Shown here: piece by piece, positions 1 to 64,000 of the stretch
Numbering within the stretch: the first letter of the stretch is position 1
Layout of the letters: the number at the start of each line of letters is the position of its first letter
Source: Candidatus Caccoplasma sp.
GTDB taxonomy: Bacteria; Bacteroidota; Bacteroidia; Bacteroidales; G3-4614
DNA length: 64,000 bases
NCBI GenBank assembly: GCA_045587545.1
Contig: JAZNCN010000028.1
Location: 79,045 to 143,044 of the forward strand
Reading direction: 5' to 3'
The notes under the pieces: model-generated
What the model was told of the DNA's origin: nothing
What the model saw: the letters and a program-made list of their open reading frames with translations, nothing else
The model's database searches: none
Position numbers and translations under genes: made by a program

Positions 1-152
1 GTAGGGATTTTGTTTTGATACTCTATAGTTTTGGCAATATCTATAAAATTTAAATTTATAGTTATTGCTTATTTTTTAGCCTAAGGTCAAATCGACACTC
101 TATAATCAACCTCATTTTAGTTATTGTCATACAAACTTTATTATTTTTTTGT

Positions 153-980
153 ATGAACAAATATGTAACATGCTTAACCATTGCAGGTTCAGATAGTAGT
201 GGAGGTGCAGGTATTCAAGCAGATCTAAAGACAATGTCTGCGATAGGAGTATATGGTATGAGTGCTATTACAGCAATTACATCACAAAACACCACTACTG
301 TAAATGATATTTTTGCCATATCACCACAAATAGTTGAGTCGCAAATTTCAACAGTGTTAGATGATATTGAATGTAATGCTGTAAAGATAGGAATGATATA
401 TCTTCCTGAAAATGCACAAATTATAGCTAATACACTTTTAAAATATAAAATTACGAATATTATTCTTGACCCTGTACTAATTTCAACAACACAATTTAAG
501 CTAAGCAAAGATAAGGTTGTTGATACTATTAAAGAGGCACTTCTTCCAATATGCTCATTAGTTACTCCTAATATCGATGAAGCTTCTGAATTTACCGGTA
601 TTAAAATTAAGAACAAAAATGATATATGTTCAGCAGCAAGAGAGTTTATCGAAATGGGAGCAAAAGCAGTACTTATTAAAGGCGGGCATAATATTAAATC
701 AACATATGCATATGATTACCTTTTGACAAATAGAGGATATGAACAATGGTACAGAGGCAAAGCTATTGAAACAAATAATCTACACGGAACAGGTTGCTCT
801 CTATCATCAGCAATTGCATCGTATATAGCACAAGGGTTCCCTCTTCAGCAAGCAATTGCTAAAGCCAAATTATACATTAGTAAAGCTATAAATTATGGTT
901 CAGATACAATTATAGGTAAAGGAACCGGTCCTATAAATCACTTTTTCTTACCCCAAAAACTTATAAAAATAAAATTATGA
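153..980 (+). CDS. thiD: hydroxymethylpyrimidine/phosphomethylpyrimidine kinase ThiD
   Basis: 275-aa ORF. N-terminal LTIAGSDSSGGAGIQADLKT and C-terminal GTGCSLSSAIA motifs are typical of ThiD (ribokinase fold). It is the first gene of the thi cluster. Confidence 0.9.
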   Translation: MNKYVTCLTIAGSDSSGGAGIQADLKTMSAIGVYGMSAITAITSQNTTTVNDIFAISPQIVESQISTVLDDIECNAVKIGMIYLPENAQIIANTLLKYKITNIILDPVLISTTQFKLSKDKVVDTIKEALLPICSLVTPNIDEASEFTGIKIKNKNDICSAAREFIEMGAKAVLIKGGHNIKSTYAYDYLLTNRGYEQWYRGKAIETNNLHGTGCSLSSAIASYIAQGFPLQQAIAKAKLYISKAINYGSDTIIGKGTGPINHFFLPQKLIKIKL

Positions 981-1180
981 AGATAATATTAAACAAAGAG
1001 AATTTTGAATTAGAAGAAAATACATCTCTGTCGGAACTTTTGAATAGTGCTAATATTAATGTATTTAACGGTATTGCTATTGCTGTAAATAACTCAGTAG
1101 TAAGAAGAGATAATTGGAATAACACAATACTTAAAGATGGTGATAAAGTAACTATTATTAAAGCTGTTTGTGGCGGATAA
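977..1180 (+). CDS. thiS: sulfur-carrier protein ThiS
   Basis: 67-aa ORF ending in the diglycine ...AVCGG. ATGA start/stop overlap with thiD. Sits in the thi operon. Confidence 0.85.
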   Translation: MKIILNKENFELEENTSLSELLNSANINVFNGIAIAVNNSVVRRDNWNNTILKDGDKVTIIKAVCGG

Positions 1181-1188
1181 GAATGTGT

Positions 1189-1779
1189 ATGAAAACTATT
1201 ATTATAACCGAAGAAAGACCTCTTAAAAATGAATTTGAATATATTGAAGCAATACTTAATGAAGGTATTGATAATATACAAATACGCAAACCATTATTAT
1301 CTGATAATTATATTAGAGTAATACTTGATAATATAAAAGAGGAATATCATAGTAAACTAATTCTTAACGGAAAGTTTTCATTAGTCGATACATACAAAAA
1401 TATAGGTGGTATTCACACAAACAGCCACAACAAAATTATACCTCAAAATTTCAAAGGGATTAAGGGCTACTCGTGCCACACATTAAAGGAGATTGAGAGT
1501 AAAAAAGAGATATTTGACTATTTATTTTTAAGTCCAATATATGACAGCATTTCAAAAGAGGGCTACAAAGCTAAATTCTCTTTTACAGAACTTAAAAATG
1601 CTACTGAAAAAGGTATTGTTTCAGAGAAAGTGTATGCCCTTGGAGGAATTACACCCGATAAAATTACTCAAATTAAGGAATTAGGATTTGGTGGAGTTGT
1701 TTTTATGGGATATATATGGAATTCAAAGGATATTAACGAAATAATAAAAAAAATCAAACTCATTAAATCATATGTATAA
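1189..1779 (+). CDS. thiamine-phosphate synthase-like protein (ThiE/TenI paralog)
   Basis: ThiE/TenI-like TIM-barrel C-terminus (YALGGITPDKI...GFGGVVFMG). The ORF-track start at 1168 overlaps thiS, so the ATG at 1189 (MKTIIITEE) is preferred. The start is uncertain. Confidence 0.65.
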   Translation: MKTIIITEERPLKNEFEYIEAILNEGIDNIQIRKPLLSDNYIRVILDNIKEEYHSKLILNGKFSLVDTYKNIGGIHTNSHNKIIPQNFKGIKGYSCHTLKEIESKKEIFDYLFLSPIYDSISKEGYKAKFSFTELKNATEKGIVSEKVYALGGITPDKITQIKELGFGGVVFMGYIWNSKDINEIIKKIKLIKSYV

Positions 1780-2388
1780 TGTTACAATTCATAACTAATA
1801 AAACAGATAGATATAACCATATAGAAGGGGCAAAACTTGCTCTTGAAGGCGGCTGTAAATGGATTCAGTTGAGAATGAAGAATTACCCAAAGAGTGACAT
1901 AATTGAGATTGCCAATGAGATAAATAAATTATGCAAACAATACAATGCCATTCTTATAATTGATGACTACCCTGATATTGCAATGGAAGTAAAGGCCGAC
2001 GGAGTACATCTCGGGAAAAAAGATATGAATCCTATTGAAGCAAGGAATCTTATGGGCGAGGAATATATTATTGGAGGTACAGCAAATAGTTTTGATGATA
2101 TTCGTCTGCTTGTAGCTGAAAACGTTGATTATATAGGATTGGGGCCATACCGCTTTACAAAAACAAAAGAGAATCTATCCCCTATCTTAGGCATTAAAGG
2201 TTATGAAGATATAATTAACAAGTGTAAAGAATATAATTATAAAACTCCAATAGTAGCAATCGGTGGCATAGAAATAGAGGATATACCATCACTTGTTAAA
2301 ATGGGAGTAAACGGAGTGGCAATATCCGGCTACATTTTAAATAATGAAAATCCTACTCTAATAACTGAAAAAATAATAGATACATTAT

Positions 2389-2405
<17 letters not shown>
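1779..2405 (+). CDS. thiE: thiamine-phosphate synthase ThiE
   Basis: 208-aa ORF with ThiE-like features ([21 protein letters not shown]). Directly follows the paralog, with its start abutting the paralog's stop. Confidence 0.85.
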
Positions 2406-4925
<2,520 letters not shown>

Positions 4926-4926
4926 T

Positions 4927-6048
4927 ATGATTATGTTTAGTGAAGAGATAGATAAATATAGTTGGGAATCAATAAGTTCAAAGATATATTCAAAAACCAA
5001 TTATGACGTTGAGCGAGCTTTATCAAAAGATAAGATTGATATTGAAGATTTTATGGCTTTAGTGTCGCCTGCCGCCGAAAAGTATATTGAACCTATGGCG
5101 CAACGGAGCCAACACTATACTCAAGAGCGATTTGGCAAAACTATTCAAATGTATATACCTCTATATTTAACAAACTCATGCACAAATCATTGTGTATATT
5201 GTGGGTTTCAGCATAACAACCCTATTAAGAGAGTAATTTTAAACATAGAGGAGATTGAAGAGGAGTGTAAAGCAATTAAGGCATTAGCCCCATTTGATAA
5301 TATACTGCTTGTTACCGGAGAAAACCCAAGAGATGCAGGAGTTGAGTACCTTAATGAAGCTATTAAAATAGCAAGAAAATACTTTACAAATATATCAATA
5401 GAAGTAATGCCTATGAAAAGCGAAGAGTATTCTCTTTTAGCAAAAAACGGCCTAAACGGAGTTGTATGTTTTCAAGAGACTTACAATCGTAACAGATATA
5501 AAATATATCACCCAAAAGGTATGAAATCGAACTTTGAGTGGCGTCTTAATGGCTTTGACAGAATGGGTGAAGCAAAACTTCATAAAATAGGGTTAGGAGT
5601 TCTTATAGGGCTGGAAGATTGGAGAACAGATGTAACAATGATGGCTATACACCTAACTTATTTGAAAAAACATTACTGGCAAACAAAATATAGTGTTAAT
5701 TTTCCGAGGATACGACCCTCTAAGGGTGGATTTCAGCCAAATGTTGTAATGAGTAACAAACAACTTGCACAACTTATTTTTGCATACAGAATTTTTGATA
5801 AAGATTTAGATATATCTATTTCAACTCGCGAAGAGGTTAAATTCAGAGACAACATTCTTAAGTTGGGAGCAACATCATTTAGTGCAGGCTCAAAAACAGA
5901 ACCCGGCGGATATAAAACCCACCCTCAAGCATTAGAGCAGTTTGAGGTGAGCGACCAACGCACTCCGTCAGAAGTTGAAATGAGTATAAGAGCAAGAGGT
6001 TATGAAGTAGTCTGGAAAGATTGGGACAGAGCATTTGATACAATATGA
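4927..6048 (+). CDS. thiH: 2-iminoacetate synthase ThiH (radical SAM tyrosine lyase)
   Basis: 373-aa ORF with the radical-SAM CxxxCxxC motif (CTNHCVYCGF). Sits in the thi operon. Confidence 0.9.
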   Translation: MIMFSEEIDKYSWESISSKIYSKTNYDVERALSKDKIDIEDFMALVSPAAEKYIEPMAQRSQHYTQERFGKTIQMYIPLYLTNSCTNHCVYCGFQHNNPIKRVILNIEEIEEECKAIKALAPFDNILLVTGENPRDAGVEYLNEAIKIARKYFTNISIEVMPMKSEEYSLLAKNGLNGVVCFQETYNRNRYKIYHPKGMKSNFEWRLNGFDRMGEAKLHKIGLGVLIGLEDWRTDVTMMAIHLTYLKKHYWQTKYSVNFPRIRPSKGGFQPNVVMSNKQLAQLIFAYRIFDKDLDISISTREEVKFRDNILKLGATSFSAGSKTEPGGYKTHPQALEQFEVSDQRTPSEVEMSIRARGYEVVWKDWDRAFDTI

Positions 6049-6737
6049 ACAGATATAGCCGACAAATAATGTTACCCGAAATTGGTAACGATGGGCAGAA
6101 GAAAATTTCAGAAGCATCAGTTTTAATTATTGGTGTAGGCGGATTAGGTTCTCCTATATCAATATATTTGGCTGCTGCAGGAGTAGGAAAAATTGGGTTA
6201 GTTGATAATGATACCGTATCAGAAAGTAATCTACAACGACAAATACTTTATAACAATTCGCATATAGGAAAGAAAAAAGTATATGTTGCAAAAGAACAAC
6301 TTAAAGCAATATCTCCTGATATAGATATTGAAATATACGATACCCTTTTTTCAACTGAAAACGGTTATGATATTGCAAAAGAGTACGATATAATTATTGA
6401 CGGTTGCGACAACAACGAAACACGCTATTTAATTGATAGCGTATCAAAAGAGTTGAATATCCCATACATTTATGGAGCAATATCAGAATTTAAAGGACAA
6501 GTATCAGTTTTTAACTATAATGGCGGTGTATCTTACTCCGATATTTATCCAAAATCAGAAAATATAAATAGCAATACAGACATTGGAGTTATTGGTGCAT
6601 TACCAGGTATTGTGGGAAGTATTCAAGCAATGGAAGCAATTAAAATTATTACTTCAACGGGTGAAGTATTACAAAATAAACTGCTCACTATTGATGCTCT
6701 CACAATGGATTTTACTATCTTTGAGGTAAACCTCTAA
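6045..6737 (+). CDS. thiF: ThiF/MoeB-family adenylyltransferase
   Basis: 230-aa ORF. RYSRQI...GVGGLGS nucleotide-binding loop of E1-like enzymes. ATGA overlap with thiH. Confidence 0.8.
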   Translation: MNRYSRQIMLPEIGNDGQKKISEASVLIIGVGGLGSPISIYLAAAGVGKIGLVDNDTVSESNLQRQILYNNSHIGKKKVYVAKEQLKAISPDIDIEIYDTLFSTENGYDIAKEYDIIIDGCDNNETRYLIDSVSKELNIPYIYGAISEFKGQVSVFNYNGGVSYSDIYPKSENINSNTDIGVIGALPGIVGSIQAMEAIKIITSTGEVLQNKLLTIDALTMDFTIFEVNL

Positions 6738-6831
6738 AATTTTTTGCACTCGCATTGATAAATATTCAAGCAAGTTTGATATTTCTCGCTCGTTTGTTAC
6801 TATCTTTGAGTTATAATTAAACATTGGTAAT

Positions 6832-7647
6832 ATGAAAAGAGGATTTATATTATTTCTTACACTTTTTGTTGTAACAGCACTGTACGCATCAAAAGTAGAC
6901 ACTATTGCAGTATATAGCAACGTAATGGCGAGAGATTTAAAATGCGTAGTTATAACTCCTGATGATTGTAGTAAAAATTACCCAACAATATATCTGCTCC
7001 ATGGACATGGAGGATATTATGGTTCGTGGCCAATAATCAAACCTGAACTTAAAGAGATATCGGACCTATACGGAATGATATTTGTATGCCCCGATGGAGA
7101 GAAAAGTTGGTATTGGGATAGCCCTGTTTGCGATACAATACAATTTGAAACATATATAACAAAAGAGCTTGTACCTTACATTGACAATAACTACCCCACT
7201 CTAAAAAGCAGAGAATCGAGAGCAATTACCGGGTTAAGTATGGGCGGACAAGGAGCAATGTATCTTGCAATACGTCATCTTGATATATTTGGTGTTGCAG
7301 GCTCAACAAGCGGTGGCGTAGATATAAGAGATTTCCCTGAAAGTTGGAATATGAACGAACTATTAGGAGAGAAACGCAAAAACAAAAAAAGATGGAACGA
7401 GTTTGCTATTTATAACCAAATAGAGAAGTTAAACGACGGAGATTTAAAAATAATCATTGATTGCGGAACAGAAGATTTCTTCTTTAAAGTAAATAATAAT
7501 CTTCATAAAAAATTATTAAAGAGAGGCATAAAACACGACTATATCATTCGTCCCGGTGCTCACAACCTTGAATATTGGAATAACTCAATTGAGTATCAAC
7601 TTCTGTTTTTTAAAAACAATCTGCTATATCACGAATTAGTTCATTAA
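6832..7647 (+). CDS. esterase family protein (esterase D / putative-esterase fold)
   Basis: 271-aa ORF with a signal peptide, HGHGG and a GLSMGG nucleophile elbow. Confidence 0.7.
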   Translation: MKRGFILFLTLFVVTALYASKVDTIAVYSNVMARDLKCVVITPDDCSKNYPTIYLLHGHGGYYGSWPIIKPELKEISDLYGMIFVCPDGEKSWYWDSPVCDTIQFETYITKELVPYIDNNYPTLKSRESRAITGLSMGGQGAMYLAIRHLDIFGVAGSTSGGVDIRDFPESWNMNELLGEKRKNKKRWNEFAIYNQIEKLNDGDLKIIIDCGTEDFFFKVNNNLHKKLLKRGIKHDYIIRPGAHNLEYWNNSIEYQLLFFKNNLLYHELVH

Positions 7648-8364
7648 TTGAAAAGGATAATTACCATATTAACAGCTCTCTTTGCCATATTCTCAACGAG
7701 TATTGCACAAGATAAACTATCTTTAAATATAGGAGCAGGATTTGTAAGCAAATATATTATCCGAGGAGTTGAATATGGTAAAGGTTCATTTCAACCTGAT
7801 ATTACATTTTCTTATAAAGGAGCTTTTTTAAATGGTTGGGCATATATCCCTTTTGACAACAACAACTTTAAAGAGTTGGATTTAACATTGGGATACTATA
7901 ACAAAGGCTTTACAGTCTCGGTAGTAGATTATATATCATTCTATCCCGAGAATATGGTTGAAGATAATAGTTTTACAAACTTTAACGATAATCATCAAAT
8001 TGAGATTCATGCAGGATATAGTCGCAAATTCTTTGCGTTTAAGTGGTTTACAACTGTAGCCGGATATGACGGAGTAAACAGTAAAGGAGAGAGAGCATAC
8101 ACTTCATATATGAGTGTGGGAGTACCAATAAACCTACCCAAGTTTGATATAGCGTTTGAGATTGGAGCAACCCCCTACTCTACATCATCTTTTCAAACCA
8201 ATAAATTTGCTGTTGTCGATTTAAATATGAAACTCTCAAAAGATATATTTATAAACAAATATATATCAATACCTATATTTGCACAATTAGGAGTTAACCC
8301 CCACTATAAAGATCCTTACTTAGTTCTTGGTGTAAGATTATCTTGCAACCCCTTGAGTAAATAA
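7648..8364 (+). CDS. putative outer-membrane beta-barrel protein (TorF/Gcw_chp-like)
   Basis: 238-aa ORF. TTG start immediately after the esterase stop. Good signal peptide (MKRIITILTALFAIFSTSIAQ). Alternating aromatic-rich strands. The family assignment is tentative. Confidence 0.45.
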   Translation: MKRIITILTALFAIFSTSIAQDKLSLNIGAGFVSKYIIRGVEYGKGSFQPDITFSYKGAFLNGWAYIPFDNNNFKELDLTLGYYNKGFTVSVVDYISFYPENMVEDNSFTNFNDNHQIEIHAGYSRKFFAFKWFTTVAGYDGVNSKGERAYTSYMSVGVPINLPKFDIAFEIGATPYSTSSFQTNKFAVVDLNMKLSKDIFINKYISIPIFAQLGVNPHYKDPYLVLGVRLSCNPLSK

Positions 8365-8696
8365 TGTATAAGCCTATTAAGGTCTAAGAGACTGAAAGGC
8401 ATATATACATAATAGAGAAGATAAATAATGTATTTTTTTGTAAATAACTAATTTATACAAATCTTTTTGTATAAAAGAGAAAAAACTACAATAATAGTTT
8501 AAGTTAGGCGGAATTATTTAGGAATATTCAACATAAATAATTAATTTCGCAATGTCCCACGCTGAAAGGCTCTTTTTACAAGAGAGGTTGGGTGGGACAA
8601 GACATATTAAAAAGTATATTTATAACTCCTTGACAGATTTAAAGAATCTTAGTCGAATTATAGCAATCATTAAAGAATCCCTTGTTTTTATAAATT

Positions 8697-11600
8697 ATGG
8701 ATAAAAATGAGTGTAGAATATATTATACTACAACTAATAATAAGATTATCAATTTTGAACATGCTGAAATTGATGCTAAGATTATTTCACACATATATAA
8801 AGATAAAGGAGTAATTACCTTTGATAAACCAATTACTAAGATTCCTCATAGTGCTTTCTCTAGGTGTTCTACATTTACTAGTATTGAAATTCCTAATAGT
8901 GTAACTAGCATTGAAAATTCTGCATTTGAGTATTGCTCTGAACTTACAAGCGTTGAGATACCTGATGGTGTAAAAAGTATTGGTTGGTGGGCGTTCTTTA
9001 AATGTTCTAAACTTACAAATGTTGAGATTCCTAATAGTGTAACTAGCATTGGCAATGCTGCTTTTTTGTGTTGCTCTGGACTTACAAATGTTGAGATTCC
9101 TCAGGGTGTGAAAAGTATTGGCAAACGTGCCTTTGCAAAATGCTCTAAACTTAAAAGTATTATTATTTCTAAAAGTGTAGAGGAAATTGGAAATTATGTT
9201 CTTTCAGAGTGTACTGAACTTGAAAATATAATTATAAACACAGAAAATAAGAAATATGATTCCCGAGGGGATTGTAATGCCATAATAGATACAACGAATA
9301 ATATTCTTATTGCAGGATGTAAAAATACAATTATTCCTGATAATATTACGGAAATAGGAGAGCATGCATTTGAATTCTGTAAATTAAAAACAATAGTAAT
9401 TCCAAAAGGTGTTACAAAAATAGGGGATGGAGCATTTTTTTGTTGTGAATCTCTTAAAACTTTAGAGTTACCTCTTGGTATAAATGAAATAGGATTGAGT
9501 GCTTTTGAAAATTGTTCAGCTCTTGAAAGAATTATCATTCCTAATAGTGTGACTAAAATAGGAGATAGAGCATTTGCATTTTGTAAATCTTTAACTCAAT
9601 TTGATGGTAATCTTGCTCTTGGAGACAAAAGATGTTTAGTTATAGACGGGACTTTAGTTGCATTTGCAGCTGCAGGAGTTTCTGATTATATTTTTCCAAA
9701 AGAAATTTCTTCTTATAATCGAACTGTTTTTTATAATAATAAACTTAAGACCTTAAGAAAAACATTAGATGTTTCGATTGGAAAAGGAAATGATTCGCAC
9801 CAACAAACAAAAGTCAAAGGTTCCAATAATATACACACCAAAACATGTATTCCAATATGTAACAATAACTCAATTATAGATGATTATTTTCAGCAAATTT
9901 CATCTATTGCAAAAGAGGAAGAAAAATGCAAATGGATTAAATCAGGAACAAATGTAACAATTCAAGGATTAACTTTATCACGAGGTAATTTTTACCTAGG
10001 TAATTATTATAAAGTTAATGAATGTCCTAATGGAATCAAATACTCATCGAAAGATAAAATTATCTTATGGGCAACTATAAATCCTGAGCTTTCAATTTTA
10101 AAAGGAACTTTCCGAAAAGAAGAATATTTCCTTTCTTATTATGATTTATCTCCAGAAGGTCGTTTTATATATTTGTCTTGGTTAGCTAATTTAATTCTAA
10201 CAAAAGATGTACCTCATGATATTTTACTATTGCATATTTGTGGAATACAACTACGCTTGTTTTTAGATATTGAATCCTCTATAGAAGAAAAAGAAGATTT
10301 AATAAATTATTTAATTAACTTGAAATCAGAATTATCTGAAAAGTCTAGAATAGCATATTACATTGATGAAGTAATAGATATATCATTAGCTAAATTCTTT
10401 TTGGGTCAAGCAAATAGGTTTTCTATTGAAAGTTTTAATTTCTTTAAAACTCATAAATATATTGATACTACAATCTTTTCTAAAGATAGTAATGATTGTT
10501 TTAATTCTGATGTAATTTTTGATATATATGCTGATTTGTACTCTAATAGTCCTTTAGCTAAATGTAAAAATTGGTTTACTTTATTTTTTGAAAAAAATAA
10601 AAAATATTATAAGTCATTAGATTCAAGGTGCAAATATAAAGAAGTAGTTCAAATACCTAATGTTTTACCTTCTAATTCATATTTGTATATTCAAAAAGAT
10701 TATAACTTTTGTCTCTTTGAAACAATTAATTACTCACAATATGTTATTGAATTAATAGAGAAATATTTTAAGAAATATAATGGAGATTTTTTGTCATTTA
10801 AACAAATATATCCATATACTATAAACCAAAATTCTCCGTTGGTTTATTTTTCACTTCCTAAATATATAACAGAGAATGAATCTCAAATTTTATCAAATTT
10901 TAAAGATAGTCTTGAATCTATTGTAAATTGCAAAGCTAATGTAGTTAATTACGATACTATAGCAGAATTGTTTGGAATTAAATGTAATGAGGATTTTTTA
11001 ACAAGACCTGTTATAGAATGTATTATATCCGGTTTGAGAAATTTAGGATATGGTATAGTTCCTAATATTAAAGTTTCTTGTGAAGACTTAATTAAAACTA
11101 AAGAATCATGTGTCATATATAAATACCCTAAGTCTTTGAAACTTAGCATAGACCAAGAATTTAAATATGCAGAAATTCTATGTAAATTATTAGCAATAAT
11201 AATGCAAGGTACTGATGTAAATAATCAAGAATTGGACGCAGTTTATGAGAATTTCACAAAATTAACTAATAATAAACATAATATTATATATTTATATTCT
11301 TATTTTCTATGGCTTTCACAAAGAAAGAATGTTTTAAATAAGAGTATAAAACAAGAATTGTCAACACTTGCAAGGTTTTATAAAAAAATTTTTATACAAG
11401 TTATATTAAATGTCATAACTACTTCTGATTTTGTTAATGAAAAAAGAATTTTAGCACTAAATAAACTAATTCCATTCTTAGATGAAAATATAGAATCAGT
11501 ACATTCTTTAATACATAAGTCTCTAGTTGGTGATTTTGATTCTGTTGTAACTGATAAATCCGATAATAAATCAGTTAGTATAAGTCAAGATATTGAACTT

Positions 11601-11930
11601 GATAGTAATAAGTTAAATACATTTAGAGAACAAACAAACGAAAGTCATTTACTGCTGTCTAAAATATTTGCCATAGATAACGAAGAAGAGTATTCGGAAA
11701 GTCAAAATTCTAGTATAAACATAACGAAGGAGATTCTTATAAAGATGTTAGAAAAGGATGTGTGGAATTATAACGATTTTTCACAATTATGTCATAACTA
11801 CGAAGTTTTACCCGGTTCAATACTTGAGCAAATTAATGATTATGCATATGAAATTGTTGATGATGTCATTGCAGAAGAAATAGATGATAAAATATATATT
11901 AATACAGAGTATAAAGATAAACTTATATGA
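8697..11930 (+). CDS. sngA: BspA-type LRR / TerB-N / TerB-like / TerB-C fusion protein (SngA-like component of a Shango-type cassette)
   Basis: 1077-aa uninterrupted ORF with no signal peptide. About aa 47-345 hold roughly 12 repeats of about 23 aa of the IPNSVTSIGNxAFxxCSxLTxV type (BspA LRR). About aa 410-525 look TerB-N-like (KWIKSGTNVTIQGLTLSRGNFYLG, YYDLSPEGRFIYLSWLAN). The C-terminus looks TerB-C-like (ELDSNKLNTFREQTNESHLLLSKIF, LPGSILEQINDYAYE). Confidence 0.75.
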   Translation: MDKNECRIYYTTTNNKIINFEHAEIDAKIISHIYKDKGVITFDKPITKIPHSAFSRCSTFTSIEIPNSVTSIENSAFEYCSELTSVEIPDGVKSIGWWAFFKCSKLTNVEIPNSVTSIGNAAFLCCSGLTNVEIPQGVKSIGKRAFAKCSKLKSIIISKSVEEIGNYVLSECTELENIIINTENKKYDSRGDCNAIIDTTNNILIAGCKNTIIPDNITEIGEHAFEFCKLKTIVIPKGVTKIGDGAFFCCESLKTLELPLGINEIGLSAFENCSALERIIIPNSVTKIGDRAFAFCKSLTQFDGNLALGDKRCLVIDGTLVAFAAAGVSDYIFPKEISSYNRTVFYNNKLKTLRKTLDVSIGKGNDSHQQTKVKGSNNIHTKTCIPICNNNSIIDDYFQQISSIAKEEEKCKWIKSGTNVTIQGLTLSRGNFYLGNYYKVNECPNGIKYSSKDKIILWATINPELSILKGTFRKEEYFLSYYDLSPEGRFIYLSWLANLILTKDVPHDILLLHICGIQLRLFLDIESSIEEKEDLINYLINLKSELSEKSRIAYYIDEVIDISLAKFFLGQANRFSIESFNFFKTHKYIDTTIFSKDSNDCFNSDVIFDIYADLYSNSPLAKCKNWFTLFFEKNKKYYKSLDSRCKYKEVVQIPNVLPSNSYLYIQKDYNFCLFETINYSQYVIELIEKYFKKYNGDFLSFKQIYPYTINQNSPLVYFSLPKYITENESQILSNFKDSLESIVNCKANVVNYDTIAELFGIKCNEDFLTRPVIECIISGLRNLGYGIVPNIKVSCEDLIKTKESCVIYKYPKSLKLSIDQEFKYAEILCKLLAIIMQGTDVNNQELDAVYENFTKLTNNKHNIIYLYSYFLWLSQRKNVLNKSIKQELSTLARFYKKIFIQVILNVITTSDFVNEKRILALNKLIPFLDENIESVHSLIHKSLVGDFDSVVTDKSDNKSVSISQDIELDSNKLNTFREQTNESHLLLSKIFAIDNEEEYSESQNSSINITKEILIKMLEKDVWNYNDFSQLCHNYEVLPGSILEQINDYAYEIVDDVIAEEIDDKIYINTEYKDKLI

Positions 11931-13252
11931 ATAAACCAATTAAACCAAAAGAACGAGAAACAATAATACAATCATTGAGAAGTGGTGTCGTTCCAAGAAT
12001 GGGATTACAACATATTCAAGTAGGACGTAGTAATGAGTTAAAATCATTTATTAAAGATATCGATATAATATCAGAGGGTGGTTCTTCTTTTCGATTTGTA
12101 ATTGGAGAGTATGGTTCAGGTAAAACATTCTTCCTGTCTTTAGTTAGGAGTATTGCTTTAGAAAAAGGACTAGTAACAATACATGCGGATTTATCCCCAA
12201 CAAAACGATTCTATGGTTCGGATGGTAAATCTAGACTGTTATTGTCAGATATGATTGGTAATTTATCTACTCGGACAAAACAAGACGGAAATGCTCTTCG
12301 AAATATTCTTGAGAAATTTATATCTATTGCTAAAGAAGAGGCAATTTCAAAAAATAAAACTGTATCATCCATAATTTCTAATAAACTTAGCGAACTTAAC
12401 GAATATACAGGTGGATATAATTTTATCTCTGTTATAAAAAAATTCTATGAAGCTTTAGAATCAGGAAATGATGAGTTAAAAGATTGTGCTATAAATTGGC
12501 TTAAGGCTGGATATACAACTAAGTCAGAAGCATATAAAGATTTAGGGGTTAAAAGTTTTATTGATGATAGTTCATTTTTTGATACCCTTATTTTGTATTC
12601 TGTTTTAGTAAAAAAAGCAGGATATAAAGGATTACTTATTTGTATTGATGAAATGGTAAATTTGTACAAAATTACTAATACGGTTTCTCGCAAGGCAAAT
12701 TATGAGATAATATTAACAATGTTAAACAATACTCTACAATGTTCTTTGTCAAATATTGGTTTTGTAATGTGTGGAACACCAGAATTTATGACTGATACAA
12801 ATAGAGGTCTATATAGTTATGAGGCTTTAAGATCTAGACTTGCAGAGAATAGCTTTTCAAGAAAACTAGGAGTTGTTGATTTTAATTCGATTGTGTTAAG
12901 ATTGGCAAGTCTTACTAAAGAAGAAATATATATTTTGCTATGTAACCTTAGACATGTTTTTGCAAGTGGGGTAGAAGAAAAATATTTAGTTCCTGATAAT
13001 GCTTTAATAGCATTTTTAAATCATTGTTCTAATAAAATCGGAGATAGCTATTTTAGGACACCTAGAACAACAATTAAAGGATTTATAGATTTGTTATCTA
13101 TTTTAGAACAATATCCAGAGTATGAATGGAATGATATTATTGATTCTGTAGAAGTTACAAAAGATATAGAACCTTCAATGATTGAATTAAATACTACTGA
13201 TGAATCTATGTCAAATTCAATAGATGACGAGTTTGCTAGTTTTAAGATATAA
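11927..13252 (+). CDS. sngB: DUF2791/BrxD-like P-loop ATPase (SngB-like)
   Basis: 441-aa ORF. ATGA overlap with the upstream gene. Walker A GEYGSGKTFF, Walker B LLICIDEM. The N-terminal RSGVVPRMGLQHIQVGR segment is typical of this ATPase family. Confidence 0.75.
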   Translation: MNKPIKPKERETIIQSLRSGVVPRMGLQHIQVGRSNELKSFIKDIDIISEGGSSFRFVIGEYGSGKTFFLSLVRSIALEKGLVTIHADLSPTKRFYGSDGKSRLLLSDMIGNLSTRTKQDGNALRNILEKFISIAKEEAISKNKTVSSIISNKLSELNEYTGGYNFISVIKKFYEALESGNDELKDCAINWLKAGYTTKSEAYKDLGVKSFIDDSSFFDTLILYSVLVKKAGYKGLLICIDEMVNLYKITNTVSRKANYEIILTMLNNTLQCSLSNIGFVMCGTPEFMTDTNRGLYSYEALRSRLAENSFSRKLGVVDFNSIVLRLASLTKEEIYILLCNLRHVFASGVEEKYLVPDNALIAFLNHCSNKIGDSYFRTPRTTIKGFIDLLSILEQYPEYEWNDIIDSVEVTKDIEPSMIELNTTDESMSNSIDDEFASFKI

Positions 13253-13262
13253 ATAAATCACA

Positions 13263-15452
13263 ATGAATCACAAATCTTCATCATTTGAATTACTTAATAG
13301 TAAAGTCCAGAAATGGATATGGAATCAAGGTTGGACCTCCTTAAAAGAAATTCAAGAAAACTCCATACCAGTAATTTTAAAAGGGGATAGTGATGTTATT
13401 ATTAGTGCTGAAACTGCTGGAGGTAAAACAGAAGCTGTATTTTTACCAATATTGTCAAAAATAGAAGAATTTAACGAACATAATTGTAATGTTATATATA
13501 TAAGTCCATTAAAAGCTTTAATTAATGATCAGTATAGACGTCTTTTAGATATGACGAATGATTTGAGTGTTAAAGTAACACCATGGCATGGCGATGTTAA
13601 TCAAAGTACAAAAAGTAAATGGATTAAAGAACCAACAGGTATTTTGATAATAACACCTGAATCATTAGAATCATTTCTTATAAATAAACATTCAAAGATA
13701 AAAGTGTTGTTCTCTAAAGTAATGTATATTGTGGTTGATGAATTCCATTCATTTATTGGGAATGAAAGAGGGAAACAACTACAATCATTATTATCTAGAA
13801 TTGAATCTATAACGAATAGAATTATACCAAGAGTTGCTATGAGTGCAACTTTTTCAAATTATGAATCAGTTAAGGATTTTCTTAGACCAGATAAAAAGTT
13901 GATGTGTGTAATACCATCACGAGGAGAGAGTAAGCAAAATGTTCGTTTGGTAATAAAAGCATATTCAAATTCATATAATGAAGATAGTGATAATGTTGTA
14001 CATAATGATATTAGTGAAGATATTTCTAATGAAATTTTTACCAAATTAAGAGGAAGCAATAATTTGGTATTTACCAATAGTAGATCTGAAGCAGAATTTT
14101 ATTCATTTTTATTGAGAAAGAAATGTGAAGACTTAGGTGTTCCTAATGAATTCCGAGTACATCATGGAAGTCTTTCTAAAGTAGAAAGGGAAAGTATTGA
14201 AAAGGAACTTCAAATAGGAAGTGTCCCGATAACTGCTTTTTGTACATCTACACTTGAATTAGGAGTTGATATAGGCAAAGTTAAATCTATTGCACAAATA
14301 GGAGTAGTTTCATCTGTCTCTGGATTAAAACAACGTTTAGGGCGCTCAGGTAGGCGTAATGAACCAGCAGAACTTCGTGTCTTTTCAATAGAAAAAGGCA
14401 CTGGCGATATTTTATCTGATTTAAGAACAAATTTAGTTCAAAATATTGCTGTAATTGAATTACTTCTTGAACATAAATACGAAAGTTATAATATAAATAA
14501 TTATCACTTATCGACTCTAATACAGCAAATACTTTCTGTTATTGCATCATATGGAAGTTTTTATCCAGAAGAAGGTTGGAAACTTTTATGTAAGAATGGT
14601 GCATTTAAAAACATAACACCAAAACTTTTTTTGAGTGTATTAAAGTCACTTGGACAAAAAAAAGTAGTTTCTCAACTCAATAATGGTCAGATAATTATAG
14701 GGAAAGAAGGAGAATATATATTGAGTGATTTAAATTTTTACACAGCATTTATTTCTTTTAAAAACTTTTCAGTTATAGATAATGCTAGTTCAAAAAAAAT
14801 AGGGGAAATTGGTATTGTCCCAAATATTAATGATACATTGTTACTTGCTAGTAGGCAATGGGAAGTAATAAATATAGATAAAAAAAGAAAGATAATATAT
14901 GTAGAGGCAACAAATTATTCGGGTAGTGTATATTTTAATGTGAATGATGGTATCGATGTTGATAGAATAATTACAAGGAAAATGAAAGAAATATATTCTA
15001 CGAATAACACATATTTATATCTTGATAAAAAAACAAATGCTCAGCATGAATTAGATATAGCAAGAAGTGTTTATTGTAATAATGGTTTAGAAAATAATTC
15101 GATAATTAATTATAAAGATATTTCAGATGATGATTCAGACGAAATTTCAATAATTTTCACATGGGAAGGAACAAAAGTAAACAGAACAATATCATTACTT
15201 AATGAATATTTTTCAGGGAGAAAAACAAAGTATAATGAATTAGTAATAATAGGAATTAGCGAAGAGGATATACATAATATTCTAAGCAATAAAAAACCTT
15301 CAGGAGAGGAACTAGCATCTTTGTTAAGAAGGGAAGACAAGGAAAAACAAAAATATGATTATTTATTATCTAATCAACTCCTCAATATAGAATATGGTAA
15401 TACATATATAGATATTGAGAATGCTTGGGATTATCTCAGCTCCATTGTATAA
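13263..15452 (+). CDS. sngC: Lhr-like DEAD/DExH-box helicase (SngC-like)
   Basis: 729-aa ORF. Motif I AETAGGKTEA, Ia YISPLKALINDQ, II VVDEFH, III MSATFSN, VI QRLGRSGRR. There is a 10-nt gap to the ATPase gene. Confidence 0.8.
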   Translation: MNHKSSSFELLNSKVQKWIWNQGWTSLKEIQENSIPVILKGDSDVIISAETAGGKTEAVFLPILSKIEEFNEHNCNVIYISPLKALINDQYRRLLDMTNDLSVKVTPWHGDVNQSTKSKWIKEPTGILIITPESLESFLINKHSKIKVLFSKVMYIVVDEFHSFIGNERGKQLQSLLSRIESITNRIIPRVAMSATFSNYESVKDFLRPDKKLMCVIPSRGESKQNVRLVIKAYSNSYNEDSDNVVHNDISEDISNEIFTKLRGSNNLVFTNSRSEAEFYSFLLRKKCEDLGVPNEFRVHHGSLSKVERESIEKELQIGSVPITAFCTSTLELGVDIGKVKSIAQIGVVSSVSGLKQRLGRSGRRNEPAELRVFSIEKGTGDILSDLRTNLVQNIAVIELLLEHKYESYNINNYHLSTLIQQILSVIASYGSFYPEEGWKLLCKNGAFKNITPKLFLSVLKSLGQKKVVSQLNNGQIIIGKEGEYILSDLNFYTAFISFKNFSVIDNASSKKIGEIGIVPNINDTLLLASRQWEVINIDKKRKIIYVEATNYSGSVYFNVNDGIDVDRIITRKMKEIYSTNNTYLYLDKKTNAQHELDIARSVYCNNGLENNSIINYKDISDDDSDEISIIFTWEGTKVNRTISLLNEYFSGRKTKYNELVIIGISEEDIHNILSNKKPSGEELASLLRREDKEKQKYDYLLSNQLLNIEYGNTYIDIENAWDYLSSIV

Positions 15453-15735
15453 TTAATGATTATTACACTTAATTAATACTATGGAATACTTATTTGGGCA
15501 GTCTGTCCATAAAGCTATAAACTTAGGAGAAAGAATAAATATAGAGAAATAATGTATCAAAATTAAATAAAAAGATTATACTGTATTTATTCGTAAATAA
15601 ATGTAATGAAGTTTATTTTATAGTAAAAAAATATACTAATTACTAATATATATTATAATGATGTTGATAACTTAATAAGAATATTATATATAAATACAAG
15701 AATTTATTTTAATTTTGAGAAAAAGGAAAGGGAGT

Positions 15736-15837
15736 ATGTCAAATATAGTATATTTATTAGGAGCAGGAGCTAGTTATGGAAACAAAAATAGAGTATATTA
15801 TTATAATAATAGAGCAAATAATCAACCAGAAAGATGA
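15736..15837 (+). CDS. 33-codon mini-ORF (MSNIVYLLGAGASYGNKNRVYYYNNRANNQPER) coupled to the AbiH-like gene
   Basis: Preceded by an atypical purine-rich SD-like aaaggaaagggagt. Its TGA overlaps the downstream ATG (ATGA at 15834-15837). It could be a gene remnant and is not in the ORF track (<60 aa). Confidence 0.25.
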   Translation: MSNIVYLLGAGASYGNKNRVYYYNNRANNQPER

Positions 15838-16787
15838 ATGAAAATACACTTATAATAGGAAATGGATTTGATTTAGATTTAGGTTTAAAAACAAATTATT
15901 TAGATTTTGCAGATTCAACATATTGGCCAAAGTTAGAAAGTATATATAAACCATACTTAAAATCAAAATTAGAAGAAAGGATATCAGATAATCCTTGTTG
16001 GTTTGACATAGAAGAAGAACTACTTAAATATGCAACTATTGATAAATCTAATAAGACACTAAAAGATTACGCTTCATATAATAATAAAATAGATCAAGAT
16101 TTCTTTAATAAATTATTATCTGGCTTTTGCGAATATTTAGAAAATGAAGAAAAAAAAGATATAATAAAAGATTCATATGCAGCAAAAGTTTTAAGTAGTG
16201 TAGTATTAAATGGATATTTTGAGCATATATACTCATTTAATTATACTAATTTAAACACTTTCGCAAAACGCTTAAATATAACAAAAGATATAAATTATAA
16301 TCATATTCATGGTAAGATAAAAGATAGGTCAATTATTCTTGGAGTAAATGAAAGTCAAAAACTTATATCCAACTATGAGTTTTTATACAAATCATCTAGC
16401 CCATATTATAAAAGCAATAATCTTGACAGTGATTTATTTAATTCCAAAGAAGTTGTAATATTTGGATTGTCATTTGGACATATTGATTTTCAATATTTTG
16501 ACTATTTTTTCAAATCAATATTAGATGCTAAGATAATTCCCTCAGATAAAAAGAAACATATAACTATTTTTACCAAAGATGATAATTCAAGAATGGAAAT
16601 TTTAAAAAAACTTAGAGATAAGCAAATTATAGTTACTGATTTATACCAGAAATCTTATTTTGAAATAATAAAAACTACAGACCCTAAAGATATAGATAAA
16701 TTAGACTCATTTATTAAAAGACTAAATAATAATAGCATTGATAAATTTAATGAAAATTTATCTAAATTAGAGAGAATGATATACTAA
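15834..16787 (+). CDS. AbiH-like abortive-infection family protein
   Basis: 317-aa ORF. The N-terminal LIIGNGFDLDLGLKTNYLDF matches the hallmark N-terminus of the AbiH family. Very AT-rich. Sits next to the Shango-type cassette. Confidence 0.7.
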   Translation: MNENTLIIGNGFDLDLGLKTNYLDFADSTYWPKLESIYKPYLKSKLEERISDNPCWFDIEEELLKYATIDKSNKTLKDYASYNNKIDQDFFNKLLSGFCEYLENEEKKDIIKDSYAAKVLSSVVLNGYFEHIYSFNYTNLNTFAKRLNITKDINYNHIHGKIKDRSIILGVNESQKLISNYEFLYKSSSPYYKSNNLDSDLFNSKEVVIFGLSFGHIDFQYFDYFFKSILDAKIIPSDKKKHITIFTKDDNSRMEILKKLRDKQIIVTDLYQKSYFEIIKTTDPKDIDKLDSFIKRLNNNSIDKFNENLSKLERMIY

Positions 16788-16880
16788 TAATTTTTTTTGA
16801 TTATTAATTGGAAAGATTATTATTAATTCAAAATTTAAAAAGGGGATTAAACCCTGAAGGATATAAACTTTTATAACACA

Positions 16881-16906
16881 ATAAAGCCCCAAGTTTGGGG
16901 CTTTAT
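16881..16906. terminator. bidirectional hairpin terminator (ataaagcccca-agtt-tggggctttat)
   Basis: 11-bp perfect stem between the convergent AbiH-like (+) and nrdJ (-) genes. Confidence 0.6.
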
Positions 16907-16938
16907 TCGTATTATTGTTTTTGTGATTTGGCAATTAA

Positions 16939-16966
16939 TTTCTAATTACTCATTACTAATTCCTAA
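16939..16966 (-). repeat. heptamer repeats TTAGNAA x4 (minus strand) immediately after the nrdJ stop
   Basis: The plus strand reads tttctaa ttactca ttactaa ttcctaa. This has the same 7-bp TTAG periodicity as the thiC array, in the orientation of the upstream gene. Confidence 0.7.
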
Positions 16967-16976
16967 TTGAAATTAA

Positions 16977-19511
16977 TTATCCGCATTTTGAGTATCCGCA
17001 AGTTGGACAGCGCAAACAGCCTTCTTGGTAGATTAGTGTTTCGCCACATTTAGGACATGTTTGTCCGGTTGCTTTTGTTCCACTGGGAATATATTTCTTT
17101 AATGCGCGCTCTACACCATTTTTCCAAGTATTGATTGATTCGCTATCAAGTTGCAAACTTGATACCAACTTCATTACTTTGTCTATTGGCATTCCGTAGC
17201 GTAATACTCCTGATATTAGTTTTGCATAGTTCCAATACTCGGGATCAAACTTTTCTGATAGTCCTTCAACGGTTGTTTTATATCCACGTTTGTTACGGAA
17301 TTGGAAGTCGTAGTGTTTGTTTCCGTCTGCATCGGTTACTTTGATGATTTTACCTCGCTCTACGCTCTTTGGTATCAACAAGCCCTCTTCATCATCGGCA
17401 AGTCCGGTAAAGATTTCGTATGGGCGTCCGTTTTGTAATCCGATGAATGCAATCCATTTTTCGCGATTGTTTTGGAAACGTACTACATCTGCATCTAACT
17501 CTGCAGGGCGTACTAAATCGTGGTGTACTACCTCTTGTTCGCATGGGCATGGAGTTTTTTTGTCGTCCATTGATATTAGAACTCCTGCTCGTGAGCCATC
17601 GCGATATACGGTACAGCCTTTACAGCCCGATTTCCATGCTTCTACGTATAGTTTGTTTACCAACTCTTCTGTTACATCTGATGGAAGGTTGATTGTTACG
17701 CTGATTGAGTGGTCAACCCACTTTTGTACGCGTCCTTGCATTTTTACTTTTTCCAACCAATCTACATCGTTTGATGCTGCTTTGTAGTAAGGCGATTTTG
17801 ATACCAACTCTTCAATCTCCTCGGGTGTGTAACGCTCTTTTTTCTCGTAACCGTTTATCTCCATCCAAGTTAGGAATTTATGGTGGAATACGGTGTATTC
17901 TTCAAATGCGTCTCCGTTCTCATCGGTAAAGTCAACGTGAACATCAGTGTCGTTGGGGTTTACTTTGCGACGACGACGATATACGGGCATAAACACCGGC
18001 TCAATTCCTGATGTTGTTTGACTCATCATACTTGTTGTTCCTGTTGGCGCAATTGTCAAACATGCAATGTTACGACGACCGTATTTTACCATATCTGAAT
18101 ACAAATCTGCATCTGCCTCTTTTAGACGGTTGATGAATGGGTTGTTCTCTTCGCGTTTTGCATCGAATATCTCAAATGCTCCACGCTCTTGCGCCATCTC
18201 AACTGATGATTTGTATGCTGCTATTGCTAGTGCTTTGTGAACACTCTCTGAGAAGTCTGTAGCCTCGGGAGTTCCGTATTGCAAGCCCATGGCTGCTATC
18301 ATATCGCCTTCGGCTGTTGTTCCTACTCCTGTACGACGTCCTTTTAATGTTTTAGTGCGTATTTTGTTCCACAAACATAACTCTGTATTTTTTACCTCGT
18401 CTGTTTCGGGGTCTGAGTTTATCTTCTCAATTATCTTTTCGATTTTCTCCATTTCAAGGTCGATGATATCGTCCATGATACGTTGTGCTACGCGTACGTG
18501 TGATTTAAATAGGTCAAAATCGAAATATGCTTCGGGGGTGAATGGGTTTATTACGTATGAATAAAGGTTAATTGCCAACAAACGACAGCTGTCGTATGGA
18601 CATAGGGGTATCTCTCCACATGGGTTTGTTGAGATTGTACGGAAACCAAGGTCGGCATAACAATCGGGTACCGACTCACGTGAGATTGTATCCCAAAACA
18701 GTACTCCAGGCTCTGCTGATTTCCATGCGTTATGTACAATTTTTTCCCATATTGCTTTTGCATCTACCTCTTTTGTTACTGTTGGATTATCTGAGTCAAC
18801 AGGGTATTTTTGCATAAATGGTTTGCCCTCTGTTGCTGCTTGCATAAATTCATCTGTTATGCGTACTGACACGTTAGCTCCTGTTACTTTGCCCTCGGTC
18901 ATTTTTGCATCGATGAACGATTCTGAGTCAGGGTGATTAATTGATACACTTAACATTAAGGCTCCACGGCGTCCATCTTGTGCTACCTCGCGTGTTGAGT
19001 TTGAGTAACGCTCCATAAAGGGCACTAAGCCTGTTGATGTTAAAGCTGAGTTTTTTACGGGTGAACCTTTGGGACGTATGTGTGATAGGTCGTGTCCTAC
19101 TCCTCCGCGACGTTTCATTAATTGTACTTGCTCCTCATCAATTTTCATAATGCCGCCGTATGAATCGGCATTGCCCTCCATTCCAATCACAAAACAGTTA
19201 GAGAGTGAGCCTACTTGATAATTATTTCCGATTCCACTCATAGGACTTCCTTGTGGTATTATATAACGGAAGTTACGGAAGAGATCCATTAATTGCTCTT
19301 CTGTCATGGGGTTCGCATATTTTTTCTCTATGCGTGCTACCTCTTTTGCCAAACGACGATGCATATCTTCAGGTGTCTTTTCGTAAATGTTTCCGAAAGA
19401 GTCCTTCAATGCATATTTGTTTACCCATACTCTGGCTGCCAATTCGTCGCCTCCAAAGTACTCAATTGTTGCCTTTACGGCTTCATCGAAAGAATAAATC
19501 TTCTGACTCAT
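16977..19511 (-). CDS. nrdJ: adenosylcobalamin-dependent ribonucleotide reductase (class II)
   Basis: 844-aa ORF with conserved RNR blocks (NPCGEI, active-site region). C-terminal Zn-ribbon CPKCG...CPTCG. All + strand ORFs inside it are shadow ORFs. Confidence 0.9.
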   Translation of the reverse strand: MSQKIYSFDEAVKATIEYFGGDELAARVWVNKYALKDSFGNIYEKTPEDMHRRLAKEVARIEKKYANPMTEEQLMDLFRNFRYIIPQGSPMSGIGNNYQVGSLSNCFVIGMEGNADSYGGIMKIDEEQVQLMKRRGGVGHDLSHIRPKGSPVKNSALTSTGLVPFMERYSNSTREVAQDGRRGALMLSVSINHPDSESFIDAKMTEGKVTGANVSVRITDEFMQAATEGKPFMQKYPVDSDNPTVTKEVDAKAIWEKIVHNAWKSAEPGVLFWDTISRESVPDCYADLGFRTISTNPCGEIPLCPYDSCRLLAINLYSYVINPFTPEAYFDFDLFKSHVRVAQRIMDDIIDLEMEKIEKIIEKINSDPETDEVKNTELCLWNKIRTKTLKGRRTGVGTTAEGDMIAAMGLQYGTPEATDFSESVHKALAIAAYKSSVEMAQERGAFEIFDAKREENNPFINRLKEADADLYSDMVKYGRRNIACLTIAPTGTTSMMSQTTSGIEPVFMPVYRRRRKVNPNDTDVHVDFTDENGDAFEEYTVFHHKFLTWMEINGYEKKERYTPEEIEELVSKSPYYKAASNDVDWLEKVKMQGRVQKWVDHSISVTINLPSDVTEELVNKLYVEAWKSGCKGCTVYRDGSRAGVLISMDDKKTPCPCEQEVVHHDLVRPAELDADVVRFQNNREKWIAFIGLQNGRPYEIFTGLADDEEGLLIPKSVERGKIIKVTDADGNKHYDFQFRNKRGYKTTVEGLSEKFDPEYWNYAKLISGVLRYGMPIDKVMKLVSSLQLDSESINTWKNGVERALKKYIPSGTKATGQTCPKCGETLIYQEGCLRCPTCGYSKCG

Positions 19512-19652
19512 CTCTGTGTTTTGTTAAGTGTTTTAATTAATTGTTTTGTTACTCTCTGTTTTGTTTTGATTGTATAGTGATTTTAGTAGTGCAAGTTTAG
19601 ATATAATATTTTAATTCACAAAATTATTAACTATAAAGTTTTGAACATTTTT

Positions 19653-19776
19653 AAAAGTTTTCCAAAACAAAATATTATACACTTAATTATCAATATATTA
19701 TGATTTTTAAAAATTCAAAAAGTTTCCCAAAAAGAAATTTTGTTCAAAATTTTCAAAAATAAAAGTTTTCCAAACC
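19653..19776. promoter_or_regulatory. three copies of AAAAGTTT(T/C)CCAAA in the nrdJ / nitroreductase divergent intergenic region
   Basis: Copies at 19653-19668, 19718-19732 and 19761-19776, each preceded by a ttcaaaa/tttaaaa stretch. An inverted repeat atatgtt-aaaaaa-catat follows the third copy. Confidence 0.35.
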
Positions 19777-19876
19777 GATATGTTAAAAAACATATATTAC
19801 CAAAGACAATTAAACAAATATATTGCATATTTGATTTATATTATGTAATTTAGTATCACATTTAAACTATGTATAT

Positions 19877-20620
19877 ATGAGAAATTTTGATTTTTCAAAT
19901 AGAAGGACTATCAGAACTTATTCTGACAAGAATATCTCTTCTGATTTACTTAATAATATGTTAGAGATAGCATCAAGAGCTTCTACAACCGGGAATATGC
20001 AACTTTATAGTGTTGTGATTACAAGAGAAAGCCAACGTAAAGAGCTACTTTCTCCCTTACACTTTAATCAGCCTATGATTAAAAATGCGCCTGTTGTGTT
20101 AACTTTTTGTGTTGATTATAACAGATTTTCAAAATGGTGTGAGTGTAGTAATGCCAAACCGGGATATAATAATTTTCACTCTTTTATCTCTGCGGCTCTT
20201 GATACCACAATTTATGCACAACAATTTTGTGCTATTGCCGAGAGTAAAGGTTTAGGTATATGCTATATAGGTACTACTACTTATAATGCAAAGGGGATTA
20301 TTGATGTATTGAATTTACCTAAACTAACAGTACCATTGATTACTATTACATTGGGATATCCCGAAGTTATACCTGCTTTGACTGATAGATTACCTGTTAG
20401 TGGTATAGTTCATAATGAAGTTTATAACGATTACTCGCCTAAGATGATAAAGGATATTTACTCATATAAAGAGAGTCTTGACGAAAGCAAGAAATTTATT
20501 GAAGAGAATAACAAAGAGACTCTTGCTCAAATTTTCACTGATATAAGATATAAGGAGAGCGACAACATTCATTTTTCAGAGGAGTTTATGAATGTTCTTA
20601 AATTTCAAGGTTTTCTCTAA
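19877..20620 (+). CDS. nitroreductase family protein
   Basis: 247-aa ORF. The N-terminal RRTIRTYSDK...ASRASTTGNMQ is typical of the NAD(P)H-flavin nitroreductase fold. Confidence 0.8.
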   Translation: MRNFDFSNRRTIRTYSDKNISSDLLNNMLEIASRASTTGNMQLYSVVITRESQRKELLSPLHFNQPMIKNAPVVLTFCVDYNRFSKWCECSNAKPGYNNFHSFISAALDTTIYAQQFCAIAESKGLGICYIGTTTYNAKGIIDVLNLPKLTVPLITITLGYPEVIPALTDRLPVSGIVHNEVYNDYSPKMIKDIYSYKESLDESKKFIEENNKETLAQIFTDIRYKESDNIHFSEEFMNVLKFQGFL

Positions 20621-20653
20621 TAAGTTTGACATAAATAGCATATAACAAAAAAA

Positions 20654-20668
20654 AGAGCCAATGGCTCT
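20654..20668. terminator. bidirectional terminator hairpin agagcc-aat-ggctct flanked by A and T tracts
   Basis: Lies between the convergent nitroreductase (+) and dnaA (-) genes. An A8 tract lies 5' and a T8 tract 3'. Confidence 0.65.
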
Positions 20669-20673
20669 TTTTT

Positions 20674-22056
20674 TTATCTTCTTAATGTCTCTTCTATCTC
20701 TTGAACATTTGATTTGATTGTTTTGTCAATCTCAATGAGGTCAGATATTGTTTTGCATGCATGCAATACTGTTGCATGATCTTTTTTACCTAACTCGGAT
20801 CCTATTCTTGTTAATGAGTTATCAGTATATTTTTTAGATAGATACATTGATATTTGGCGCGCTTGCACAATCTCTCTTTTACGGCATTTTGCTTGTAATA
20901 ATTGTACATCCATATTATAATATGCGCAAACTTTCTCTTTTATCAAATCTATTGTTATCTGTTTCTTCTCTATATTTACGCTTGTTGATAGAACTTTAGC
21001 GGCAAGGTCAAGATTTATCTCTTTATTCATTGTTGTTGCTCGGAACATCAATGAGGCCAACACTCCTTCAAGGTCGCGAACATTCTCTGATACATTCTTT
21101 GCCACAAATTCTGCAACATCGTCAGTGATTGGCAAACCGTCTCTGATAATTTTATTTTTTAAGATATTAAATCTTAATTCATAATCAGGACGCTCTACTT
21201 CGGCAGATAATCCCCATTTGAAACGAGATATCAAACGTGGTAATATTCCACCTAACGATACCGGAGGACGATCTGAAGACAATATCAATTGTTTATTGTT
21301 TTGATGCAAATGATTAAAAATATGGAAGAAGGTGTTTTGTGTCTGTGTTTTATCAGCCATATCTTGTATATCGTCAATCATCAATACATCAAGACTTTGA
21401 TAAAAATTTATAAAGTCAGGTACTGTATTGCTTCGTGTTGCATTAACAAATTGCAATTGAAATAAGTGTGATGATATATATAGTACACGCGCACGAGGAT
21501 TTAACTCTTTTATCTTGTGCCCTATTGCCTGCATTAAGTGAGTTTTACCAACGCCTGACTCTCCGTGTATAAATAAAGGATTAAATGCTGTTTTTCCGGG
21601 AGATTGTGCTATTGATAATCCTGCTGTTCGTGCCAACAAGTTACTTTCACCTGCATAATAGTTCTCAAACTTATAATTTGAGTTTAATTGTGGATCTAAA
21701 TCTTCATATACATTCTGCTTGAATATATTAGGAACATTTTTTGAAAATTTTACTCCACTTGTTTGTGTTACAGGAGCAACATCAACAGTTGCTGCAGGAT
21801 TCTCCACCACTCCTGCCCGATACATTAATCTTACATCATTACCATATACTTTTGTAAGAGTTTTACTTATCAAATCAAGATAATGCTCCTCTAAGTATTC
21901 ACAGAAAAACTGTGTTGGTACTCCAAGCGTAAGAATGTTATCTTCATATTTGAGCACACTTATCGGAGCAAACCAACTATTATATTGTTGTTCGCCAATA
22001 TTGTCTTTTATAATTCCGAGACAATGTGCCCATTTATTTTCACACTCAATTGTCAT
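20674..22056 (-). CDS. dnaA: chromosomal replication initiator protein DnaA
   Basis: 460-aa ORF. AAA+ Walker A GESGVGKTHL, Walker B MIDDIQ. C-terminal DnaA-box-binding domain (DHATVLHA). Confidence 0.95.
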   Translation of the reverse strand: MTIECENKWAHCLGIIKDNIGEQQYNSWFAPISVLKYEDNILTLGVPTQFFCEYLEEHYLDLISKTLTKVYGNDVRLMYRAGVVENPAATVDVAPVTQTSGVKFSKNVPNIFKQNVYEDLDPQLNSNYKFENYYAGESNLLARTAGLSIAQSPGKTAFNPLFIHGESGVGKTHLMQAIGHKIKELNPRARVLYISSHLFQLQFVNATRSNTVPDFINFYQSLDVLMIDDIQDMADKTQTQNTFFHIFNHLHQNNKQLILSSDRPPVSLGGILPRLISRFKWGLSAEVERPDYELRFNILKNKIIRDGLPITDDVAEFVAKNVSENVRDLEGVLASLMFRATTMNKEINLDLAAKVLSTSVNIEKKQITIDLIKEKVCAYYNMDVQLLQAKCRKREIVQARQISMYLSKKYTDNSLTRIGSELGKKDHATVLHACKTISDLIEIDKTIKSNVQEIEETLRR

Positions 22057-22290
22057 TTTTGCTAAAATCCTTTATTTCTATACTTCAAAACGTTACAAAA
22101 TTTGCATTTCTTTTTTCAAAAAAAAAATTATTTTTTTCTTGCTTTTTTAAATTGATTTATATCTACCTGATTTATACCTATTTACATCAACATTACAAAA
22201 ATATGTTTAATAACATATTTTTTATATTAATGCTCCTATAATTCAGATATATACACATTTGTAATTTGTATAAATTAATAGTAAAAAATA

Positions 22291-22320
22291 AATTAATCCG
22301 CCTAAAATAGCGGATTAATT
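22291..22320 (-). terminator. rho-independent terminator (aattaatccgc-loop-gcggattaatt) after the mlaD-like gene
   Basis: 11-bp perfect stem followed on the minus strand by tattttttac. Confidence 0.65.
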
Positions 22321-22379
22321 GGTTATATAAATTTATGTATAATTATTCTTGTTATTTATACGACGTTCAAATAATAAAT

Positions 22380-23276
22380 TTATTTATCTTTACGTCCAAT
22401 CAAAGAGAAATGAACATATCTTTTTGGATGTGCTTTTAAGTCAATCAATAATGAATCTGCACTACTTAAAACATCAATAATTCCATCATATATACCTCTT
22501 TCGTTAAATAACAAACCTATAGAGCTCTCTTTATCATTCATCTTATCAGTTAAAAGTTTTACATTTGTTAGTGTTGTATCAAGTGATGCTGCAATCTGTT
22601 TAATTTGAACATCATTTAATTTTACTGTTAAACCTTTGATGTTTTGTGATGCTGTATCTATATTTGATATCAAAGAAGGCACTGAACCTGTCATTAATTT
22701 TGATAATTCAGATGATGTTGTTTCAAGTTCAGCAGTAATTGCATCTATTCGCTCTAACGAATTATTCAAGGCCGAACCATTTACTATTTTATTTATTCCA
22801 CCAAGAATACTATCAAGTTTGGGTAACAGATCTGTTATTTGAGGGACAAGCTCCTCTTCAATTGATGTCATCATTCCTTTTGCTGCTTGTGCCTCAAGTG
22901 TATCGCCTGGATTATAATATTCTTTTGACTCTTTATTTATATTTAATGTAATTATTGCTGTACCTAAAAGGTCTGATGATAATTCTGCTTTTGTTCCTTT
23001 GGTTAGTTTTATATTATCATCTACTCCAATCTCTACATTAATTTTACCTGTATTTACATCATATTTAATATCTCGTACTAACCCAACTTTAAATCCCTCA
23101 ATATTTACTGGTGCCGATAATGCCAAACCTGATACATTACTATATGATATGTTATAATAATTCGCCGGTTTCATCAGGTTTATTCCTTTTAAGAAATTTA
23201 TACCTACTACTAATAATGTAGCACATATTATTACTGTTATGGCTATTTTTACCTCTTTTGTAAAAAACTTTTTCAT
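22380..23276 (-). CDS. MlaD/MCE family protein
   Basis: 298-aa ORF. An N-terminal TM helix, then an MCE domain (VSGLALSAPVNIEGFKVGLV) and a coiled-coil tail. Confidence 0.75.
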   Translation of the reverse strand: MKKFFTKEVKIAITVIICATLLVVGINFLKGINLMKPANYYNISYSNVSGLALSAPVNIEGFKVGLVRDIKYDVNTGKINVEIGVDDNIKLTKGTKAELSSDLLGTAIITLNINKESKEYYNPGDTLEAQAAKGMMTSIEEELVPQITDLLPKLDSILGGINKIVNGSALNNSLERIDAITAELETTSSELSKLMTGSVPSLISNIDTASQNIKGLTVKLNDVQIKQIAASLDTTLTNVKLLTDKMNDKESSIGLLFNERGIYDGIIDVLSSADSLLIDLKAHPKRYVHFSLIGRKDK

Positions 23277-23286
23277 AGTTATATAT

Positions 23287-24435
23287 TTAGTTTTTAATCT
23301 TTTTATCGTTTATAAAATGAACAACAAATGCACCTTTGAAAAGTTTCTTTATTGCTGGCAACTCTTTTGATGCCTCTGTTTTTGTTTTAAAACTTCCGTA
23401 TGTATATTTATATAATCCGTTCTCCTTATAATATTTAATTTTTGATAGTCCCTTAAATATTGATGATGTTGTTTTATATTGTTTGTCTGATGCCATAATC
23501 TGAATTCTGTAATCTTCTTTTGAAACTATCACGTCAGTTTCCTGAGCATTAGACTGTGATTGATATTCATTTTTATTTATTGAATTTTCATTTATTGGGG
23601 TAGTTACTGCTCCTTGTTGCTTTCTACTCCAGTTTGATTTATATTCACTAAATGCATTATAAATTGATTCTGCTAATTTTAAACGAGATGATGATAGTGA
23701 TAGATATTTTTCTTCGTCGTAATTTGATATATATCCAACTTCAACCAATATACTTGGCATACTTGTTGCCCGCAACACCCAAAATCCGGCTTGCCTCACT
23801 CCCCTATCACTACGTTTTGCATTACTTTTAAACTGTTCTTGTACTTTTGATGCAAGATTTATACTTTGTTCCAAATGAATTCCCTGCATAAAGTCAAACA
23901 TTATATATGACTCGGTAGATGTAGGATCAAATCCTTCATACTTAGTTGTATAATCTTCTTCTAATAATATTACAGAGTTCTCTCTTTTTGCAACTTGCAA
24001 GTTCTCTTCTGATTTAGCAAGACCTAAAGCATAAGTCTCCGTTCCGCATGCCGATTTTGATTCTGCTGCATTTGTATGAACCGAAATGAATAAATCGGCA
24101 TTATTTCTATTCGCAATTCTTGCTCGCTCTCCTAACTCTACAAAAACATCTTTATTGCGTGTATATATTACTTTTACGTCAACATGATTCTTTTTTATTA
24201 ACTCACCCAACTTAAGTACTATTTCTAAATTTATATCCTTTTCTTTTACTTTTTTACCTATTGCACCCGGATCTTTTCCGCCATGGCCCGCATCAAGAAC
24301 AACAACAAATTCCTTTGCCATAGCCTCTTGTGGTATTATAAAAAGGCAACAAATGCATAGTGTTATTGCGAAAAGAAAGAGTATTATGTTATCTATTTTA
24401 TACATATAAAGATATTGCTTTGTATAATATAGCAA
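23287..24435 (-). CDS. N-acetylmuramoyl-L-alanine amidase (Amidase_3) with C-terminal SPOR domain
   Basis: 382-aa ORF. VVLDAGHGGKDPGA and SVHTNA catalytic blocks. The C-terminus is SPOR-like (YRIQIMAS...FVVHF). An alternative start is the ATG at 24405. Confidence 0.85.
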   Translation of the reverse strand: MLYYTKQYLYMYKIDNIILFLFAITLCICCLFIIPQEAMAKEFVVVLDAGHGGKDPGAIGKKVKEKDINLEIVLKLGELIKKNHVDVKVIYTRNKDVFVELGERARIANRNNADLFISVHTNAAESKSACGTETYALGLAKSEENLQVAKRENSVILLEEDYTTKYEGFDPTSTESYIMFDFMQGIHLEQSINLASKVQEQFKSNAKRSDRGVRQAGFWVLRATSMPSILVEVGYISNYDEEKYLSLSSSRLKLAESIYNAFSEYKSNWSRKQQGAVTTPINENSINKNEYQSQSNAQETDVIVSKEDYRIQIMASDKQYKTTSSIFKGLSKIKYYKENGLYKYTYGSFKTKTEASKELPAIKKLFKGAFVVHFINDKKIKN

Positions 24436-24578
24436 AGATAATAATATTTGTCTTTATTTTCTACATTTTGAGCTATTTTTATATGAATTATCTAATATTG
24501 AATATATTTTTATGGGTAATTTTATTTTTTTGAAAACATCTTGTTAACTTTACCGTAAATTTACGGGGATAAAATCAT

Positions 24579-25556
24579 ATGAGATTTTTTTTTATAAACA
24601 TACCCTTATCTTTAATATTGTTTTTAATCAGTTGCTCAAACAATATAAATAAAGATATTAAATTCAAACGTTTTGATATTGATTTGTACAATACAATAAA
24701 TAATATTGATACTTCATATCAAACTCGTTTGACAGAGGATTATCCTGCTCTTTTTGAACTATATTATTCCGGGATATTAGGAGGCACTGATAATAACACC
24801 AACTACTACGATAAACTGAATTATATAAAGGAAATAATATCTGTTGATAATTTTAATAATTTATATAATACTGTTTTAAGTGAATTTAGCGACTTAGATA
24901 AAGAAGAGACTATTCTTAGCAAATCAATTTTTAATTTTTATAAATTGTTCCCCAATTACTATTTCCCTGAAATTTATACTCATATATCTCCATTTGGATA
25001 TTCTATTATTACATCAGATTCTTTAATCTCTGTATCATTGGATAATTATTTAGGCGAAAATTTTTCAGGATACAATGGATTTTACCATAAATATCAAATG
25101 CCTAAAAGAAATAGAGACAGAATTGTTACTGATATATTTAAAGGGTGGATTTATGCTAATTTCAACAACTCTTTTATTAAAAATATTGCTGATGGCATGA
25201 TATACGAAGGAGCTGTTATATATGCAATTAAAGAGATTGTTCCTAATTGCAATGAAGGTCAAATAATTGGATATAATAAAGAACAAATTGAATGGCTTGA
25301 GAAGAATGAAGAATGGGTATGGAATTCTATTATAAATTCAAATCATTTATACTCAACAAACACTTTACTCTATTCAAAATATATGAACGAAGCTCCTTTT
25401 TGTGCTCTCTTAGGACAAGACGTACCGGCAGAGGTTGGCAAATGGATAGGATTCAAAATTATATCAAAATATATTAACAATACCGGCATTGATATTCTTG
25501 AAACTATATTAAAGGGTAATATCCCCACAGTGGAAATTCTTAAATATTATAATTGA
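24579..25556 (+). CDS. lipoprotein, tentatively GldB-like/DUF2268
   Basis: 325-aa ORF with a lipobox (LFLISC). The KRFDIDLY...DYPALF pattern resembles the GldB family. The function is not established. Confidence 0.45.
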   Translation: MRFFFINIPLSLILFLISCSNNINKDIKFKRFDIDLYNTINNIDTSYQTRLTEDYPALFELYYSGILGGTDNNTNYYDKLNYIKEIISVDNFNNLYNTVLSEFSDLDKEETILSKSIFNFYKLFPNYYFPEIYTHISPFGYSIITSDSLISVSLDNYLGENFSGYNGFYHKYQMPKRNRDRIVTDIFKGWIYANFNNSFIKNIADGMIYEGAVIYAIKEIVPNCNEGQIIGYNKEQIEWLEKNEEWVWNSIINSNHLYSTNTLLYSKYMNEAPFCALLGQDVPAEVGKWIGFKIISKYINNTGIDILETILKGNIPTVEILKYYN

Positions 25557-25560
25557 TAAA

Positions 25561-26313
25561 ATGAACAAAAAAATATTTGGTCTAATTGGCTATCCTTTGG
25601 GACACTCTTTTTCAAGAGATTTCTTTTCCAAAAAATTTAGTAATGAAAATATAAATGCAGAATATTTAAATTTTGAAATTGATGATATTTCAAAATTTAA
25701 AGACATCATTAAAGAGAATCATAATATTTATGGACTAAATGTAACTATTCCGTATAAAAGCGCCATTATACCCTTTTTAGATGAGGTTGATGAAACTGCC
25801 CAAAATATAGGCGCAGTAAATGTTATTAAATTCATAAGATTTGGAAACTCTTTAAAATTAAAAGGATACAATAGTGATATTATAGGCTTTACTAATTCTA
25901 TATCTCCTCTTTTAAAAGAGCATAACAATAAAGCTCTAATATTAGGAACAGGCGGAGTTTCTAAAGCAATTAAATATGCCTTAAATAAAATAGGTGTTGA
26001 TACACTTTTTGTCTCGAGAGACAAAAAAGAAAACACTATTACATACACAGAGCTTAACAAAGATGTTATGAATGAATACTCTGTTATAGTTAATGCTTCG
26101 CCTGTAGGTATGTATCCAAATATTGATATTGCTCCCGATATACCGTACGAACTTATTACAAACAATCATGTTGTTTTTGATACGATATACAATCCTGAAG
26201 AAACTTTATTTATGAAAATGGCTTCAAAAAATGGAGCAATTGTAAAGAACGGATTAGAGATGCTTATCGGACAAGCAATAGCAGCATGGAAAATATGGAA
26301 TTCTGAACATTAA
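25561..26313 (+). CDS. aroE: shikimate dehydrogenase
   Basis: 250-aa ORF. GLIGYPLGHSFS, NVTIPYK and GTGGVSKA motifs. Confidence 0.85.
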   Translation: MNKKIFGLIGYPLGHSFSRDFFSKKFSNENINAEYLNFEIDDISKFKDIIKENHNIYGLNVTIPYKSAIIPFLDEVDETAQNIGAVNVIKFIRFGNSLKLKGYNSDIIGFTNSISPLLKEHNNKALILGTGGVSKAIKYALNKIGVDTLFVSRDKKENTITYTELNKDVMNEYSVIVNASPVGMYPNIDIAPDIPYELITNNHVVFDTIYNPEETLFMKMASKNGAIVKNGLEMLIGQAIAAWKIWNSEH

Positions 26314-26329
26314 AATTGAGTTTTGCGTT

Positions 26330-26491
26330 ATGTATATAAACATTATATACATGACACGTGATATTATTAAATACATTGCAATAGCCATATCTGTTATATT
26401 GGTTATTTGGTGGTTGTTGGTCGCAAGTAATTTAAATGAAGACTCTTCCTTTATTGAAGAGACCGAAAATGAAAGTATCATTAATAATTAA
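26330..26491 (+). CDS. possible small single-pass membrane protein (53 aa)
   Basis: My own translation is MYINIIYMTRDIIKYIAIAISVILVIWWLLVASNLNEDSSFIEETENESIINN. It has one hydrophobic helix. It is below the ORF-track cutoff. No homology was recognised. Confidence 0.3.
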   Translation: MYINIIYMTRDIIKYIAIAISVILVIWWLLVASNLNEDSSFIEETENESIINN

Positions 26492-26567
26492 GTTTTTTTA
26501 TTCATATTAAGATATTCATCTAAACAATTTAATTTATTATGGTGTTTTGATAATAAAATACAACACC

Positions 26568-26792
26568 ATGATAAATTATATTATTCCTGAACATGCATAC
26601 AAGATTTGGGGAATATTAAGCGAATCTTATATTGAAAAAGCCACTAATATAAAGCAAAGATTAGGGCTTAAAGATTATGAACTTTTTGCAGCAATCGGTT
26701 GGCTTGCTCATGACAGAAATATTTATTTTATAAATTATAACGACGAACTCTACTTAAGCAACAAAGAGGTTAATATGTTTGTTAGAATGTAA
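26568..26792 (+). CDS. small winged-helix protein (DUF2582-like)
   Basis: 74 aa from the ATG at 26568 (the ORF track uses an upstream TTG at 26547). The IWGILSE...LGLKDYELFAAIGWLAHD pattern resembles the DUF2582 wHTH family. Confidence 0.5.
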   Translation: MINYIIPEHAYKIWGILSESYIEKATNIKQRLGLKDYELFAAIGWLAHDRNIYFINYNDELYLSNKEVNMFVRM

Positions 26793-26826
26793 TAAGTCTT
26801 GACTATATTCTATAAATAAGGACAAC

Positions 26827-26863
26827 GAGAACCCCAAAGTCTTATCCAAACTTTGGGGTTCTC
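26827..26863. terminator. bidirectional hairpin terminator (gagaaccccaaagt...actttggggttctc)
   Basis: 14-bp stem between convergent genes. Confidence 0.7.
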
Positions 26864-26895
26864 TTAAAATATTATTCAACTGTATTCAATCAATA

Positions 26896-29316
26896 TTATA
26901 TCCACCTTCTCCAGAAAGGTTTTTTCTTGGTTACTGAATATTGCTCACCATAACCATAACCGTAGCCATAACCATAGCCATATTTATTCTTGTACCCATA
27001 ACCGTAACCATAACCATAACGTTTATATCCGTAAACTTTTGATTTTATATCTACTGCATTTACCAGTATATATAAATTTCTCAAACGGTCTGTTTTTACC
27101 AAATCCTCAAGAGCATCAATATATTTCTTTGATGAATATTTTGCTCTCATAATGTAAAGATTTAAATCAACATATGGCGTTATCAAGAATGTATCCGAAA
27201 CCATTCCGACAGGAGCTGTATCAACAATTATATATTCATATCTTTCACGTAAATAATCAAACACATCGCCTAATGATGAATTCATCAATAACTCATTTGG
27301 ATTTGGTGGTGTCGGTCCTGCTGGTAACAAATCAAGATATTCAGACATACCAGAAGGAACAATTAATGAAGACAAATCACTCTCTTTACCTGACAGATAT
27401 GTTACAATTCCTCTTGATGTTGATAATGAAAAATATTTTCTTACTTGTGGACGTCTAATATCTAATCCTACCAATATGGTTTTTTTCTTTGCCAAAGCAA
27501 AACTTAAAGCCAAGTTTGCAGAACAAAATGTTTTTCCTTCTTGAGTTGTTGTTGATGTAACATTAATTATTTTACGTTCCGGAACATCTAATATGGCTTG
27601 TAAATTATTACGAGTCAAACGGAATAACTCAACAATAGGAGCTGTAGATTTGGGCTTAACGACAAAATTATCTTTTGTTTCGTTTACTGAAATCTCTCCT
27701 AAAACCGGTATCTCTGTCAATCGTTCAACATCAATTCTATCTTTAAATGTTACGGTAAACAATCCTATAACAAATATTACTATAGCCGGAATTATTAAAC
27801 CAACAGCCAATGCAGTCATTAACGATTTAGGGCGATTAGGCTCAACCGGACCCCCTGTTGGCTCAGGAGAATCTATTATTGTAGCTATTGGCACTGTCAA
27901 TGCCTGACTCAATGCATTTTCTTCACGTTTCTTTAACAAGAACAAATATAATTCATTCTTGATAGCTTGTTGACGCATAACTTCTGCCATCTGTCTTTCA
28001 ATTGCAGGAGCAGTAGACAATTTGCTATCTATATCATTATATTTATTTTGTAATTGTTGTTGTTCATGTTTAAGAATTAAACGTGTTGACTCAATAGAAT
28101 TCTTTACACCCTCTCTTAAGGTTATTATATTCTGTTCAATACGTGAAATTGAGGGATTAATTCCTGAAGAGGTATATAATAATCTTGCACGAGCCATTAA
28201 TTCTTGATTATACTTTTTAATAATAGAATTAAATGATGCATTTTCAATACCTAATTCAGGTATTATTGAAAATTCATTATCTTTATCATTAATAAATTTC
28301 TCAACATAATCAATCAGATTAAGTTGCATCTCGGCATTATATATCTCTTCCTTAATTTTTTGAGACTCTTGTAATGCTGTTGCGGCATTATCTTCAGGAG
28401 ATATGAGTTTGTAATCTTTTTTGTATGCCTCTATCTCACGCTCAACATCTCCTAATTCTTGAGCTATAGCCAATATACGCTCATCTATAAATTTACCGGT
28501 ATTTATTAATGCTTGATTTTTTTCATTTACACTTAATTCATTATAGTAATATACAACTTTCTCCAATATATCTTTTGCCTGCTGAATATTGTATGTTCTT
28601 AATGACATTGTAAGAATTGTTGAACCCTCTGTTAAAACCTCTGGGATTATTGAGTTTGACAGATATCGTGCTTTACCATAAGGTGATTCAACGGTTATTA
28701 CAATATCATCTTTGGGCATATATACTCCATTCAAACGAATCATTCTCAATGTTATGCCTCCTATTTGAATATCTATAGGCTCATTCTTTAATATATGTGT
28801 CTGTGTTTTATTACCATATGATATTTGCAATGAATATGTACCGTTTTGTAATGAGGGTATTGCATCAACTCTTATAGGACCATGTAAATTCATTACATCT
28901 GCTGAATCAATTTCAAGTAATATTGGAGTTGAATCATATATATTAAAACTTCTAAGTCCTTTTTTCTGAAAATATGTTGTATGAATTTTTAAATCCATAA
29001 CCACTTTCATCATTATTGCTCGAGAGCGCATAACTTCTGTCTCATTTTCCAAGTTACTGCGATTTGTTCTCAATCCTAATGTTTCAAGCATAATATTATC
29101 TGCAGCACCACTGTTTCTATCGTTCTTCATCAATATTGATGTAGATACTTTATAGACATCATTCTTTTGAGCTAAATCAAAAGCGGTATATCCTACCGAT
29201 AAGACAGCGCACAAAACAAACCATTTCCAATAAACTAAATATGTGAATAAAATCTCTCTGAAATCAGCAAGTTTATTCTGGTCTTCTTCTTTTGAAAAGA
29301 ATTTATTATTATCCAT
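26896..29316 (-). CDS. polysaccharide co-polymerase / BY-tyrosine autokinase (Wzc-like)
   Basis: 806-aa ORF. Wzz-type N-terminus with 2 TM helices and a coiled coil. C-terminal kinase Walker A (TTTQEGKT). Tyr-rich tail YGYKRYGYGYGYGYKNKYGYGYGYGYGYG. Confidence 0.85.
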   Translation of the reverse strand: MDNNKFFSKEEDQNKLADFREILFTYLVYWKWFVLCAVLSVGYTAFDLAQKNDVYKVSTSILMKNDRNSGAADNIMLETLGLRTNRSNLENETEVMRSRAIMMKVVMDLKIHTTYFQKKGLRSFNIYDSTPILLEIDSADVMNLHGPIRVDAIPSLQNGTYSLQISYGNKTQTHILKNEPIDIQIGGITLRMIRLNGVYMPKDDIVITVESPYGKARYLSNSIIPEVLTEGSTILTMSLRTYNIQQAKDILEKVVYYYNELSVNEKNQALINTGKFIDERILAIAQELGDVEREIEAYKKDYKLISPEDNAATALQESQKIKEEIYNAEMQLNLIDYVEKFINDKDNEFSIIPELGIENASFNSIIKKYNQELMARARLLYTSSGINPSISRIEQNIITLREGVKNSIESTRLILKHEQQQLQNKYNDIDSKLSTAPAIERQMAEVMRQQAIKNELYLFLLKKREENALSQALTVPIATIIDSPEPTGGPVEPNRPKSLMTALAVGLIIPAIVIFVIGLFTVTFKDRIDVERLTEIPVLGEISVNETKDNFVVKPKSTAPIVELFRLTRNNLQAILDVPERKIINVTSTTTQEGKTFCSANLALSFALAKKKTILVGLDIRRPQVRKYFSLSTSRGIVTYLSGKESDLSSLIVPSGMSEYLDLLPAGPTPPNPNELLMNSSLGDVFDYLRERYEYIIVDTAPVGMVSDTFLITPYVDLNLYIMRAKYSSKKYIDALEDLVKTDRLRNLYILVNAVDIKSKVYGYKRYGYGYGYGYKNKYGYGYGYGYGYGEQYSVTKKKPFWRRWI

Positions 29317-29317
29317 A

Positions 29318-30118
29318 TTATCGTGTATAAGTTCTGACTAATGTTGCTATTGAGACTACTGTAGAAACCATACTTAATGAGAATGTTACTACAGATGGCA
29401 ATGTAAACGCACTTCTTGTTTTTGATCTGTTCTGCTCAACATATATCATATCATTTTGTTTAAGATTGAAATATGGAGAGAATAGTAAATATTTATCATT
29501 AAGGTTATATCGGTATATCTCTCTTGAACCATTATCATTGGTTCTAATAAGCATAATATTATTTCTTTTTGCCGAGATATTTAAATCGCCTGCCATAGCC
29601 AATGCTTCAAGAATATTTATATTATCCTTTTCAATATCCAAGACTCCCGGCGATGCAACATCTCCGATAATTGTTATTTTAAAATTTGATATTTTAATTG
29701 TAACAACAGGCTCTTTTTTTACATATTGAGGATATATTAGAGAAGCAATAAGCTGTTCAGCCTGATATGTAGTAAGCCCCACAACTGAAACTTTGCCAAT
29801 AATAGGCACTACTATATTACCATCATTGTCAACCCTATATGTATTATTTTCTAATGATTTATTACCTGTTGTTATTTCTCCTACTTCAGATGCTTGAATT
29901 GTTTGCTTGTTAAACAAGGCTACTGATTCTTGATCATCAGATTCAATTTTTAAAGACAACTCATCACCTACTGATATCTTAACGTTAGCAGGTTCTGATT
30001 TTTGTTGTAATAACTCAACCGGTAAAGTCTCTGCTTCTTTTAAATAAATAACCTGTTTGGCTTCTTTACACGATGAAACTAATAGTATTGTCAGTAAAAT
30101 TAAAATAATATTACGCAT
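29318..30118 (-). CDS. polysaccharide export outer-membrane protein (Wza-like)
   Basis: Poly_export/SLBB-like sequence. The likely start is the ATG at 30118 (MRNIILILLTILLVSSC lipobox). The ORF track extends to 30199. Confidence 0.8.
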   Translation of the reverse strand: MRNIILILLTILLVSSCKEAKQVIYLKEAETLPVELLQQKSEPANVKISVGDELSLKIESDDQESVALFNKQTIQASEVGEITTGNKSLENNTYRVDNDGNIVVPIIGKVSVVGLTTYQAEQLIASLIYPQYVKKEPVVTIKISNFKITIIGDVASPGVLDIEKDNINILEALAMAGDLNISAKRNNIMLIRTNDNGSREIYRYNLNDKYLLFSPYFNLKQNDMIYVEQNRSKTRSAFTLPSVVTFSLSMVSTVVSIATLVRTYTR

Positions 30119-30325
30119 AAATCTTGCTAAATTTAAAATATAGGCAAAAATAACCCATTTATAGCAAATATCAAAATTATACCATAAATAACTTATCATA
30201 TAACATTTTATATATCATTACACTACTGCATGATTATTGTTTAATAAAAAATATTTATTTACAAATTCATCGTCATTTTTTCGCATAAAATAGAAATGTA
30301 TTGTTTAAATTTAAAATAAAAGCCT

Positions 30326-30333
30326 TATATTTG
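30326..30333 (+). promoter_or_regulatory. Bacteroidota -7 promoter box TATATTTG (TAnnTTTG)
   Basis: Lies 50 nt upstream of the 30383 start. The same ttatatttgcac context precedes the paralog. Confidence 0.4.
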
Positions 30334-30382
30334 CACAAAAATACAGAATTTGTGAATTTAAATAAGTTATTAAAGAAAAGTT

Positions 30383-32035
30383 ATGTATAAAGGTTTTAAC
30401 AGTTACGTAGAAGAAAGCATAAGACAAAATTGGGAAATGTTGTCTTTAAGCGATTATAAAGGTGTTACATTTCAATATAAAGACATTGCTCGAAAAATTG
30501 CCAAGTTGCATATCCTTATGGAGAATGCCGGAATTGAAAAAGGAGATAAAATAGCATTATGTGGAAAAAATACATCGCACTGGGCAATTGCTTTTTTTGC
30601 AACACTATCATATGGAGCAATTGCTGTTCCCATTTTACATGAGTTTAAAGCTGACAATATTCACAATATTGTAAATCACAGCGAAGCCAAACTTCTATTC
30701 GTAGGAGATGTTGTTTGGGAGAATATCAATGACGAATTAATGACCGGATTGGAGAGTATTATTTTAATAAATGACTACTCTATTTTAAAAACCAATAACG
30801 AAAAACTTAAATATGCACGCGAACACTTGAATGAACTATTTGGTAAACGTTATCCTAATAGATTTACTGCAGAAGATTTAAATTTTCACAAAGATTCTCC
30901 AGAAGAGTTAGCTCTTATTAATTACACATCTGGTTCTACAGGATTCTCAAAAGGAGTTATGCTTCCTTATAGAGCATTAGTAACAAATCTTCAATATATA
31001 TTGGAAAATGTTACTCAACAAAAACATGGAGACAATATCGTTGCTATGTTGCCAATGGCTCATATGTATGGTTTAATGGTTGAGGTATGTAACTCATTCT
31101 GTCGAGGTTGCCATATACATTTCTTAACACGCATACCATCTCCGAAAGTTATTCTTGAGGCATTTGCCGAGTGCAAGCCTACATTTATAATAACAGTACC
31201 ATTGGTCATTGAAAAAATCATTAGAACTAAGGTATTCCCACTTCTTGACAAACCATTAATGAAAGTTCTTCTTAAAATACCATTCCTTGATGACCAACTT
31301 TTATCAAAAGTAAGAGCAAAATTAGAAGAGAGTTTCGGAGGAAATATTAAACAAATTATTGTTGGTGGAGCTGCTCTCAACAAAGAAGTTGAGCAATTTT
31401 TACAAAAAATAGGATTTCCTTTGACAGTAGGTTATGGAATGACAGAATGTGCTCCTCTTATATCATATTGTTGGTGGGAAGATACAAAGCCTCTATCTTG
31501 TGGTAAAATTTTACCGTACAACGAATGTAAGATTAACTCTATTGACCCTGAGAATATTCCCGGAGAGGTATGGATAAAAGGAGGAAATGTCATGCAAGGG
31601 TACTATAAGAACGAAGAAGCAACAGAAGCCGTTATGGACGGAGAATGGATGAATACAGGAGACCTTGGAATTATTGATAAAGATGGTTTCTTGTTCTTAA
31701 AAGGTCGTAGTAAAAATATGATTCTTGGTCCTTCCGGACAAAATATTTATCCCGAGGAGATTGAAGACAAAATAAACAATATGCATTTGGTTAACGAATC
31801 AATTGTCATTGAACAAGATGGTAAACTTGTAGCATTGATTTATCCCGATTTTGAAAGTGCGTCAAAATTAGGTTTTGACCAAAAAGCAGTAATTGATATT
31901 ATGGAAGAGAACCGAGTAATGCTTAATAAAACTCTTGCGGCATATTGCCAGATTACAAAAGTTAAAATATTTTACGAAGAATTTGAAAAAACAGCCAAAC
32001 GAAGCATTAAACGTTTCTTATATCAGAACGCATAA
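30383..32035 (+). CDS. AMP-dependent synthetase/ligase (long-chain acyl-CoA ligase-like), paralog 1
   Basis: 550-aa ORF. AMP-binding motif YTSGSTGFSKGV, plus GYGMTE and TGDLG. Confidence 0.8.
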   Translation: MYKGFNSYVEESIRQNWEMLSLSDYKGVTFQYKDIARKIAKLHILMENAGIEKGDKIALCGKNTSHWAIAFFATLSYGAIAVPILHEFKADNIHNIVNHSEAKLLFVGDVVWENINDELMTGLESIILINDYSILKTNNEKLKYAREHLNELFGKRYPNRFTAEDLNFHKDSPEELALINYTSGSTGFSKGVMLPYRALVTNLQYILENVTQQKHGDNIVAMLPMAHMYGLMVEVCNSFCRGCHIHFLTRIPSPKVILEAFAECKPTFIITVPLVIEKIIRTKVFPLLDKPLMKVLLKIPFLDDQLLSKVRAKLEESFGGNIKQIIVGGAALNKEVEQFLQKIGFPLTVGYGMTECAPLISYCWWEDTKPLSCGKILPYNECKINSIDPENIPGEVWIKGGNVMQGYYKNEEATEAVMDGEWMNTGDLGIIDKDGFLFLKGRSKNMILGPSGQNIYPEEIEDKINNMHLVNESIVIEQDGKLVALIYPDFESASKLGFDQKAVIDIMEENRVMLNKTLAAYCQITKVKIFYEEFEKTAKRSIKRFLYQNA

Positions 32036-32060
32036 ATAATTAAATATATATTGCACTATG

Positions 32061-32095
32061 ACAGAGTATGTTAAGAACACAGAGACATACTCTGT
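32061..32095 (+). terminator. rho-independent terminator (acagagtatg...catactctgt + T-rich)
   Basis: 10-bp perfect stem 26 nt after the paralog-1 stop, followed by taattttta. Confidence 0.65.
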
Positions 32096-32128
32096 TAATT
32101 TTTATGTGACTTTTTAAACATTTTTTAT

Positions 32129-32136
32129 TATATTTG
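32129..32136 (+). promoter_or_regulatory. Bacteroidota -7 promoter box TATATTTG
   Basis: TAnnTTTG match 83 nt upstream of the paralog-2 start. Confidence 0.35.
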
Positions 32137-32218
32137 CACTATATAGATTTTTACATTAACAACACAATCTATATTTATTATTGTTATATCATAAGTATAA
32201 TCCATAAATACAACAACT

Positions 32219-33865
32219 ATGGAAAAATGTTTTAATAGTTATTTTGAGGAGAGTATCAAACAAAATTGGGAACTCCCTGCGTTAAGTGATTTTAAAGGTG
32301 TTGCATATCATTATAAAGATATTGCTCGCAAGATTGAAAAAATTCATATATTATTTGAAGCCGCAGGAATTGAAAAAGGCGATAGAATAGCAATATGCGG
32401 ACGTAACTCTTCACATTGGGCTGTAGCAATGTTTGCGACATTAGCATACGGAGCAGTTGCTGTTCCTGTATTACATGAATTTAAAGCAGACAATGTTCAC
32501 AATATTGTAAATCATAGTGAAGCAAAACTTTTATGTGTTGGAGATATGGTATGGGAAAATCTAAACGACGAGATGATGCCCGACCTTACAGGAATTATTC
32601 TTTTAAATGATTTCTCTGTTCTCAAATCAAATTGTGAGAAATTAGTTGAAGCTCGCCACAGATTAAACGAATTATTTGGTAAAAAATATCCCGAAAGATT
32701 CTCTGCATCAGATATAAAATATCATAAAGATTCTCCCGAAGAGTTAGCAATAATAAACTACACATCAGGTTCTACAGGATTTTCAAAAGGAGTTATGCTA
32801 CCCTATCGAGCGTTAAATGCCAACTTAAAATTCTGTAACGAAAATCTTCCATGGTTAAAAACCGAAGATAATGCAGTATCAATGTTGCCTATGGCACATA
32901 TGTATGGTTTAATGATTGAGTTATTCAATCCATTTGCAAAAGGTTGTCACATTCACTTCTTAACACGCATACCTTCACCCAAAATAATTATGGATGCATT
33001 TGCAGAGTGCAAACCTCCTATTATTATTGCAGTACCATTAATTATTGAAAAAATCATCAGAAACAAAGTATTCCCTCTATTGGACAAACCCATTATGAAA
33101 TTCTTAATGATGATTCCTTTTGTTGACAATCAACTTCTCGCAAAAATAAAAGCAAAATTAGAAGAGAGTTTCGGTGGCAACCTAAAACAAGTTATTGTAG
33201 GAGGAGCGGCACTAAACAAAGAGGTAGAAGAGTTCTTGCGTAAAATTGACTTCCCCATCACAGTCGGATACGGAATGACAGAGTGTGCACCACTTGTATC
33301 GTATGCCCCATGGAATGAGACAAAACCGGGTGCATGTGGTAAGTTATGTAACTATATGGAAGCTCGCGTAAACTCAAAAGACCCAGAAAATATTGCAGGA
33401 GAGTTATGGTTGAAAGGACCTAATGTAATGCAAGGATATTTTAAAAACGAGGAGGCAACAGAAGCCGTTATGGACGGAGAATGGATGAACACAGGAGACC
33501 TCGCTTTAATTGATTCTGACGGATTTATATACATTAAAGGTCGCAGTAAAAATATGATTCTTGGTCCTTCCGGACAAAATATTTATCCCGAGGAGATTGA
33601 AGATCAACTTAATAATATGCCATACGTAAGTGAATCAATTGTTATTGAGCAAGATAGCAAACTTGTTTGGCTGGTATATCCCGATTTTGAGAATGGTGAA
33701 AAAGCAGGCATTTCACAAAAAAACATGGAAGCTCAAATGGAAGAGAATAGAGTTAATGCCAATAAGTTACTTCCCGCATATAGCCAAATTGCAAAAATTA
33801 AGGTTTACTACGAAGAGTTTGAAAAGACACCAAAAAGAAGTATTAAACGTTACTTATATCAATAA
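32219..33865 (+). CDS. AMP-dependent synthetase/ligase, paralog 2
   Basis: 548-aa ORF, collinear with paralog 1 over its full length with the same motifs. Confidence 0.8.
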   Translation: MEKCFNSYFEESIKQNWELPALSDFKGVAYHYKDIARKIEKIHILFEAAGIEKGDRIAICGRNSSHWAVAMFATLAYGAVAVPVLHEFKADNVHNIVNHSEAKLLCVGDMVWENLNDEMMPDLTGIILLNDFSVLKSNCEKLVEARHRLNELFGKKYPERFSASDIKYHKDSPEELAIINYTSGSTGFSKGVMLPYRALNANLKFCNENLPWLKTEDNAVSMLPMAHMYGLMIELFNPFAKGCHIHFLTRIPSPKIIMDAFAECKPPIIIAVPLIIEKIIRNKVFPLLDKPIMKFLMMIPFVDNQLLAKIKAKLEESFGGNLKQVIVGGAALNKEVEEFLRKIDFPITVGYGMTECAPLVSYAPWNETKPGACGKLCNYMEARVNSKDPENIAGELWLKGPNVMQGYFKNEEATEAVMDGEWMNTGDLALIDSDGFIYIKGRSKNMILGPSGQNIYPEEIEDQLNNMPYVSESIVIEQDSKLVWLVYPDFENGEKAGISQKNMEAQMEENRVNANKLLPAYSQIAKIKVYYEEFEKTPKRSIKRYLYQ

Positions 33866-33878
33866 CAACTCATTCAAA

Positions 33879-33995
33879 GAGGCTGTCTAACAAGATGATT
33901 TCTGCGTTACGCTTGCCCTCAAAATGCTCATTTACGCCGAGTAAACTCCGCTTTTTCGAGCTACGCAAGCCTTGAAATCCCTCTTGTTGTACAAC
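33879..33995. repeat. about 115-bp imperfect palindrome (nested inverted repeats) of unknown function
   Basis: Nested arm pairs are ggctgtctaacaag/cttgttgtacaac, gatttc/gaaatc, gcttgc/gcaagc, ctcaaaa/ttttcgag and tttac/gtaaa, around the loop gccga. Confidence 0.6.
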
Positions 33996-34005
33996 TTCTA
34001 ACAAA

Positions 34006-34042
34006 AAGAGAGTGTCTAAAAAAACTTGTTAGACACTCTCTT
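34006..34042. terminator. bidirectional terminator hairpin (aagagagtgtctaa...ttagacactctctt)
   Basis: 14-bp perfect stem with a 9-nt loop, between convergent genes. Confidence 0.75.
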
Positions 34043-34060
34043 CTCTTATTTATTTAATAG

Positions 34061-34651
34061 TTATTTTTTAAGTATAATACAATACTCTTTATCCTCGTCA
34101 TAAAAACCCGTTACAGACAATCCTTTATTCTTATATTCATTAACCAAGACATTAATATCAGGTAGTTCAGCATCACTTATACGCTTATCACCCCCTAAGT
34201 GCATACAATTAATTTTACATCGTCCATATGTATGAGAAATAACCATAGTTCCCCCTTCAATTAAATTATTTCTATACAAATTAACCACCGATAATACTTT
34301 ATCTTTCAAATAAGGCAATACATTATAAAGTAATATAACATCATAAACATTGCTATCTTTATAATCTTCAATATTTGCTTTTATATATCTTATATGTGCA
34401 TCGTTAAAATTCTTAGCACGCGACATATTCAACATTCTTTGCGACAAGTCAAACTGCGTAATCTCCCCATTCTTATTTAACTTTCTTATATATGGCACAA
34501 GCACTCCTGTACCCGAACCTACATCAAGAACTTTTGCACCTTCTCTCATATCGGAAAGAGCAATAAATTTATTTAGTTGCTCCTTATTGTGCAATATTGC
34601 ATTATCCCATATCGCAGCCATTTCATCAAAATAATCAACCAAATGTTTCAT
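34061..34651 (-). CDS. class I SAM-dependent methyltransferase
   Basis: Motif I VLDVGSGTGVL. The preferred start is the ATG at 34651 (MKHLVDYF), which forms an ATGA overlap with the stop of the HypB-like gene. Confidence 0.75.
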   Translation of the reverse strand: MKHLVDYFDEMAAIWDNAILHNKEQLNKFIALSDMREGAKVLDVGSGTGVLVPYIRKLNKNGEITQFDLSQRMLNMSRAKNFNDAHIRYIKANIEDYKDSNVYDVILLYNVLPYLKDKVLSVVNLYRNNLIEGGTMVISHTYGRCKINCMHLGGDKRISDAELPDINVLVNEYKNKGLSVTGFYDEDKEYCIILKK

Positions 34652-35376
34652 CTTAATGACATATAAACTTTTTCCAATAAAAAAGAAGACCACTGTTCAA
34701 TTCCATCTCCATTTTGGGTAGAAAGCTTTAATATTTCCAAATTTGAATTTATGTTATGAATATTCTTTTCCAACACTTCTAATCTTGTGGGGATATATGG
34801 CAACAAATCAATTTTATTAATAATACACACATTTGCCGATTCAAACATATATGGATATTTAAGAGGTTTATTCTCTCCCTCGGTTACACTTGAAATAACC
34901 ACTCTCAACGACTCCCCTAAATCAAGCAATGAAGGGGATATGGAATTACCAACATTCTCAATGAAGAGAATTGTATTATCATGCAACTTCATACCCTTAA
35001 CAGCCTCATAAATTGTTTCAGCATCTAAATATTGATTATTCTCGCTATTTATTTGAAAATAATTTATTCCAAGTTCTTTTATACGTTTAGAATCGTCATA
35101 TGTTTGCAAATTACTTTCAATTAAAGCAAATGTGTACCTATTGCCTATATTACGTAGCGTCTCCTCAAATATTGAAGTTTTACCGGCACCCGGAGAACTT
35201 ACCAAATTAACCACATAAATATTCTTTGATTGAAAATACAATCGGTTTCGCTTTGCTTTTTCTATATTATTTAAAATTATTTCTCGTTCAATAGCTATTT
35301 TATCAAATGCTATATGCATTGCCCCAGTAGGGATATAATCGGGAGTATAATCTTCCCCTTTATTTTCGTTACTCAT
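34648..35376 (-). CDS. HypB-like G3E-family GTPase lacking the nickel ligands
   Basis: 242-aa ORF. Walker A SSPGAGKTS. Collinear with HypB (ENVGN, TEGENKPLKYP, NKIDLL). The positions of the G-domain Cys-His...Cys ligands read Gln-Tyr (NNQYLDA) and Ser (ENVGNSISP). There is no N-terminal CxxCGC or His stretch. Confidence 0.7.
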   Translation of the reverse strand: MSNENKGEDYTPDYIPTGAMHIAFDKIAIEREIILNNIEKAKRNRLYFQSKNIYVVNLVSSPGAGKTSIFEETLRNIGNRYTFALIESNLQTYDDSKRIKELGINYFQINSENNQYLDAETIYEAVKGMKLHDNTILFIENVGNSISPSLLDLGESLRVVISSVTEGENKPLKYPYMFESANVCIINKIDLLPYIPTRLEVLEKNIHNINSNLEILKLSTQNGDGIEQWSSFLLEKVYMSLR

Positions 35377-35390
35377 ATCTATTATTCAAA

Positions 35391-36236
35391 TTACTTATCT
35401 TCATACAATTTATTATGAGAGAAATTCATATTATCAATACTAAAAGGCGAAGGATAATACAAATTAATATTATACTCTCTCATATATATAATCAACAAAC
35501 TCATTAAAATTTTGTTTTGAAATATTGCTCCACAAAACAGAACATTATCAATTTGAATATCTCTACGAACTATATCAATAGCCAATTGTAACATATAAGC
35601 AAAAGTATTATGGAACTTTGCAGATATAACTGATTTATCAATACCCTTATCAACATCTGAAATCAAAAATGAAAATAGAAGTTTAATATCAAAAGGATTA
35701 TATCTGTTTACCGGATATCTTGTTTTTTCATCTTTTGATGCAATATGTTCAAGCATATAAATTGCCTCTCCGGGATATGTATTCACATCACACACACCTA
35801 TTAACGAAGCAACAGCATCGAAAAGGCTCTCCACTCCACGAGTACAACTATAATATTTATTATCAACAATACTATTTTCAACCGAATTTATATTCGCAGT
35901 ACCTATTCTATCAATAAATGATTGTGGGTAATAACGAGGCAAACCTTTTATTGCATTAATATAATAAACAACCATACGCCAAGGAAAGAGAGCTGTAAAA
36001 TTTACTTCCGACAAGGGTATTAACGGCAAATTCATCAACTTCACATGTTTGTTATTAGCACATAAAAGAACATCTCCACCACTCCCATAAACACCTTTTT
36101 CTTTATTATTACGATTAAAATCCAAAGACAATATTTTGCCTTTAATGTCATAACCTGTTATGACATCAGACGTGTTTGCATAATGATGTATTGTTATCAT
36201 AATCTCTATCTCCCGTATTTGTTTAACAAACCACAA
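35391..36236 (-). CDS. stand-alone HypF C-terminal (Kae1-like) domain fragment protein
   Basis: 281-aa ORF. GVYGSGGDVLL, SCTRGVESLFDAVASLIGV, GEAIYMLEHIA and FHNTFAYML...VLFCGAIFQNKIL align with the C-terminal half of HypF. No acylphosphatase, Zn-finger or YrdC regions are present, and only 230 bp of non-coding DNA lies upstream. Confidence 0.6.
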   Translation of the reverse strand: MWFVKQIREIEIMITIHHYANTSDVITGYDIKGKILSLDFNRNNKEKGVYGSGGDVLLCANNKHVKLMNLPLIPLSEVNFTALFPWRMVVYYINAIKGLPRYYPQSFIDRIGTANINSVENSIVDNKYYSCTRGVESLFDAVASLIGVCDVNTYPGEAIYMLEHIASKDEKTRYPVNRYNPFDIKLLFSFLISDVDKGIDKSVISAKFHNTFAYMLQLAIDIVRRDIQIDNVLFCGAIFQNKILMSLLIIYMREYNINLYYPSPFSIDNMNFSHNKLYEDK

Positions 36237-36466
36237 TAGATATTGTTCAACAACAAATAGTCAATTAGTAACAAGGATAGCTTCATATTTAAAGGATTAA
36301 TCATTTAAACACATTACAACACTAATTAACAAACTATTTTATAATAGATATTTGAGTAAATATTTATATATACATTAAGAATGTTCAATTTTTCCTATTA
36401 TCTTGGAAATATTATCACTGATTAGAAACTTATTTATATTTTCGCAGTAATTAAATCTCAAACCGC

Positions 36467-37357
36467 ATGGAAAACAATAATTCAAATTTACTTTTAGAAA
36501 AAATAAACAAGCTAAAACTTAACCTCGAAACATTTGGTATTGCAGTAGAAAAAGCAAATCATATATTCTTTTCTGCAACAAATATTGACGTTCCTGTAAA
36601 ACCCGGTGTAGTATCATTAGTTCTGCTAAATAAAGGAGACGGAACAGTATCAATCAATGAGACCGACCATAATATACATGACAACTCATTAATAATCATA
36701 TTACCTAATTATAACATAAAAAGAAGAATTAATCGCGGATATGCCCAAGAAGGATATATTGTATCAATATCAATTGATGCAATAACAAACTTATCCATAA
36801 AGACAGAATTTATGATACCTATGTTCATGATGTTTCAGAGTTTACCTATAATAAATCTTTCTGATGAAGAGAAAGGTTCATTATTTAAATATTTTGAACT
36901 TCTTTATAACGAGGAGAAGGGAGAAAATTCTGAAATTAAATTTTTGATATGTTCAAGTATAATACAATCCCTTACATATAAGATATCAGAAATATTACGA
37001 TCAAGATTTATAGGAGAATACGAAAAGCATAGCAGCAAAAGTAGTATTAGGATATTCAAAGAATTTATAAAACTTGCAACAACTGACTTCAGAGAACATA
37101 GAGATGTAGCATATTATGCAAACAAACTCTGCGTAACGCCCAAATATCTATCAACAATTGTAAAAGAGATAAGTAAAAATAAAGCATCTAAATGGATTGA
37201 AATTCTTGTTATCTCAGAAGCAAAAAATTTATTACACTATTCCGATATGACTATTCAAGAGATTGCATACAATTTAAACTTTCCTAACCCCTCATTTTTT
37301 GGAGCATATTTTAAGAAATACACAGGAATGACTCCCGGTGAGTACCGCAAGAGGTAG
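36467..37357 (+). CDS. AraC-family transcriptional regulator
   Basis: 296-aa ORF with a C-terminal double HTH (YYANKLCVTPKYLSTIV...IQEIAYNLNFPNPSFFGAYFKKYTGMTPGEYR). Divergent from the hypF-like gene. Confidence 0.85.
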   Translation: MENNNSNLLLEKINKLKLNLETFGIAVEKANHIFFSATNIDVPVKPGVVSLVLLNKGDGTVSINETDHNIHDNSLIIILPNYNIKRRINRGYAQEGYIVSISIDAITNLSIKTEFMIPMFMMFQSLPIINLSDEEKGSLFKYFELLYNEEKGENSEIKFLICSSIIQSLTYKISEILRSRFIGEYEKHSSKSSIRIFKEFIKLATTDFREHRDVAYYANKLCVTPKYLSTIVKEISKNKASKWIEILVISEAKNLLHYSDMTIQEIAYNLNFPNPSFFGAYFKKYTGMTPGEYRKR

Positions 37358-37386
37358 TAGATATTAATAAGTAGCGAATAAAAAAA

Positions 37387-37412
37387 GAGAGAAAGTCAAT
37401 TGACTTTCTCTC
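37387..37412. terminator. perfect 13-bp palindrome gagagaaagtcaa/ttgactttctctc flanked by A/T tracts
   Basis: Lies between araC (+) and the tRNA (-). Confidence 0.7.
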
Positions 37413-37419
37413 TTTTTAG

Positions 37420-37491
<72 letters not shown>

Positions 37492-37608
37492 ATATCTCTT
37501 TTGCGAGTGCAAAGGTATAACCATTTATTTAAATAACCAAATATTTGGACTACTTTTTATTGCAAAAACAAAAAAGTTGCTCGATATAAAGAATTACAAG
37601 CCTGTTAT

Positions 37609-38889
37609 CTAAGCATTTAATGCTTGTTCAATATCTGCTATAATATCTTCAACATTTTCTATACCTACCGATAACCGTATAAGGTCCGGGCGAACACCAG
37701 CCTCAATTAATTGTTCATCGCTTAATTGACGGTGAGTATGACTTGCTGGGTGTAAAACACATGTTCTTGCATCAGCCACATGAGTTACTATGGCAACAAA
37801 TTTAAGAGAGTCCATAAATTTAATTGACTCATCTCTACCACCCTTTAGCCCAAACGAAATAACGCCACAAGAGCCTTTTGGCATATATTTTTTAGCTAAC
37901 TCATAATATTTATTATCAGGCAAGCCACAATAGTTTACCCATGCAACTTTATCATTATTTGAAAGATACTCTGCAACTTTTTGGGCATTACTGCAATGGC
38001 GAGGCATTCTTAAATGAAGCGTCTCCAAACCTATATTCAATAAGAATGCGTTTTGCGGACTCTGAATACTTCCTAAATCGCGCATTAATTGAGCTGTTGC
38101 TTTAGTAATATATGCACCCTTACCAAATGCTTTTGTATAAGTTAAGCCATGATACGACTCGTCAGGAGTACATAATCCGGGGAATTTATCGGCAAATTTA
38201 TCCCAATCAAAATTACCACTATCAATAATACAGCCACCCACACAAGTAGCATGACCGTCCATATATTTAGTTGTTGAGTGAACAACTATATCTGCACCCC
38301 ACTCAAAGGGACGACAATTAATTGGAGTTGGGAAAGTATTATCAACTATAAGAGGGACTCCATTTTTATGAGCAACACGAGCAAATTTTTCAATATCCAA
38401 AACCTCTAACGAAGGATTTGAAATTGTCTCTCCAAACAATGCCTTTGTATTTGGTTTAAATGCAGCATTAATCTCCTCTTCCGAAGCATCGGGCGAAATA
38501 AAGGTAACTTCAATCCCCAATTTTTTCAAAGTTACGGCAAACAAGTTAAATGTTCCTCCGTAAATAGCAGAAGAACTCACAAAATGATCTCCTGCCTGAC
38601 AAATATTAAATATTGCATAAAAGTTTGCAGCCTGACCAGACGAGGTTAACATTGCAGCTACACCTCCTTCTAAAGCTGCAATCTTAGCAGCAACAGCATC
38701 ATTTGTTGGATTTTGAAGCCTTGTATAAAAATATCCACTATCCTCCAAATCAAACAAACGAGCCATTTGCTCACTTGTATCATATTTAAATGTAGTACTC
38801 TGATATATAGGTAAAACTCTTGGTTCTCCTTTTTTGGGTGTCCACCCTGCTTGTACACATAGGGTTTCAAGACTTAATTTATCTGACAT
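37609..38889 (-). CDS. metY: O-acetylhomoserine aminocarboxypropyltransferase/sulfhydrylase
   Basis: 426-aa ORF in the Cys/Met-metabolism PLP family (YTRLQNPTN, HSTTKYMDGH). Confidence 0.85.
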   Translation of the reverse strand: MSDKLSLETLCVQAGWTPKKGEPRVLPIYQSTTFKYDTSEQMARLFDLEDSGYFYTRLQNPTNDAVAAKIAALEGGVAAMLTSSGQAANFYAIFNICQAGDHFVSSSAIYGGTFNLFAVTLKKLGIEVTFISPDASEEEINAAFKPNTKALFGETISNPSLEVLDIEKFARVAHKNGVPLIVDNTFPTPINCRPFEWGADIVVHSTTKYMDGHATCVGGCIIDSGNFDWDKFADKFPGLCTPDESYHGLTYTKAFGKGAYITKATAQLMRDLGSIQSPQNAFLLNIGLETLHLRMPRHCSNAQKVAEYLSNNDKVAWVNYCGLPDNKYYELAKKYMPKGSCGVISFGLKGGRDESIKFMDSLKFVAIVTHVADARTCVLHPASHTHRQLSDEQLIEAGVRPDLIRLSVGIENVEDIIADIEQALNA

Positions 38890-38911
38890 ATTTTAAAAAA
38901 TTAATATTTTA

Positions 38912-38919
38912 CAAAGGTA
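38912..38919 (-). promoter_or_regulatory. -7 promoter box TACCTTTG (minus strand) for metY
   Basis: TAnnTTTG match about 23 nt upstream of the metY ATG. Confidence 0.35.
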
Positions 38920-39038
38920 AAAAAAAATAGGCTTTCATATCATATTATATTATATAAATATGCATGAATTTTCTTAAAAAGCCTAATTTTAAAAACCTTG
39001 TTATAATTAAAAGTGTTTCTAAAATAAAATTAGTTATT

Positions 39039-39518
39039 ATGACAAATTCAAAATTCAAATTCATAATACCTTCAATAATAGGTATTATTGTATGTTTTGC
39101 AATAGGATTTACAGCAAAATTCATACAAACACCTTCTCTTGAAACATGGTATCCACTTTTAGAAAAATCCTCGCTAACACCACCTAATATAGTATTCCCT
39201 ATTGCATGGGGTATCATATATTTGCTTACAGGAGCATCTATAGGTTTTATATGGAACAGCACATCTGCATTCAGAGGTAGCGCAATAGTGCTTTTTATCA
39301 CACAACTATTTCTTAATTTCTTTTGGAGTATAACATTCTTTTACATGCAATCTCCCGTATTAGGATTTATAAACATCGTTCTGCTTGACATTGCCGTAAT
39401 AATGTATATGAGCCGATGCCGTTACATAAATCGCATAGCTTATTGGTTAAATATACCATACATAGTATGGTTATGCTTAGCCACATATCTAAACGGATAC
39501 ATAATACTATTCTACTAA
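39039..39518 (+). CDS. tspO: TspO/MBR family tryptophan-rich sensory protein
   Basis: 159 aa from the ATG at 39039 (the ORF track starts at 38964). Five TM helices. WYxxLxKPxxxPP-like WYPLLEKSSLTPPN, and Trp-rich. Confidence 0.8.
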   Translation: MTNSKFKFIIPSIIGIIVCFAIGFTAKFIQTPSLETWYPLLEKSSLTPPNIVFPIAWGIIYLLTGASIGFIWNSTSAFRGSAIVLFITQLFLNFFWSITFFYMQSPVLGFINIVLLDIAVIMYMSRCRYINRIAYWLNIPYIVWLCLATYLNGYIILFY

Positions 39519-39542
39519 GAATATTGTTCAAACAATATAAAT

Positions 39543-39576
39543 TAGGGCGCATTCAAATAAAATTTGATGCGCCCTA
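39543..39576. terminator. bidirectional terminator hairpin (tagggcgcat...atgcgcccta)
   Basis: A GC-rich stem of at least 10 bp between tspO (+) and ettA (-). Confidence 0.7.
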
Positions 39577-39596
39577 TTAATATGTATATTATTATA

Positions 39597-41282
39597 TTAT
39601 TCCATAAGTTTGCGATAACGAGGGCGTTTAGGCTCAATATTTCCAAGACGCATCTTCTTATTCTCTTCATACTCTGAGTAACTTCCCTCAAAGAAGAATA
39701 CTTCCGAATTACCTTCAAAAGCAAGAATATGAGTACAAATGCGATCGAGGAACCAACGGTCGTGCGATACCACAACCGCACAACCGGCAAAGTTCTCCAA
39801 ACCTTCTTCCAATGCCCGTAAGGTATTAACATCAATATCATTGGTAGGCTCGTCAAGCAACAATACGTTACCCTCTTCTTTCAATGCCAATGCAAGATGT
39901 AAACGATTACGCTCACCACCCGAAAGTACTCCTGCTTTCTTCTCTTGATCAGCGCCGGTAAAGTTGAAACGAGAAAGGTATGCACGAGCATTTATATCTT
40001 TACCACCCATACGTATAGTTTCAACGCCTTGCGAAATTATTTGATAAACACTCTTATCAGGATCAATATCTTTGTGCGATTGGTCAACGTACGCAACCTT
40101 TACTGTCTCTCCAACTTCAAACGTACCTTTATCTGCTTTTTCACTACCTGTAATCAAACGGAAAAGAGTTGTTTTACCTGCTCCATTAGGGCCAATTACA
40201 CCAACAATCCCATTTGGTGGTAACATAAAGTTAAGATTATCAAACAGAAGTTTATCGCCAAATGCTTTTGCAACATCAACAGCCTCAATAACTTTATTAC
40301 CTAAACGAGGTCCGTTAGGTATAAATATTTCAAGTTTCTCTTCACGCTCTTTTTGATCTTGATTAAGAAGTTTATCGTATGAATTCAAACGAGCTTTACC
40401 TTTAGCCTGACGAGCTTTGGGAGTCATATTAATCCACTCCAACTCTCGTTCAAGAGTTTTACGGCGTTTACTCGCTTGTTTCTCCTCTTGTTCCATACGT
40501 TTAGTCTTTTGGTCAAGCCAAGATGTGTAATTTCCTTTCCAAGGAATTCCCTCTCCGCGGTCAAGTTCAAGAATCCAACCGGCAACATGGTCAAGAAAGT
40601 AGCGGTCGTGAGTAATAGCAATTACAGTACCGGGATATTGATTAAGATGTTGCTCCAACCAATCAATTGATTCAGCATCTAAGTGGTTTGTTGGCTCATC
40701 AAGCAAAAGAACATCAGGTTGTTGCAACAACAGGCGACACAATGCAACACGACGGCGCTCACCTCCCGAAAGAGTTCCGGCTTTTTGGTCTTCGGGCGGA
40801 CAGCGAAGAGCGTCCATTGCCCTCTCAAGTTTACTATCTATATTCCAAGCATCAGTAGCATCAATCATATCTTGCAACTCAGCTTGACGTTGGAATAACT
40901 TATCCATTTTATCAGCATCTTCGTAATATTCAGGAAGACCGAATTTTTCATTTATCTCCTCATACTCTTTAAGGGTATCCATAATTGGTTGTACACCCTC
41001 TTGAACAATCTCTTTAACAGTTTTATCATCATCTAATTGAGGCTCTTGAGGCAGGTAACCAACAGAATAACCGGGAGAGAAAACAACCTCTCCTTGATAT
41101 GAATTATCCAAACCTGCAATTATCTTTAACAGAGTTGATTTACCAGAACCGTTAAGACCTATTATACCTATTTTTGCACCATAAAAGAATGATAGGTATA
41201 TATTTTTTAATACTTGTTTTTGCGGAGGATATGTTTTGCTTACCCCCACCATTGAAAAGATAATCTTTTTATCGTCTGCCAT
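39597..41282 (-). CDS. ettA: energy-dependent translational throttle protein EttA (ABC-F)
   Basis: 561-aa ORF. Two ABC cassettes (GLNGSGKST, GPNGAGKTT, LSGGERRR/LSGGERNR) and no TM domain. Confidence 0.9.
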   Translation of the reverse strand: MADDKKIIFSMVGVSKTYPPQKQVLKNIYLSFFYGAKIGIIGLNGSGKSTLLKIIAGLDNSYQGEVVFSPGYSVGYLPQEPQLDDDKTVKEIVQEGVQPIMDTLKEYEEINEKFGLPEYYEDADKMDKLFQRQAELQDMIDATDAWNIDSKLERAMDALRCPPEDQKAGTLSGGERRRVALCRLLLQQPDVLLLDEPTNHLDAESIDWLEQHLNQYPGTVIAITHDRYFLDHVAGWILELDRGEGIPWKGNYTSWLDQKTKRMEQEEKQASKRRKTLERELEWINMTPKARQAKGKARLNSYDKLLNQDQKEREEKLEIFIPNGPRLGNKVIEAVDVAKAFGDKLLFDNLNFMLPPNGIVGVIGPNGAGKTTLFRLITGSEKADKGTFEVGETVKVAYVDQSHKDIDPDKSVYQIISQGVETIRMGGKDINARAYLSRFNFTGADQEKKAGVLSGGERNRLHLALALKEEGNVLLLDEPTNDIDVNTLRALEEGLENFAGCAVVVSHDRWFLDRICTHILAFEGNSEVFFFEGSYSEYEENKKMRLGNIEPKRPRYRKLME

Positions 41283-41385
41283 TATAAAACAAATTTTTAT
41301 TCTTATTACTTCATTTGAGTATGCGAAGATAACATTTTTTTATTGAATATTCTGTTTATATATCTCCATGTTATATAAATTTCAT

Positions 41386-41393
41386 TATTTTTG
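41386..41393 (+). promoter_or_regulatory. -7 promoter box TATTTTTG
   Basis: TAnnTTTG match 26 nt upstream of the sulfatase start. Confidence 0.35.
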
Positions 41394-41418
41394 TGTTCAA
41401 TAATAATCTTCAATACAT

Positions 41419-42993
41419 ATGAAATTTAATAAAGTTTATACATTAGGAGGTATCGGATTGATATCTACATTAGGAGCTTGCACTTCTGTAAAAGAGGAAA
41501 AACCTTTGAATATTATTTACATAATGAGTGATGACCATACCCGTCAAGCAATGGGGTGCTATGGTTATGAGTATGCAAAAACTCCTAATTTAGACAAAAT
41601 AGCAAATGAAGGAGTTATATTTACAAATAGTTATGTAGCCAACTCAATAAGCGGACCCAGCCGAGCATGTATGCTCACAGGCAAGCATAGTCATGCAAAT
41701 GGTTTTACAAATAATATCGACTCGTATTTTGACGGGTCGCAACAAACATTTCCAAAACTTCTTCAAAAAGCAGGATATCAAACTGCAATAATTGGCAAAT
41801 GGCACCTGCATTCAGCACCAACAGGATTTGACCATTGGGAGATACTTAACGGACAAGGAGAGTATTTTAATCCTCAATTCATTACAAACGGAGACACAAC
41901 AGTTTGCGATGGATATGTAACAAATTTGATTACCGACAAAAGTATTGAATGGTTAGAGCAAAATAAAGACAACGAAAAACCATTCTGTCTGTTGGTGCAT
42001 CATAAAGCAATTCACCGCAATTGGATGGCAGACACTTGCGACCTGAAAGCATACGAAGATGTCGAGTTTCCGTTACCGGATAATTTCTATGATACATACG
42101 AAGGCAGAATTGCAGCAAAAGAGCAAGAGATGAATATCAAAACCACAGATATGGATTTGATATATGATCTTAAAATGTATCGTCCGGGACTTGAAAGTCG
42201 CCTACGCCAAAACTACATATCAAACGATGGCAAACATGGATTATATGGCACGATGAATGAAGAGCAACGAAAAGTTTGGGACGCACACTATAAACCCATA
42301 ATTGATGAATTTTATGCAGCCAACCTCAAAGGCAACGAATTGGCAGAATGGAAATATCAACGATATATGAAAGATTATATGAAGACAGTCAAATCAATGG
42401 ACGACAACATTGGCAGATTGCTTGCATATTTAGAAGAAAACGATTTATTGGATAATACATTGATTGTATATACATCGGACCAAGGGTTTTATATGGGAGA
42501 ACATGGTTGGTTTGACAAACGATTTATGTATGACGAATCTTTCAGCACTCCTTTAATTATGCGTTTACCCAAAGGATATGAGAGACGTGGAGAGATTAAA
42601 GATCTTGTGCAAAACATTGACTATGCCCCCACATTCTTAGATATTGCCGGTGCAGAAATTCCCGATGATATTCAAGGCAAATCGATGTTGCCAATATTGA
42701 AAAGCGAAAATAACACAATGGAGCGCAAAGCATTATATTATCATTTCTATGAATACCCATCAGAACATGCCGTAAAAAGGCACTTTGGAATATATGATGG
42801 CAGATATAAATTAATTCATTTTTATAATGATATTGATGTTTGGGAACTTTACGACAGAGAAATTGATCCTAAAGAGATGACAAACTTATATGACAATCCC
42901 GAATACGGAGATATAATTGTAAAACTAAAACAAGAGTTAAAAGAGCTACAGATTGAGTATAACGACCCAATCTTGGAGCATTATCCTTTGTAA
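41419..42993 (+). CDS. sulfatase (Ser-type formylglycine motif)
   Basis: 524-aa ORF with a lipoprotein-like signal (GACTS). SDDHT, then SGPSRACMLTGK, which is the S-x-P-x-R signature. Confidence 0.85.
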   Translation: MKFNKVYTLGGIGLISTLGACTSVKEEKPLNIIYIMSDDHTRQAMGCYGYEYAKTPNLDKIANEGVIFTNSYVANSISGPSRACMLTGKHSHANGFTNNIDSYFDGSQQTFPKLLQKAGYQTAIIGKWHLHSAPTGFDHWEILNGQGEYFNPQFITNGDTTVCDGYVTNLITDKSIEWLEQNKDNEKPFCLLVHHKAIHRNWMADTCDLKAYEDVEFPLPDNFYDTYEGRIAAKEQEMNIKTTDMDLIYDLKMYRPGLESRLRQNYISNDGKHGLYGTMNEEQRKVWDAHYKPIIDEFYAANLKGNELAEWKYQRYMKDYMKTVKSMDDNIGRLLAYLEENDLLDNTLIVYTSDQGFYMGEHGWFDKRFMYDESFSTPLIMRLPKGYERRGEIKDLVQNIDYAPTFLDIAGAEIPDDIQGKSMLPILKSENNTMERKALYYHFYEYPSEHAVKRHFGIYDGRYKLIHFYNDIDVWELYDREIDPKEMTNLYDNPEYGDIIVKLKQELKELQIEYNDPILEHYPL

Positions 42994-43011
42994 TTTGAGG
43001 TAGGTATGTTA

Positions 43012-43077
43012 CGAGTAGGGGCGGATTTCCTTTATTAATATTTATTGGGGATTACCTCCCCTACTCGCACATTTTAT
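43012..43077 (+). terminator. possible terminator: 10-bp stem cgagtagggg/cccctactcg with a 46-nt loop
   Basis: Lies 19 nt after the sulfatase stop. The large loop makes terminator function uncertain. Confidence 0.3.
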
Positions 43078-43170
43078 ATAAACAAAGGTTTGTTTATTCA
43101 AGTAATAAATAACGCTCTCTGATAATAGAACAATAATGTTATATTTTTGTTCATTAAGAAAAGAAGTTTT

Positions 43171-43467
43171 ATGGAATTAAATAATTTACATGGTCTGCTA
43201 ATAGGCATTTGCACCTTTTTGATTATAGGACTTTTTCACCCAATAGTAATAAAAGCAGAATACTATTGGGGAACAAAAAGTTGGTGGATATTTTTGGTGA
43301 TGGGTATTATAGGGTGCACAGCATCAATACTATGCGATAACCTTACAATATCAGCACTGTTAGGAGTATTCTCGTTCTCATCGTTCTGGAGCATTAAAGA
43401 GGTGTTTGAACAACGTAAAAGAGTTGAAAAAGGGTGGTTCCCAGAAAACCCTAATCGTAAGAAATAA
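43171..43467 (+). CDS. small membrane protein (DUF4491-like)
   Basis: About 98 aa from the ATG at 43171, with 3 predicted TM helices. The family call is tentative. Confidence 0.45.
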   Translation: MELNNLHGLLIGICTFLIIGLFHPIVIKAEYYWGTKSWWIFLVMGIIGCTASILCDNLTISALLGVFSFSSFWSIKEVFEQRKRVEKGWFPENPNRKK

Positions 43468-43477
43468 CATATAGATA

Positions 43478-44272
43478 ATGATAACTGCATCTGTTGTAAC
43501 ATATAATACCGATATTGAGGAGTTAAACAACTGCCTCGCTGACATTGAGGCATCAATGATAGAGCGAGTATATGTTATTGACAACTCAAGCAGAGATTAT
43601 ATTGAACAAGCCTGCAAAGCTTTTGAGAAAGCAGAATATATACCATCAGAGAACAGAGGCTTTGGAGCAGGGCACAATATTGCCATACGTGAAGCAATGG
43701 CTAAGGGTAGCAAGTATCATATTGTTATGAATAGCGATATCAGTTTTAAAAGCTCAGCAATAGAGGTGCTATACAACTATATGAACAGCAACCCCGATGT
43801 TGCACAGGCACAACCTAAAATTGTATATCCCAACGGAGAGATACAATACACCTGCCGACTACTGCCAACACCTGCAAACCTTATTTTCAGACGTTTCATG
43901 CCAAAGAGTTGGAGCAAGAAGATGGACGACAGGTATCTGCTTAAGAACAGAGATTTAACGAAAGAGATGAATATCCCCTATCATCAAGGAAGTTTTATCT
44001 TTTTCAGGACAGAGTGTTTTAAAAAGGTTGGATTATTTGACGAACGCTTTTTTATGTACCCCGAGGATATTGATATAACCCGCCGAATGCATAAGTATTA
44101 CCGAACAATGTATGTCCCATATACAACAATTATACACAACCACAGAGCAGAATCGTATAAAAACAGGAAGATGCTTAAAATACATATCATAAATATGATA
44201 AAGTATTTTAATAAGTGGGGCTGGGTATTTGATAAGGAACGGAGAGAGTGGAATAAGAAGTTTAGTTGTTAG
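43478..44272 (+). CDS. family 2 glycosyltransferase
   Basis: 264-aa ORF. SVVTYN...VIDNSS...GFGAGHN and the MNSD DxD-like region are typical of rhamnosyltransferase-like GT2 enzymes. Confidence 0.8.
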   Translation: MITASVVTYNTDIEELNNCLADIEASMIERVYVIDNSSRDYIEQACKAFEKAEYIPSENRGFGAGHNIAIREAMAKGSKYHIVMNSDISFKSSAIEVLYNYMNSNPDVAQAQPKIVYPNGEIQYTCRLLPTPANLIFRRFMPKSWSKKMDDRYLLKNRDLTKEMNIPYHQGSFIFFRTECFKKVGLFDERFFMYPEDIDITRRMHKYYRTMYVPYTTIIHNHRAESYKNRKMLKIHIINMIKYFNKWGWVFDKERREWNKKFSC

Positions 44273-44309
44273 TATTATTAGACTAATTAGTCAAATTAGC
44301 CCAAATAGC
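44262..44309 (+). repeat. TTAG-repeat element: core TTAGTTGTTAG + 4 nonamers (tattattag actaattag tcaaattag cccaaatag)
   Basis: The GT2 stop codon (44270-44272) is the last TAG of the core. The 20-mer 44262-44281 is identical to the reverse complement of 48488-48507. Confidence 0.9.
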
Positions 44310-44310
44310 A

Positions 44311-44340
44311 AAAGGTTGTAACGCATGTGTTACAACCTTT
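44311..44340. terminator. bidirectional terminator hairpin aaaggttgtaac-gcatgt-gttacaaccttt
   Basis: 12-bp perfect stem between GT2 (+) and dcp (-). Confidence 0.75.
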
Positions 44341-44396
44341 GTCTTATTATTGAGTTTTTATTGTTTTTCTAAAAACTGACAGCTAATAGCTGATAG

Positions 44397-46487
44397 CTAT
44401 TTTATTCCGTCGCGTTTCATTATTGCTTCAATGCTGGGCTCTGCTCCGCGGAAATCAATGTATAGTTTCATCGGTTCTTCTGTTCCTCCTTTTTCAAGTA
44501 TGTTTTTGCGGAATGAGTCGGCTGTTGCTTTGTCAAATATTCCGTTTTGTTTGAATAGTGCAAATGCATCGGCATCTAATACTTCTGCCCATTTGTAGCC
44601 ATAGTAGCCTGCTGCATAGCCTCCGTCAAATATGTGTCCGAAGTGAGTACTCATATTGGTTCCTTCGGGTACGGGCAACAACACCGCTTTTGCCATTGAT
44701 GAATACTCTTGTTGCAACATATTTGTTGGTATTTCGCCTTGCAGTGTGTGCCAACCCATATCTAAATATCCTAATGATAATTGACGTAGGCATGCGTATG
44801 CTGCATTGAATTGTTTTGTTGCTTCTACTTTCTCTATTAACTCTACCGGTATTTTCTCGCCTGTTTGGTAATGCTCGGCAAATGTATCTAAGAACTCTTT
44901 TTCGCTCAACCAGTTCTCCATTATTTGTGAGGGCAACTCAACAAAGTCGCGATATACTGATGTTCCTGATACTGATGCATAGTTACATTTGGTCAGCATT
45001 CCGTGTAATGAGTGTCCGAACTCATGTAGGAATGTTCCTACTTCATCAAAACTTAATAGTGCCGGTTTGTCTTTGGTCGGTTTGGTAAAGTTCATTACAA
45101 GTAGTATGTGCGGACGGCTGTCGGTTCCGTCTTTTTCGACCCATTGTTTTTTAAAGTCGGTTTTCCATGCTCCTTGTTGTTTTGTTTCGCGAGGGAAGAA
45201 ATCGGTGTATAGTATTCCCATATAATTACCATCGGCATCGGTTACTTTAAACACCTCAACTTCTTCGTTATATACAGGTATGTCTGTTCTCTTTTCAAAT
45301 TGCAAGCCATATAGTGTGGTTGCCAAACCAAATACTCCTTTTTTTACCTTCTCTAAATCAAAGTATGGTTTTAGCATCTCATCGTTCAAATCGTAATTTT
45401 TGGTTTTGTATAAATCTGAGTAGTATGACCAATCCCATGGCATTAGATCAACCTCTTTTCCCTCTACCTCTTTTGCAAAGGCTTTGATTTTTTCTACATC
45501 TTTTTTGGCTGCCGGTGTATAGGCTTCTAACAGATTATCAAGTAAGTTATATACTGCTTCGGGTGTTTTTGCCATACGGTTATCAAGTACGTATGTTGCC
45601 CAATCTTTGTATCCTAACAGGTTTGCCAACTCTTTACGTGCTGTTACCTGCTCTAATATGTTTTGTGTGTTATCATACTCTCCGCCTAATGCTACTGAGT
45701 TGTATGCCCGGTACATCTTCTCTCTTAACTCTCTGTTTTGAGAATATTTCATAAATGGGAAGAATGAGGGGTATGATACATTAAAGAGATATCCCTCTTT
45801 CCCTTTTGCCTCGGCACGCATTTTAGCTGCTTCTCTTGCTCCTTCGGGTAGTCCTGCAAGCTCTTCTTCTGTTGTCAAAATCATTTCAAATGCATTGCTC
45901 GATTTCAACTGATTTTGACCGAATGTTAATGATAGACTATCTAATTTTGAGGTTAGTTTTCGGTATTGTTCTTTTTGTTCGCCTTGTAGGTTTGCTCCGT
46001 TACGAACCATCGATTTATATGAATCTTCAAGAAGTGTTAGTTGCTCGCGTGTTAAATCTAATGTCTCTCTTGTCTCATATACTGCTTTTATTCTCTCAAA
46101 GAGTTGTTCATTTAATGTAAGGTTATTTGTATGCTCTGTCAGCATGGGCATCAACTCTTGTGAAAGGTTCATCATTGCCTCATCGCCATCTGCCGATAAG
46201 AGGTTGAAAAATATGTTTGTTACACGGTTTAATAGCAATCCTGATGCTTCGTATGCTTCGATTGTGTTCTCAAATGTTGGTGCTTCGGGATTGTTTATTA
46301 TTGCATCAACTTCTTGCTGATGTTGTTTTATTCCCTCTATCATGGCCGGTTTGTAATCTGCCAACTCAATTTTGTCGAATGGTGCTGTTCCGAATGGACC
46401 ATCAAACTCTGCCAATAATGGATTTTGTCTGCAACTGCTCATTGTAATTGTTGTGATTAATGCTAAAATTGTAATTAATTGTTTCAT
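44397..46487 (-). CDS. dcp: M3-family peptidyl-dipeptidase (Dcp-like)
   Basis: 696-aa ORF with a lipoprotein signal (TITMSSC). Zinc motif HEFGH, followed by an M3 C-terminal domain. Confidence 0.85.
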   Translation of the reverse strand: MKQLITILALITTITMSSCRQNPLLAEFDGPFGTAPFDKIELADYKPAMIEGIKQHQQEVDAIINNPEAPTFENTIEAYEASGLLLNRVTNIFFNLLSADGDEAMMNLSQELMPMLTEHTNNLTLNEQLFERIKAVYETRETLDLTREQLTLLEDSYKSMVRNGANLQGEQKEQYRKLTSKLDSLSLTFGQNQLKSSNAFEMILTTEEELAGLPEGAREAAKMRAEAKGKEGYLFNVSYPSFFPFMKYSQNRELREKMYRAYNSVALGGEYDNTQNILEQVTARKELANLLGYKDWATYVLDNRMAKTPEAVYNLLDNLLEAYTPAAKKDVEKIKAFAKEVEGKEVDLMPWDWSYYSDLYKTKNYDLNDEMLKPYFDLEKVKKGVFGLATTLYGLQFEKRTDIPVYNEEVEVFKVTDADGNYMGILYTDFFPRETKQQGAWKTDFKKQWVEKDGTDSRPHILLVMNFTKPTKDKPALLSFDEVGTFLHEFGHSLHGMLTKCNYASVSGTSVYRDFVELPSQIMENWLSEKEFLDTFAEHYQTGEKIPVELIEKVEATKQFNAAYACLRQLSLGYLDMGWHTLQGEIPTNMLQQEYSSMAKAVLLPVPEGTNMSTHFGHIFDGGYAAGYYGYKWAEVLDADAFALFKQNGIFDKATADSFRKNILEKGGTEEPMKLYIDFRGAEPSIEAIMKRDGIK

Positions 46488-46529
46488 ATTTCCCTCTTTT
46501 TAGAGTATTATAATTAAGGTTTTATTTTA

Positions 46530-46537
46530 TACTTTTG
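46530..46537 (+). promoter_or_regulatory. -7 promoter box TACTTTTG
   Basis: TAnnTTTG match 38 nt upstream of the 46575 start. Confidence 0.4.
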
Positions 46538-46574
46538 CATTGTATTCGGCAAAGTTATAAAATTAGAGCGAAGA

Positions 46575-48404
46575 ATGAAACAAAGATTTATATTTTTAAT
46601 AAAGGTTTACTTCTATTTTTTAGCAATATTTGTACTGCTTAAACCCATTTTTATGTTGTGCTATAACAACATTTATGCCGGGACTCCAATCAGCGAATGG
46701 TTCAAAATTATATATAACGGACTATCTATGGATATTTCTGTTGTATCGTATATTATTGCTCCTATATTGTTAATAACCATATTCTCTGTTTGGTTCAAAG
46801 GTAAATGGGTGAAATATGCCAATAATATATATTTGGGCGTTATATCGGTATTGCTTTCTATTGTAGTTATAACCGATTTGGCTCTATATTCGTACTGGGG
46901 GTTTAGAATTGATGCCACTCCTATTTTTTATTTAGCAAACCCGTCTGAGGCTCTTGCAAGTGCTAAGAGTTGGGAGTTAATTCTCTTCCCTTTTATTATG
47001 ATTATAACCTCAATTGCCATATTCTACCCTTTGAGAAAATTTTGTAAGGGTTGCGACAAATGGAAAGGTTATGGCAATGTGACTAAAGGTATAGCTGAGA
47101 CTCTGCTTTTTATTTTTATTGGAGGTTTGGTATTTTTAGGTATCAGGGGTGGAATTGGCACCTCTACTATGAATGTTGGCAGAGCCTACTATTCTACCGA
47201 AATCAAATATAATCATGCGGCTGTAAACCCTATATTCAGTTTGTTATACTCTGCTACTCATCAAAACAATTTTGCCGATTATGCAAGGTTTATGACCGAT
47301 GATGAGGCTGAGCAAATTTTCAGTTCACTTTTTAGTGATAAGGTTTATATTCCTAATGATGACGAGTGTTGGTTAAACAACAGAAAACCTAATATAGTTT
47401 TTATAATTTTAGAGGGTTTTTCAAAGGGTGCTTTATTTAATAATGGCGTTGAAATTGCTCCAAACTTGCTTAAACTATCGCGTGAAGCTATTTCGTTTAA
47501 TAACATATATGCCAACAGTTTTAGGACTGACAGAGGACTTTTTTCTGTAATTGATGGCTTCCCGGCTCTTCCTACAACTTCTGTAATGAAATATCCTGAC
47601 AAGATGACAACTTTTCCGTCTCTTGTAGGGGCTATAAAAGAGAATGGCTACAACACATCGTTCTTGTATGGCGGTGATGCCAATTTTACCAATATGCGCT
47701 CATTTTTTGCAACAGGCGGAACTGATGAGTTTGTTACCGACGTTGAATTAAACGTAAGCCGTATTGAATCAAAATGGGGTGCTAACGACCATATTACTTT
47801 TGAGTATCTTAAAAACGATATTTTAAATTATAATAAGGAGAATCCTTTCTTAAAGGTATTCTTAACATTAAGTAGCCATGAGCCTTTTGAGGTTCCATTT
47901 AAAAAGTTTGAAAATCCCTACTTGAACTCTATTGCCTATACTGATAGTTGCTTGGGTAATTTTATTGATAATTTAAAAGAGAATAAAATTTGGAAGAATA
48001 CATTGGTTGTTCTTATTCCTGACCATGGTGTTAATTATCTGTTAGGGTATAACGACAGGGGGAAAGAGAGCCACTCAATACCTGCCGTATGGTGCGGTGG
48101 AGCAATAAAGGAGATGAAACAGATTGATGATTATGCTTCTCAATCGGATATGGCTTCTACTCTACTTGCCCAGCTGGGTATAGACTATGGCAAATTCAAA
48201 TATAGCAGAAACATTGCCGATACTACTCTTACAAATTTTGCATATTGGACCTTCCCTAATGGTTTTGCCATGGCTGACAGCTCAAATTTTGTTATTTATG
48301 ATTGCGATGCTAATTCTGCCACAACTATGGAAGGGGATAAAAGTGAACAACTTTTGCAACAGGGTAAAGCCATATTGCAAAAGTTGTATGATAGGGTTAA
48401 ATAG
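46575..48404 (+). CDS. LTA-synthase-family sulfatase-like transferase (membrane-anchored)
   Basis: 609-aa ORF. An N-terminal polytopic membrane domain plus a C-terminal sulfatase-fold domain (ILEGFS, SSHEPF, PDHG). Confidence 0.75.
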   Translation: MKQRFIFLIKVYFYFLAIFVLLKPIFMLCYNNIYAGTPISEWFKIIYNGLSMDISVVSYIIAPILLITIFSVWFKGKWVKYANNIYLGVISVLLSIVVITDLALYSYWGFRIDATPIFYLANPSEALASAKSWELILFPFIMIITSIAIFYPLRKFCKGCDKWKGYGNVTKGIAETLLFIFIGGLVFLGIRGGIGTSTMNVGRAYYSTEIKYNHAAVNPIFSLLYSATHQNNFADYARFMTDDEAEQIFSSLFSDKVYIPNDDECWLNNRKPNIVFIILEGFSKGALFNNGVEIAPNLLKLSREAISFNNIYANSFRTDRGLFSVIDGFPALPTTSVMKYPDKMTTFPSLVGAIKENGYNTSFLYGGDANFTNMRSFFATGGTDEFVTDVELNVSRIESKWGANDHITFEYLKNDILNYNKENPFLKVFLTLSSHEPFEVPFKKFENPYLNSIAYTDSCLGNFIDNLKENKIWKNTLVVLIPDHGVNYLLGYNDRGKESHSIPAVWCGGAIKEMKQIDDYASQSDMASTLLAQLGIDYGKFKYSRNIADTTLTNFAYWTFPNGFAMADSSNFVIYDCDANSATTMEGDKSEQLLQQGKAILQKLYDRVK

Positions 48405-48454
48405 TTGTTAGTTTTTAGTTAAATGGTGGTGCATTGAACTGCAACTACTTGCTT

Positions 48455-48507
48455 CTTAGTCTAATTTTTCCAATTAGGCTAATTGGGCTAATAATACTAA
48501 CAACTAA
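48455..48507 (-). repeat. TTAG-repeat element (minus strand): core GTTAGTTGTTAG + nonamers tattattag cccaattag cctaattgg aaaaattag
   Basis: The fprA stop codon (48497-48499) is the last TAG of the core. This is an inverted copy of the element at 44262-44309. Confidence 0.9.
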
Positions 48508-49684
48508 CAACTGCTTTAATATTCTCAGCAAGTTGCTTGCTAAGGGCTTTTACATCAACATCTAAGCCCGCTTGTTTTATCTCAATTTTAGGCTCAATTA
48601 TTTGCCATTTCATTGTTTCAGCAAATGCTGTTAGGCGTTTTACTGCCGCTCCTGCCCATGAGAATGAGCCAAAGCATGCAAAGGTCTTGTTCTTTATTAT
48701 TCTTCCTTCCAACTTAACACATAAATCGGCTACTTTGGGAAATAATTCTGAATTATAGGTTGGCGAGCCTAATATAAGGGTATTATATTTGAATACATCG
48801 CGTAATACATATGATGCATCTACCTCTGACAAATCGTGCATTACCACATTCTTAATGCCTGCCTCAACAAGTGCTTCGTATATGTTTTTTGCTACATCGG
48901 CTGTATGCCCATACATACTGCCATATGCTATTACCACGCCTTCATCGCCTTGATAACGTGCCATTTTCAGATATTGCTCAACTATCTGAGGAACGTACTT
49001 TTTCCAAACGGGACCGTGTGTTGAACAGATATAGTTAATGGGTAATGATGATAGTTTTTCTATGGCTTTTTCAACAGGACCTCCATATTTTCCTACAATA
49101 TTTGAGTAGTAACGATACATTTCGTCGGTAAAAATTGTCATATCAGCCGCTTCGTCCATTACATCTTCACCTACTGCGCCAAATGCGCCAAATGCATCGC
49201 CTGAAAAAAGGAGTCCTTCTTCATTGATATATGTCATCATTGTTTCGGGCCAATGTACCATGGGAGTTAAATGGAACGTTAATGTTTTTTCTCCAATATT
49301 AAGAGTCTCTCCATCTTTTACCTCTTTTACGTTTTTTGTTATTCCGTAAAAGCCCGATAGCATTCCTAATGTCTTTATGTTTCCTATTATCTGAATATCG
49401 GGGTATTTTTCAATAAGTTTAAGCAACGATGATGAGTGGTCGGGTTCCATATGGTTTACCACTACATAATCAATTTTATCATTGCCTATAACCTCTTCTA
49501 TCTGCGAGAAAAAGATACTGTTATATGAATACTCAACGGTATCGATAAGTACGTTTATTTTATCTTTTATAAGGTAAGCATTGTAACTTACTCCGTAGGG
49601 TAATGGCCACAAACGTTCAAATAAGGTTGTTGCGTTATCGTTTACCCCTACGTAATATACATTGTTTGTTATCTCTCTTTTCAT
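48497..49684 (-). CDS. FprA-family flavodiiron protein (A-type flavoprotein)
   Basis: 395-aa ORF. Metallo-beta-lactamase-like di-iron domain (HMEPDHS) plus a C-terminal flavodoxin domain. Confidence 0.85.
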   Translation of the reverse strand: MKREITNNVYYVGVNDNATTLFERLWPLPYGVSYNAYLIKDKINVLIDTVEYSYNSIFFSQIEEVIGNDKIDYVVVNHMEPDHSSSLLKLIEKYPDIQIIGNIKTLGMLSGFYGITKNVKEVKDGETLNIGEKTLTFHLTPMVHWPETMMTYINEEGLLFSGDAFGAFGAVGEDVMDEAADMTIFTDEMYRYYSNIVGKYGGPVEKAIEKLSSLPINYICSTHGPVWKKYVPQIVEQYLKMARYQGDEGVVIAYGSMYGHTADVAKNIYEALVEAGIKNVVMHDLSEVDASYVLRDVFKYNTLILGSPTYNSELFPKVADLCVKLEGRIIKNKTFACFGSFSWAGAAVKRLTAFAETMKWQIIEPKIEIKQAGLDVDVKALSKQLAENIKAVVSC

Positions 49685-49692
49685 ATCGGATT

Positions 49693-50580
49693 TTAATCTA
49701 TAAATCGTTTTAATATATTGCCGTATGCGTCAATTCTTCTATCGCGTAAGAACGGCCACCAACGACGCACGTTTTCTGTCCTCTCTCGGTCAATCTCTAC
49801 AACTTTTACACTCTCTTTATCAGTTGGTGCTTGATATAGGAACTCTCCTTGTGGTCCTGCCACAAAACTGCTTCCCCAAAATGTGATACCATTTGTCACT
49901 CCCGATGGGTCAGGCTCGTAACCTACCCTGTTTACAGCTATAACCGGCAGACCGTTTGCAACGGCATGTCCGCGTTGTACGGTTATCCATGCCTCTCGCT
50001 GACGAAACTTCTCTTCGTCTGTATCGGTACTCTCCCAACCTATTGCTGTCGGGTATATAAGCATATCGGCTCCTGCAAGTGCCATAAGGCGTGCAGCTTC
50101 GGGATACCATTGGTCCCAACATACCATCAATCCGAGTTTTCCGACAGAGGTTTCTATGGGTTTAAATCCCATATCCCCGGGTGTGAAATAAAATTTTTCG
50201 TAATATGCCGGGTCATCGGGTATGTGCATTTTGCGATATTTACCAGCAATTGTTCCGTCTTTCTCAAATACTACTGCTGTATTGTGATATAACCCGGCTG
50301 CTCGTTTTTCAAATAGAGAAGTTACCAACACAACACCGCACTCTGCTGCTACCGAGCTATAAAACGGTATTGCTTCGCCCGGAAATGGCTCGGCAAGCGA
50401 GAAATTTTCGGTATTCTCTACCTGACAAAAATATGGTGTATCGTGCAACTCTTGTAATATTACCAACTCTGCACCTTCTGATGCACATTTTCTGATACCT
50501 GATGCAAGAGTTTGACGATTATGCTCTTTATTGGGCGTGATTGATTGTTGTACCAATCCTATTTTCAATGTTTTATCCAC
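49693..50580 (-). CDS. aguB: N-carbamoylputrescine amidase (carbon-nitrogen hydrolase)
   Basis: CN-hydrolase blocks (LQELH, YRKMHIP, VCWDQWYPE). The GTG at 50580 gives the typical length of about 295 aa. The ORF-track ATG at 50646 would add 22 poorly conserved residues. Confidence 0.8.
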   Translation of the reverse strand: MDKTLKIGLVQQSITPNKEHNRQTLASGIRKCASEGAELVILQELHDTPYFCQVENTENFSLAEPFPGEAIPFYSSVAAECGVVLVTSLFEKRAAGLYHNTAVVFEKDGTIAGKYRKMHIPDDPAYYEKFYFTPGDMGFKPIETSVGKLGLMVCWDQWYPEAARLMALAGADMLIYPTAIGWESTDTDEEKFRQREAWITVQRGHAVANGLPVIAVNRVGYEPDPSGVTNGITFWGSSFVAGPQGEFLYQAPTDKESVKVVEIDRERTENVRRWWPFLRDRRIDAYGNILKRFID

Positions 50581-50686
50581 AATTATATAATATTTCTTTT
50601 GTTCCTGATTACAGAATCTATTTTCACTATTACTGCAAAAATACAAATTATAGCGGAGGTAATAAAATGATTTCAGTATTTTTATG

Positions 50687-50694
50687 TAACTTTG
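50687..50694 (+). promoter_or_regulatory. -7 promoter box TAACTTTG
   Basis: TAnnTTTG match 71 nt upstream of the ATG at 50765. Confidence 0.3.
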
Positions 50695-50764
50695 TTATAG
50701 ATATGTCTTATTGGGAACTCTATTATTGGTTTTCATATATCTATGTTATTTAATTTTTAAAGAT

Positions 50765-52540
50765 ATGGTATTAGATAATATTAATTCTCCTAAGGATTTA
50801 AAGGAGTTATCAATTGATGAACTCAATGTTTTGTGTCAAGAGATAAGAGATTGCCTTATTAAAAAATTAAGTGTAAGGGGTGGTCATTGTGCTCCAAATT
50901 TGGGTATGGTTGAGATGAGCGTTGCCATGCACAGAGTTTTTAACTCGCCTGAGGACAGAATTATTTTTGATGTTTCGCATCAATGTTATCCCCACAAAAT
51001 TTTAACAGGGAGAAAAGAGGCGTTTTTAAATGCTGATAAATATAGCAATGTTTCGGGATATACCGAACCGAGCGAGAGCGAACACGACCACTTTATTATT
51101 GGACACACCTCAACAAGTGTAAGCCTTGCAAGTGGTGTTGCTAAAGCAAGAGATTTGAAGCACGAAAATTATAACGTTATTGCTGTTATTGGTGATGGTT
51201 CTCTTAGTGGTGGCGAGGCTTTTGAAGGACTTGATTATGCCGCCGAGCTAAACAGCAATATGATTGTTGTGGTTAATGACAATCAGATGTCAATTGCTGA
51301 AAATCATGGTGGTATTTACAAAAACCTTGCTCTTTTAAGAGAGACAAACGGCAATGCCGAGTGTAACCTTTTTAAGGCTATGGGATTTGACTACCGATAT
51401 GTTGCTGACGGTAATAGTGTTGAGGCTCTTATTAACTGTTTTAATGAGGTTAAGGATATTGACCACCCTATTGTTTTACATATAAATACCATAAAAGGCA
51501 AAGGTTATAAACCTGCTGAAAACAACAAAGAAGGTTGGCACTTCTGCGGTGCTTTTGATATTGAGAGTGGAGTGCCTGTAAAGGGTAAAGAGGGTGGTAT
51601 TGATTACCAAACACTAACTGCTGATTATCTGTTGGAGAAGATGAAACACGACGAGCGTGTTGTTGCTATTACTGCCGGCACTCCAACCGTTATGGGATTT
51701 AATGCCGAGAGAAGAGAGAAAGCCGGTAAACAATTTATTGATGTTGGTATTGCCGAAGAGCATGCCGTTGCTTTGGCTTCGGGTATTGCATCAAATGGTG
51801 GCAAACCTGTTTTTGGGGTTTATAGCACCTTTATTCAACGTGCATACGACCAAATTTCTCAAGATTTGTGTATTAATAATAATCCTGCAACAATTTTGGT
51901 ATTTTGGGGTTCGTTAGGCGCAATGAACGATGTTACTCATTTGTGCTTCTTTGATATTCCCTTACTTAGCAATATACCTAACTTAGTATATTTGGCTCCT
52001 ACCTGTTTAGAGGAGTACACCGCCATGCTTAATTGGAGTATTGAGCAGGATAAATATCCTGTTGCAATTCGTGTACCTGCCGGCAAAGAGGCTGTAAATG
52101 TTGTGAATATTGATAAAAACTACGATTCTTTAAACCGATATAAAATTATTGATGAGGGTAATGATGTTGCAATTATTGCTGCAGGTTCATATTTCAGTTT
52201 GGGTGAGAGGGTCGCAGCGACTCTTAAAAATAAGCACCACATAACTCCGACTCTTATTAATCCAAGATATATTAGCGGTATTGATACTAAAGTTTTAAAC
52301 GCTTTAAAAGATAATCATAAAGTTGTTATTACTCTTGAAGATGGTGTTGTTGATGGTGGTTTTGGAGAGAAAATTTCAAGATTTTATGGCTCTTCTAAGA
52401 TGAAAGTTTTGAACTTTGGTGCTAAGAAAGAGTTTGTTGACAGATATAATATTAAAGAGTTTTTAAAGGCTAACAGACTCACCGAAGAGTTGATTGTTGA
52501 GGATATTATAAACTGTCTGAAAAATATTACTAAAGAGTAG
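50765..52540 (+). CDS. 1-deoxy-D-xylulose-5-phosphate synthase-like thiamine-diphosphate enzyme
   Basis: 591 aa from the ATG at 50765 (MVLDNINSPKDLKEL). DXS blocks GGHCAPNLGMVEM, DVSHQCYPHKILTGR, GHTSTS and IGDGSLSGGEA. It looks shorter and more divergent than my recollection of typical Dxs, so orthology is not certain. Confidence 0.65.
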   Translation: MVLDNINSPKDLKELSIDELNVLCQEIRDCLIKKLSVRGGHCAPNLGMVEMSVAMHRVFNSPEDRIIFDVSHQCYPHKILTGRKEAFLNADKYSNVSGYTEPSESEHDHFIIGHTSTSVSLASGVAKARDLKHENYNVIAVIGDGSLSGGEAFEGLDYAAELNSNMIVVVNDNQMSIAENHGGIYKNLALLRETNGNAECNLFKAMGFDYRYVADGNSVEALINCFNEVKDIDHPIVLHINTIKGKGYKPAENNKEGWHFCGAFDIESGVPVKGKEGGIDYQTLTADYLLEKMKHDERVVAITAGTPTVMGFNAERREKAGKQFIDVGIAEEHAVALASGIASNGGKPVFGVYSTFIQRAYDQISQDLCINNNPATILVFWGSLGAMNDVTHLCFFDIPLLSNIPNLVYLAPTCLEEYTAMLNWSIEQDKYPVAIRVPAGKEAVNVVNIDKNYDSLNRYKIIDEGNDVAIIAAGSYFSLGERVAATLKNKHHITPTLINPRYISGIDTKVLNALKDNHKVVITLEDGVVDGGFGEKISRFYGSSKMKVLNFGAKKEFVDRYNIKEFLKANRLTEELIVEDIINCLKNITKE

Positions 52541-52543
52541 TGT

Positions 52544-53986
52544 ATGCTTTTTAACTCAATAGAGTTTCTTATATTTTTACCAATAGCTTTTATTCTCTAT
52601 TGGTCTGTTTTTAGGCAACTTAAATTACAAAATTTGTTTATTGTGATTGCCAGCTACATTTTTTATGGCTGGTGGAATAAAGAGTTTTTAATTTTGATTG
52701 CCATTACTACTCTATTGAGTTTTTCAAGCGGTATTCTTATTAAAAAGTTCAACGGCAAGAGAGGTTGGCAGAAATGTATAAGCGGAACTAATATTGTTGC
52801 CAATCTGCTTATTCTCGGATACTTCAAATATTGTAACTTTTTTGGTGAGAGTTTTGCTCAGGTGATGAACTCTTTGGGTATTAATGTTGATTGGGTTACT
52901 CTTGATATTATTCTGCCTGTGGGTATCAGTTTTTATACTTTTCAGGCCCTCAGTTACTCTATTGATGTTTATAGAGGCAAAATTAAGGCAACAACCGATA
53001 TTGTTGCATTTTTCGCTTACATAAGTTTCTTTCCTCAACTTGTTGCCGGTCCTATAGAAAGAGCTACAAATTTGTTACCTCAAATTCTGAACAAAAGGTT
53101 TTTTGATTATGCTACTGCAGTTGATGGTTGCAGGCAGATGTTATGGGGATTTTTTAAGAAAATGGTAATTGCCGACAATTGTGCCATTGCTGTTGATACT
53201 ATATGGAACAACTATTCAAACGAGAGCGGTTTTACGTTATTAATGGGTGGGATATTCTTTGCCTTTCAAATTTATGGAGACTTTTCGGGATACTCCGATA
53301 TTGCAATAGGTACTGCAAAGCTTTTTGGTATTAACCTTAAACAAAACTTTAATTTCCCATACTTCTCGCGCAATATTGCAGAGTTCTGGCGTAAATGGCA
53401 CATATCGCTTACTTCGTGGTTTAAAGACTATTTGTACATTCCGTTAGGAGGTAGTAGATGCTCTACTAAAAGAGTCATCTTAAATACCATAATTATTTTT
53501 GTAGTTAGCGGGTTGTGGCATGGTGCAAATTGGACATTTATTGTATGGGGAATTTATAATGCCTTATTGTTTATCCCCTTACTGCTTACCAAGAAAAATA
53601 GAAATTATTTAAATAGTGTAGCTGTAAATAAATTTTTACCTTCGCCAAAAGAGTTTCTGCAAATTGTTAGTACATTCATATTAGTTACTTTTGGGTGGAT
53701 AATTTTTAGGTCGGAGAGTATTAGTGAAGCATTTTTATTTATTGGAAATATATTCTCTCCTACTCTGTTTAATATTGAAATGCCATATGGTAAGAGTATA
53801 ACAATAGGTATTATGTTTATGCTTGTTGTTGAATGGCTAAACAGAAATAAGTTACACGCTTTACAATTTAACGGAGAAGGTATTTTTAGATACAGAGTTG
53901 TAAGATGGTTTGTTTATTATGCTATTATTGTTGCCACAATTCTATTTATGAGTATTAATCAAACTTTCATATATTTTCAATTTTAA
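52544..53986 (+). CDS. MBOAT-family membrane O-acyltransferase (AlgI/DltB-like)
   Basis: 480-aa polytopic ORF. N-terminal MLFNSIEFLIFLP, then FWRKWHISLTSWFKDYLYIPLGGSR with the catalytic His. Confidence 0.85.
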   Translation: MLFNSIEFLIFLPIAFILYWSVFRQLKLQNLFIVIASYIFYGWWNKEFLILIAITTLLSFSSGILIKKFNGKRGWQKCISGTNIVANLLILGYFKYCNFFGESFAQVMNSLGINVDWVTLDIILPVGISFYTFQALSYSIDVYRGKIKATTDIVAFFAYISFFPQLVAGPIERATNLLPQILNKRFFDYATAVDGCRQMLWGFFKKMVIADNCAIAVDTIWNNYSNESGFTLLMGGIFFAFQIYGDFSGYSDIAIGTAKLFGINLKQNFNFPYFSRNIAEFWRKWHISLTSWFKDYLYIPLGGSRCSTKRVILNTIIIFVVSGLWHGANWTFIVWGIYNALLFIPLLLTKKNRNYLNSVAVNKFLPSPKEFLQIVSTFILVTFGWIIFRSESISEAFLFIGNIFSPTLFNIEMPYGKSITIGIMFMLVVEWLNRNKLHALQFNGEGIFRYRVVRWFVYYAIIVATILFMSINQTFIYFQF

Positions 53987-53990
53987 TTAT

Positions 53991-54905
53991 ATGGGTAAAT
54001 TTATTCTTAGAATATTAATATTTTTAATACCGCTGTTGATGATATTAACAGCTTTGGAATATATTGCCCAATCGGCACCAAACTCGTATAGGTATAAGAA
54101 CAATTATATAGTTAATAATTGCGATAGTATAAATACTTTAATATTAGGAAGCTCACATAGCTTTTATGGTATTAACCCTGAAATTTTAGGCAACAACTCT
54201 TTTAATCTTGCAAATGTTTCGCAAGATTTAAAGTTTGATTTGTATCTTGTTGAAAAATCTATTGCGCAATGCAAAAGTCTTAAAACTTTGATTGTCCCTA
54301 TATCCTATTTTACTCTCTACGAAACTCCATTAGATAAAGGAGATGAAAAATTCAGAGTTAAATTTTATGAGCATTATATGGGTTATAATGACTCTTTGTT
54401 AAATTGCATTGAAAAACTTGAATTATATAACCCCACAATACTGCAAACAAAAATTAAAGAGTATTGCAAATTTCATTTTGGTACAAATAAAGATTTTGGA
54501 TATAACTCGTTAGGTTGGGCAACAGGGTATAAAGAGTGCTTGATTGATGGTAATATAGAAAAAGACGCTATAAAAACTATTACAAGACATACTCCACACG
54601 AGGAATATGTTGATATAAATATTGAATATCTTAACAAAATTGCAACACTCTGTCATAACAATAATATTAGGCTATTCTTTATTACAACCCCTACTCTGCC
54701 AGCTTATTACAATAAAATTGATACCTGCAGATGGAACTACACTATTTCAGTTGTAAACAACATTTGTTTAAAGTACAAAGCTTCATACTATAGCTACTTA
54801 AATGATGAGAGATTTGACACTACCGACTTTTTTGACATTGACCATCTATGCCATAAAGGTGCAAAAAAATTCAGCTATATATTAAAAGAGGAGATTTTTG
54901 AATAA
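53991..54905 (+). CDS. membrane-anchored protein, possible DltD/SGNH-like partner of the MBOAT
   Basis: 304-aa ORF with an N-terminal TM helix. The LILGSSHSFYG block resembles a GSS(E/H) SGNH block I, and DHLCHKG lies near the C-terminus. The call is by context and weak motifs only. Confidence 0.4.
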   Translation: MGKFILRILIFLIPLLMILTALEYIAQSAPNSYRYKNNYIVNNCDSINTLILGSSHSFYGINPEILGNNSFNLANVSQDLKFDLYLVEKSIAQCKSLKTLIVPISYFTLYETPLDKGDEKFRVKFYEHYMGYNDSLLNCIEKLELYNPTILQTKIKEYCKFHFGTNKDFGYNSLGWATGYKECLIDGNIEKDAIKTITRHTPHEEYVDINIEYLNKIATLCHNNNIRLFFITTPTLPAYYNKIDTCRWNYTISVVNNICLKYKASYYSYLNDERFDTTDFFDIDHLCHKGAKKFSYILKEEIFE

Positions 54906-54988
54906 TATGGAGAGTTGTATCAGCTAATTGTTGTATCTTCGCCTAACAAAATGTGAGCAGGTTGTAAATATACCTCTGATATATAATA

Positions 54989-56020
54989 ATGAAAAAAAAA
55001 TATATAGTTATATCTGTTATTATCCTATCATCTCTATTGCTTATTATTGGAGGTGTTACTCTTTTTTTATACAAAAAAATTACTAACCCAAGCAATTGTA
55101 ATAATGAGTATTGTATATATATAGGAAATGGCACAACTTCTGAAGATGTTATAAATACAATAGCATTAAATGGTGGTGAAGATTTCGCATATTGGGTTGA
55201 TAAAGTATTTGACATCAGAAACAGACGCATAAACAGATATGAGGGCTTTTACAAAATAACCCCTCAAATGAGCGTTTGGGATATTTATAATCTATTTGCA
55301 TTGGGCGACTCCTCAACTTCTATTATTACTTTTAATAACATCAGGACTAAAAAGGAACTTGCATATGCTATATGCAAGAATATAAATATGCCTGCTGATA
55401 CTTTATATAAGGCATTGTGCGATACAGCTACTTGTAGCAGATATGGTTTTGATACTGTAACTATTTCTACTATGTTTTTACCCGATAGCTACGAGATTTT
55501 TAAAAGCACATCAAAAGATAAGTTCTTAAACAGAATGGCTAAGGAGTATCAGCAATTCTGGAATAAAAAGAGATCAGACAAGGCTGAAAGTATAGGATTA
55601 ACTCCTTATGAAGTTATTATATTGGCCTCAATTGTTGAAGAGGAGACAAAAAAAGTTGACGAAATGGCTGTTGTTGCCGGATTATATATTAACAGGCTAA
55701 AAAGAGGTATGTTACTGCAATCAGACCCCACTGTTAAATTTGCGACAGGCGATTTTGGATTAAAGCGCATATTAAACAAGCACCTTGAGATTGAATCGCC
55801 ATACAACACTTATAAATATGTGGGATTACCTCCGGGTCCTATAAGAATTCCTTCAAAAATAGCGATTGATAAGGTTTTGAATTACGAAAAATCAAACTAC
55901 CTATATATGTGCGCAAAAGAGGATTTTTCGGGATACCATAATTTTGCTACTACTCTTAGCGAACATAATAGGAATGCCGCAAAATACAGAAGAGAACTTA
56001 ATAGATTGAAAATTAAATAA
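54989..56020 (+). CDS. mltG: endolytic murein transglycosylase MltG (YceG-like)
   Basis: 343-aa ORF. An N-terminal TM helix and a YceG domain (ILASIVEEET, LQSDPTV, YNTYKYVGLPPGPI). Confidence 0.85.
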   Translation: MKKKYIVISVIILSSLLLIIGGVTLFLYKKITNPSNCNNEYCIYIGNGTTSEDVINTIALNGGEDFAYWVDKVFDIRNRRINRYEGFYKITPQMSVWDIYNLFALGDSSTSIITFNNIRTKKELAYAICKNINMPADTLYKALCDTATCSRYGFDTVTISTMFLPDSYEIFKSTSKDKFLNRMAKEYQQFWNKKRSDKAESIGLTPYEVIILASIVEEETKKVDEMAVVAGLYINRLKRGMLLQSDPTVKFATGDFGLKRILNKHLEIESPYNTYKYVGLPPGPIRIPSKIAIDKVLNYEKSNYLYMCAKEDFSGYHNFATTLSEHNRNAAKYRRELNRLKIK

Positions 56021-56027
56021 TTTATAT

Positions 56028-56714
56028 ATGAAAATAGCAATAGTTGTTGCTTTAGAGAGCGAATTGGCATGTATGAAACGCCTTTTTGATAACATGGAGG
56101 AGATTTGCCAAAATAATAATACTTATTATATAGGTAAATGTAATGGTAACGAAATTCTTCTTTCGCAATCGGGCATAGGAAAAGTTTGTGCTGCCGTAAG
56201 ATGTTGCGATATTATATCTTATTTCAAGCCTGACTATATTATAAACACCGGTCTCGCAGGTGGTATAGATGTTAAATCAGAAGTCTGCGATGTTGTTATA
56301 GGTGATGAAGTTATGTATCACGACGTTTGGTGCGGCGATGGTTGTGAAAAGGGACAAGTACAAGGTTTTCCTATGAGATTTAAAGGGTGCGATTATATTA
56401 TTGATAAAATACTTGAGAATAGAGAACAAAACGAGAGAGTTTACAAAGGCTTGATTTGTACAGGCGACCAATTTATTACCGACGATAAAATTTTAAGTCA
56501 AATAAAGGAGAATTTCAAAGATGCTGTTGCCGTTGATATGGAGTCGGCATCGTTCGCTCACTGTTGCTATATAAAGGGTATTCCTTTTGTAAGTTTAAGA
56601 GTTATCAGCGATACTCCCGGTAAGGAGAATAATGTTGAGCAGTACAATAATTTCTGGGAAATTGCACCGGAAAAATCTTTTGACGTTGTTAAAAATTTAA
56701 TATTTAAACTATAA
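56028..56714 (+). CDS. mtnN: 5'-methylthioadenosine/S-adenosylhomocysteine nucleosidase
   Basis: 228-aa ORF of the PNP_UDP_1 fold (SGIGKV, GLAGG, VDMESA). Confidence 0.85.
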   Translation: MKIAIVVALESELACMKRLFDNMEEICQNNNTYYIGKCNGNEILLSQSGIGKVCAAVRCCDIISYFKPDYIINTGLAGGIDVKSEVCDVVIGDEVMYHDVWCGDGCEKGQVQGFPMRFKGCDYIIDKILENREQNERVYKGLICTGDQFITDDKILSQIKENFKDAVAVDMESASFAHCCYIKGIPFVSLRVISDTPGKENNVEQYNNFWEIAPEKSFDVVKNLIFKL

Positions 56715-57190
56715 TGGACAAAATACCAAGTTTTACAATTGACCACAACAAATTGTTGAGGGGCATTTATGTTTCGCGCGTTGATGTGTTTAATGGCGTT
56801 ACTATAACAACTTTTGATATTAGAATGAAAGAACCTAACAGAGAAGCTGTTTTGGGTCAAGAGGGATTACACACAATTGAGCATCTTGCTGCTACATATC
56901 TCAGAAACAATCAAGAGTGGAAAGATAAGATTGTTTATTGGGGTCCTATGGGTTGCCGTACTGGAAATTATCTTATTATGGCAGGAGAATATCAAAGTAA
57001 AGACATTGTTGATCTTATTAAAAAAACTTTTGAATTTGTAAGAGATTTTGATGGGGAGATTCCAGGCATGGCTCCAAAAGATTGCGGCGATTGGACTTGC
57101 CACGATTTAGATGATGCTAAACGCGAAGCTGCCATTTATGTAAGTGAAGTTTTAGAGAATATAAAAGAGGAGAACTTAATATATCCTTAA
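56714..57190 (+). CDS. luxS: S-ribosylhomocysteine lyase LuxS
   Basis: 158-aa ORF with the HTIEHL metal-binding motif and a conserved Cys (GCRTG). Its start abuts the mtnN stop. Confidence 0.9.
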   Translation: MDKIPSFTIDHNKLLRGIYVSRVDVFNGVTITTFDIRMKEPNREAVLGQEGLHTIEHLAATYLRNNQEWKDKIVYWGPMGCRTGNYLIMAGEYQSKDIVDLIKKTFEFVRDFDGEIPGMAPKDCGDWTCHDLDDAKREAAIYVSEVLENIKEENLIYP

Positions 57191-57225
57191 GAGGTATATT
57201 TATATTTCCTATATATACAAAAAAA

Positions 57226-57251
57226 ACAGATACGATTGTATCTGTTTTTTT
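57226..57251. terminator. bidirectional terminator acagatac-gatt-gtatctgt with A/T tracts
   Basis: Lies between luxS (+) and ccp (-). Confidence 0.7.
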
Positions 57252-57270
57252 ATATGAAAATAATCAGTTA

Positions 57271-58650
57271 TTACTTTATAACTTTAGCCGTTTCTGGAAT
57301 CTCTCCTGTAAGAGCATTCAAGAATGCTTCAATGTCTTCAACATCTTGTTGGGGTATATTGGTATCCAACTGATACTCTCCCATATAGATGATTGCATTT
57401 TTTAATGATGTTAATGTTCCATCGTGGTAATATGGTGCGGTTAACGCAATATTACGCAATCCCGGAACTTTAAATTTATGACGGTCATACTCCGATTTTG
57501 TCTCTTTATAACGTCCAAAATCCTCTAAAGTCATTTCTGTTCCACGTGCTGTAAAATAGTTTGAACGTGTACCCATCAACTCATATGTATTACCTCCAAA
57601 ATTAACACCACTATGGCATGTTGCACAGCTATACTCTTTAAATTTTTCATATCCTGCAATTTGTTGAGGAGTCATGGCTGTTTCATCTCCGAGCATATAA
57701 CGGTCAAATGGAGAGTTCTTTGTAATCAATGTTTTCTCAAACTCCTGTATAGCATCAGTAATTGTAGCTTCACTAAATCCTTCGGGATATACTTTTTTAA
57801 ACTCTGCTTTAAATTTAACGTCTTTATCCAATTTTGCTATAATTTCATCAAATGATGTTGATGCCATCTCTACGGGATTTAGTGGAGGTCCTGCCGCCTG
57901 CGCTGCCAAATTTGCTGCACGTCCGTCCCAGAATTGAACAAAATTATATACGGCATTATATACGGTTGGAGCATTTACTCCTCCTAATTGACCGTTTACA
58001 CCCTCAGAATATTGTTTGTTATCAACTCCTCCTGTCTCTAATCCATGGCACGATGCACATGAAACTGTATTATCAACCGATAAACGAGTATCGTGATAAA
58101 GTTTAAATCCCAAATCAACTTTTGCCGAATCAACAGGAATATCATATAATATAGGGAATACAGGTTCAGAAGCCAATTTATTTGCAAGAGTTGTATCAGC
58201 TAAATTAGCTAAATATCCTTTTAAACGTTGTTCTTTTGCCCAATCAATTATTATCTGACGTTTTTCATCAGTTAACTGAGTTCCCCAATGAACAAGATAA
58301 AATTTTGCAGGTGGCATATTGTTCTTTATAGCTATCTGCTCAATTTTATTAACAGCCGTAATAGATATTGGCGAACCTATAGCCATAGAGTCCATTACAG
58401 GTTTTAAATTTTCTTCTTTAAGGGCGGCATTAATATCTTGATATAGAGGACGACGCACCAAAGGAATTTTTGAGTAAAATGGTAATTCTGCATCATAGCT
58501 ATGACACATCAAACATTTACTGTCAGTTAAAATTTCGTAAACCTGTTCATTCAATGACAAATCTTTTGAGGGCATTCGGTTAACCAAGTTATATACTGCA
58601 AATAGTAAGATTGCCAATAATATAACCGAACCCAACACAATTTTTTTCAT
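57271..58650 (-). CDS. cytochrome-c peroxidase family protein with an extra N-terminal haem-binding domain
   Basis: 459-aa ORF with a signal anchor. It has three CxxCH motifs (CLMCHS, CASCHG, CATCHS). Confidence 0.8.
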   Translation of the reverse strand: MKKIVLGSVILLAILLFAVYNLVNRMPSKDLSLNEQVYEILTDSKCLMCHSYDAELPFYSKIPLVRRPLYQDINAALKEENLKPVMDSMAIGSPISITAVNKIEQIAIKNNMPPAKFYLVHWGTQLTDEKRQIIIDWAKEQRLKGYLANLADTTLANKLASEPVFPILYDIPVDSAKVDLGFKLYHDTRLSVDNTVSCASCHGLETGGVDNKQYSEGVNGQLGGVNAPTVYNAVYNFVQFWDGRAANLAAQAAGPPLNPVEMASTSFDEIIAKLDKDVKFKAEFKKVYPEGFSEATITDAIQEFEKTLITKNSPFDRYMLGDETAMTPQQIAGYEKFKEYSCATCHSGVNFGGNTYELMGTRSNYFTARGTEMTLEDFGRYKETKSEYDRHKFKVPGLRNIALTAPYYHDGTLTSLKNAIIYMGEYQLDTNIPQQDVEDIEAFLNALTGEIPETAKVIK

Positions 58651-58739
58651 AAGTTTCTATTTATATATTACCTCTAATGTATAGGTACAAAAATAGATAA
58701 TATTTTTTATACCAAACAAAAAAGTTCATACTTTTTTAC

Positions 58740-58747
58740 TACTTTTG
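58740..58747 (+). promoter_or_regulatory. -7 promoter box TACTTTTG
   Basis: TAnnTTTG match 29 nt upstream of the aguA start. Confidence 0.4.
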
Positions 58748-58775
58748 TTTATGTTAAAAGTAAATATAAGACTAC

Positions 58776-59813
58776 ATGGATATTAACAACACATATATAT
58801 TACCTGCCGAATGGGCTGAACAGAGTGGTATTCAACTAACATGGCCTCATAAAAATACTGATTGGAACTACATGTTAGGTGAGGTAACTGAGTGCTATAT
58901 AAATGTGGCTCGAGAGATTGCTAAAAGAGAAAAACTGCTTATTGTTACCCCATACCCCGACGATGTTGTTAGCATCATCAAGGATAAGGTAAATATGGAT
59001 AATGTTACCCTGTTCGAATGCAACAGCAACGACACTTGGGCAAGAGACCACGGAGGTATTACTGTAATTGATAAAGAGTCAAATAATTTTGTAATCACCG
59101 ATTTTGGATTTAACGGTTGGGGACAAAAGTTTGAGGCCGAATTAGATAACGAAATTACACTAAACTGCTACAAAGGGAATATCTTTAATGCAGATTACCG
59201 TAATATGAACAACTTTATATTAGAGGGTGGCTCAATTGAGGTTGATGGTAATGGTTCGTTAATGACTACTACACGTTGTTTAATGTCAAAGTTCAGAAAC
59301 CCATCTTACAGTAAAGAGGAGATTGAAGAGGTATTAAAGGAGAGTTTTGGCGTTAGTAATATAATATGGATTGATAACGGATATTTGGCTGGCGACGACA
59401 CTGATAGCCATATTGATACACTTGCCCGATTTTGCCCAAACAATACCATTGCTTACGTTAAATGTAACGATGTTAATGATGAGCATTACAGCGAATTAAA
59501 AGCAATGGAGCAAGAGTTGATTGATGCACGAAATATTGAGGGTAATCCATATAACTTGGTTGCTCTACCAATGGCAGACTCAATAGTTTTTGACGGAGAG
59601 AGACTTCCTGCATCATATGCCAACTTTTTAATAATGAACAATACAGTTTTAATGCCCACATATAACCAACCGGATAATGATAAAACAGCAATTGAAGCAA
59701 TATCAAAGGCTTTCCCCGGGTATGAAGTAGTTGGCATTGATTGTGTTGCGTTAATTAAACAACATGGCTCATTACATTGTATTACAATGCAGTATCCGAA
59801 AGGTATTTTATAA
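58776..59813 (+). CDS. aguA: agmatine deiminase
   Basis: 345-aa ORF. PAEWAEQ...TWPH, WARD and the C-terminal GSLHCIT catalytic Cys. Confidence 0.9.
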   Translation: MDINNTYILPAEWAEQSGIQLTWPHKNTDWNYMLGEVTECYINVAREIAKREKLLIVTPYPDDVVSIIKDKVNMDNVTLFECNSNDTWARDHGGITVIDKESNNFVITDFGFNGWGQKFEAELDNEITLNCYKGNIFNADYRNMNNFILEGGSIEVDGNGSLMTTTRCLMSKFRNPSYSKEEIEEVLKESFGVSNIIWIDNGYLAGDDTDSHIDTLARFCPNNTIAYVKCNDVNDEHYSELKAMEQELIDARNIEGNPYNLVALPMADSIVFDGERLPASYANFLIMNNTVLMPTYNQPDNDKTAIEAISKAFPGYEVVGIDCVALIKQHGSLHCITMQYPKGIL

Positions 59814-59832
59814 TCAGTTATAAAAGAGTATT

Positions 59833-60780
59833 ATGAGTAAAATATATAAAAGTCTCACACAACTTGTAGGAAATACTCCCCTACTTGAAGTTTCAAATAT
59901 TGAACGAGAACTTAATTTAAAGGCAAAACTTATTGTTAAGTTAGAGTTTTATAATCCCGGAGGCAGTGTTAAAGACCGTGTTGCTCTTTCAATGATTGAA
60001 GATGCAGAGAAAAAAGGATTGCTTAAACCCGGAGCTGTCATAATAGAACCTACAAGTGGAAACACGGGTATTGGATTGGCATGGGCATCATCAGTAAAGG
60101 GATACCACCTTATACTTACAATGCCCGACACCATGAGCATGGAACGTCAAAACCTATTGAAAGCATTAGGTGCTGAGCTTGTTCTTACTCCTGGTAGCGA
60201 AGGTATGACTGGCGCTATAAACAAAGCAAATCAATTAAACAAAGAGTATTCCGGGTCTATTATATTAGGACAATTTGATAACCCTGCAAACCCAAAGGCT
60301 CATATAAATACAACTGCCGAAGAGATTTGGCAAGACACCGAAGGAGATATTGATATATTTGTAGCTTGTGTAGGGACAGGAGGAACTCTTAGCGGAACTT
60401 CTGAAGGTTTAAAAAAGCATAACCCCAACATTATGGCTGTAGCTGTAGAGCCTGATAGTTCACCTGTTCTAAGCGGAGGAAAAGCAGGAGCTCATAAGAT
60501 ACAGGGTATTGGTGCAGGTTTTATTCCTAAAAACTTTAATAAGGATTATGCCGATAAAATAGCAAGGGTAAAAGATGACGATGCTATACGTTCATCGCGT
60601 ATGCTTGCACAAAAAGAGGGTCTTTTGGTTGGCATCTCATCGGGAGCGGCATTTTATGTTGCATTAGAGATGGCCAAACTTGATGAGAACAGAGGTAAAA
60701 CCATAGTGGCACTACTCCCTGATACCGGAGAGAGATACCTCTCAACATTACTATATGCCTTTGAAGATTATCCTTTGTAA
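59833..60780 (+). CDS. cysK: cysteine synthase A (O-acetylserine sulfhydrylase)
   Basis: 315-aa ORF. PLP-lysine block NPGGSVKDR, SGNTG and GTGGT. Confidence 0.9.
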   Translation: MSKIYKSLTQLVGNTPLLEVSNIERELNLKAKLIVKLEFYNPGGSVKDRVALSMIEDAEKKGLLKPGAVIIEPTSGNTGIGLAWASSVKGYHLILTMPDTMSMERQNLLKALGAELVLTPGSEGMTGAINKANQLNKEYSGSIILGQFDNPANPKAHINTTAEEIWQDTEGDIDIFVACVGTGGTLSGTSEGLKKHNPNIMAVAVEPDSSPVLSGGKAGAHKIQGIGAGFIPKNFNKDYADKIARVKDDDAIRSSRMLAQKEGLLVGISSGAAFYVALEMAKLDENRGKTIVALLPDTGERYLSTLLYAFEDYPL

Positions 60781-60800
60781 AATAGTATTTATGTGATATA

Positions 60801-60828
60801 GAAAAAGGGTTGTGTACAACCCTTTTTC
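60801..60828. terminator. bidirectional terminator gaaaaagggttgt-gt-acaaccctttttc
   Basis: 13-bp stem between cysK (+) and hisB (-). Confidence 0.75.
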
Positions 60829-60852
60829 TAATTTTATTATCTATAATAAATA

Positions 60853-61983
60853 TTATATCACTCCTTTTGATGAGGGAATTACTCCGTTTAAAACATCTCT
60901 TGTTACAGCCATTTTTATCGCTCTGGCAAAGGCTTTAAATATTCCCTCTATTTTGTGATGCTCGTTAATGCCTTCTGCTTTTATATTTAAGTTCATTGCT
61001 GCAGAATCGGATAATGATTTGAAGAAGTGCATAAACATCTCTGTCGGCATATCACCTACATACTCGCGTTTAAACTCTGCGTCCCATACTAACCAAGCAC
61101 GTCCGCCAAAGTCAAGAGCCACACTGCATAACGAGTCGTCCATTGGCAGATAAAATCCATAACGGTTAATACCGCGTTTATCGCCAAGTGCCTTGCGTAA
61201 AGCCTCACCTATTGCTATTCCTGTATCCTCTATAGTGTGGTGTTCATCAACATTCAAATCGCCTTTTGTAATAATTGTTACGTCCATACCCGAATGGCGT
61301 CCCAATTGGTCAAGCATGTGGTCAAAGAATGATAACCCTGTTGATACATTGCTCTTGCCTGTTCCGTCAAGATTTATTTTTACATATATATCGGTCTCCG
61401 ATGTTTTACGCGATACCTCAACAACCCTCTCTCCGGCTATAAGATATGACGAAATTTGGTCCCATGATGTTGCAACAAGTGAACATACATCTTCAAGATT
61501 TTTCTCTTTTAGCTTTGCCTCGCCCTCCTCTTTTGATGTTGCTATCAGTATTGCTTTTGCTCCAAGATTTTTGGCAAGCATTACATCTGTTACTCTATCG
61601 CCTATTACATACGACTCGGCAAGATTATATTCACCTGTCATATATTTACCCATCATACCTATACCGGGTTTTCGTGTAGGTTTGTTTTCGTGAGGGAATG
61701 AGGGGTCAATCAATATATCGTCAAACTCTACTCCTTCATTTTTGAATGCCTGTAACATTTTGTTTTGAGGTGGCAAAAATGTTTCGGTAGGGAAAGATGA
61801 TGTTCCCAATCCGTCCTGATTTGAGACAATGACAAACTCATAATCGAGTTTTTCTCTTATTAGTACCATATTTCTGAAAACTCGAGGCATAAACTCAAGT
61901 TTTTCAAGAGAGTCCAACTGATAATCAACAGGTGGCTCAACTACTAATGTTCCGTCTCGGTCAATAAATAGTGCCTTTTTCAT
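60853..61983 (-). CDS. hisB: bifunctional histidinol-phosphatase / imidazoleglycerol-phosphate dehydratase
   Basis: 376-aa ORF. An N-terminal HAD domain (FIDRDGT) plus a C-terminal IGPD domain (HHTIED, HHKIE). Confidence 0.9.
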
Positions 61984-61992
61984 ATATTGAAC

Positions 61993-63030
61993 TTATTTTT
62001 TATACGATTTTAATGCAGATATTACTTGCTTATTCTCTACTGCTGTACCTACGGTAATTCTTATACAGTTATCGCATAGAGAGATACCATTTCTATTACG
62101 TGCGACTATGCCTTTTTCAATAAGATACTTATATATTGAATCTGCATCGATGGTTTTTACAAGTATAAAGTTTGCATCGGTTGGATATATCTCTGTAATG
62201 CAAGATAGCTTACTCAATGCCTTAGCAAGTTTTTCTCTGTTTTTTAATATTTCTGCCACTTTTTTCTCAACTGATGCAAAATTATCAAGCAACTTTATTG
62301 CATAGCGTTGTGTAAGTATATTTACATTATAGGGATATTTTACCTTATTGAATATTGATATTATCTCGGGCGATGCAAACGCCATTCCCAAACGAACTCC
62401 TGCACTGCCCCATGCCTTTGAGAATGTCTGTAATACAACCAAATTAGGGTAATATTTTAATTTTGACAGATATGATGGTTGAGACGAAAAATCGATATAT
62501 GCTTCATCTAATACAACAATACCATCAAAAACTTTAAGTACCTTCTCTACTTCTTCAATAGGAAACGCATTTCCTGTGGGGTTATTAGGTGAGCACAACC
62601 ATATAATTTTTGAATTATCATCGGTTGCCTTTAATAACTCATCGGCAGAGAATTCATATTTTGAATTGAGTAATACTTTACGGTACTCAACATTATTTAT
62701 ATCTGCACATACAGAGTACATTCCGTACGTTGGTTCAAGTGCTACTACATTATCTTTTAGAGGTTCACAAAATATACGATAGAGCAAATCTATTGGCTCA
62801 TCACTACCCACTCCCAAGAAGATATTTTCAACCGCTACTTTTTTTAGTTTTGATATTTTCTCCTTTACTGCTAATTGTAAAGGATCGGGATAACGATTAT
62901 ATGGAGTATCGTATGGATTTTCATTTGCATCAATAAATACCGATGCTTCGCCTTTAAACTCGTTACGAGCCGATGAATATGGTTTTAGTTCGTATATGTT
63001 TTTACGTACTATATCTTTTAATTCTTTCAT
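61993..63030 (-). CDS. hisC: histidinol-phosphate aminotransferase
   Basis: 345-aa class-II aminotransferase (NPNNPTG, TFSKAWG). Confidence 0.9.
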
Positions 63031-63033
63031 GGT

Positions 63034-64000
63034 TTATCTCTTTAACCTTATTGATACTGCATTTTTATGAGCATCAAGACTTTCGTTTTGAGCCATTATC
63101 TCAATTGTTGCGCCCAAGCATTCAAGTCCCTCGCGAGTAATCTCCTGATAGGTTATTTTACGTATAAAGCTATCAAGATTTACTCCATTATATCCTTTCG
63201 CATAACCGCTTGTTGGCAATGTATGATTTGTACCCGATGCATAATCGCCTGCACTCTCAGGCGTATATTGTCCTAAAAATATTGAACCTGCATTTTTTAT
63301 TTGCTCTCCTATTGCCATATAATCTTTACACGATATTATAAGATGTTCAGGTGCATATTCATTTGTAAAAGCAATGGCTTTATCCATTGTATCAAATAGG
63401 AATATACGGCTGTTTGACAACGACTTCTCAACAATATCTTTTCGGGGAAGCAATGCTGTTTGCTCTGTAATGGCATCTTTTACTCTCTCAACAAGAGAAG
63501 AATCGGTTGTTACCAATATTGATTGACTGTCAACACCATGCTCAGCTTGCGATAAAAAGTCTGATGCTACATATTGAGGATTAGCTGTTTCGTCAGCAAG
63601 TATCTCAACTTCTGATGGTCCTGCAGGCATATCAATAGCTACTCCGCCTAAACTTACCAACTGTTTAGCGGCGGTTACATATTGATTTCCGGGGCCAAAT
63701 ATCTTATATACATTGGGAATTGTTTCTGTTCCGTATGCCATAGCTCCAATAGCCTGTACTCCACCCAATTTATAAAAGTTTGTTACGCCTGCCACTTTTG
63801 CTGCATATAATGTTGCAGGGTGAACTTTACCCTCTTTATTACAAGGCGAACACATAACAATATTGTCGCAACCTGCTATTTGTGCAGGTATTGCCAACAT
63901 CAAAACGGTTGAAAAGAGAGGTGCTGTCCCTCCCGGTACATATAAACCAACTCTTTCAATAGCAACGCTTTTTTGCCAGCAAGTAACACCGGGTGTTGTC
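63034..64000 (-). CDS. hisD: histidinol dehydrogenase (partial, N-terminus beyond the window edge)
   Basis: The reading frame stays open to the window end. GLYVPGGTAPLFSTVLMLAIPA is encoded at 63900-63960. SQAEHG and HTLPT motifs are present. Confidence 0.9.
   Translation of the reverse strand, partial: TTPGVTCWQKSVAIERVGLYVPGGTAPLFSTVLMLAIPAQIAGCDNIVMCSPCNKEGKVHPATLYAAKVAGVTNFYKLGGVQAIGAMAYGTETIPNVYKIFGPGNQYVTAAKQLVSLGGVAIDMPAGPSEVEILADETANPQYVASDFLSQAEHGVDSQSILVTTDSSLVERVKDAITEQTALLPRKDIVEKSLSNSRIFLFDTMDKAIAFTNEYAPEHLIISCKDYMAIGEQIKNAGSIFLGQYTPESAGDYASGTNHTLPTSGYAKGYNGVNLDSFIRKITYQEITREGLECLGATIEIMAQNESLDAHKNAVSIRLKR

Follow-up and report, generated by a model that had tools for sequence, protein, structure and literature searches.

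The 64,000-nucleotide stretch of DNA that we analysed (the window) contains what its sequence identifies as a genuine three-gene Shango operon (SngA-SngB-SngC) in the chromosome of a gut Bacteroidales. It is an ordinary member of its family in gene content, and a BspA-type LRR array appears to substitute for the usual hydrophobic anchor of SngA, giving a known system a novel domain architecture. Shango guards E. coli and P. aeruginosa against phages (10.1101/2022.05.11.491447; 10.1101/2022.11.11.516204). We consider it quite probable that the region as a whole is a horizontally acquired Shango anti-phage operon accompanied by an independent AbiH-family gene, with the sensor, loader and helicase mechanism and the LRR role proposed below.

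The three-gene operon

Three closely spaced, co-directional ORFs occupy 8697-11930, 11927-13252 and 13263-15452 of the forward strand and encode proteins of 1077, 441 and 729 amino acids, respectively. The stop codon of sngA and the start codon of sngB share the ATGA at 11927-11930, and 10 nt (13253-13262, ATAAATCACA) separate sngB from sngC. This packing, and each of the motifs quoted in the earlier sequence-only reading of this DNA, were found where that reading had placed them. All three ORFs are full length when measured against their homologues, and ORFs of 441-1077 codons at 27-29% GC cannot have arisen by chance. We searched the three proteins with PADLOC, Pfam and NCBIfam profiles, which gave the following assignments.

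8697..11930, +, sngA, LRR-fused TerB_N/TerB/TerB_C protein, predicted soluble (PADLOC SngA 8.7e-29)
11927..13252, +, sngB, BrxD-like AAA+ ATPase, 441 aa (PADLOC SngB 1.6e-163; Pfam BrxC_BrxD, formerly DUF2791, 1.2e-139)
12104-12127, +, sngB Walker A, GEYGSGKT, aa 60-67
12632-12655, +, sngB Walker B, LLICIDEM, aa 236-243
13263..15452, +, sngC, Lhr/BrxHI-like SF2 DExH helicase, 729 aa (PADLOC SngC 7e-223; Pfam DEAD and Helicase_C)
13407-13430, +, sngC motif I, AETAGGKT, aa 49-56
13737-13748, +, sngC motif II, DEFH, aa 159-162
13842-13850, +, sngC motif III, SAT, aa 194-196
14331-14357, +, sngC motif VI, QRLGRSGRR, aa 357-365

The Shango-type triad claimed from the sequence alone was thus borne out: the proteins matched the SngA (93% of the model covered), SngB and SngC models, the last two far above the BREX paralogues BrxD (1.3e-47) and BrxHI (9e-111). 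TerB_C (1.4e-10), BrxC_BrxD, DEAD and Helicase_C exceeded their Pfam cutoffs, and the WH_Lhr match in SngC was weak. SngC has been placed with BrxHI, DruE and DpdJ in a defence-specific SF2 clade (PMC12278908). The catalytic motifs of ORF2 and ORF3 are all intact, and within the operon we found neither a nuclease nor any other evident toxic effector. A Bacteroidales-like host, also proposed earlier, agrees with the neighbouring ribonucleotide reductase, whose 90%-identity cluster bears Coprobacter sp. and Bacteroidales names, and with the enrichment across the window of the Bacteroidota -7 promoter motif TAnnTTTG.

Given the BrxD and BrxHI matches (NCBIfam BREX_BrxD, 4.5e-46), ORF2 and ORF3 might instead be a BrxD-BrxHI remnant of type 2 BREX (Pgl), in which a homologous ATPase and helicase are likewise tightly linked, with ORF1 as unrelated cargo. 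However, the Shango models scored three- to twofold higher (543 vs 161 bits for SngB/BrxD and 740 vs 369 for SngC/BrxHI), and BREX_BrxD in NCBIfam scored 158 bits, under its 350-bit cutoff. All remaining ORFs of the window are at most 850 aa long, so PglX, PglZ, BrxC and PglW are absent, and there is no methyltransferase. The adjacent genes belong to the thiamine pathway or encode an esterase, AbiH and RNR. The partner, ORF1, is a TerB-family protein whose translation is coupled to that of ORF2, and the two are inherited together in all cases. A BREX remnant is, in our judgement, extremely unlikely.

The helicase could also be taken to act on host DNA damage, as an Lhr/MrfA-like enzyme of a non-immune, Ter-associated DNA-repair or stress module. 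The best NCBIfam match of ORF3 is a ligase-associated DNA-damage-response DEXH helicase, its top PDB sequence matches are YprA/MrfA (6znp) and Lhr (5v9x), and TerB was originally described from tellurite resistance, as cited in 10.1101/2022.05.11.491447. That NCBIfam match, however, reached 226 bits against a cutoff of 850, compared with 740 for the SngC model. Neither ligase nor ter genes lie nearby, the cassette is patchy, low in GC and found at several insertion sites with AbiH or Cas9 neighbours, and homologous triads are experimentally anti-phage (10.1101/2022.05.11.491447; 10.1101/2022.11.11.516204). We regard a repair module as very unlikely.

SngA and its LRR array

SngA divides into an LRR array, a linker and a body of TerB-family domains.

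8697..9611, +, N-terminal BspA-type LRR array, aa 1-305, about 8-10 repeats of 23 aa (Pfam LRR_5 2.3e-60)
8865..9179, +, 138-bp tandem duplication of two LRR units, about 2 copies, 77-83% identity (TRF; direct-repeat family D1)
9612..9860, +, low-confidence linker from LRR array to SngA body, aa 306-388 (AF2 pLDDT <50, residues 305-388)
9930..10376, +, TerB_N-like domain, about aa 412-560 (Pfam TerB_N 9.1e-4, sub-cutoff; aligned to E. coli SngA TerB_N)
11157..11531, +, TerB-like helical domain, about aa 821-945 (aligned with aa 518-624 of E. coli SngA, where Pfam places TerB)
11577..11927, +, TerB_C domain, aa 961-1076, reaching the ATGA shared with sngB (Pfam TerB_C 1.4e-10)

The PADLOC SngA alignment joined aa 403-1076 to model positions 30-523 of 528, and aa 411-1076 were collinear with aa 93-767 (TerB_N, TerB and TerB_C) of an E. 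coli IncF plasmid SngA (BLASTP E 1e-23). The motifs KWIKSG...GNFYLG (aa 412-435), YYDLSPEGRFIYLSWLAN (aa 481-498), ELDSNKL...SKIF (aa 967-991) and LPGSILEQINDYAYE (aa 1038-1052) lie within this body. Of the TerB-N and TerB-C segments proposed earlier, TerB_C stood on its Pfam score, whereas TerB_N alone fell short (19.5 bits vs a cutoff of 25); we assign the latter because the PADLOC SngA model spans the segment and because it is collinear with a TerB_N-annotated E. coli SngA. The AF2 pLDDT is about 90 over this domain, and 36/40 relatives carry Pfam TerB_N. Pfam did not detect TerB directly in ORF1. Foldseek matched SngA to 2h5n (probability 0.97-0.99), which we take to be TerB-like and whose match we ourselves place in aa 821-945. 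TerB_C is the sole SngA domain present in every variant compared, including minimal forms (L014, L015) that consist of a hydrophobic helix and TerB_C and nothing else.

SngA is the fastest evolving of the three proteins. Copies from the LRR clade share 62-65% identity with the window SngA, those from other gut MAGs 27-45% and the E. coli copy 21%; the corresponding SngB values are 86%, 67-76% and 55%. Thus, the description of the cassette as very divergent holds for SngA but not for SngB (55%) or SngC (38%) in comparison with enterobacterial proteins.

The LRR array matched 4fs7 and 4gt6 among PDB sequences at 1e-46 to 1e-50, the same LRR structures headed the Foldseek results, and no PADLOC model matched SngA aa 1-399. 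A hydrophobic N-terminal segment, called here by a crude hydropathy scan rather than a dedicated predictor, occurs in 65 of 110 full-length SngA representatives (~59%), among them the E. coli plasmid copy, which begins MELLKFLAAIFVIYLLFFRKKKRK. By hydropathy, the window SngA has no such segment (KD19 peaks at 1.51 over the whole protein and at 0.35 within its first 80 aa). The extra sensor-like domain suspected earlier is therefore real as a BspA-type LRR_5 array, but it replaces the N-terminal anchor rather than adding to it. Of the top 150 SngA representatives, clustered at 50% identity, a single cluster has this fusion.

Our comparison copy was the Shango of E. coli plasmid pHH107-3 (L005); known relatives also include that of P. 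aeruginosa PA14. The plasmid copy agrees in its three families, their order and their tight packing, and it has a collinear SngA body (TerB_N, middle region, TerB, TerB_C) and intact Walker and SF2 motifs. It differs in its SngA, which has 769 aa and a membrane anchor, MELLKFLAAIFVIYLLFF-RKKKRK, where the window protein has about 300 aa of LRR and an 80-aa linker; the window locus, moreover, is chromosomal, in a Bacteroidota host and without IS elements. The closest non-LRR core relatives are the anchored long SngA proteins of Bacteroidaceae, Oscillospiraceae and Acutalibacteraceae MAGs (P0121, L008, L009, L013), also from the gut. They are collinear over their full length (SngA core 27-29%, SngB 67% and SngC 57% identical) but, at the LRR position, have one or two hydrophobic helices at the N-terminus and a common non-LRR N-region of 200-450 aa.

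LRR_5 surface proteins are hugely common in gut Bacteroidales, with thousands of LRR-only matches, and L015 has a separate LRR_5 gene close to its Shango, so one might suspect that a BspA-like adhesin gene was joined to a truncated sngA by faulty assembly or gene calling, or in a decaying pseudogene. The ORF1 frame is, however, unbroken, the fusion protein has no signal peptide, and the same fusion recurs outside the window: eight clusters at 90% identity have it, drawn from independent assemblies in NCBI, ENA and Logan. The LRR array is also under purifying selection (dN/dS about 0.19), as is every part of the cassette (SngB 0.08, SngC 0.16-0.19, non-LRR SngA domains 0.16-0.31), which we read as functional. 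We give an artefact or pseudogene almost no credence.

The Muribaculaceae homologues have a gap of roughly 100 aa at the 138-bp duplication, which marks it as a recent LRR expansion relative to them. The linker is probably disordered, judging from the low confidence of the structural model there.

Conservation and neighbourhood of the cassette

The following features flank the operon.

8365..8696, +, upstream intergenic leader, 332 nt (RNA fold z = -4.4, better than shuffled)
15710-15717, TAATTTTG box between sngC and the AbiH gene
15834..16787, +, AbiH-family abortive-infection gene, GC 0.225 (Pfam AbiH 3.2e-25, above cutoff; PADLOC AbiH 4.8e-6)
16880..16907, +, terminator-like hairpin with a 12-pair stem between AbiH and a convergent ribonucleotide reductase gene

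The SngA-SngB-SngC order was kept in all related loci fetched that had enough DNA, namely L001-L004, L006-L010, L013-L016 and the E. coli plasmid, with the same tight spacing; L011, a short fragment, has the SngA-SngB pair alone. The window shares nucleotide homology with the Muribaculaceae loci over 8685-15457 only, which corresponds exactly to the three genes. The LRR-type cassette occupies three chromosomal sites (the window site, ddl-ileS and tig-clpP) and is present in none of 80 loci having a homologous dnaA-nitroreductase-RNR neighbourhood. It is indeed AT-rich, as had been noted, with a GC content of 0.27-0.29 against 0.34 in the remainder of the window, and the Muribaculaceae cassettes likewise lie below their flanks. 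No integrase or flanking repeats that would explain mobility were found at the cassette. Judging from these comparisons, the three-gene unit is mobile and was probably acquired horizontally.

The AbiH gene is within the island and outside the Shango unit; in the related loci examined, AbiH was absent next to the cassette. In L003, Cas9-Cas1-Cas2 lie about 7.4 kb upstream of the cassette. The leader had no Rfam match and no blastn match in any related locus fetched, and no promoter was placed in it, a perfect TAnnTTTG box being absent from its + strand.

Proposed mechanism and possible role of the LRR array

SngA would serve as sensor and scaffold. We suggest that it is coupled to SngB through TerB_C, the end that is kept in every variant compared and whose stop codon overlaps the sngB start. 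BrxD is an ORC/Cdc6-type AAA+ ATPase closely linked to BrxHI and its proposed loader or activator (PMC12839542), and the type 2 BREX pair is the source of our loader idea: SngB, a homologue of the same type, may load or activate SngC. The helicase could then work on phage DNA or RNA:DNA replication intermediates, so that phage replication would be blocked. In the window clade, a cytoplasmic BspA-type LRR array on a flexible linker has taken the place of the anchor and would supply an infection-sensing or partner-binding surface. NLR/STAND receptors, which also combine a cytoplasmic LRR and an oligomerising P-loop ATPase in one immune system, offer a functional analogy only. In the window a gene of its own encodes the ATPase, which is of ORC/Cdc6 AAA+ type, the LRR is of BspA (LRR_5) type, Pfam found no NACHT or NB-ARC domain in the window proteins, and there is no homology.

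Alternatively, the operon might be Shango with an LRR array that does not sense phage, serving as a substitute localisation or tether module for a host envelope or membrane protein, or as an autoinhibitory or oligomerisation domain. The array sits exactly where the sister clade has its hydrophobic anchor and N-region, BspA-type LRRs typically mediate protein-protein interactions in envelope proteins (PDB matches), and the array shows no non-synonymous excess over the remaining SngA. The dN/dS analysis gives no region-wide positive selection on the LRR, so that an arms-race sensor role is without direct support. By contrast, divergence between the window and Muribaculaceae copies is greatest in the LRR (pN 0.40, vs 0.12-0.25 in the core), whose repeat number has recently changed, a pattern more in keeping with a specificity determinant than with a fixed housekeeping tether. 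We hold the tether or autoinhibitory role to be possible, though on the unlikely side, and an infection-sensing or partner-binding surface to be the most likely function of the array.

The three-gene operon and its assignment to Shango

We examined the cassette with profile models, related loci and a canonical comparator. The three co-directional ORFs lie exactly where the sequence-only reading had placed them, with ORF1 and ORF2 overlapping in an ATGA (11927-11930) and ORF2 and ORF3 separated by 10 nt (13253-13262), and all the peptide motifs that it quoted are located at the implied positions in ORF1-ORF3.

Genes of the cassette (coordinates, strand, gene, product length)
8697-11930, plus strand, ORF1 (sngA), 1077 aa
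11927-13252, plus strand, ORF2 (sngB), 441 aa
13263-15452, plus strand, ORF3 (sngC), 729 aa

The GC content of the cassette is 27-29%, as against 34% in the remaining window. One NCBI contig of 250 kb is the recorded source of the exact ORF1-ORF3 sequences.

The PADLOC SngA model PDLC03958 matched ORF1 at 8.7e-29 over aa 403-1076, spanning model positions 30-523 of 528 (93% of the model); the match covers only 63% of the target because ORF1 carries an extension of leucine-rich repeats (LRRs), which no PADLOC model matches. The predicted TerB_C segment was recovered by Pfam (PF15615, aa 961-1076, 1.4e-10; its 42 bits exceed the cutoff of 26.3), and the match to TerB_N (PF13208, 9e-4, 19.5 bits) fell below its 25-bit cutoff. 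The latter region aligns to TerB_N of E. coli SngA, which Pfam recognizes in the E. coli protein at 1.6e-46, and Pfam TerB_N is present in 36 of the 40 SngA relatives retrieved by profile; judging from these alignments, the ORF1 region is likely to be homologous to TerB_N. LRR_5 (the BspA-type LRR family; 2.3e-60), LRR_8, TerB_N and TerB_C are the only Pfam domains in ORF1.

ORF2, previously read as a DUF2791/BrxD-like ATPase, is one, as it matched Pfam BrxC_BrxD at 1.2e-139 and PADLOC SngB at 1.6e-163, with Walker A (GEYGSGKT) and Walker B (LLICIDEM) both intact. Neither the SngB sequence nor a profile built on it retrieved anything meaningful from the PDB by sequence search, and SngB has no solved relative. 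The assignment of ORF3 as an SF2 DExH helicase likewise held, with a full-length match to PADLOC SngC (7e-223), motifs I, II, III and VI confirmed, and Pfam matches to DEAD, Helicase_C and, weakly, WH_Lhr.

Given this likeness to BREX proteins, ORF2 and ORF3 could alternatively be a BREX remnant. In BREX type 2 (Pgl), however, the PglX methyltransferase, PglZ, BrxC and PglW accompany BrxD and BrxHI, and these are absent around the window cassette, whose neighbours are thiamine-pathway, esterase, OMP-like, AbiH and ribonucleotide reductase (RNR) genes; ORF1 is the only ORF longer than 850 aa in the 64-kb window. The PADLOC models of the BREX paralogues were also much weaker (BrxD 1.3e-47 for SngB; BrxHI 9e-111 for SngC), and the NCBIfam matches to BrxD and Lhr-like helicases were all under the family cutoffs, which makes ORF2 and ORF3 related to those equivalogs without belonging to them. 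The higher scores of the Shango models and the absence of BREX core genes disfavour the remnant explanation. Model scores, together with the genomic behaviour of the operon, also speak against a repair or stress-response module, which we disfavour, and no terZ/A/B/C/D/E or TerD/TerC gene of a tellurite-resistance cluster was found among the characterised neighbours.

Co-conservation of the triad as neighbours, on which the earlier assignment depended, is borne out by the related loci fetched for comparison: the three genes are adjacent and co-directional in L001-L010 and L013-L016. As the canonical comparator we used a Shango system carried by an IncF plasmid of E. coli, which encodes a 769-aa TerB N-terminal domain protein, an ATP-binding protein and a DEAD/DEAH helicase. 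Its SngA, with Pfam TerB_N, TerB and TerB_C, is collinear over aa 93-767 with ORF1 aa 411-1076 (21% identity, BLASTP E 1e-23), and its other two proteins share 55% and 38% identity with the window SngB and SngC, respectively. We conclude that the cassette is very probably a bona fide Shango-family defence operon, of a known kind. What is new here is a domain-architecture variant of that system, the LRR-fused SngA; in our literature search, no paper named all three Sng proteins alongside an LRR form, and none dealt with Shango in Bacteroides.

The variable N-terminus of SngA

Residues 1-305 of ORF1 form an array of 23-residue BspA-type LRRs, joined by a low-confidence linker (aa 305-388) to a confidently modelled body (pLDDT ~90). 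When the ORF1 model was compared by Foldseek, all matches were LRR structures except 2h5n, which we take to be a TerB-like structure; TerB_N, the middle region and TerB_C were left unmatched. The E. coli plasmid SngA starts with a hydrophobic segment, MELLKFLAAIFVIYLLFF, followed by RKKKRK. ORF1, by contrast, has no such anchor, and neither a signal peptide nor a hydrophobic segment is present in it (maximum KD19 0.35 in the first 80 aa and 1.51 overall). A simple hydropathy scan of 110 full-length SngA representatives detected an N-terminal hydrophobic segment in 65; such an anchor, which ORF1 lacks, is typical of the SngA family and does not formally define it.

A search of 1.84 billion representatives with a profile of the SngA core retrieved 1998 relatives, 991 of them at E ≤1e-10. 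Among the best 150 of the 1998, an LRR occurs only in the cluster standing for eight homologues, and the closest non-LRR relatives have one or two N-terminal hydrophobic helices and a common non-LRR N-region. The search with full-length ORF1 was dominated by LRR-only surface proteins and is informative only for the eight true homologues. These best other SngA homologues (eight 90%-identity clusters, ~980 aa) share the LRR_5 and TerB_C architecture, and a reference-genome scan assigned them to Muribaculaceae MAGs. Other Pfam fusions, seen occasionally among 40 long SngA-like representatives, are DNA_gyraseA_C (beta-pinwheel; two cases), TGS (one) and LprI (one); these domains, too, are probably modules that the SngA scaffold can exchange.

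Selection was assessed by computing dN/dS among four Muribaculaceae loci.

dN/dS among four Muribaculaceae loci (region, value)
LRR, 0.19
Other SngA domains, 0.16-0.31
SngB, 0.08
SngC, 0.16-0.19

By these values the LRR is not debris: it is functional and under constraint. An assembly or pseudogene artefact, which could in principle create an LRR-TerB fusion, is excluded by this purifying selection and by the presence of the same fusion in independent assemblies. Positive selection on the LRR was also considered and is unsupported by the region-wide dN/dS. Between the window and the Muribaculaceae loci, the LRR is the most diverged segment (pN 0.40 versus 0.12-0.25 for the core), and ~4 repeats were gained in the window LRR through a 138-bp tandem duplication at 8865-9179. 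SngA as a whole has diverged far faster than SngB.

Three gut Bacteroidales loci encode shortened SngA forms, each with intact SngB and SngC downstream.

Shortened sngA genes (locus, coordinates, product)
L010, 6746-8044, 432 aa, helix and C-terminal half, without TerB_N
L014, 6644-7330, 228 aa, hydrophobic helix and TerB_C only
L015, 3985-4557, 190 aa, hydrophobic helix and TerB_C only

Since the shortened forms keep TerB_C, this domain is the invariant module beside sngB, and the parts N-terminal of it are exchangeable. Nucleotide homology between L010 and L014 starts inside sngA, near the TerB_C end, and runs onward, a boundary that suggests recombination inside sngA in these loci. A small separate LRR_5 gene lies in L015 (32-562, minus strand), 3.4 kb upstream of the minimal-SngA Shango and on the opposite strand, and its N-terminal cap is similar to that of ORF1 (ILQYTTTDGK...SHTYTDIGKIIF). 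Genes of this sort are plausible donors for the LRR fusion.

Genomic sites and surroundings of the cassette

In the contigs of the eight LRR-SngA clusters, the identical triad, in which sngA and sngB again overlap, occupies two other places in the chromosome (ddl...ileS and tig...clpP). At the nucleotide level, the window and the Muribaculaceae loci are homologous only over 8685-15457, the three genes and nothing else, and in every Muribaculaceae LRR-Shango locus the GC content of the cassette is below that of its flanks. In addition, none of 80 metagenomic loci with a homologous dnaA-nitroreductase-RNR neighbourhood has Shango or AbiH beside RNR. The several sites, the homology limited to the triad, the low GC and the Shango-less neighbourhoods together indicate that the cassette is a discrete, horizontally moving unit. 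Signs of mobility were sought in the form of an integrase, a tRNA, or direct or inverted repeats at the flanks; the repeats present are AT-rich and due to chance, no integrase was detected, and the sole tRNA is 20 kb away. Comparison with an empty site gave no match: the OMP-like neighbour has no relatives in metagenome contigs, and the RNR relatives are at most 80% identical, with synteny common to the dnaA side only.

Two observations concern other loci. In the Muribaculaceae MAG locus L003, a cas9-cas1-cas2 module (1-2633) lies upstream of the LRR-Shango cassette and ends ~7.4 kb from it; the housekeeping genes lysC, lysA, hydrolase, murF-like and ddl occupy the interval. L008 (2-7752; Oscillospiraceae) and L009 (1713-9465; Bacteroidaceae), two MAGs placed in different phyla, share a membrane-anchored Shango cassette with 98.8% identity over 7.75 kb, and little beyond the cassette falls within the long alignment; this identity reflects either a transfer between phyla in the very recent past or an error of binning.

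The cassette is followed by an AbiH-family gene, which is separate island cargo. Features of the surroundings that we could place are as follows.

Surroundings of the cassette (coordinates, strand where assigned, feature)
153-6737, complete thiamine-biosynthesis row: thiD, two TMP-TENI/thiE paralogues, thiG, thiC, thiH-like, thiF-like
8365-8696, leader upstream of sngA, 332 nt
~8554-8597, leader hairpin GTCCCAC...GTGGGAC
15710-15717, TAATTTTG box, belonging to the AbiH-family gene
15736-15837, plus strand, 33-codon ORF (MSNIVYLLGAGASYGNKNRVYYYNNRANNQPER), ATGA overlap with the AbiH start
15834-16787, plus strand, AbiH-family gene (Pfam 3.2e-25, GC 0.225)
16977-22056, dnaA-nitroreductase-B12-RNR block, syntenic in 75-80%-identical relatives
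20674-22056, minus strand, dnaA, ~4 kb from the island

With its GAGAS-type N-terminus, the 33-codon ORF resembles the beginning of a protein of SIR2- or AbiH-like type; it may be what remains of such a gene, or else encode a coupled leader peptide. The leader folds much better than its shuffles (z = -4.4) and shows no conservation in other Shango loci; neither it nor the intergenic regions matched Rfam. Promoter searches found sigma-70 sites no more numerous than in shuffled sequence, and the leader lacks a perfect -7 box of the Bacteroidota type. The thiH-like and thiF-like ORFs were named from their translations only. The thiamine row is followed by an esterase gene and then by the OMP-like ORF (238 aa), which has no Pfam match and no relatives in the metagenome scan. 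The cumulative GC skew has its maximum at ~16 kb, which is also the point at which the genes change direction; this may be a sign of the replication origin region, or only of coding-strand bias.

Possible roles of the three proteins

The idea of 'membrane surveillance' by TerB proteins is based mainly on their membrane association. This conjecture is all that the literature offers on the role of the TerB protein, which was still called unclear in September 2025 (10.1101/2025.09.30.679545), and protection by Shango has been shown only for the E. coli and P. aeruginosa homologues (10.1101/2022.05.11.491447; 10.1101/2022.11.11.516204). BrxD, the SngB homologue, is classed among the AAA+ ATPases of ORC/Cdc6 type; its linkage to BrxHI is tight, and it has been proposed as the loader or activator of that SF2 helicase, in which wHTH, HAS-barrel and Lhr-CTD-like domains are described (PMC12839542). 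SngC, BrxHI, DruE and DpdJ form a defence-specific SF2 clade (PMC12278908).

From these homologies and the domain architecture, we propose that SngA might be a sensor and scaffold that docks through TerB_C, that SngB would be the loader or activator, and that SngC would be the effector helicase acting on phage nucleic acid; in the LRR-SngA clade, the LRR would take the place of the membrane anchor as an input or localisation module. We offer this sensor-loader-helicase scheme tentatively, as a possibility somewhat short of an even chance. The operon encodes no nuclease or toxin, and the scheme leaves the final antiviral step without explanation. Taken as a whole, a Shango operon working along such lines is probably the best explanation of the locus.

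A more specific and rather unlikely version is that LRR-SngA is a cytoplasmic pattern-recognition receptor, whose LRR would directly bind a phage protein and, via the TerB_C adaptor, license the ORC/Cdc6-like ring of SngB to load SngC onto phage replication intermediates. NLR/STAND receptors carry a NACHT or NB-ARC NTPase on the sensor polypeptide, whereas Pfam finds none in ORF1, and the window ATPase is a separate BrxD-type protein. If the receptor reading were true, NLR-like logic (an LRR sensor plus an oligomerising ATPase) would have been built from unrelated parts, and the variable SngA N-terminus (membrane anchor, LRR or absent) would be the Shango input module. A serious alternative, though again one that we would not expect to prevail, is that the LRR is a tether or regulatory module, not a sensor.

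The swap of an input domain in a defence system will be no surprise to a specialist. Shango is nevertheless a validated anti-phage system, and the natural series of SngA architectures in front of nearly identical SngB-SngC pairs (membrane-anchored full-length, soluble LRR-fused as in the window, and membrane helix plus TerB_C only) gives an experimental handle on its unsolved mechanism. The series makes three propositions testable: that the smallest part of SngA coupled to the ATPase and helicase is TerB_C, that membrane anchoring is dispensable in some lineages, and that the SngA N-terminus is an exchangeable input module. The soluble LRR domain is a practical bait for the trigger or partner of Shango, and the locus provides gut Bacteroidales, a group whose interactions with phages are relevant to microbiome work, with a further candidate Shango system.

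What the first reader, a model, noticed from the sequence alone, without database searches (positions are those of the whole stretch)
8835..9731. Cytoplasmic BspA-type leucine-rich-repeat array fused to the N-terminus of the TerB-N/TerB-C protein, a possible sensor module
Seen in the sequence: about 12 tandem repeats of about 23 aa (e.g. VEIPNSVTSIGNAAFLCCSGLTN, VEIPQGVKSIGKRAFAKCSKLKS) occupy the first ~345 aa of the same uninterrupted 1077-aa ORF that carries the TerB-N/TerB-C regions. The N-terminus (MDKNECRIYYTTTNNK) has no signal peptide or lipobox. Several repeat units are near-identical at the DNA level. For example, attcctaatagtgtaactagcattg occurs near 8889 and 9027, and cttacaaatgttgagattcct near 9011 and 9080. 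Established knowledge: BspA-type LRRs are normally found on secreted or surface proteins of Bacteroidota. LRR, TPR and WD40 arrays act as ligand-sensing domains in NLR-like and Avs-type immune proteins. To my recollection, the SngA proteins described so far do not have an LRR domain. Inference: the LRR array could be the specificity or sensing part of this defence cassette, and the DNA-level repeats could let it diversify by recombination.
Basis: partly seen in the sequence, partly recalled or inferred. Interest (0 to 1): 0.8.

Follow-up and report, generated by a model that had tools for sequence, protein, structure and literature searches.

The report
Leucine-rich-repeat head on Shango SngA
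A known three-gene anti-phage system (Shango) in an uncultured gut-type Bacteroidales genome carries a rare, real and previously undescribed cytoplasmic leucine-rich-repeat domain on its first protein, which probably binds a protein partner and may help reveal what this poorly understood system senses.

Summary
ORF 8697-11930 (1077 aa) is uninterrupted. Residues ~40-345 are a BspA-type LRR array (Pfam LRR_5, E 2e-60; AF2 pLDDT >90). There is no signal peptide or TM segment. Residues 403-1076 match SngA, and SngB and SngC follow, so this is a complete Shango cassette.

The fusion is not an artefact. Nine other protein clusters from ENA, Logan and NCBI assemblies have the same architecture and neighbours. 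It is rare: 1 of 89 family representatives. No name or paper describes it. In most relatives the N-terminal slot holds predicted membrane helices.

The sensor idea is plausible but untested. The LRR is under purifying selection (dN/dS 0.14, like the core). Close sister systems lack it. The internal DNA repeats are old (82% identity at best).

However, the array is a chimera. Residues 63-232 match generic BspA proteins (55-59%) far better than clade members (32-34%). The N-cap, last units and a clade-specific C-cap are retained. So remodelling by block exchange did occur.

Best reading: a protein-binding input module with constant caps and a replaceable middle. This is a new variant of a known system, of moderate interest.

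The parts
8697..11930 (+). sngA: 1077-aa LRR-SngA fusion protein (whole ORF including stop)
   Evidence: ORF list and translation. Pfam LRR_5 + TerB_N (weak) + TerB_C. PADLOC SngA E 8.7e-29. The identical protein is called by NCBI.
8697..8813 (+). N-terminal cap of the solenoid (aa 1-39, 'IYYTTTNNK...')
   Evidence: Beta strands 6-12, 29-34 and 38-42 in the AF2 model, block-mean pLDDT 80-94 over aa 1-40. Best matches are the LRR-SngA clade, 48-53% identity.
8814..9227 (+). Six canonical 23-aa BspA-type LRR units (aa 40-177)
   Evidence: Unit parsing. pLDDT >90. A local unit HMM finds 10 units in the protein.
8853..9197 (+). DNA-level tandem repeat, period 69 nt (one unit) or 138 nt (two units)
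   Evidence: the repeat finder family D1 and TRF score 374. Exact 25-nt and 21-nt repeats. 78-82% identity, dS 0.28-1.07.
8883..9392 (+). Replaced or imported block (aa 63-232) of generic BspA-type LRR origin; includes the irregular unit aa 178-209
   Evidence: Best BLASTP hits are generic LRR_5 proteins, 55-59% identity over about 165 aa. Clade members rank 121 or lower at 32-34%. The clade-specific internal 'DKRCL...FA' unit is absent.
9393..9599 (+). Last three LRR units (aa 233-301), shared with the LRR-SngA clade
   Evidence: 51-59% identity to clade members, which rank first. Alignment.
9600..9731 (+). Clade-specific C-terminal cap (aa 302-345, 'DKRCLVIDGTLVAFA...DYIFP..SY..TVF')
   Evidence: 59-72% identity across lineages whose cores are about 33% identical. 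The motif is in 9 of 9 LRR-SngA and 0 of 120 generic LRR_5 proteins.
9732..9911 (+). Poorly conserved, predicted disordered linker (aa 346-405)
   Evidence: pLDDT <50 in both AF2 models. 24-28% identity among lineages.
9912..11927 (+). SngA core: TerB-N-like region (aa 416-535), helical middle with a TerB-like fold, TerB-C (aa 961-1076)
   Evidence: PADLOC SngA. Pfam. Foldseek hits to TerB-like 2h5n and 2ou3. 613 homologues in the representative library.
11927..13252 (+). sngB: BrxC/BrxD-type ATPase; start codon overlaps the sngA stop (ATGA)
   Evidence: PADLOC SngB E 1.6e-163, Pfam BrxC_BrxD E 1.2e-139. Walker A 'GEYGSGKT' and Walker B 'ICIDE' read directly. Junction.
13263..15452 (+). sngC: DEAD/Lhr-like helicase
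   Evidence: PADLOC SngC E 7e-223, Pfam DEAD + Helicase_C. Motifs 'AETAGGKT', 'DEFH', 'SAT' and 'QRLGRSGRR' read directly.

Best explanation
The ORF is the SngA subunit of a complete Shango anti-phage cassette (sngA-sngB-sngC) in an uncultured Bacteroidales genome.

Its first ~345 residues are a genuine cytoplasmic BspA-type (LRR_5) solenoid. A ~60-residue disordered linker ties it to the TerB-N/TerB-C core. The solenoid occupies the N-terminal slot that holds a membrane anchor in most related SngA proteins.

I read it as an accessory protein-binding input module, a sensor in the broad sense. It has constant parts: the N-cap, the last three units and a clade-specific C-cap. These parts are under purifying selection and probably communicate with the SngA core or with SngB/SngC. 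It also has a replaceable middle that sets what is bound.

Proposed mechanism: binding of a protein ligand relieves or recruits the SngA core, which licenses the SngB ATPase and SngC helicase to act on phage DNA. The ligand is most likely a conserved phage protein or a phage-altered host protein.

Shown here: the architecture, the cytoplasmic location, recurrence of the fusion, its rarity, purifying selection, and block replacement in the array.

Inferred: ligand binding, the identity of the ligand, and the coupling to SngB/SngC.
For: The cassette is complete, with intact catalytic motifs.

The LRR is a high-confidence solenoid. pLDDT is >90 over aa 1-305 and pTM is 0.76. The nearest structures are the LRR_5 crystals 4gt6, 4h09, 4cp6 and 4fs7, with TM-scores 0.45-0.54.

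There is no signal peptide or TM segment.

The same fusion with the same SngB and SngC neighbours appears in ENA, Logan and NCBI assemblies.

The LRR is under purifying selection: dN/dS 0.14, against 0.13 for TerB-N and 0.18 for the middle region.

The C-cap is 59-72% identical across lineages whose cores are about 33% identical. Its motif is absent from all 120 generic LRR_5 relatives.

The N-terminal slot is modular across the family. It holds TM helices in 49 of 72 extensions, and otherwise PG_binding_1, SH3_3, DnaJ_C, TM2 or TGS.

The middle of the array (aa 63-232) matches generic BspA LRRs at 55-59% but clade members at only 32-34%. It was later lengthened by a two-unit duplication.

The Foldseek list also includes eukaryotic receptor ectodomains and internalins, which are LRR proteins that bind protein ligands (established knowledge).

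A TIR_2-LRR_5 protein without a signal peptide lies beside a Cas9 locus. This shows the same LRR type joined to an immune-type domain elsewhere.
Against: There is no functional data. No Shango mechanism is published in the library searched.

Sister systems P0009 and P0016 have no LRR and no LRR remnant, so the module is dispensable for the system as such.

Selection is purifying, with no excess of amino-acid change in the LRR.

Only one assembly carries the expanded variant, so strain-level variation is unknown.

The full-length model is too poor to show any LRR-core contact (pLDDT 65, pTM 0.39).

The slot's usual occupant is a membrane anchor, which fits a localisation role as well as a sensing role.
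Confidence: 0.45

Rival explanations
1. Localisation tether. The LRR binds a conserved host protein, for example one associated with the envelope or the nucleoid. It simply replaces the membrane anchor of related SngA proteins and positions the complex. It does not detect phage.
For: 49 of 72 N-terminal extensions in 89 family representatives hold predicted TM helices. Others carry PG_binding_1 or SH3_3 domains, which are localisation-type modules. The LRR is under purifying selection and the caps are strongly conserved. Published views link TerB proteins to the membrane and to 'membrane surveillance' (10.1101/2022.05.11.491447; 10.1101/2025.09.30.679545).
Against: A fixed host partner predicts a fixed binding surface. 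Yet the middle ~170 aa of the array was replaced and lengthened in this lineage. Sister systems have neither an anchor nor an LRR (17 of 89 representatives have extensions under 40 aa).
Confidence: 0.3
2. Fast-diversifying specificity determinant. The internal near-identical DNA repeats would drive ongoing recombination or slippage, so repeat number and sequence would vary between strains.
For: There is a tandem 69/138-nt array with exact 21- and 25-nt repeats. Unit number differs between the window protein (10 units) and its homologues (4-6 units).
Against: The duplicated blocks are only 78-82% identical, with dS 0.28-1.07 and dN/dS 0.2-0.6, so the duplication is old. LRR dN/dS between two homologues is 0.14, the same as the core. 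The eight P0001-P0008 clusters differ in total length by only 4 aa, 978-982 aa.
Confidence: 0.1
3. Regulatory scaffold. The solenoid auto-inhibits or oligomerises SngA, or docks SngB/SngC, and has no external ligand.
For: The most conserved, clade-specific segment is the C-cap next to the linker. This is what one would expect of an intramolecular or intra-complex interface.
Against: It does not explain why the middle block was exchanged for a generic one. It also does not explain why sister systems need no such scaffold. Contacts could not be modelled (pTM 0.39).
Confidence: 0.1
4. Artefact or neutral accident: an assembly chimera, a decaying fusion with a neighbouring surface-protein gene, or an exported surface LRR.
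For: The expanded variant is known from one assembly only. Most of the closest LRR_5 relatives look extracellular: 77 of 120 have an N-terminal hydrophobic segment, and some carry Pfam families I recall as dockerin (PF00404), BACON (PF13004) and fn3 (PF00041).
Against: The same architecture occurs in nine other 90%-identity clusters from three data sources, with identical gene neighbours. There is no stop or frameshift. dN/dS is 0.14. There is no signal peptide, TM segment or room for an upstream start.
Confidence: 0.03

Closest known systems
Canonical Shango system (SngA-SngB-SngC; Millman et al. 2022 preprint 10.1101/2022.05.11.491447; P. aeruginosa PA14 system, 10.1101/2022.11.11.516204)
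   Same: Same three genes in the same order. All three match the PADLOC models: SngA E 8.7e-29, SngB E 1.6e-163, SngC E 7e-223. SngA has the TerB-N/TerB-C core. The ATPase and helicase motifs are intact.
   Different: SngA carries an extra ~400-aa N-terminal BspA-type LRR plus linker. This region lies outside the 528-position SngA profile. The papers read do not mention it.
BspA-type LRR (Pfam LRR_5) proteins, e.g. solved structures 4gt6, 4h09, 4fs7, TpLRR 6mlx, PcpA 4cp6
   Same: Same repeat family (202.5 bits) and same predicted solenoid, with TM-scores 0.45-0.54. The middle block is 55-59% identical to generic members.
   Different: Those are mostly surface or secreted proteins; several PDB titles say 'cell surface protein'. 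77 of 120 close relatives have an N-terminal hydrophobic segment. This one has no export signal, is fused to an intracellular defence protein, and has a C-cap found only in the LRR-SngA clade.
Membrane-anchored SngA-like relatives found here (e.g. P0011-P0015, P0017, P0021; unnamed)
   Same: Homologous SngA core, 28-34% identity. At least one (P0013, L008) is followed by SngB and SngC genes. All have an N-terminal extension of 230-290 aa before the core.
   Different: Their extension begins with one or two predicted TM helices and has no LRR. The window protein has an LRR and no TM segment.
NLR-like / STAND defence proteins (Avs, bNACHT)
   Same: Functional analogy only: a terminal repeat solenoid attached to an NTP-dependent defence machine. 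The repeat domain is thought to bind a protein signature of infection (papers listed).
   Different: There is no NACHT, NB-ARC or STAND domain in the LRR protein. The ATPase is a separate BrxC/D-type protein. The repeats are N-terminal and of the BspA type.
Other TerB-containing defence systems (Bunzi BnzA, Dionysus DinB)
   Same: A TerB-family domain in a defence cassette. The proposed role is membrane surveillance.
   Different: The partner genes differ, no LRR is reported, and those TerB proteins or their partners are membrane-associated.

Membership tests
Shango defence system | SngA: protein with TerB-N and TerB-C regions | tested here: met
   PADLOC SngA E 8.7e-29 over aa 403-1076. Pfam TerB_C scores 42 bits (cut-off 26.3). 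TerB_N alone is below its cut-off (19.5 vs 25), but 33 of 36 aligned relatives hit it.
Shango defence system | SngB: BrxC/BrxD-type (DUF2791) ATPase encoded next to SngA | tested here: met
   PADLOC SngB E 1.6e-163. Pfam BrxC_BrxD E 1.2e-139. Walker A and B motifs present. Start codon overlaps the sngA stop.
Shango defence system | SngC: DEAD/Lhr-like helicase as third gene, same strand | tested here: met
   PADLOC SngC E 7e-223. Pfam DEAD + Helicase_C. Helicase motifs I, II, III and VI present.
Shango defence system | Protects against phage | not testable with these tools
   Requires cloning and plaque assays. Context is only suggestive: AbiH lies next door and the island is low in GC.
BspA-type LRR (Pfam LRR_5) | Repeat sequence matches the family model above its curated threshold | tested here: met
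   202.5 bits against a cut-off of 27.7, E 2.3e-60. 10 units found by a local unit HMM.
BspA-type LRR (Pfam LRR_5) | Solenoid fold like solved LRR_5 structures | tested here: met
   AF2 pLDDT >90 for aa 1-305. Foldseek 4gt6 E 6e-13; TM-scores (query-normalised) 0.45-0.53 for 4gt6, 4h09, 4cp6 and 4fs7.
BspA-type LRR (Pfam LRR_5) | Export signal or surface attachment (typical of the family, not formally defining) | tested here: not met
   No hydrophobic segment in 1077 aa. The ORF starts at the first start codon after a stop. Homologues start at the same place.
NLR-like / STAND (Avs, bNACHT) | STAND NTPase (NACHT or NB-ARC) in the same polypeptide as the repeat sensor | tested here: not met
   Pfam finds only LRR_5, LRR_8, TerB_N and TerB_C in the protein. 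PADLOC finds only SngA.
Membrane-anchored SngA-like proteins | N-terminal transmembrane helix or hairpin before the core | tested here: not met
   The Kyte-Doolittle scan finds none in the window protein. It finds them in 49 of 72 extended relatives.

The most novel reading that the evidence does not exclude
BspA-type LRRs may be a so far unrecognised class of cytoplasmic pattern-recognition modules in the immunity of gut anaerobes. Examples here are LRR-SngA in Shango and a TIR-LRR_5 protein next to a CRISPR locus. They would be built with constant caps and an exchangeable middle cassette drawn from the large pool of BspA genes. That would be a prokaryotic counterpart, convergent or ancestral, of the LRR-based receptors of eukaryotes. 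It would also identify the infection trigger of Shango.
Probability: 0.25. Interest if true: 0.75.

Novelty: new variant of a known kind. Interest (0 to 1): 0.48.

Why it matters
No mechanism or trigger for Shango appears in the papers found here. They offer only a guess that its TerB protein watches the membrane.

A soluble SngA with a discrete, high-confidence protein-binding domain gives an experimental handle. The LRR can be deleted, swapped or used as bait to find what the system recognises or where it docks.

The result also shows that the N-terminus of SngA is a modular slot holding a membrane anchor, nothing, or an LRR. This constrains models of how the system is activated.

More broadly, to my recollection LRR domains are uncommon in the bacterial antiviral proteins described so far. 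A cytoplasmic BspA-type LRR on a defence protein, together with a TIR-LRR_5 protein seen in passing, would widen the known sensor repertoire. It would also suggest a non-surface function for a repeat family that is very abundant in gut bacteria.

Tried and rejected
Genome-collection scan with the whole protein. It returned only two unrelated LRR genes in Clostridia MAGs, because the patterns drawn from the SngA part found nothing. No taxonomy or further loci came from it.

Profile search with a diverse SngA-core alignment. It added only one protein because of the word-index limit. The exhaustive representative search was the useful one.

Search with the LRR module. It was flooded by generic BspA proteins. 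It served only as a background set, and it revealed the TIR-LRR_5 protein.

Look-ups of the window's own SngA and SngB in the gene-position index. Neither is indexed, although both sequences are in the protein collection.

Two degenerate-DNA scans of JGI metagenome contigs, one for the expanded variant and one for the C-cap motif. Both gave 0 hits, so repeat number could not be compared between strains.

Full-length AlphaFold model. pTM was 0.39, so the question of whether the solenoid packs against TerB-N could not be answered.

Sigma-70 promoter and terminator scan. Counts equalled the shuffled controls, and Bacteroidota promoters are not covered by this scan.

PDB sequence searches with the SngA core, SngB and the core profile. 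No solved relatives were found.

Rejected argument: 'the LRR is more conserved than the core'. It is largely a floor effect of the repeat consensus, since generic LRR_5 proteins are already 36-56% identical to the query. Only the C-cap conservation and the dN/dS values are used as evidence.

GC and GC3 of the imported block. There was no clear contrast with the flanking parts of the gene.

I could not retrieve Anantharaman et al. 2012, the paper that defined TerB-N and TerB-C. Whether it lists LRR fusions is therefore unchecked.
Full report
OBSERVATION

The window holds one uninterrupted ORF at 8697-11930 (+), 1077 aa. Pfam finds three regions:
- A BspA-type LRR region: LRR_5, 202.5 bits against a gathering score of 27.7, E 2.3e-60.
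- A TerB_C domain at aa 961-1076: 42 bits against 26.3.
- A sub-threshold TerB_N match at aa 416-535: 19.5 bits against 25.

The PADLOC SngA profile (528 positions) aligns only to aa 403-1076. The first ~400 residues are therefore extra to the canonical protein.

I parse the array into 10 canonical 22-23-aa units. Six span aa 40-177 and four span aa 210-301. Two long irregular units lie at aa 178-209 and aa 302-345.

A Kyte-Doolittle scan finds no hydrophobic segment in the protein. The ORF already starts at the first start codon after the upstream stop, and homologues start at the same place. The protein is therefore cytoplasmic as far as sequence can tell.

None of 100 shuffles gave a match for either. 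A 69/138-nt tandem array is reported at 8853-9197.

The units are not near-identical, however. The best pair is 82% identical and the two-unit block is 78% identical. Synonymous divergence is 0.28-1.07 and dN/dS is 0.2-0.6, so the duplication is old.

WHAT IT IS

The next two ORFs are SngB and SngC:
- SngB, 11927-13252: PADLOC E 1.6e-163, Pfam BrxC_BrxD.
- SngC, 13263-15452: PADLOC E 7e-223, DEAD + Helicase_C.

The sngA stop overlaps the sngB start (ATGA), and a 10-nt gap precedes sngC. The Walker motifs of SngB and helicase motifs I, II, III and VI of SngC can be read directly in the translations. This is a complete Shango cassette.

An AbiH gene follows at 15834-16787. The four genes have 22-29% GC, against 34-42% for the flanking thiC, dnaA and ribonucleotide reductase genes. 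This looks like a small defence island in a chromosomal housekeeping region: the thi operon lies upstream and RNR, nitroreductase and dnaA lie downstream.

The window matches a 250,291-bp NCBI contig. The DnaA protein shares a 90% cluster with MBQ7819560.1, which is labelled 'Bacteroidales bacterium' (MAG).

IS THE FUSION REAL AND HOW COMMON IS IT?

NCBI called the identical 1077-aa protein.

Searching with the SngA part (aa 400-1077) returned nine other 90%-identity clusters with precomputed LRR_5 + TerB_C:
- P0001-P0008: 62-65% identical, 978-982 aa.
- P0010: 33% identical, 946 aa.

They come from ENA, Logan and NCBI assemblies. The three loci I inspected (P0008, P0002 and P0010) all have BrxC_BrxD and DEAD-helicase genes directly downstream. 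An assembly artefact is therefore excluded for this architecture.

An exhaustive HMMER search of 1.84 billion representatives found 613 relatives of the core at E<=0.001 and 46 at E<=1e-30. Among the 165 SngA-like proteins collected, a local LRR-unit HMM hits only three groups:
- the window protein, 10 units;
- P0001-P0008, 4-6 units;
- P0010, 5 units.

Among 89 representatives whose match begins at the start of the core:
- 17 have an N-terminal extension shorter than 40 aa.
- 72 have an extension of 40 aa or more, and 49 of these contain a predicted TM segment.
- One is the LRR type.

Pfam on 36 extended members adds PG_binding_1 (3 members), and TM2, SH3_3, DnaJ_C, TGS and DUF4236 (1 each). 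LRR_5 occurs only in the three LRR-SngA sequences.

The N-terminus of SngA-like proteins is therefore a modular slot. Its usual occupant is a membrane anchor, and the LRR is a rare alternative.

No source gives these proteins a name other than 'hypothetical protein'. None of the Shango or TerB papers I could read mentions an LRR. The founding TerB-N/TerB-C paper was not available.

STRUCTURE

Folded alone with a 46-sequence alignment, the N-terminal 400 aa give pLDDT >90 for aa 1-305 and pTM 0.76. The model shows one continuous beta-solenoid with an N-terminal cap. Residues 319-400 are predicted disordered.

Its best PDB matches are BspA-type LRR_5 crystal structures: 4gt6, 4h09, PcpA 4cp6 and 4fs7. 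E-values reach 6e-13 and TM-scores are 0.45-0.54.

The full-length model is poor (pLDDT 65, pTM 0.39). It says nothing about packing of the solenoid against TerB-N. It does recover TerB-like folds in the core (2h5n, 2ou3).

No solved relative of the SngA core or SngB was found by sequence.

EVOLUTIONARY BEHAVIOUR OF THE LRR

(a) Selection. Between the P0002 and P0008 genes, dN/dS is 0.14 for the N-cap plus LRR, 0.13 for the TerB-N-like region and 0.18 for the middle region. The LRR is thus under ordinary purifying selection.

(b) Presence and absence. A neighbour-joining tree of the core gives a 99%-supported clade with four members: window + P0001-P0008 (LRR), P0009 (no extension), P0010 (LRR) and P0016 (no extension). 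The LRR-bearing lineages are never monophyletic (0 of 100 bootstraps).
- The P0016 loci have the same gene order as the P0010 locus, including a 341-343-aa downstream gene. They show no LRR remnant.
- The module has therefore been lost or transferred at least twice. It is not essential to the system.

(c) Conserved and variable parts. The canonical units are 44-57% identical between lineages. This is close to the floor set by the repeat consensus, since generic LRR_5 proteins are already 36-56% identical to the query.
- The C-cap (aa 302-345) is 59-72% identical between lineages whose cores are about 33% identical.
- Its motif D[KR]RC[LIV]x[LIV]xGxL[LIV]AF occurs in 9 of 9 LRR-SngA proteins and 0 of 120 generic LRR_5 relatives.

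(d) Chimerism. BLASTP was run on three segments of the window's array against all proteins collected:
- aa 1-62: best hits are clade members, 48-53% identity.
- aa 233-345: best hits are clade members, 51-59% identity.
- aa 63-232: best hits are generic BspA-type proteins, 55-59% identity over about 165 aa. Clade members rank 121st or lower, at 32-34%.

P0001-P0008 and P0010 share an internal 'DKRCL...FA' unit that the window protein lacks. The simplest history is that this lineage replaced the middle of its array with a block from the generic BspA pool. A two-unit tandem duplication then lengthened it.

MECHANISM (INFERRED)

The anatomy is a rigid protein-binding solenoid on a flexible ~60-aa linker, placed in front of the TerB-N/TerB/TerB-C core. 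It has constant caps and a replaceable middle.

I consider it most likely (0.45) that the LRR is an input module. Its middle units would bind a protein ligand, namely a conserved phage protein or a phage-altered host protein. Its constant C-cap would communicate with the SngA core or with SngB/SngC, gating the ATPase and helicase.

The main rival (0.30) is that it tethers the complex to a conserved host partner and so substitutes for the membrane anchor of relatives. The slot equivalence and the purifying selection favour this rival. The exchange of the middle block argues against it.

The other readings are less likely:
- An internal scaffold or auto-inhibitor: 0.10.
- An artefact, a neutral fusion or an exported protein: 0.03. 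This one is contradicted by the evidence above.

COMPARISON WITH KNOWN SYSTEMS

It is a member of Shango by every feature that could be tested. It carries a member of Pfam LRR_5.

It is not an NLR/STAND protein. It has no NACHT or NB-ARC domain, and the ATPase is a separate BrxC/D-type protein. The resemblance to NLR-like sensors is functional analogy only.

VERDICT

The fusion is real, rare and unannotated. The sensor interpretation is plausible and gains some support from the block exchange. It is untested, it is not backed by hypervariability, and it has a serious rival in a tethering role.

This is a new variant of a known kind of system. Interest is moderate. Its main value is as an experimental handle on the unknown trigger of Shango, and as a hint that BspA-type LRRs also have intracellular immune uses.

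Noticed in passing
L009:6001-7707 (protein P0261, NCBI GCA_045612045.1): A 568-aa protein with an N-terminal TIR_2 domain followed by a long BspA-type LRR_5 array and no signal peptide. It lies two genes downstream of a Cas9-Cas1-Cas2 locus. This TIR-LRR architecture in a bacterium may be an intracellular immune protein.
   Followed up: partly
L003:9900-11200 versus L005 (sngA 3' third and first ~300 nt of sngB): A patch of about 1.3 kb is 98-100% identical between two Shango loci that are otherwise 68-84% identical. The last ~300 nt of the aligned stretch (from about L003:14193, the end of sngC and just beyond) is also 100% identical. This indicates recent recombination or gene-conversion patches between related systems.
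   Followed up: partly
L006:869-2973, L007:3496-4740, L008:8606-10720: Related Shango loci carry a second SngA-like gene. L006 has a split TerB_N (382 aa) + TerB_C (310 aa) pair upstream of LRR-sngA. L007 has a 414-aa GyrA_C beta-propeller + TerB_C protein. L008 has a 704-aa paralogue after a TM-anchored SngA. The window has only one sngA.
   Followed up: no
window:15834-16787: An AbiH-family abortive-infection gene (Pfam E 3e-25) lies directly downstream of sngC. Together with sngABC it forms a low-GC (22-29%) island between the thi operon/esterase/OMP-like genes and the ribonucleotide reductase, nitroreductase and dnaA genes.
   Followed up: partly
protein P0020 (1136 aa) and L007:3496-4740: DNA_gyraseA_C beta-propeller repeats are attached to TerB_C in some SngA-like proteins. 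This is a second kind of repeat domain recruited by the family, here a DNA-wrapping type.
   Followed up: no
window:8697-11927 / protein cluster of P0322: In the 90%-identity protein collection, the window's 1077-aa SngA is filed under an unrelated 55-aa JGI fragment as representative. This is why homology searches never returned a self hit. It looks like a clustering artefact of the database.
   Followed up: yes
window:8544-8600: An inverted repeat GTCCCAC ... GTGGGAC, with an inner CTCT-TTTTACA-AGAG hairpin, lies in the 332-nt intergenic region upstream of sngA. It could be a terminator of the upstream gene or a regulatory or boundary element of the island.
   Followed up: no
relatives P0011-P0015, P0017, P0021 etc. 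(alignment A1): TM-anchored SngA relatives share a conserved segment with no Pfam family between the TM hairpin and the core. Its consensus is roughly VPxW...QxxFYxxFK...G..D.....NYxFxLxF. The LRR clade lacks it.
   Followed up: no

Follow-up and report, generated by a model that had tools for sequence, protein, structure and literature searches.

Three closely packed minus-strand genes of Candidatus Caccoplasma sp., confirmed here, encode a HypF C-terminal half-domain (HypF-C), a HypB-like GTPase and a class I SAM methyltransferase (MT), and raise the question of what genes for hydrogenase maturation are doing at a locus that has no hydrogenase. A tblastn search of the window (the whole stretch of DNA analysed, 64 kb) found no further hycI, cytochrome b, large or small subunit or hypA/C/D/E gene in it, in agreement with the original prediction, which had left the choice between a decaying hyp remnant and a neo-functionalised trio. 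The features of the locus are the following.

30383-32035 and 32219-33865, plus strand: two tandem AMP-binding (acyl-CoA-ligase-like) genes, convergent with the MT gene (PF00501)
34061-34651, minus strand: class I SAM-dependent MT, 196 aa from ATG (Pfam, motif I, AF2 model, operon comparison)
34648-35376, minus strand: HypB-derived G3E GTPase without metal sites, 242 aa (TIGR00073, PDB alignments, NJ tree)
35391-36236, minus strand: stand-alone HypF-C, the second Kae1-like subdomain with eroded catalytic motifs, 281 aa from TTG or 269 aa from ATG at 36200 (PF22521, alignment with the HypF of locus L016)
36237-36466, no strand: AT-rich divergent intergenic region of 230 bp between the relic operon and araC, no ORF
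36467-37357, plus strand: regulator of the AraC family, 296 aa, transcribed away from the relic operon (HTH_18/HTH_AraC)
37419-37491, minus strand: tRNA-Met (CAT), marking the edge of the relic locus and serving as a synteny anchor (ARAGORN)

The coordinates and sequence statements of the original prediction all held on re-examination. HypF-C and the HypB-like gene are separated by 14 nt (35377-35390), and the stop codon of the HypB-like gene overlaps the MT start in an ATGA (34648-34651). The ORF listing contains an alternative GTG start for MT at 34693; all homologues begin at MKHL. At the base composition of the window, an open frame of 269 codons would arise by chance with P ~1e-11. PADLOC did not assign the locus to any defence system, and generic MT-domain similarity was all that it returned.

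HypF-C had been read as a truncated HypF, and correctly so: its sole Pfam domain is PF22521 (HypF_C_2, second Kae1-like subdomain, 1e-28), and the acylphosphatase, Zn-finger, YrdC and first Kae1-like subdomains are all absent. It scored 61.5 bits on the TIGR00143 hypF model (cut-off 466.1) and aligned with residues 473-732 of the full-length HypF of L016 at 37% identity over 263 aa (E 1e-63). The HHHAH motif is changed to HHYAN, with the second His replaced, and FNRNNKEKG and DNMNFSHNK stand where the DGxGxGxD loop, ND and GQ would be. Catalytic positions are kept in 0/5 members of the truncated family and structural positions in 4-5 of the 5; the structural motifs retained in HypF-C are PW, LFDAVxSLxG, YxGEA, RYP, FHNT and GxxFQN. 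A word-indexed homologue search gave 5 matches, and an exhaustive HMMER search was needed for the relatives of the same size at 46% and 37% identity. The AF2 model of HypF-C, built from a 5-sequence alignment with a pLDDT of 59 and used only to confirm the fold family, best matched HypF structures.

The HypB-like protein passed the TIGR00073 hypB model (207.8 bits, cut-off 121.2) and fell below the E. coli-type model NF007775 (218.9 bits, cut-off 385). The G-domain ligands of HypB are Cys166/His167 in E. coli and Cys106/His107 in H. pylori (PMC7055735). In the PDB alignments GEACHLEA/ENVGNLVCP of H. pylori HypB pairs with ENNQYLDA/ENVGNSISP of the window, and Q115-Y116...S147 lie opposite the C-H...C of PDB 4LPS, 2WSM and 2HF8 and of 19 canonical HypBs; at the metal-ligand positions CH has become QY, and C has become S. 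The ligand substitutions had therefore been read properly, and alignment also bore out the loss of the N-terminal CxxCGC/His-rich nickel sites. The protein begins with MSNENKGEDYTPDYIPTGAMH, its canonical relatives with MCxxCGC, and the lost N-terminal region is replaced by a new conserved motif, DYTxD(C/Y)IPTG. The GTPase motifs SSPGAGKT (P-loop), ENVGN and NKID are all present. Fixed differences between HypB-like and canonical HypB are confined to I34/L, Y116/H and S147/C, and the non-conservative ones to the ligands (H→Y, C→S). The sub-lineage of the window has Asn (ESN) at a position where Asp (EGD) is nearly invariant, a change that may make GTP hydrolysis weaker.

These substitutions are not peculiar to the window. 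Every HypB-like member has non-ligand residues (Gly/Gln, Tyr, Ser) in place of the G-domain ligands and of the N-terminal Cys/His site, and ligand state matches locus state in 14/14 loci: copies linked to a hydrogenase carry MCxxC(G/Q)C, GCH and VCP, and relic copies DYTxDxIPTG, xY and (I/L)SP. Phylogeny was examined by NJ trees only, in which the ligand-less HypB clade is monophyletic with 100% bootstrap and the clade from loci lacking HypF-C (98.5% bootstrap) has the window and L001 as its sister. A survey of Bacteroidales for the trio with its ligand substitutions had been proposed; the substitutions were present in all relic copies, but the trio was not always whole. HypB has lost exactly its metal ligands and kept the GTPase core, HypF-C has lost its catalytic and metal motifs with the structural core kept, and MT has kept the SAM motif.

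The origin of the locus was revealed by six intact loci from related Bacteroidales, e.g. Ca. Caccoplasma merdipullorum. The order hypE-D-C, hypF-hypA-hypB-MT is common to L016, L017, L019, L023, L025 and L026, and genes for a group-1-type [NiFe] hydrogenase (hycI, cytochrome b, large/small subunits) are present in all of them but L023, a short contig that ends in hypE and inside MT; the L026 contig is cut inside the large subunit. MT lies directly 3' of canonical HypB in these operons, with the ATGA overlap in L016 and L026, and is followed by an AMP-ligase, directly in L016, L017, L019 and L025 and after three intervening genes in L026. The two AMP-ligases of the window (30383-33865), 89-93% identical within the relic clade and 68-72% identical to the single AMP-ligase of L016, are the synteny anchors that tie the locus to the intact hydrogenase/hyp clusters. 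The trio is an in-situ remnant of the hypF-hypA-hypB-MT operon, which formerly lay between the hydrogenase/hypEDC block and the AMP-ligase. In a low-GC rumen/caecum clade (33% GC in the window vs 38-51% in the intact-operon loci), this locus has lost the hydrogenase, hypCDE, hypA and roughly 460 codons from the start of hypF, a deletion that put AraC and tRNA-Met beside the remainder. An origin from a mobile element, considered on account of the adjacent tRNA, was rejected because the AMP-ligase-side synteny is inherited from intact clusters. Most of the loci compared are MAGs or metagenome contigs.

The same synteny bears on whether the HypB-like protein could still be a metallochaperone, either serving a nickel enzyme elsewhere (hydrogenase, urease, CODH) through other ligands or standing at a spare paralogue locus. 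Its match to the HypB equivalog HMM and its intact GTPase core would suit such a role, which is nevertheless very improbable: no member has kept any of the three G-domain ligands or the N-terminal Cys/His site, the gene for HypA, which accepts the nickel, has been deleted, the locus is by synteny an orthologue of the hydrogenase locus and not a duplicate of it, and no nickel-related gene lies within the 64-kb window.

MT had been taken for an add-on to the hyp genes. It proved instead to be the constant element, already part of the intact hyp operon and the sole gene retained in every relic state. Its identity to the MTs located behind canonical hypB in L016, L017 and L025 is 47-53%, and its orthologues across intact operons align over the full length at 35-53% identity. 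It matched Pfam Methyltransf_11/25/12/31 above cut-offs and fell below every cut-off of the named NCBIfam families scanned (UbiE/MenG, UbiG, BioC, CpaM, DVU_1556), the best score being that for UbiG (42 bits vs cut-off 103). Motif I, VLDVGSGTG, is invariant. The AF2 model (pLDDT 95) had only generic class I small-molecule/peptide MT neighbours in Foldseek, without a clue to the substrate, and a scan of JGI metagenomes with the MT alignment returned only unrelated MTs. A distant homologue in Thermoanaerobacter kivui, located by an [FeFe]-hydrogenase-like MCP sensor and without hypB, was judged coincidental.

Comparison of the relic loci revealed three states. The first, in the window and its sisters, comprises HypF-C, HypB-like and MT; the second comprises HypB-like and MT without HypF-C (pair state); and the third comprises HypF-C and MT, the order in L028 being tRNA-Met, AraC, HypF-C, MT, with no HypB. 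Apart from the genome of the window, relic loci are present in GCA_017473425.1/JAFUKY01, JAFYRT01, JAZLBW01, JAFYPQ01 and JAFQBL01. Two more proteins, P0247 (269 aa) and P0248 (681 aa, a HypF that has no Zn-finger motifs), may represent additional intermediate states. No HypF remnants were detected by tblastn in the uncalled gaps of the pair-state loci, and the gap in L009 contains tRNA-Met. This tRNA was found by ARAGORN in the window, L001, L008, L009, L013 and L021, with a translated trace in L028.

The intergenic region 36237-36466 had been described as non-coding, and the ORF listing and tblastn likewise found neither an ORF nor a HypF remnant there. It is presumed to be the promoter/operator region of the relic operon and also to mark the junction of the ancestral hypF deletion. 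It is 80% identical to the corresponding region of L001, with ~73% identity at the synonymous sites of the adjacent gene. A scan for sigma-70-type promoters and terminators gave nothing above shuffled sequences, the model being one that does not cover Bacteroidota promoters. The divergent regulator matched PF12833 (HTH_18, C-terminal double helix-turn-helix) at 69 bits (cut-off 33.6), and none of the family models scanned assigned it to a named equivalog. Its dN/dS is 0.12. Orthologues with 48-57% identity occupy the same position in L001, L008, L021, L022 and L028, so that AraC is found with the trio, with HypF-C + MT and in some of the pair-state loci; in L009 and L013 an adh_short (short-chain dehydrogenase/reductase) gene takes its place. 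AraC control of the trio had been suggested. The support for a link between AraC and the operon is one of synteny, through the conserved position in several relic states.

These states also bear on whether the genes form an obligate new three-component GTPase/ASKHA/methyltransferase machine under AraC control. Close packing and co-orientation, purifying selection on all three genes (below) and the conservation of the trio with AraC in three sister lineages (window, L001-L007, L027) would be expected of one. Two-gene versions without HypF-C or without HypB-like are, however, selectively maintained in relatives, AraC is swapped for adh_short in some loci, and the arrangement was inherited from the hyp operon and not newly assembled. 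We consider such a machine unlikely; of the proposed neo-functionalised trio, selection on all three genes stands and the obligate three-part system does not.

The original prediction had called for dN/dS to separate selection from decay, and the test, when run, gave purifying selection on all three genes. Between the window and L001, dN/dS was 0.17 for HypF-C, 0.06 for HypB-like and 0.19 for MT. Across the informative pairs of the relic clade it was 0.06-0.2 for HypB-like and mostly 0.08-0.37 for MT, dS being saturated for deep pairs, and HypF-C gave 0.12-0.17 in three lineages with P(neutral) <= 1e-11. The surviving trio remains under purifying selection; its genes are still held intact and therefore probably do something besides building hydrogenase.

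Passive decay, by which the three genes would be non-functional hyp leftovers that have not yet acquired disabling mutations, is already largely refuted by these values (dN/dS 0.06-0.19, P(neutral) <= 1e-7 to 1e-16) and has hardly any probability left. In its favour, the genes clearly come from a hyp operon, their ligand and catalytic residues have disappeared, every hyp-derived gene is lost in some lineage, and at matched AMP-ligase divergence the rate of evolution of HypB-like and MT is 2-3 times that of the canonical orthologues, which fits partial relaxation as well as new function. Yet at least 12 ligand-less HypB sequences (identity down to 54%) and 5 HypF-C sequences (down to 37%) retain an intact ORF despite an AT-rich genome, and the substitutions cluster at ligands with GTPase and structural motifs invariant. 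Of the decaying remnant originally envisaged, the hyp origin is borne out by collinearity with the intact clusters, and the decay is not, the genes being under selection and intact in many lineages.

It might also be that MT alone is functional and that the upstream ORFs persist as promoter or leader and for translation coupling and avoidance of polarity. MT is the only universally retained gene, it overlaps the preceding HypB-like gene by ATGA in the window as hypB does in intact operons, and either upstream gene has been deleted in nature. Selection for an open frame alone would not, however, produce the amino-acid constraint seen in HypB-like (dN/dS 0.06), and it leaves unexplained the preservation of the P-loop, ENVGN and NKxD and the new conserved N-terminal motif. 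Furthermore, MT adjoins a different upstream gene in L028 and L008, and the architecture is therefore flexible. This explanation is accordingly doubtful.

The reading that we favour, at a probability of roughly 60%, is that of a hyp-operon remnant under selection, now centred on MT, with two optional accessory proteins derived from hyp genes. MT, as the sole gene in all relic states, would be the core of the operon, with a small molecule as its probable substrate. HypB, now free of metal, would act as a GTP-dependent dimerising switch and the HypF half-domain as a non-catalytic, pseudoenzyme-like partner, both being optional accessories to MT or to a client in common; some lineages do without one or the other hyp-derived gene, and neither is therefore essential to MT. 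Expression would proceed from the AraC-side intergenic region. A nickel-independent role probably predates the loss of the hydrogenase, because the ATGA coupling of MT to hypB is already present in two intact operons.

A bolder form of this MT-centred reading, put forward tentatively and with a probability well under one half, holds that the HypB of this lineage has a second, nickel-independent and GTP-dependent job with the co-translated MT; after loss of the hydrogenase that job alone would have been selected, the metal sites stripped and the HypF half-domain kept as a pseudoenzyme partner. If so, the hyp operon would include a member overlooked until now, MT, which could be a novel factor linked to hydrogenase, and nature would have provided, in the relic clade, a separation-of-function mutant of HypB.

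A literature search on MTs in hyp operons, ligand-less HypB, stand-alone HypF C-domains and Caccoplasma hydrogenases returned nothing. The graded natural series of intact operon, trio and two different pairs illustrates the fate of maturation genes after loss of their client enzyme, and points to an uncharacterised MT that is a stable hyp-operon member in one Bacteroidales lineage and to a possible nickel-independent role of HypB. For annotation, the HypB-like proteins pass the HypB equivalog model and carry the HypB name in public MAGs, and nickel-hydrogenase capacity could be wrongly inferred from them in metabolic reconstructions of rumen/gut Bacteroidales. The public entry P0006 (HypB-like) is named 'hydrogenase nickel incorporation protein HypB', which is misleading because the ligands, hypA and the hydrogenase are missing at the locus.

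Among known systems, HypB (TIGR00073; PDB 4LPS, 2WSM, 2HF8) is the closest to the GTPase, which descends from hypB at the same locus, has a collinear G-domain with 46-51% identity to Bacteroidota HypB and keeps the P-loop, ENVGN and NKxD. It differs in having Gln/Gly-Tyr...Ser where HypB has Cys-His...Cys, and a new conserved N-terminal motif in place of the CXXCGC/His-rich site; hypA and [NiFe] hydrogenase partners were found neither in the 64-kb window nor at the syntenic relic loci. HypF-C is homologous to the last ~260 residues of HypF (TIGR00143; PDB 3VTH, 3TSP, 4G9I) but lacks the catalytic motifs and the other domains, and HypE, the client of HypF, is missing from the window. With the intact hypF-hypA-hypB-MT operon the locus shares gene order, strand, the ATGA coupling of hypB and MT (L016, L026), MT itself and the AMP-ligase neighbour, whereas the hydrogenase, hypEDC, hypA and two-thirds of hypF are absent and AraC and tRNA-Met abut. 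Two further systems offer functional analogies, having no close sequence relationship to the window proteins. MeaB/ArgK, a G3E GTPase with no Cys/His metal site, acts as a gate for the loading of a cofactor, and TsaB/YeaZ is an inactive ASKHA paralogue that serves as a scaffold for TsaD; by analogy, they may be regarded as precedents for a G3E GTPase free of metal sites and for a dead binding partner of the Kae1 family.

The three genes of the hyp-like module and the tRNA gene at the edge of their locus were located on the minus strand as follows.

34061-34651, minus strand: SAM methyltransferase (MT), 196 aa from ATG
34648-35376, minus strand: GTPase lacking the metal ligands (HypB-like), 242 aa
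35391-36236, minus strand: HypF C-terminal fragment (HypF-C), 281 aa from TTG, or 269 aa from ATG at 36200
37419-37491, minus strand: tRNA-Met (CAT), between araC and a gene for a Cys/Met-metabolism PLP enzyme

All three ORFs of the original prediction were present and spaced as described, with a gap of 14 nt and an ATGA overlap. The 230 bp upstream of HypF-C, claimed to be non-coding, contained neither an ORF nor a HypF remnant and, as had also been stated, no further hyp or hydrogenase genes were detectable within the 64-kb window. In family scans, HypF_C_2 was the sole Pfam match of HypF-C (1e-28), MT was a class I SAM methyltransferase under the cut-off of each named family, and the gene divergent from the trio was of the AraC type. 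On the equivalog model for HypF, HypF-C reached 61 bits (cut-off 466), and HypB-like scored 208 bits on TIGR00073 hypB, above the cut-off of 121. The same MT start ATG was found in all homologues.

Comparison loci (L001-L028), mostly MAG or metagenome contigs, were used to trace the origin of the trio. The hydrogenase-bearing locus L016 carries hycI, cytochrome b, the [NiFe] large subunit, the small subunit, hypE, hypD and hypC, followed by hypF-hypA-hypB-MT and then by a gene for an AMP-binding, acyl-CoA-ligase-like protein (AMP-ligase). The HypB of L016 is canonical (MCENCGC, GCH, VCP), and its hypB stop is overlapped by the MT start, as in the window. HypF-C of the window matched residues 473-732 of L016 HypF (37% identity, E 1e-63), while identity was 47% for MT and 68-72% for the AMP-ligases. 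When genomes were scanned with the MT alignment and further look-ups were made, the intact operon order was found in five loci beyond L016, including L017 from Ca. Caccoplasma merdipullorum, L023, on a short contig that stops short of the hydrogenase genes at one end and within MT at the other, and L026, where three genes lie between the AMP-ligase and an MT of just 35% identity; L015 has a different hyp order and no MT. The sister MAG GCA_017473425.1 (L001) matches the window in arrangement, with AraC, HypF-C, HypB-like, MT and two AMP-ligases. With tRNA-Met and the AMP-ligases as synteny anchors, four locus states were distinguished.

State A, intact hydrogenase/hyp cluster with MT: L016, L017, L019, L023, L025, L026
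State B, AraC, HypF-C, HypB-like and MT: window, L001-L007, L027
State C, HypB-like and MT only: L008-L014, L018, L020-L022; the upstream gene is AraC in L008, L021 and L022, and adh_short in L009 and L013
State D, tRNA-Met, AraC, HypF-C and MT, without HypB and with a 64-bp gap: L028

The comparison shows that the trio arose in situ from a hypF-hypA-hypB-MT operon, that the hydrogenase-specific parts were lost at this locus, and that MT, the sole gene present in all states, is the constant element. The trio had also been proposed to act as a three-component system; as an obligate unit this is contradicted by state C, which is without HypF-C, and by state D, which is without HypB.

Several features surround the locus. 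Tandem AMP-ligase paralogues, 72% identical to each other, lie at 30383-32035 and 32219-33865 of the window. A single copy of about 550 aa directly follows MT in the intact loci L016, L017, L019 and L025, whereas relic-clade loci have two in tandem wherever the sequence extends far enough to show them (relic loci being those without hydrogenase genes), so the duplication may coincide with the relic clade. The tRNA-Met at the relic-locus edge is conserved in L001, L008, L009, L013 and L021, and marks a variable junction holding an AraC or adh_short gene. In L004 (1-2137), the HypF-C allele is identical to that of L001; the upstream sequence, from 146 bp before HypF-C (window 36346), is unrelated to L001 and the window and has, in place of AraC, an ORF of 430 aa and part of a glycosyltransferase gene; the cause is either rearrangement of the intergenic region at strain level or chimerism of the assembled contig. 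A 1245-aa ORF separates MT from the AMP-ligase in the state C loci L018 (about 2500-6470) and L020 (2994-6731); a GH85/Por_Secre_tail protein of comparable size is encoded elsewhere in L001. GC content is 28-35% in relic loci (window, L001, L008-L013, L018, L020-L022, L028) and 38-51% in the six intact loci, and thus hydrogenase loss coincides with a low-GC shift in this gut/rumen lineage.

The metal ligands of HypB are Cys166/His167 in E. coli and Cys106/His107 in H. pylori, in addition to an N-terminal CXXCGC site (PMC7055735). Alignment to solved HypB structures bore out the predicted ligand replacement, with Q-Y and S of HypB-like occupying the Cys-His and Cys positions. HypB-like belongs to a small subfamily (54-94% identity) in which every member has x-Y and S at these positions and lacks the N-terminal Cys/His region. 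Comparison of 12 ligand-less with 19 canonical HypBs gave three fixed differences (I34/L, Y116/H, S147/C), and position 115 (G/Q versus C) and the N-terminal Cys were near-fixed. The ligand-less clade retains 85 invariant positions of 242, including the P-loop, ENVGN and NKxD, and a new motif, DYTxD(C/Y)IPTG, is common to the N-termini of its members; a near-invariant Asp (EGD) is Asn in the sub-lineage of the window. Ligand state and locus state agreed in 14/14 loci. In trees built by neighbour joining only, the ligand-less clade had 100% bootstrap support and joined Caccoplasma-type canonical HypBs (86%), with the state C proteins monophyletic (98.5%) and window plus L001 as their sister. 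Since the ligands are lost and hypA is deleted, it is unlikely that HypB-like acts as chaperone to some nickel enzyme whose gene lies elsewhere.

Exact or near relatives of HypF-C were very rare (3 clusters at 88-100% identity in a word-indexed search of 5.8 billion proteins), and an exhaustive HMMER search added two stand-alone relatives that match it in size, P0246 (46% identity) and P0247 (37%). The second His of HHxAH, the DGxGxGxD loop, Trp, ND and GQ were kept in 0/5 truncated HypF proteins, and the structural motifs PW, FDA, EA, YP, FHNT and G..FQN in 4-5/5, a sequence pattern that points to a pseudoenzyme rather than a pseudogene. The AF2 model of HypF-C was of low confidence, with HypF structures still its best match. 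The HMMER search also returned P0248 (681 aa), a near-full-length HypF homologue with a C-terminus 37% identical to HypF-C of the window; it is without recognisable CxxC zinc-finger motifs, its DGxGxG loop is degenerate in part, NN stands in place of ND, and it may represent an intermediate stage in HypF erosion.

Metal and catalytic residues have thus been specifically removed, and the surviving genes are still under purifying selection. Between the window and L001, dN/dS (NG86) was 0.17 for HypF-C, 0.063 for HypB-like, 0.19 for MT, 0.12 for AraC and 0.01-0.03 for housekeeping neighbours. With L027 as third lineage, HypF-C gave 0.12-0.17 (binomial P for neutrality 1e-11 to 1e-16). Informative relic-clade pairs gave 0.06-0.2 for HypB-like and 0.08-0.37 for MT, and the canonical pair L016-L017 gave 0.07 for HypB and 0.10 for MT, ratios for deep pairs being rough because dS is saturated and uneven between adjacent genes. 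At equal AMP-ligase divergence (dN 0.041), dN was 0.318 for HypB-like against 0.140 for canonical HypB, and 0.445 for relic MT against 0.140 for canonical-side MT; both genes are accelerated 2-3-fold, yet far under neutrality. The reading of the trio as a decaying hyp remnant therefore holds for its origin and fails for decay: neutral decay is contradicted by purifying selection and by the change of metal and catalytic residues while GTPase and structural motifs were kept. That HypB-like and HypF-C persist only for the expression of MT is improbable given the constraint at the amino-acid level.

Synonymous divergence differed 2-3-fold between adjacent genes of the same genome pair among L009, L018 and L020. 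For L009-L018, dS was 1.09 for HypB-like and 1.63 for MT against 0.50 for AMP-ligase, and for L018-L020 the ranking of HypB-like was reversed (0.04 against 0.31), which suggests that recombination or exchange of alleles has taken place inside the locus.

The MT model was confident (pLDDT 95), and its structural neighbours were generic small-molecule and peptide methyltransferases. A distant MT homologue (31% identity) at 8001-8594 of L024, from Thermoanaerobacter kivui, directly follows a gene combining [FeFe]-hydrogenase-like and methyl-accepting chemotaxis (MCP) domains; no hypB was found near it, and the proximity is probably coincidental. No literature was found on MT in hyp operons, ligand-less HypB or stand-alone HypF C-domains.

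The evolutionary case is well documented. As to function, sequence and locus comparison suggest that the operon now serves MT, probably acting on a small molecule, with the metal-free HypB-like protein as a putative GTP-dependent dimerising switch and the HypF half-domain as a candidate non-catalytic partner, each of which would be optional. Expression would probably proceed from the AraC-side intergenic region, which is 80% identical between the window and L001 (synonymous sites, about 73%). Because the coupling of MT to hypB is already present in intact operons, HypB and MT may have had a nickel-independent relationship before the hydrogenase was lost. HypB-like and HypF-C descend from HypB and HypF, respectively, yet each fails the defining functional features of its family, and the public annotation of HypB-like as HypB is therefore misleading.

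Follow-up and report, generated by a model that had tools for sequence, protein, structure and literature searches.

The 3' end of a family 2 glycosyltransferase (GT2) gene in this Candidatus Caccoplasma genome carries a short repetitive stretch that runs across the stop codon. This raises the question of whether such a stretch is a discrete element of about 47 bp, of a previously unannotated kind, which inserts at or captures stop codons, as an earlier note had proposed, and of what it would do there. We find that the "47-bp element" is the join of an array of the 7-base unit TAGTTGT and an array of the 9-base palindromic unit CTAATTAG. The reading that we consider probable as a whole is that two simple-repeat families open the 3'UTR of the GT2 gene, that the heptamers belong to a known class, that their spread is due to slippage and recombination, and that the capture of stop codons is a by-product. 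The relevant features of the window, i.e., the whole stretch of 64,000 nucleotides that was analysed, are the following.

4862–4925, plus strand: (TGTTAGT)9 array forming the thiC C-terminus (VSC, then stop), the stop codon and the spacer past thiC
43478–44272, plus strand: GT2 glycosyltransferase ORF (ORF list; Pfam PF00535, Glycos_transf_2, 1.7e-14; orthologue tails)
44262–44272, plus strand: heptamer core TTAGTTGTTAG, about 1.5 units of (TAGTTGT)n, with the stop codon at 44270–44272
44273–44308, plus strand: junction unit TATTATTAG, then nonamers ACTAATTAG, TCAAATTAG and CCCAAATAG of the palindromic N-CYAATTRG family
44311–44340, both strands: terminator-like hairpin common to the convergent GT2 and M3-peptidase genes, with a stem of 13 pairs (plus) or 12 pairs (minus)
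44369–44396, minus strand: post-stop heptamer array of the convergent M3 peptidase (dcp), TAG followed by CTATCAGCTATTAGCTGTCAGTTTTTAG
44397–46487, minus strand: M3 peptidase (dcp) ORF (Pfam PF01432, 3.9e-138)
46575–48404, plus strand: sulfatase-family ORF, 609 aa (ORF list, Pfam)
48402–48419, plus strand: post-stop heptamers TAGTTGTTAGTTTTTAGT of the sulfatase-family ORF
48461–48496, minus strand: nonamer array at the fprA 3' end, TATTATTAG, CCCAATTAG, CCTAATTGG, AAAAATTAG
48497–48512, minus strand: heptamer array overwriting the fprA end (GTT GTT AGT TGT TAG, i.e., VVSC, then stop)
48497–49684, minus strand: flavodiiron (FprA-type) ORF (Pfam ODP and Flavodoxin_1)

The 20-mer TTAGTTGTTAGTATTATTAG at 44262–44281 (plus strand) is, as claimed, the exact reverse complement of 48488–48507, and both copies continue into nonamers: four 9-nt units, tattattag, actaattag, tcaaattag and cccaaatag, at 44273–44308 on the GT2 side, and tattattag, cccaattag, cctaattgg and aaaaattag at 48496–48461 on the minus strand on the fprA side. 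The similarity of the two copies is exact within the 20-mer, but past it only the 9-nt periodicity is common to both. The second TAG of the core is indeed the stop codon of the GT2 ORF (43478–44272) and of the fprA ORF (48497–49684, minus strand), with the last two GT2 codons, AGT TGT (SC), and the TAG stop lying inside the heptamer core. The same core also ends thiC (3174–4874), the C-terminus of which, ...GNVSC-TAG, falls within a 9-copy TGTTAGT array at 4862–4925, and the TAG stop of the sulfatase-family ORF is the first TAG of its heptamer array. The hairpin reported to follow the GT2 element is present at 44311–44340, and its G+C-containing stem-loop and T-rich tail predict an intrinsic (Rho-independent) terminator. 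In the predicted RNA fold, the post-stop array of dcp pairs with the GT2 core. A known RNA family was rejected as the identity of the element: at the Rfam 15 gathering score, the single match in the window is a tRNA, and 44200–44420 yields nothing above noise.

The genome (G000; 2.13 Mb, 99.5% complete) was analysed with ORFs from our own long-ORF model rather than a curated annotation. The pattern search proposed earlier uncovered many further copies, and the dispersed family is real. With up to one mismatch, TTAGTTGTTAG has 11 matches in the window versus 2.45 ± 1.57 in shuffled sequences, and TAGTTGTTAG matches exactly at 122 places genome-wide, 112 of which fall outside ORF calls, a fraction that makes up 10.5% of the genome; of the 21 matches of the reversed control word, 2 are intergenic. 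This excess and intergenic concentration argue that the family is not due to chance. AACAACT, equivalent to the unit TTAGTTG, is the commonest 7-nt tandem unit in the genome (42 TRF arrays), and the search with up to one mismatch gave 216 core clusters, of which 67 are arrays with at least 3 units. The heptamer is AT-rich and devoid of YC dinucleotides. Unit number and unit sequence vary continuously among the arrays: TAG is kept in only 69% of the units, and its T, at 78% conservation, ranks second from the bottom among the seven positions. The palindromic arrays, (N-CYAATTRG)n, usually have a predicted intrinsic terminator downstream. What does not survive this survey is the discrete element of about 47 bp, which dissolves into a composite of two independent simple-repeat families, each variable in copy number; there are just two occurrences of the exact 20-mer in all 2.13 Mb, and only about 12 loci have the TAGTATTATTAG junction. 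We note that slippage alone does not explain the presence of one unit at more than 100 loci, a point that weighs against the reading favoured here.

The arrays are strongly concentrated at gene ends. The expected enrichment at CDS 3' ends and co-orientation with the upstream gene are both evident, with 161 sense versus 16 antisense copies within −20 to +29 of stop codons. The 9-base core AGTTGTTAG, with up to one mismatch, lies within −20 to +30 of the stop in 128 of 1663 ORFs, at a sense bias of about 10:1. In dozens of genes, the repeat itself is the source of the stop codon: the first-unit offsets peak at −2 (26 genes), −9 (11 genes) and −16 (9 genes), which are exactly the phases that place a repeat TAG in frame. 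About 90% of the oriented heptamer copies come after stop codons, and some 10–12 arrays are start-proximal leaders in the AACTAAC orientation, 4–13 nt before starts. The G/U-rich strand begins at or within a few bases of a co-oriented stop and, more rarely, the A/C-rich strand ends shortly before a start. Orientation tracks the gene and not the direction of replication, and adjacent convergent genes each have a co-oriented array. Arrays are found at 15% of convergent gene ends versus 4.9%, and both sides of a convergent junction carry one in 14 cases, compared to 4.5 expected (Fisher p = 4e-6). Folding predictions for such opposing arrays give hairpins the size of the spacer, closed by the arrays (z = −3.7 and −4.3).

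This arrangement is not of a previously unannotated kind, in that it belongs to a known class of intergenic heptamer repeats (Rehm 2015, PMC4692102; MacGregor 2015, PMC4679880). The GGGAATC repeats of Xanthomonas and the GGGGAYT repeats of Nostoc/Anabaena PCC 7120 are dispersed, mostly intergenic tandem 7-nt units, which are located downstream of ORFs, 0–50 bp from or overlapping the stop, with the G-rich strand as the coding strand, and upstream of ORFs with the complementary strand as coding, many of them in convergent (inverted) pairs (PMC4692102). All four positional features recur in the TAGTTGT arrays. Unlike those repeats, however, TAGTTGT is AT-rich, has no G-quadruplex capacity, occurs together with arrays of palindromic nonamers and with mini-hairpins, and resides in a gut Bacteroidales genus with small genomes; it also carries a stop triplet and hence truncates and re-tails proteins. 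Furthermore, the published repeats occupy comparatively conserved locations (PMC4692102), whereas TAGTTGT sites turn over within the genus. TAACTGA direct repeats, known from intergenic regions of marine Beggiatoaceae, Cyanobacteria and five Bacteroidetes, are likewise short heptamers, patchily distributed in Cyanobacteria and Bacteroidetes and differing between close strains in 7-nt steps, but in Beggiatoa they are found mainly just upstream of starts (PMC4679880), whereas TAGTTGT arrays mostly follow stops. Minor variant heptamers in our genome, TCAGTTA and CAGTTAT, correspond to the reverse complement of TAACTGA.

The match extends to the unit itself. Arrays of (TAGTTGT)n with at least 3 copies are present in Stigonema, Calothrix, Rivularia, Richelia, Dolichospermum, Microcoleus and others. 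At 80 loci, drawn from Cyanobacteria, Bacteroidota and further phyla, a co-oriented stop is a median of 5 nt away from the TAG end of the array, and the other end has a median distance of 72–114 nt from a stop. Rho loading on the C-rich antisense strand as the cause of this polarity was set aside, because the polarity is identical in Cyanobacteria, which are not known to have Rho, and because the unit is without YC. Cyanobacterial STRR heptamers were reportedly described by Mazel and colleagues in 1990, and Elhai and colleagues are said to have found, in 2008, small dispersed repeats (SDRs) inserted in heptamer arrays. As is reported for SDRs, hairpin modules of 15–30 nt sit between heptamer units here as well, albeit in a different phylum. 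A cyanobacterial origin of the genome, which the likeness to STRRs had suggested, was rejected, as the flavodiiron gene assigns it to Bacteroidales. REP/BIME sequences are extragenic, mostly downstream of coding regions, probably transcribed, of lineage-specific abundance, and form small hairpins (PMC3733652). The present arrays are similarly extragenic, 3' of genes, lineage-specific, accompanied by small hairpins and, given their position, probably transcribed, but they are built of tandem 7-nt and 9-nt units rather than of 20–40-nt imperfect palindromes tagged by GTAG or CGTC, and small palindromes occur only as separate modules. Tandem 7-nt units, intergenic location, polarity at stops and starts, and patchy, lineage-specific abundance, the features of the STRR/LSSR class, were all observed. 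The heptamer arrays thus belong to the bacterial intergenic simple-sequence repeats (STRR/LSSR, GGGAATC, GGGGAYT, TAACTGA).

Within the genus, the arrays multiplied in one sub-lineage. Heptamers and nonamers are present in the same 9 of 12 species and missing from G004, G007 and G011. In 29 other families of the order, represented by one genome each, the repeats are absent except for at most 5 heptamer matches and, in G031, 7+7 nonamer matches. Turnover is rapid: G000 and G006 (94% amino acid identity) have arrays in common at 4 of 5 orthologous 3' ends; G000 and G010 (83% identity) share 6 arrays, with 2 confined to G000 and 3 to G010; and at 77–80% identity (G005 and G009), 0–1 arrays are shared, even though these two genomes are also array-rich. 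Copy number and inserted modules already differ between species at 94–97% protein identity. For example, the thiC array counts 9 units in G000, about 2 in G006 and 4 in G008, and is degenerate in G010, and the nonamer/junction stretch at the orthologous GT2 site is one unit shorter in G006 than in G000. For variation within the species at the GT2 junction, a metagenome scan with a 23-mer returned 0 matches, and no protein record matches the GT2 product exactly.

The protein tails follow the same pattern. Comparison of orthologue C-termini bears out the suspicion that the -SC and -VVSC tails are lineage-specific: those of GT2 and fprA are confined to the subclade G000/G006/G008/G010, and that of thiC to G000/G006/G008, the G010 frame reading through degenerate units to end in ...VSCWLLVF. 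In the more distant members of the genus, the tails of GT2, fprA and thiC are unrelated and the repeat is missing. Judging from this comparison, the -SC and -VVSC tails are derived, having replaced other C-termini.

The arrays are also where larger differences between genomes are found, with repeat-bounded indels spanning 31 bp to 6.2 kb. An alignment shows that, after the stop of the sulfatase-family ORF, G006 and G010 have an extra 31-nt hairpin module between two copies of TAGTTTTTAG. At the GT2 core, G006 carries a 975-bp DUF3791/DUF3990 cassette flanked by an 18-nt direct repeat, AAGAAGTTTAGTTGTTAG, and the heptamer core is duplicated on both sides of the cassette. A 6.2-kb segment bounded by the GT2 and dcp arrays is present in G006 and not in G000. 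The hairpin modules are of two kinds, A (about 29–35 copies) and B (16 copies). Both are placed precisely between heptamer units, in a fixed polarity; their stems covary, and U-rich units invariably come next. The modules share the distribution of both repeat families: 9 of the 12 species in the genus have them, and the rest of the order is nearly devoid of them. The stems are weak (−2 to −13 kcal/mol), and an excess of G-U pairs on the sense strand of the modules was looked for and not found. RNA structure of the sense strand was consequently rejected for the modules, there being no G-U asymmetry and the antisense strand folding slightly better.

We suggest that the GT2 3'UTR would read, in order, as a remnant of a polar (TAGTTGT)n array, palindromic N-CYAATTRG nonamers and an intrinsic terminator, and that the heptamer array may have grown or recombined into the gene end. 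The 7-nt unit puts TAG into all three frames, so that an array arriving there supplies the last 2–5 codons (-SC, -VVSC) together with the stop. Replication slippage and short-homology recombination, with no dedicated transposase, would account for the spread of the arrays and for the changes in them. From their place between stops and terminator hairpins, they appear to be transcribed as the first part of the 3'UTR. As RNA, the two strands may differ in effect, which would underlie the strict orientation of the arrays: an mRNA would accept the A/C-rich, G-free strand solely in its leader, whereas past the stop the U/G-rich strand would be harmless or slightly beneficial, e.g., as an unstructured spacer and U-rich tract beside small hairpins and terminators. 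The capture of stop codons and the odd C-terminal tails are most likely by-products.

Of the other explanations, one holds that the arrays are a translational safety device providing stops in three frames against read-through or frameshifted ribosomes. Indeed, (TTAGTTG)n offers TAG in three frames and its other strand TAA in three frames, the arrays abut stops to the nucleotide, and both window copies have their nonamer TAGs in the frame of the real stop. Nevertheless, we consider this explanation, and with it the "backup stop" function proposed earlier, highly improbable: the orientation that gives TAA in three frames is avoided about 10-fold after stops, many units have lost TAG, the T of which is one of the most variable positions, nonamer TAGs are out of frame with the stop at other loci (e.g., C21:24219), and neither strand of GGGAATC, a published polar heptamer, contains a stop triplet, as read from the unit (PMC4692102). 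The VSCWLLVF tail in G010, moreover, shows a repeat lengthening a protein rather than guarding it. It is also improbable, if less extremely so, that the arrays represent a discrete nonautonomous mobile element (MITE-, REP/BIME- or SDR-like) inserted at stops by an enzyme that the genome encodes, with the heptamers as its ends or target. The lineage-specific burst of three repeat families, the placement of modules exactly between heptamer units in fixed polarity and the presence/absence polymorphisms with duplicated flanks of 10–18 nt, possible target-site duplications, would all fit, and the GGG-TAG end of module A recalls GTAG-tagged REPs (PMC3733652). Yet deletion between direct repeats explains the duplicated flanks equally well, and unit number and sequence grade continuously, the exact 20-mer occurring only twice and the window copies differing beyond it. 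The 47-bp stretch lacks terminal inverted repeats; with regard to MITEs, lengths vary, there is no TIR, and the duplicated flanks are 10 nt long in one event and 18 nt in another. The Y1 (IS200/IS605-like) RAYT transposase (PF01797) is present in only 2 of the 12 genomes of the genus, being missing from G000 and from 7 of the 9 repeat-bearing genomes, and REP/RAYT mobilisation was rejected on its absence from G000. Among the species of the genus, 8 of the 9 with repeats and none of the 3 without them have genes for TIGR04258, a four-helix-bundle-suffix protein, and one such gene is bracketed by arrays. This correlation is confounded by phylogeny, however, and is gone at the phylum level, where 1 of 6 genomes with (TAGTTGT)3 arrays (G000 only) has the gene, versus 51 of 301 sampled overall, so that the protein is not favoured as a trans factor.

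Rather unlikely, though less so, is the explanation of the arrays as a selected RNA (or transcription) element of the 3'UTR acting on universal machinery. They could provide a U-rich tract and spacer through which the small embedded hairpins and those downstream become effective as terminators or as blocks to exonucleases; they could be polymerase pause sites, each perfect TAGTTGT fitting, by our own mapping, the G(−10) Y(−1) G(+1) consensus; or they could be sites for a single-strand RNA-binding protein (cold-shock, S1 or RRM). Orientation set by the gene and not by replication speaks for selection, as do a polarity that is equal across phyla and for other heptamers (PMC4692102), the enrichment and two-sided co-occurrence at convergent ends with hairpins closed by opposing arrays, and modules A and B with their covarying stems and invariably U-rich sequel. 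Against it stand array positions that are not kept between species at about 80% protein identity, near relatives that differ in copy number and module content, and the lack of arrays in three species of the genus and in almost all of the remaining Bacteroidales. The hairpin stems are weak and free of a sense-strand G-U excess, and a crude count of downstream terminators is near equal, 35% for array-bearing genes versus 32%. We regard as quite unlikely a further possibility, namely, that heptamers, nonamers and hairpin modules form a recombination-driven, modular gene-junction system, with a polarity stemming from a conserved action on transcription or translation where the ribosome leaves the mRNA, e.g., polymerase pausing or release on U/G-rich, C-free RNA. 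Polar arrays at stops and starts would then be universal splice points at which 3'UTR modules and whole gene cassettes could be inserted, deleted and exchanged with the reading frames undamaged, as might be exemplified by the DUF3791/DUF3990 cassette and the 6.2-kb segment beside GT2.

The more interesting point, beyond the GT2 locus, is the polarity rule, with the G/U-rich strand running from the stop codon and the A/C-rich strand up to the start, which holds for TAGTTGT here, in Cyanobacteria and in other phyla and has been published for unrelated units. The 10:1 orientation, the pile-up at the stop and the recurrence across phyla fit pure junk DNA poorly and could mean function, in tension with the slippage and recombination that we favour. 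Being small, AT-rich and dense in repeats, with sister species that have none, such a genome offers a good natural system in which tolerated parasites can be told from a general gene-boundary signal. The arrays alter the C-termini of ordinary housekeeping proteins (ThiC, the flavodiiron protein, the glycosyltransferase), and gene callers and assemblers are liable to be confused by them. They also mark sites of structural variation in an uncultured genus of gut Bacteroidales; synteny break ends are only modestly enriched near arrays, with 12 of 69 versus 8.5% of the intergenic background, which counts against the reading favoured here.

The earlier note was correct in reporting an inverted pair of 20-mers, and the pattern is strongly non-random. 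TTAGTTGTTAGTATTATTAG occupies 44262-44281, and 48488-48507 is its exact reverse complement; both copies run on into additional 9-nt units that end in (A)ATTAG or ATTGG. The two adjoining ORFs, encoding a glycosyltransferase (GT2) and a flavodiiron protein (FprA), do take their stop codon from the second TAG of the core, thiC likewise ends inside an array of the heptamer TAGTTGT (here in the permutation TGTTAGT), and a terminator-like hairpin does follow the GT2 end:

43478-44272: GT2 ORF, 264 aa; stop codon is the second TAG of the core (ORF call; Pfam)
48497-49684, minus strand: flavodiiron ORF, 395 aa; stop codon is the second TAG of the core (ORF call; Pfam)
3174-4874: thiC; its ...GNVSC-TAG end lies within a tandem run of nine TGTTAGT units (4862-4925)
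44311-44340: terminator-like hairpin, called on both strands, 3' of the GT2-end repeats

Within the window, the core is over-represented (11 matches versus 2.45 +/- 1.57 in shuffles). In both convergent spacers, the array after one gene's stop base-pairs with the complement of the array belonging to the gene opposite, which closes a spacer-sized hairpin (z = -3.7 and -4.3); the repeats matched no Rfam family. The window also holds an (ACCATA)12 hexamer tract (26947-27020) and a coding-looking 69/138-nt tandem repeat, probably a repeat-protein gene (8865-9179).

The position, polarity and stop capture seen at these genes hold across the genome (2.13 Mb, 29 contigs, ~36% G+C), which represents a Bacteroidales genus and for which we used our own long-ORF calls (1668 ORFs covering 89.5% of its length). 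Its commonest 7-nt tandem unit is AACAACT, equivalent to TTAGTTG, and 112 of the 122 exact copies of TAGTTGTTAG lie outside ORFs, compared with 2 of 21 for the reversed control word. Between -20 and +29 around stop codons there are 161 sense versus 16 antisense matches, bearing out the proposed co-orientation with the upstream gene. The first unit starts most often at -2 (26 genes), making the gene's TAG the first repeat TAG, followed by -9 (11 genes, tail -SC) and -16 (9 genes, tail -VVSC), and the remaining first units start within the next 8 bases; in genes ending in TAA or TGA, the stop often takes the place of TTA in the first TTAG (TAAGTTGTTAG, TGAGTTGTTAG). The core is found at the end of 128 of 1663 ORFs (7.7%), at 15% of ends facing a convergent gene versus 4.9% of tandem ends, and 14 convergent pairs carry it on both sides versus 4.5 expected (p = 4e-6). 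A minor class of ~10-12 arrays runs the other way, in the G-free orientation AACTAAC, and stops 4-13 nt short of a start codon.

The earlier note took these sequences for copies of a new stop-capturing element of about 47 bp. The 3'-end family, its co-orientation and its lineage-specific tails stand, but the unit definition and the novelty do not: only two exact copies of the 20-mer exist in the genome, they diverge beyond it, and the stretch is a composite of heptamers and nonamers. The junction (C/T)AGTTAT-TAGTATTATTAG recurs at about 12 loci and opens into arrays whose unit is an 8-bp palindrome with one extra base (N-CYAATTRG); 23 such nonamer arrays are intergenic with exact 9-nt spacing, and most have a repeated terminator hairpin (AAACGGAGTTGCA...TGCAACTCCGTTT) on their 3' side. 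Exactly between heptamer units, and with constant polarity, lie two kinds of small hairpin module: the double hairpin A (CGGC-loop-GCCG CCC-loop-GGG type; ~29-35 copies), whose stems covary (CGGC/GCCG, CAAC/GTTG, TGGC/GCCA, CGGTT/AACCG), and module B (ACGGTGC-TAC-GCACC; 16 copies).

The genome holds further dispersed repeats. The terminator family AATAACA(A/C)TAAAAACTCAATAATAAG-CAAAAGGTTGTAACG...CGTTACAACCTTTTG occurs at 44311-44375 of the window and at ~6 other loci, e.g., the 3' ends at contig positions C1:55000, C3:70794, C8:50371, C27:11232 and C28:152346. The AAACGGAGTTGCA...TGCAACTCCGTTT hairpin is a second repeated terminator, and the genome's intrinsic terminators look like repeat modules dispersed around it. 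Outside the window, an ~80-nt dispersed repeat, TTAACAAACATTAGTTTGTTGAATCTGCTCACGCTCGGCAAAGTTTAAGTAAACTTATTTTGCCCTCGCTTACTCGCAGATTTGT, follows heptamers at several 3' ends (C20:37700-37800, C28:153350-153440 and C8:72715-72800), with a related copy 3' of fprA in two congeners (G008 and G010), and is a candidate MITE or small RNA. The palindrome GTAGGGACA(C/G)AGCATGCTGTGTCCCTAC also follows heptamers (3' end at C28:150337, C8:57831, C8:19245 and C10:105364, all outside the window); it starts with GTAG as REP elements do, yet the genome has no RAYT.

Heptamer and nonamer arrays co-expand, with identical phyletic patterns: both are abundant in 9 of the 12 species of the genus (G000 being this genome), missing from G004, G007 and G011 (~62% identity in the flavodiiron protein), and all but lacking in 29 further families of this order, sampled at one genome each. 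The flavodiiron -VVSC and GT2 -(F/I/V)SC tails are confined to the subclade G000/G006/G008/G010, whereas G005, G009 and G001 have the ends ...IIKAIRN*, ...SINNL* and ...ILKDYKQ* without the repeat, so the orthologue comparison suggested in the earlier note favours lineage-specific tails. ThiC ends in -VSC* in G000, G006 and G008, and in distant species in ...NNDKKEA*, directly before thiH. In G010 (locus L251, the thiC 3' end), the repeat TAG has mutated to TGG and translation thus continues through degenerate heptamers to ...GDVSCWLLVF*, a natural example of a repeat-encoded tail extension.

Array positions turn over between species, as scored at orthologous 3' ends, and sequence beyond the first unit varies even between the closest of them.

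Table. Arrays at orthologous 3' ends, G000 versus four genomes.
Genome; mean aa identity; shared; G000 only; other genome only
G006; 94%; 4; 1; 0
G010; 83%; 6; 2; 3
G005; 80%; 0; 2; 2
G009; 77%; 1; 1; 3

Indels are bounded by the repeats. G006 and G010, but not G000, carry a 31-nt segment (module B and one further unit) between two copies of TAGTTTTTAG. In G006, a 975-bp cassette (2297-3281 of locus L098, contig C95) lies exactly after the GT2 TAG, at the site orthologous to 44272/44273 of the window; it encodes DUF3791, DUF3990 (weak ART-PolyVal similarity) and a small 73-aa ORF, is flanked by an 18-nt direct repeat, AAGAAGTTTAGTTGTTAG, and its last gene likewise ends in the AAGAAGTTTAGTTGTTAG core. 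In all, G006 and G000 differ by 6.2 kb here, and both limits of that difference are marked by arrays, those of GT2 and of dcp, the convergent M3 peptidase gene. Overall, 12 of 69 alignment break ends lie near arrays, versus 8.5% of intergenic positions, a modest enrichment. The cassette has a TAnnTTTG-like promoter stretch of its own; cassette sequence was also seen at the GT2-side end 3' of the stop in G008, and G002 carries an ~690-bp insert at the GT2 stop, with none in G000 or G010.

Beyond the genus, exact TAGTTGT arrays of at least 3.4 units occur in many filamentous Cyanobacteria, several Bacteroidota families and scattered other phyla. Across 80 loci of this kind, the array's TAG end is a median of 5 nt away from a co-oriented ORF stop, versus 72-114 nt for the opposite end; it falls within 30 nt of a stop in 18 of 23 cases from Cyanobacteria and 20 of 25 from elsewhere, offsets -2, -9 and -16 included. 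The polarity thus characterises the repeat class and is not peculiar to this genus. Polar intergenic heptamer repeats are a known class, to which these arrays belong. It includes GGGAATC in Xanthomonas and GGGGAYT in Nostoc, which downstream of genes overlap the stop codon or lie 0-50 bp from it, G-rich strand on the coding strand, and upstream of genes are on the non-coding strand, with 70-75 convergent inverted pairs and no function found (Rehm et al. 2015, PMC4692102), and TAACTGA in Beggiatoaceae, Cyanobacteria and five Bacteroidetes, mostly before start codons, with one reversed array just after a stop and regulatory roles only suggested (MacGregor 2015, PMC4679880). Start-proximal heptamers had modest effects on a reporter in a Nostoc preprint. 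REPs resemble our arrays in lying downstream of genes but consist of tagged palindromes and are linked to RAYT transposases (PMC3733652); Y1_Tnp is absent from G000. Notable features of the present arrays are an AT-rich unit that bears a stop, palindromic nonamers that expanded alongside it, mini-hairpins embedded among the units, and turnover and repeat-bounded indels that are clearly evident from species comparisons.

The arrays may spread and change through slippage and short-homology recombination. Because they sit between stop codons and terminator hairpins, they would be transcribed as 3'UTRs, and a strand-specific constraint at the RNA level probably sets their orientation. Backup stops, one of the functions suggested previously, are unlikely as the selected feature, since the disfavoured orientation would give TAA in three frames, TAG is kept in only 69% of units (its T in 78%, versus at least 93% at positions 2-5 and 7), and GGGAATC contains no stop triplet. 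A genuine 3'UTR function, for instance in pausing the polymerase, in binding a protein or as the U-rich tract of mini-terminators, is possible, but we consider it rather improbable.

As a potential cargo or partner of the heptamer arms, we considered genes for four-helix-bundle-suffix proteins (TIGR04258 + TIGR02436), present as three paralogues of ~185 aa outside the window:

C28:193647-194204: bracketed by CAGTTGTTAGTTGT and nonamers upstream, nonamers and ACAACTAACAACT downstream
C28:249149-249706
C14:21129-21695

The pattern within the genus fits (8 of 9 repeat-bearing versus 0 of 3 repeat-free genomes), but there is no phylum-wide link: among 301 Bacteroidota genomes, six carry this heptamer array and only one of these has the gene, leaving the lead unsupported for this unit. 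Long arrays of a 9-nt unit, CTAGG(T/A)TAG / CTAGGTTGG, extend over more than 600 bp at contig ends outside the window (C28:249720-250290 and C20:80760-80900), adjoining a four-helix-bundle-suffix gene.
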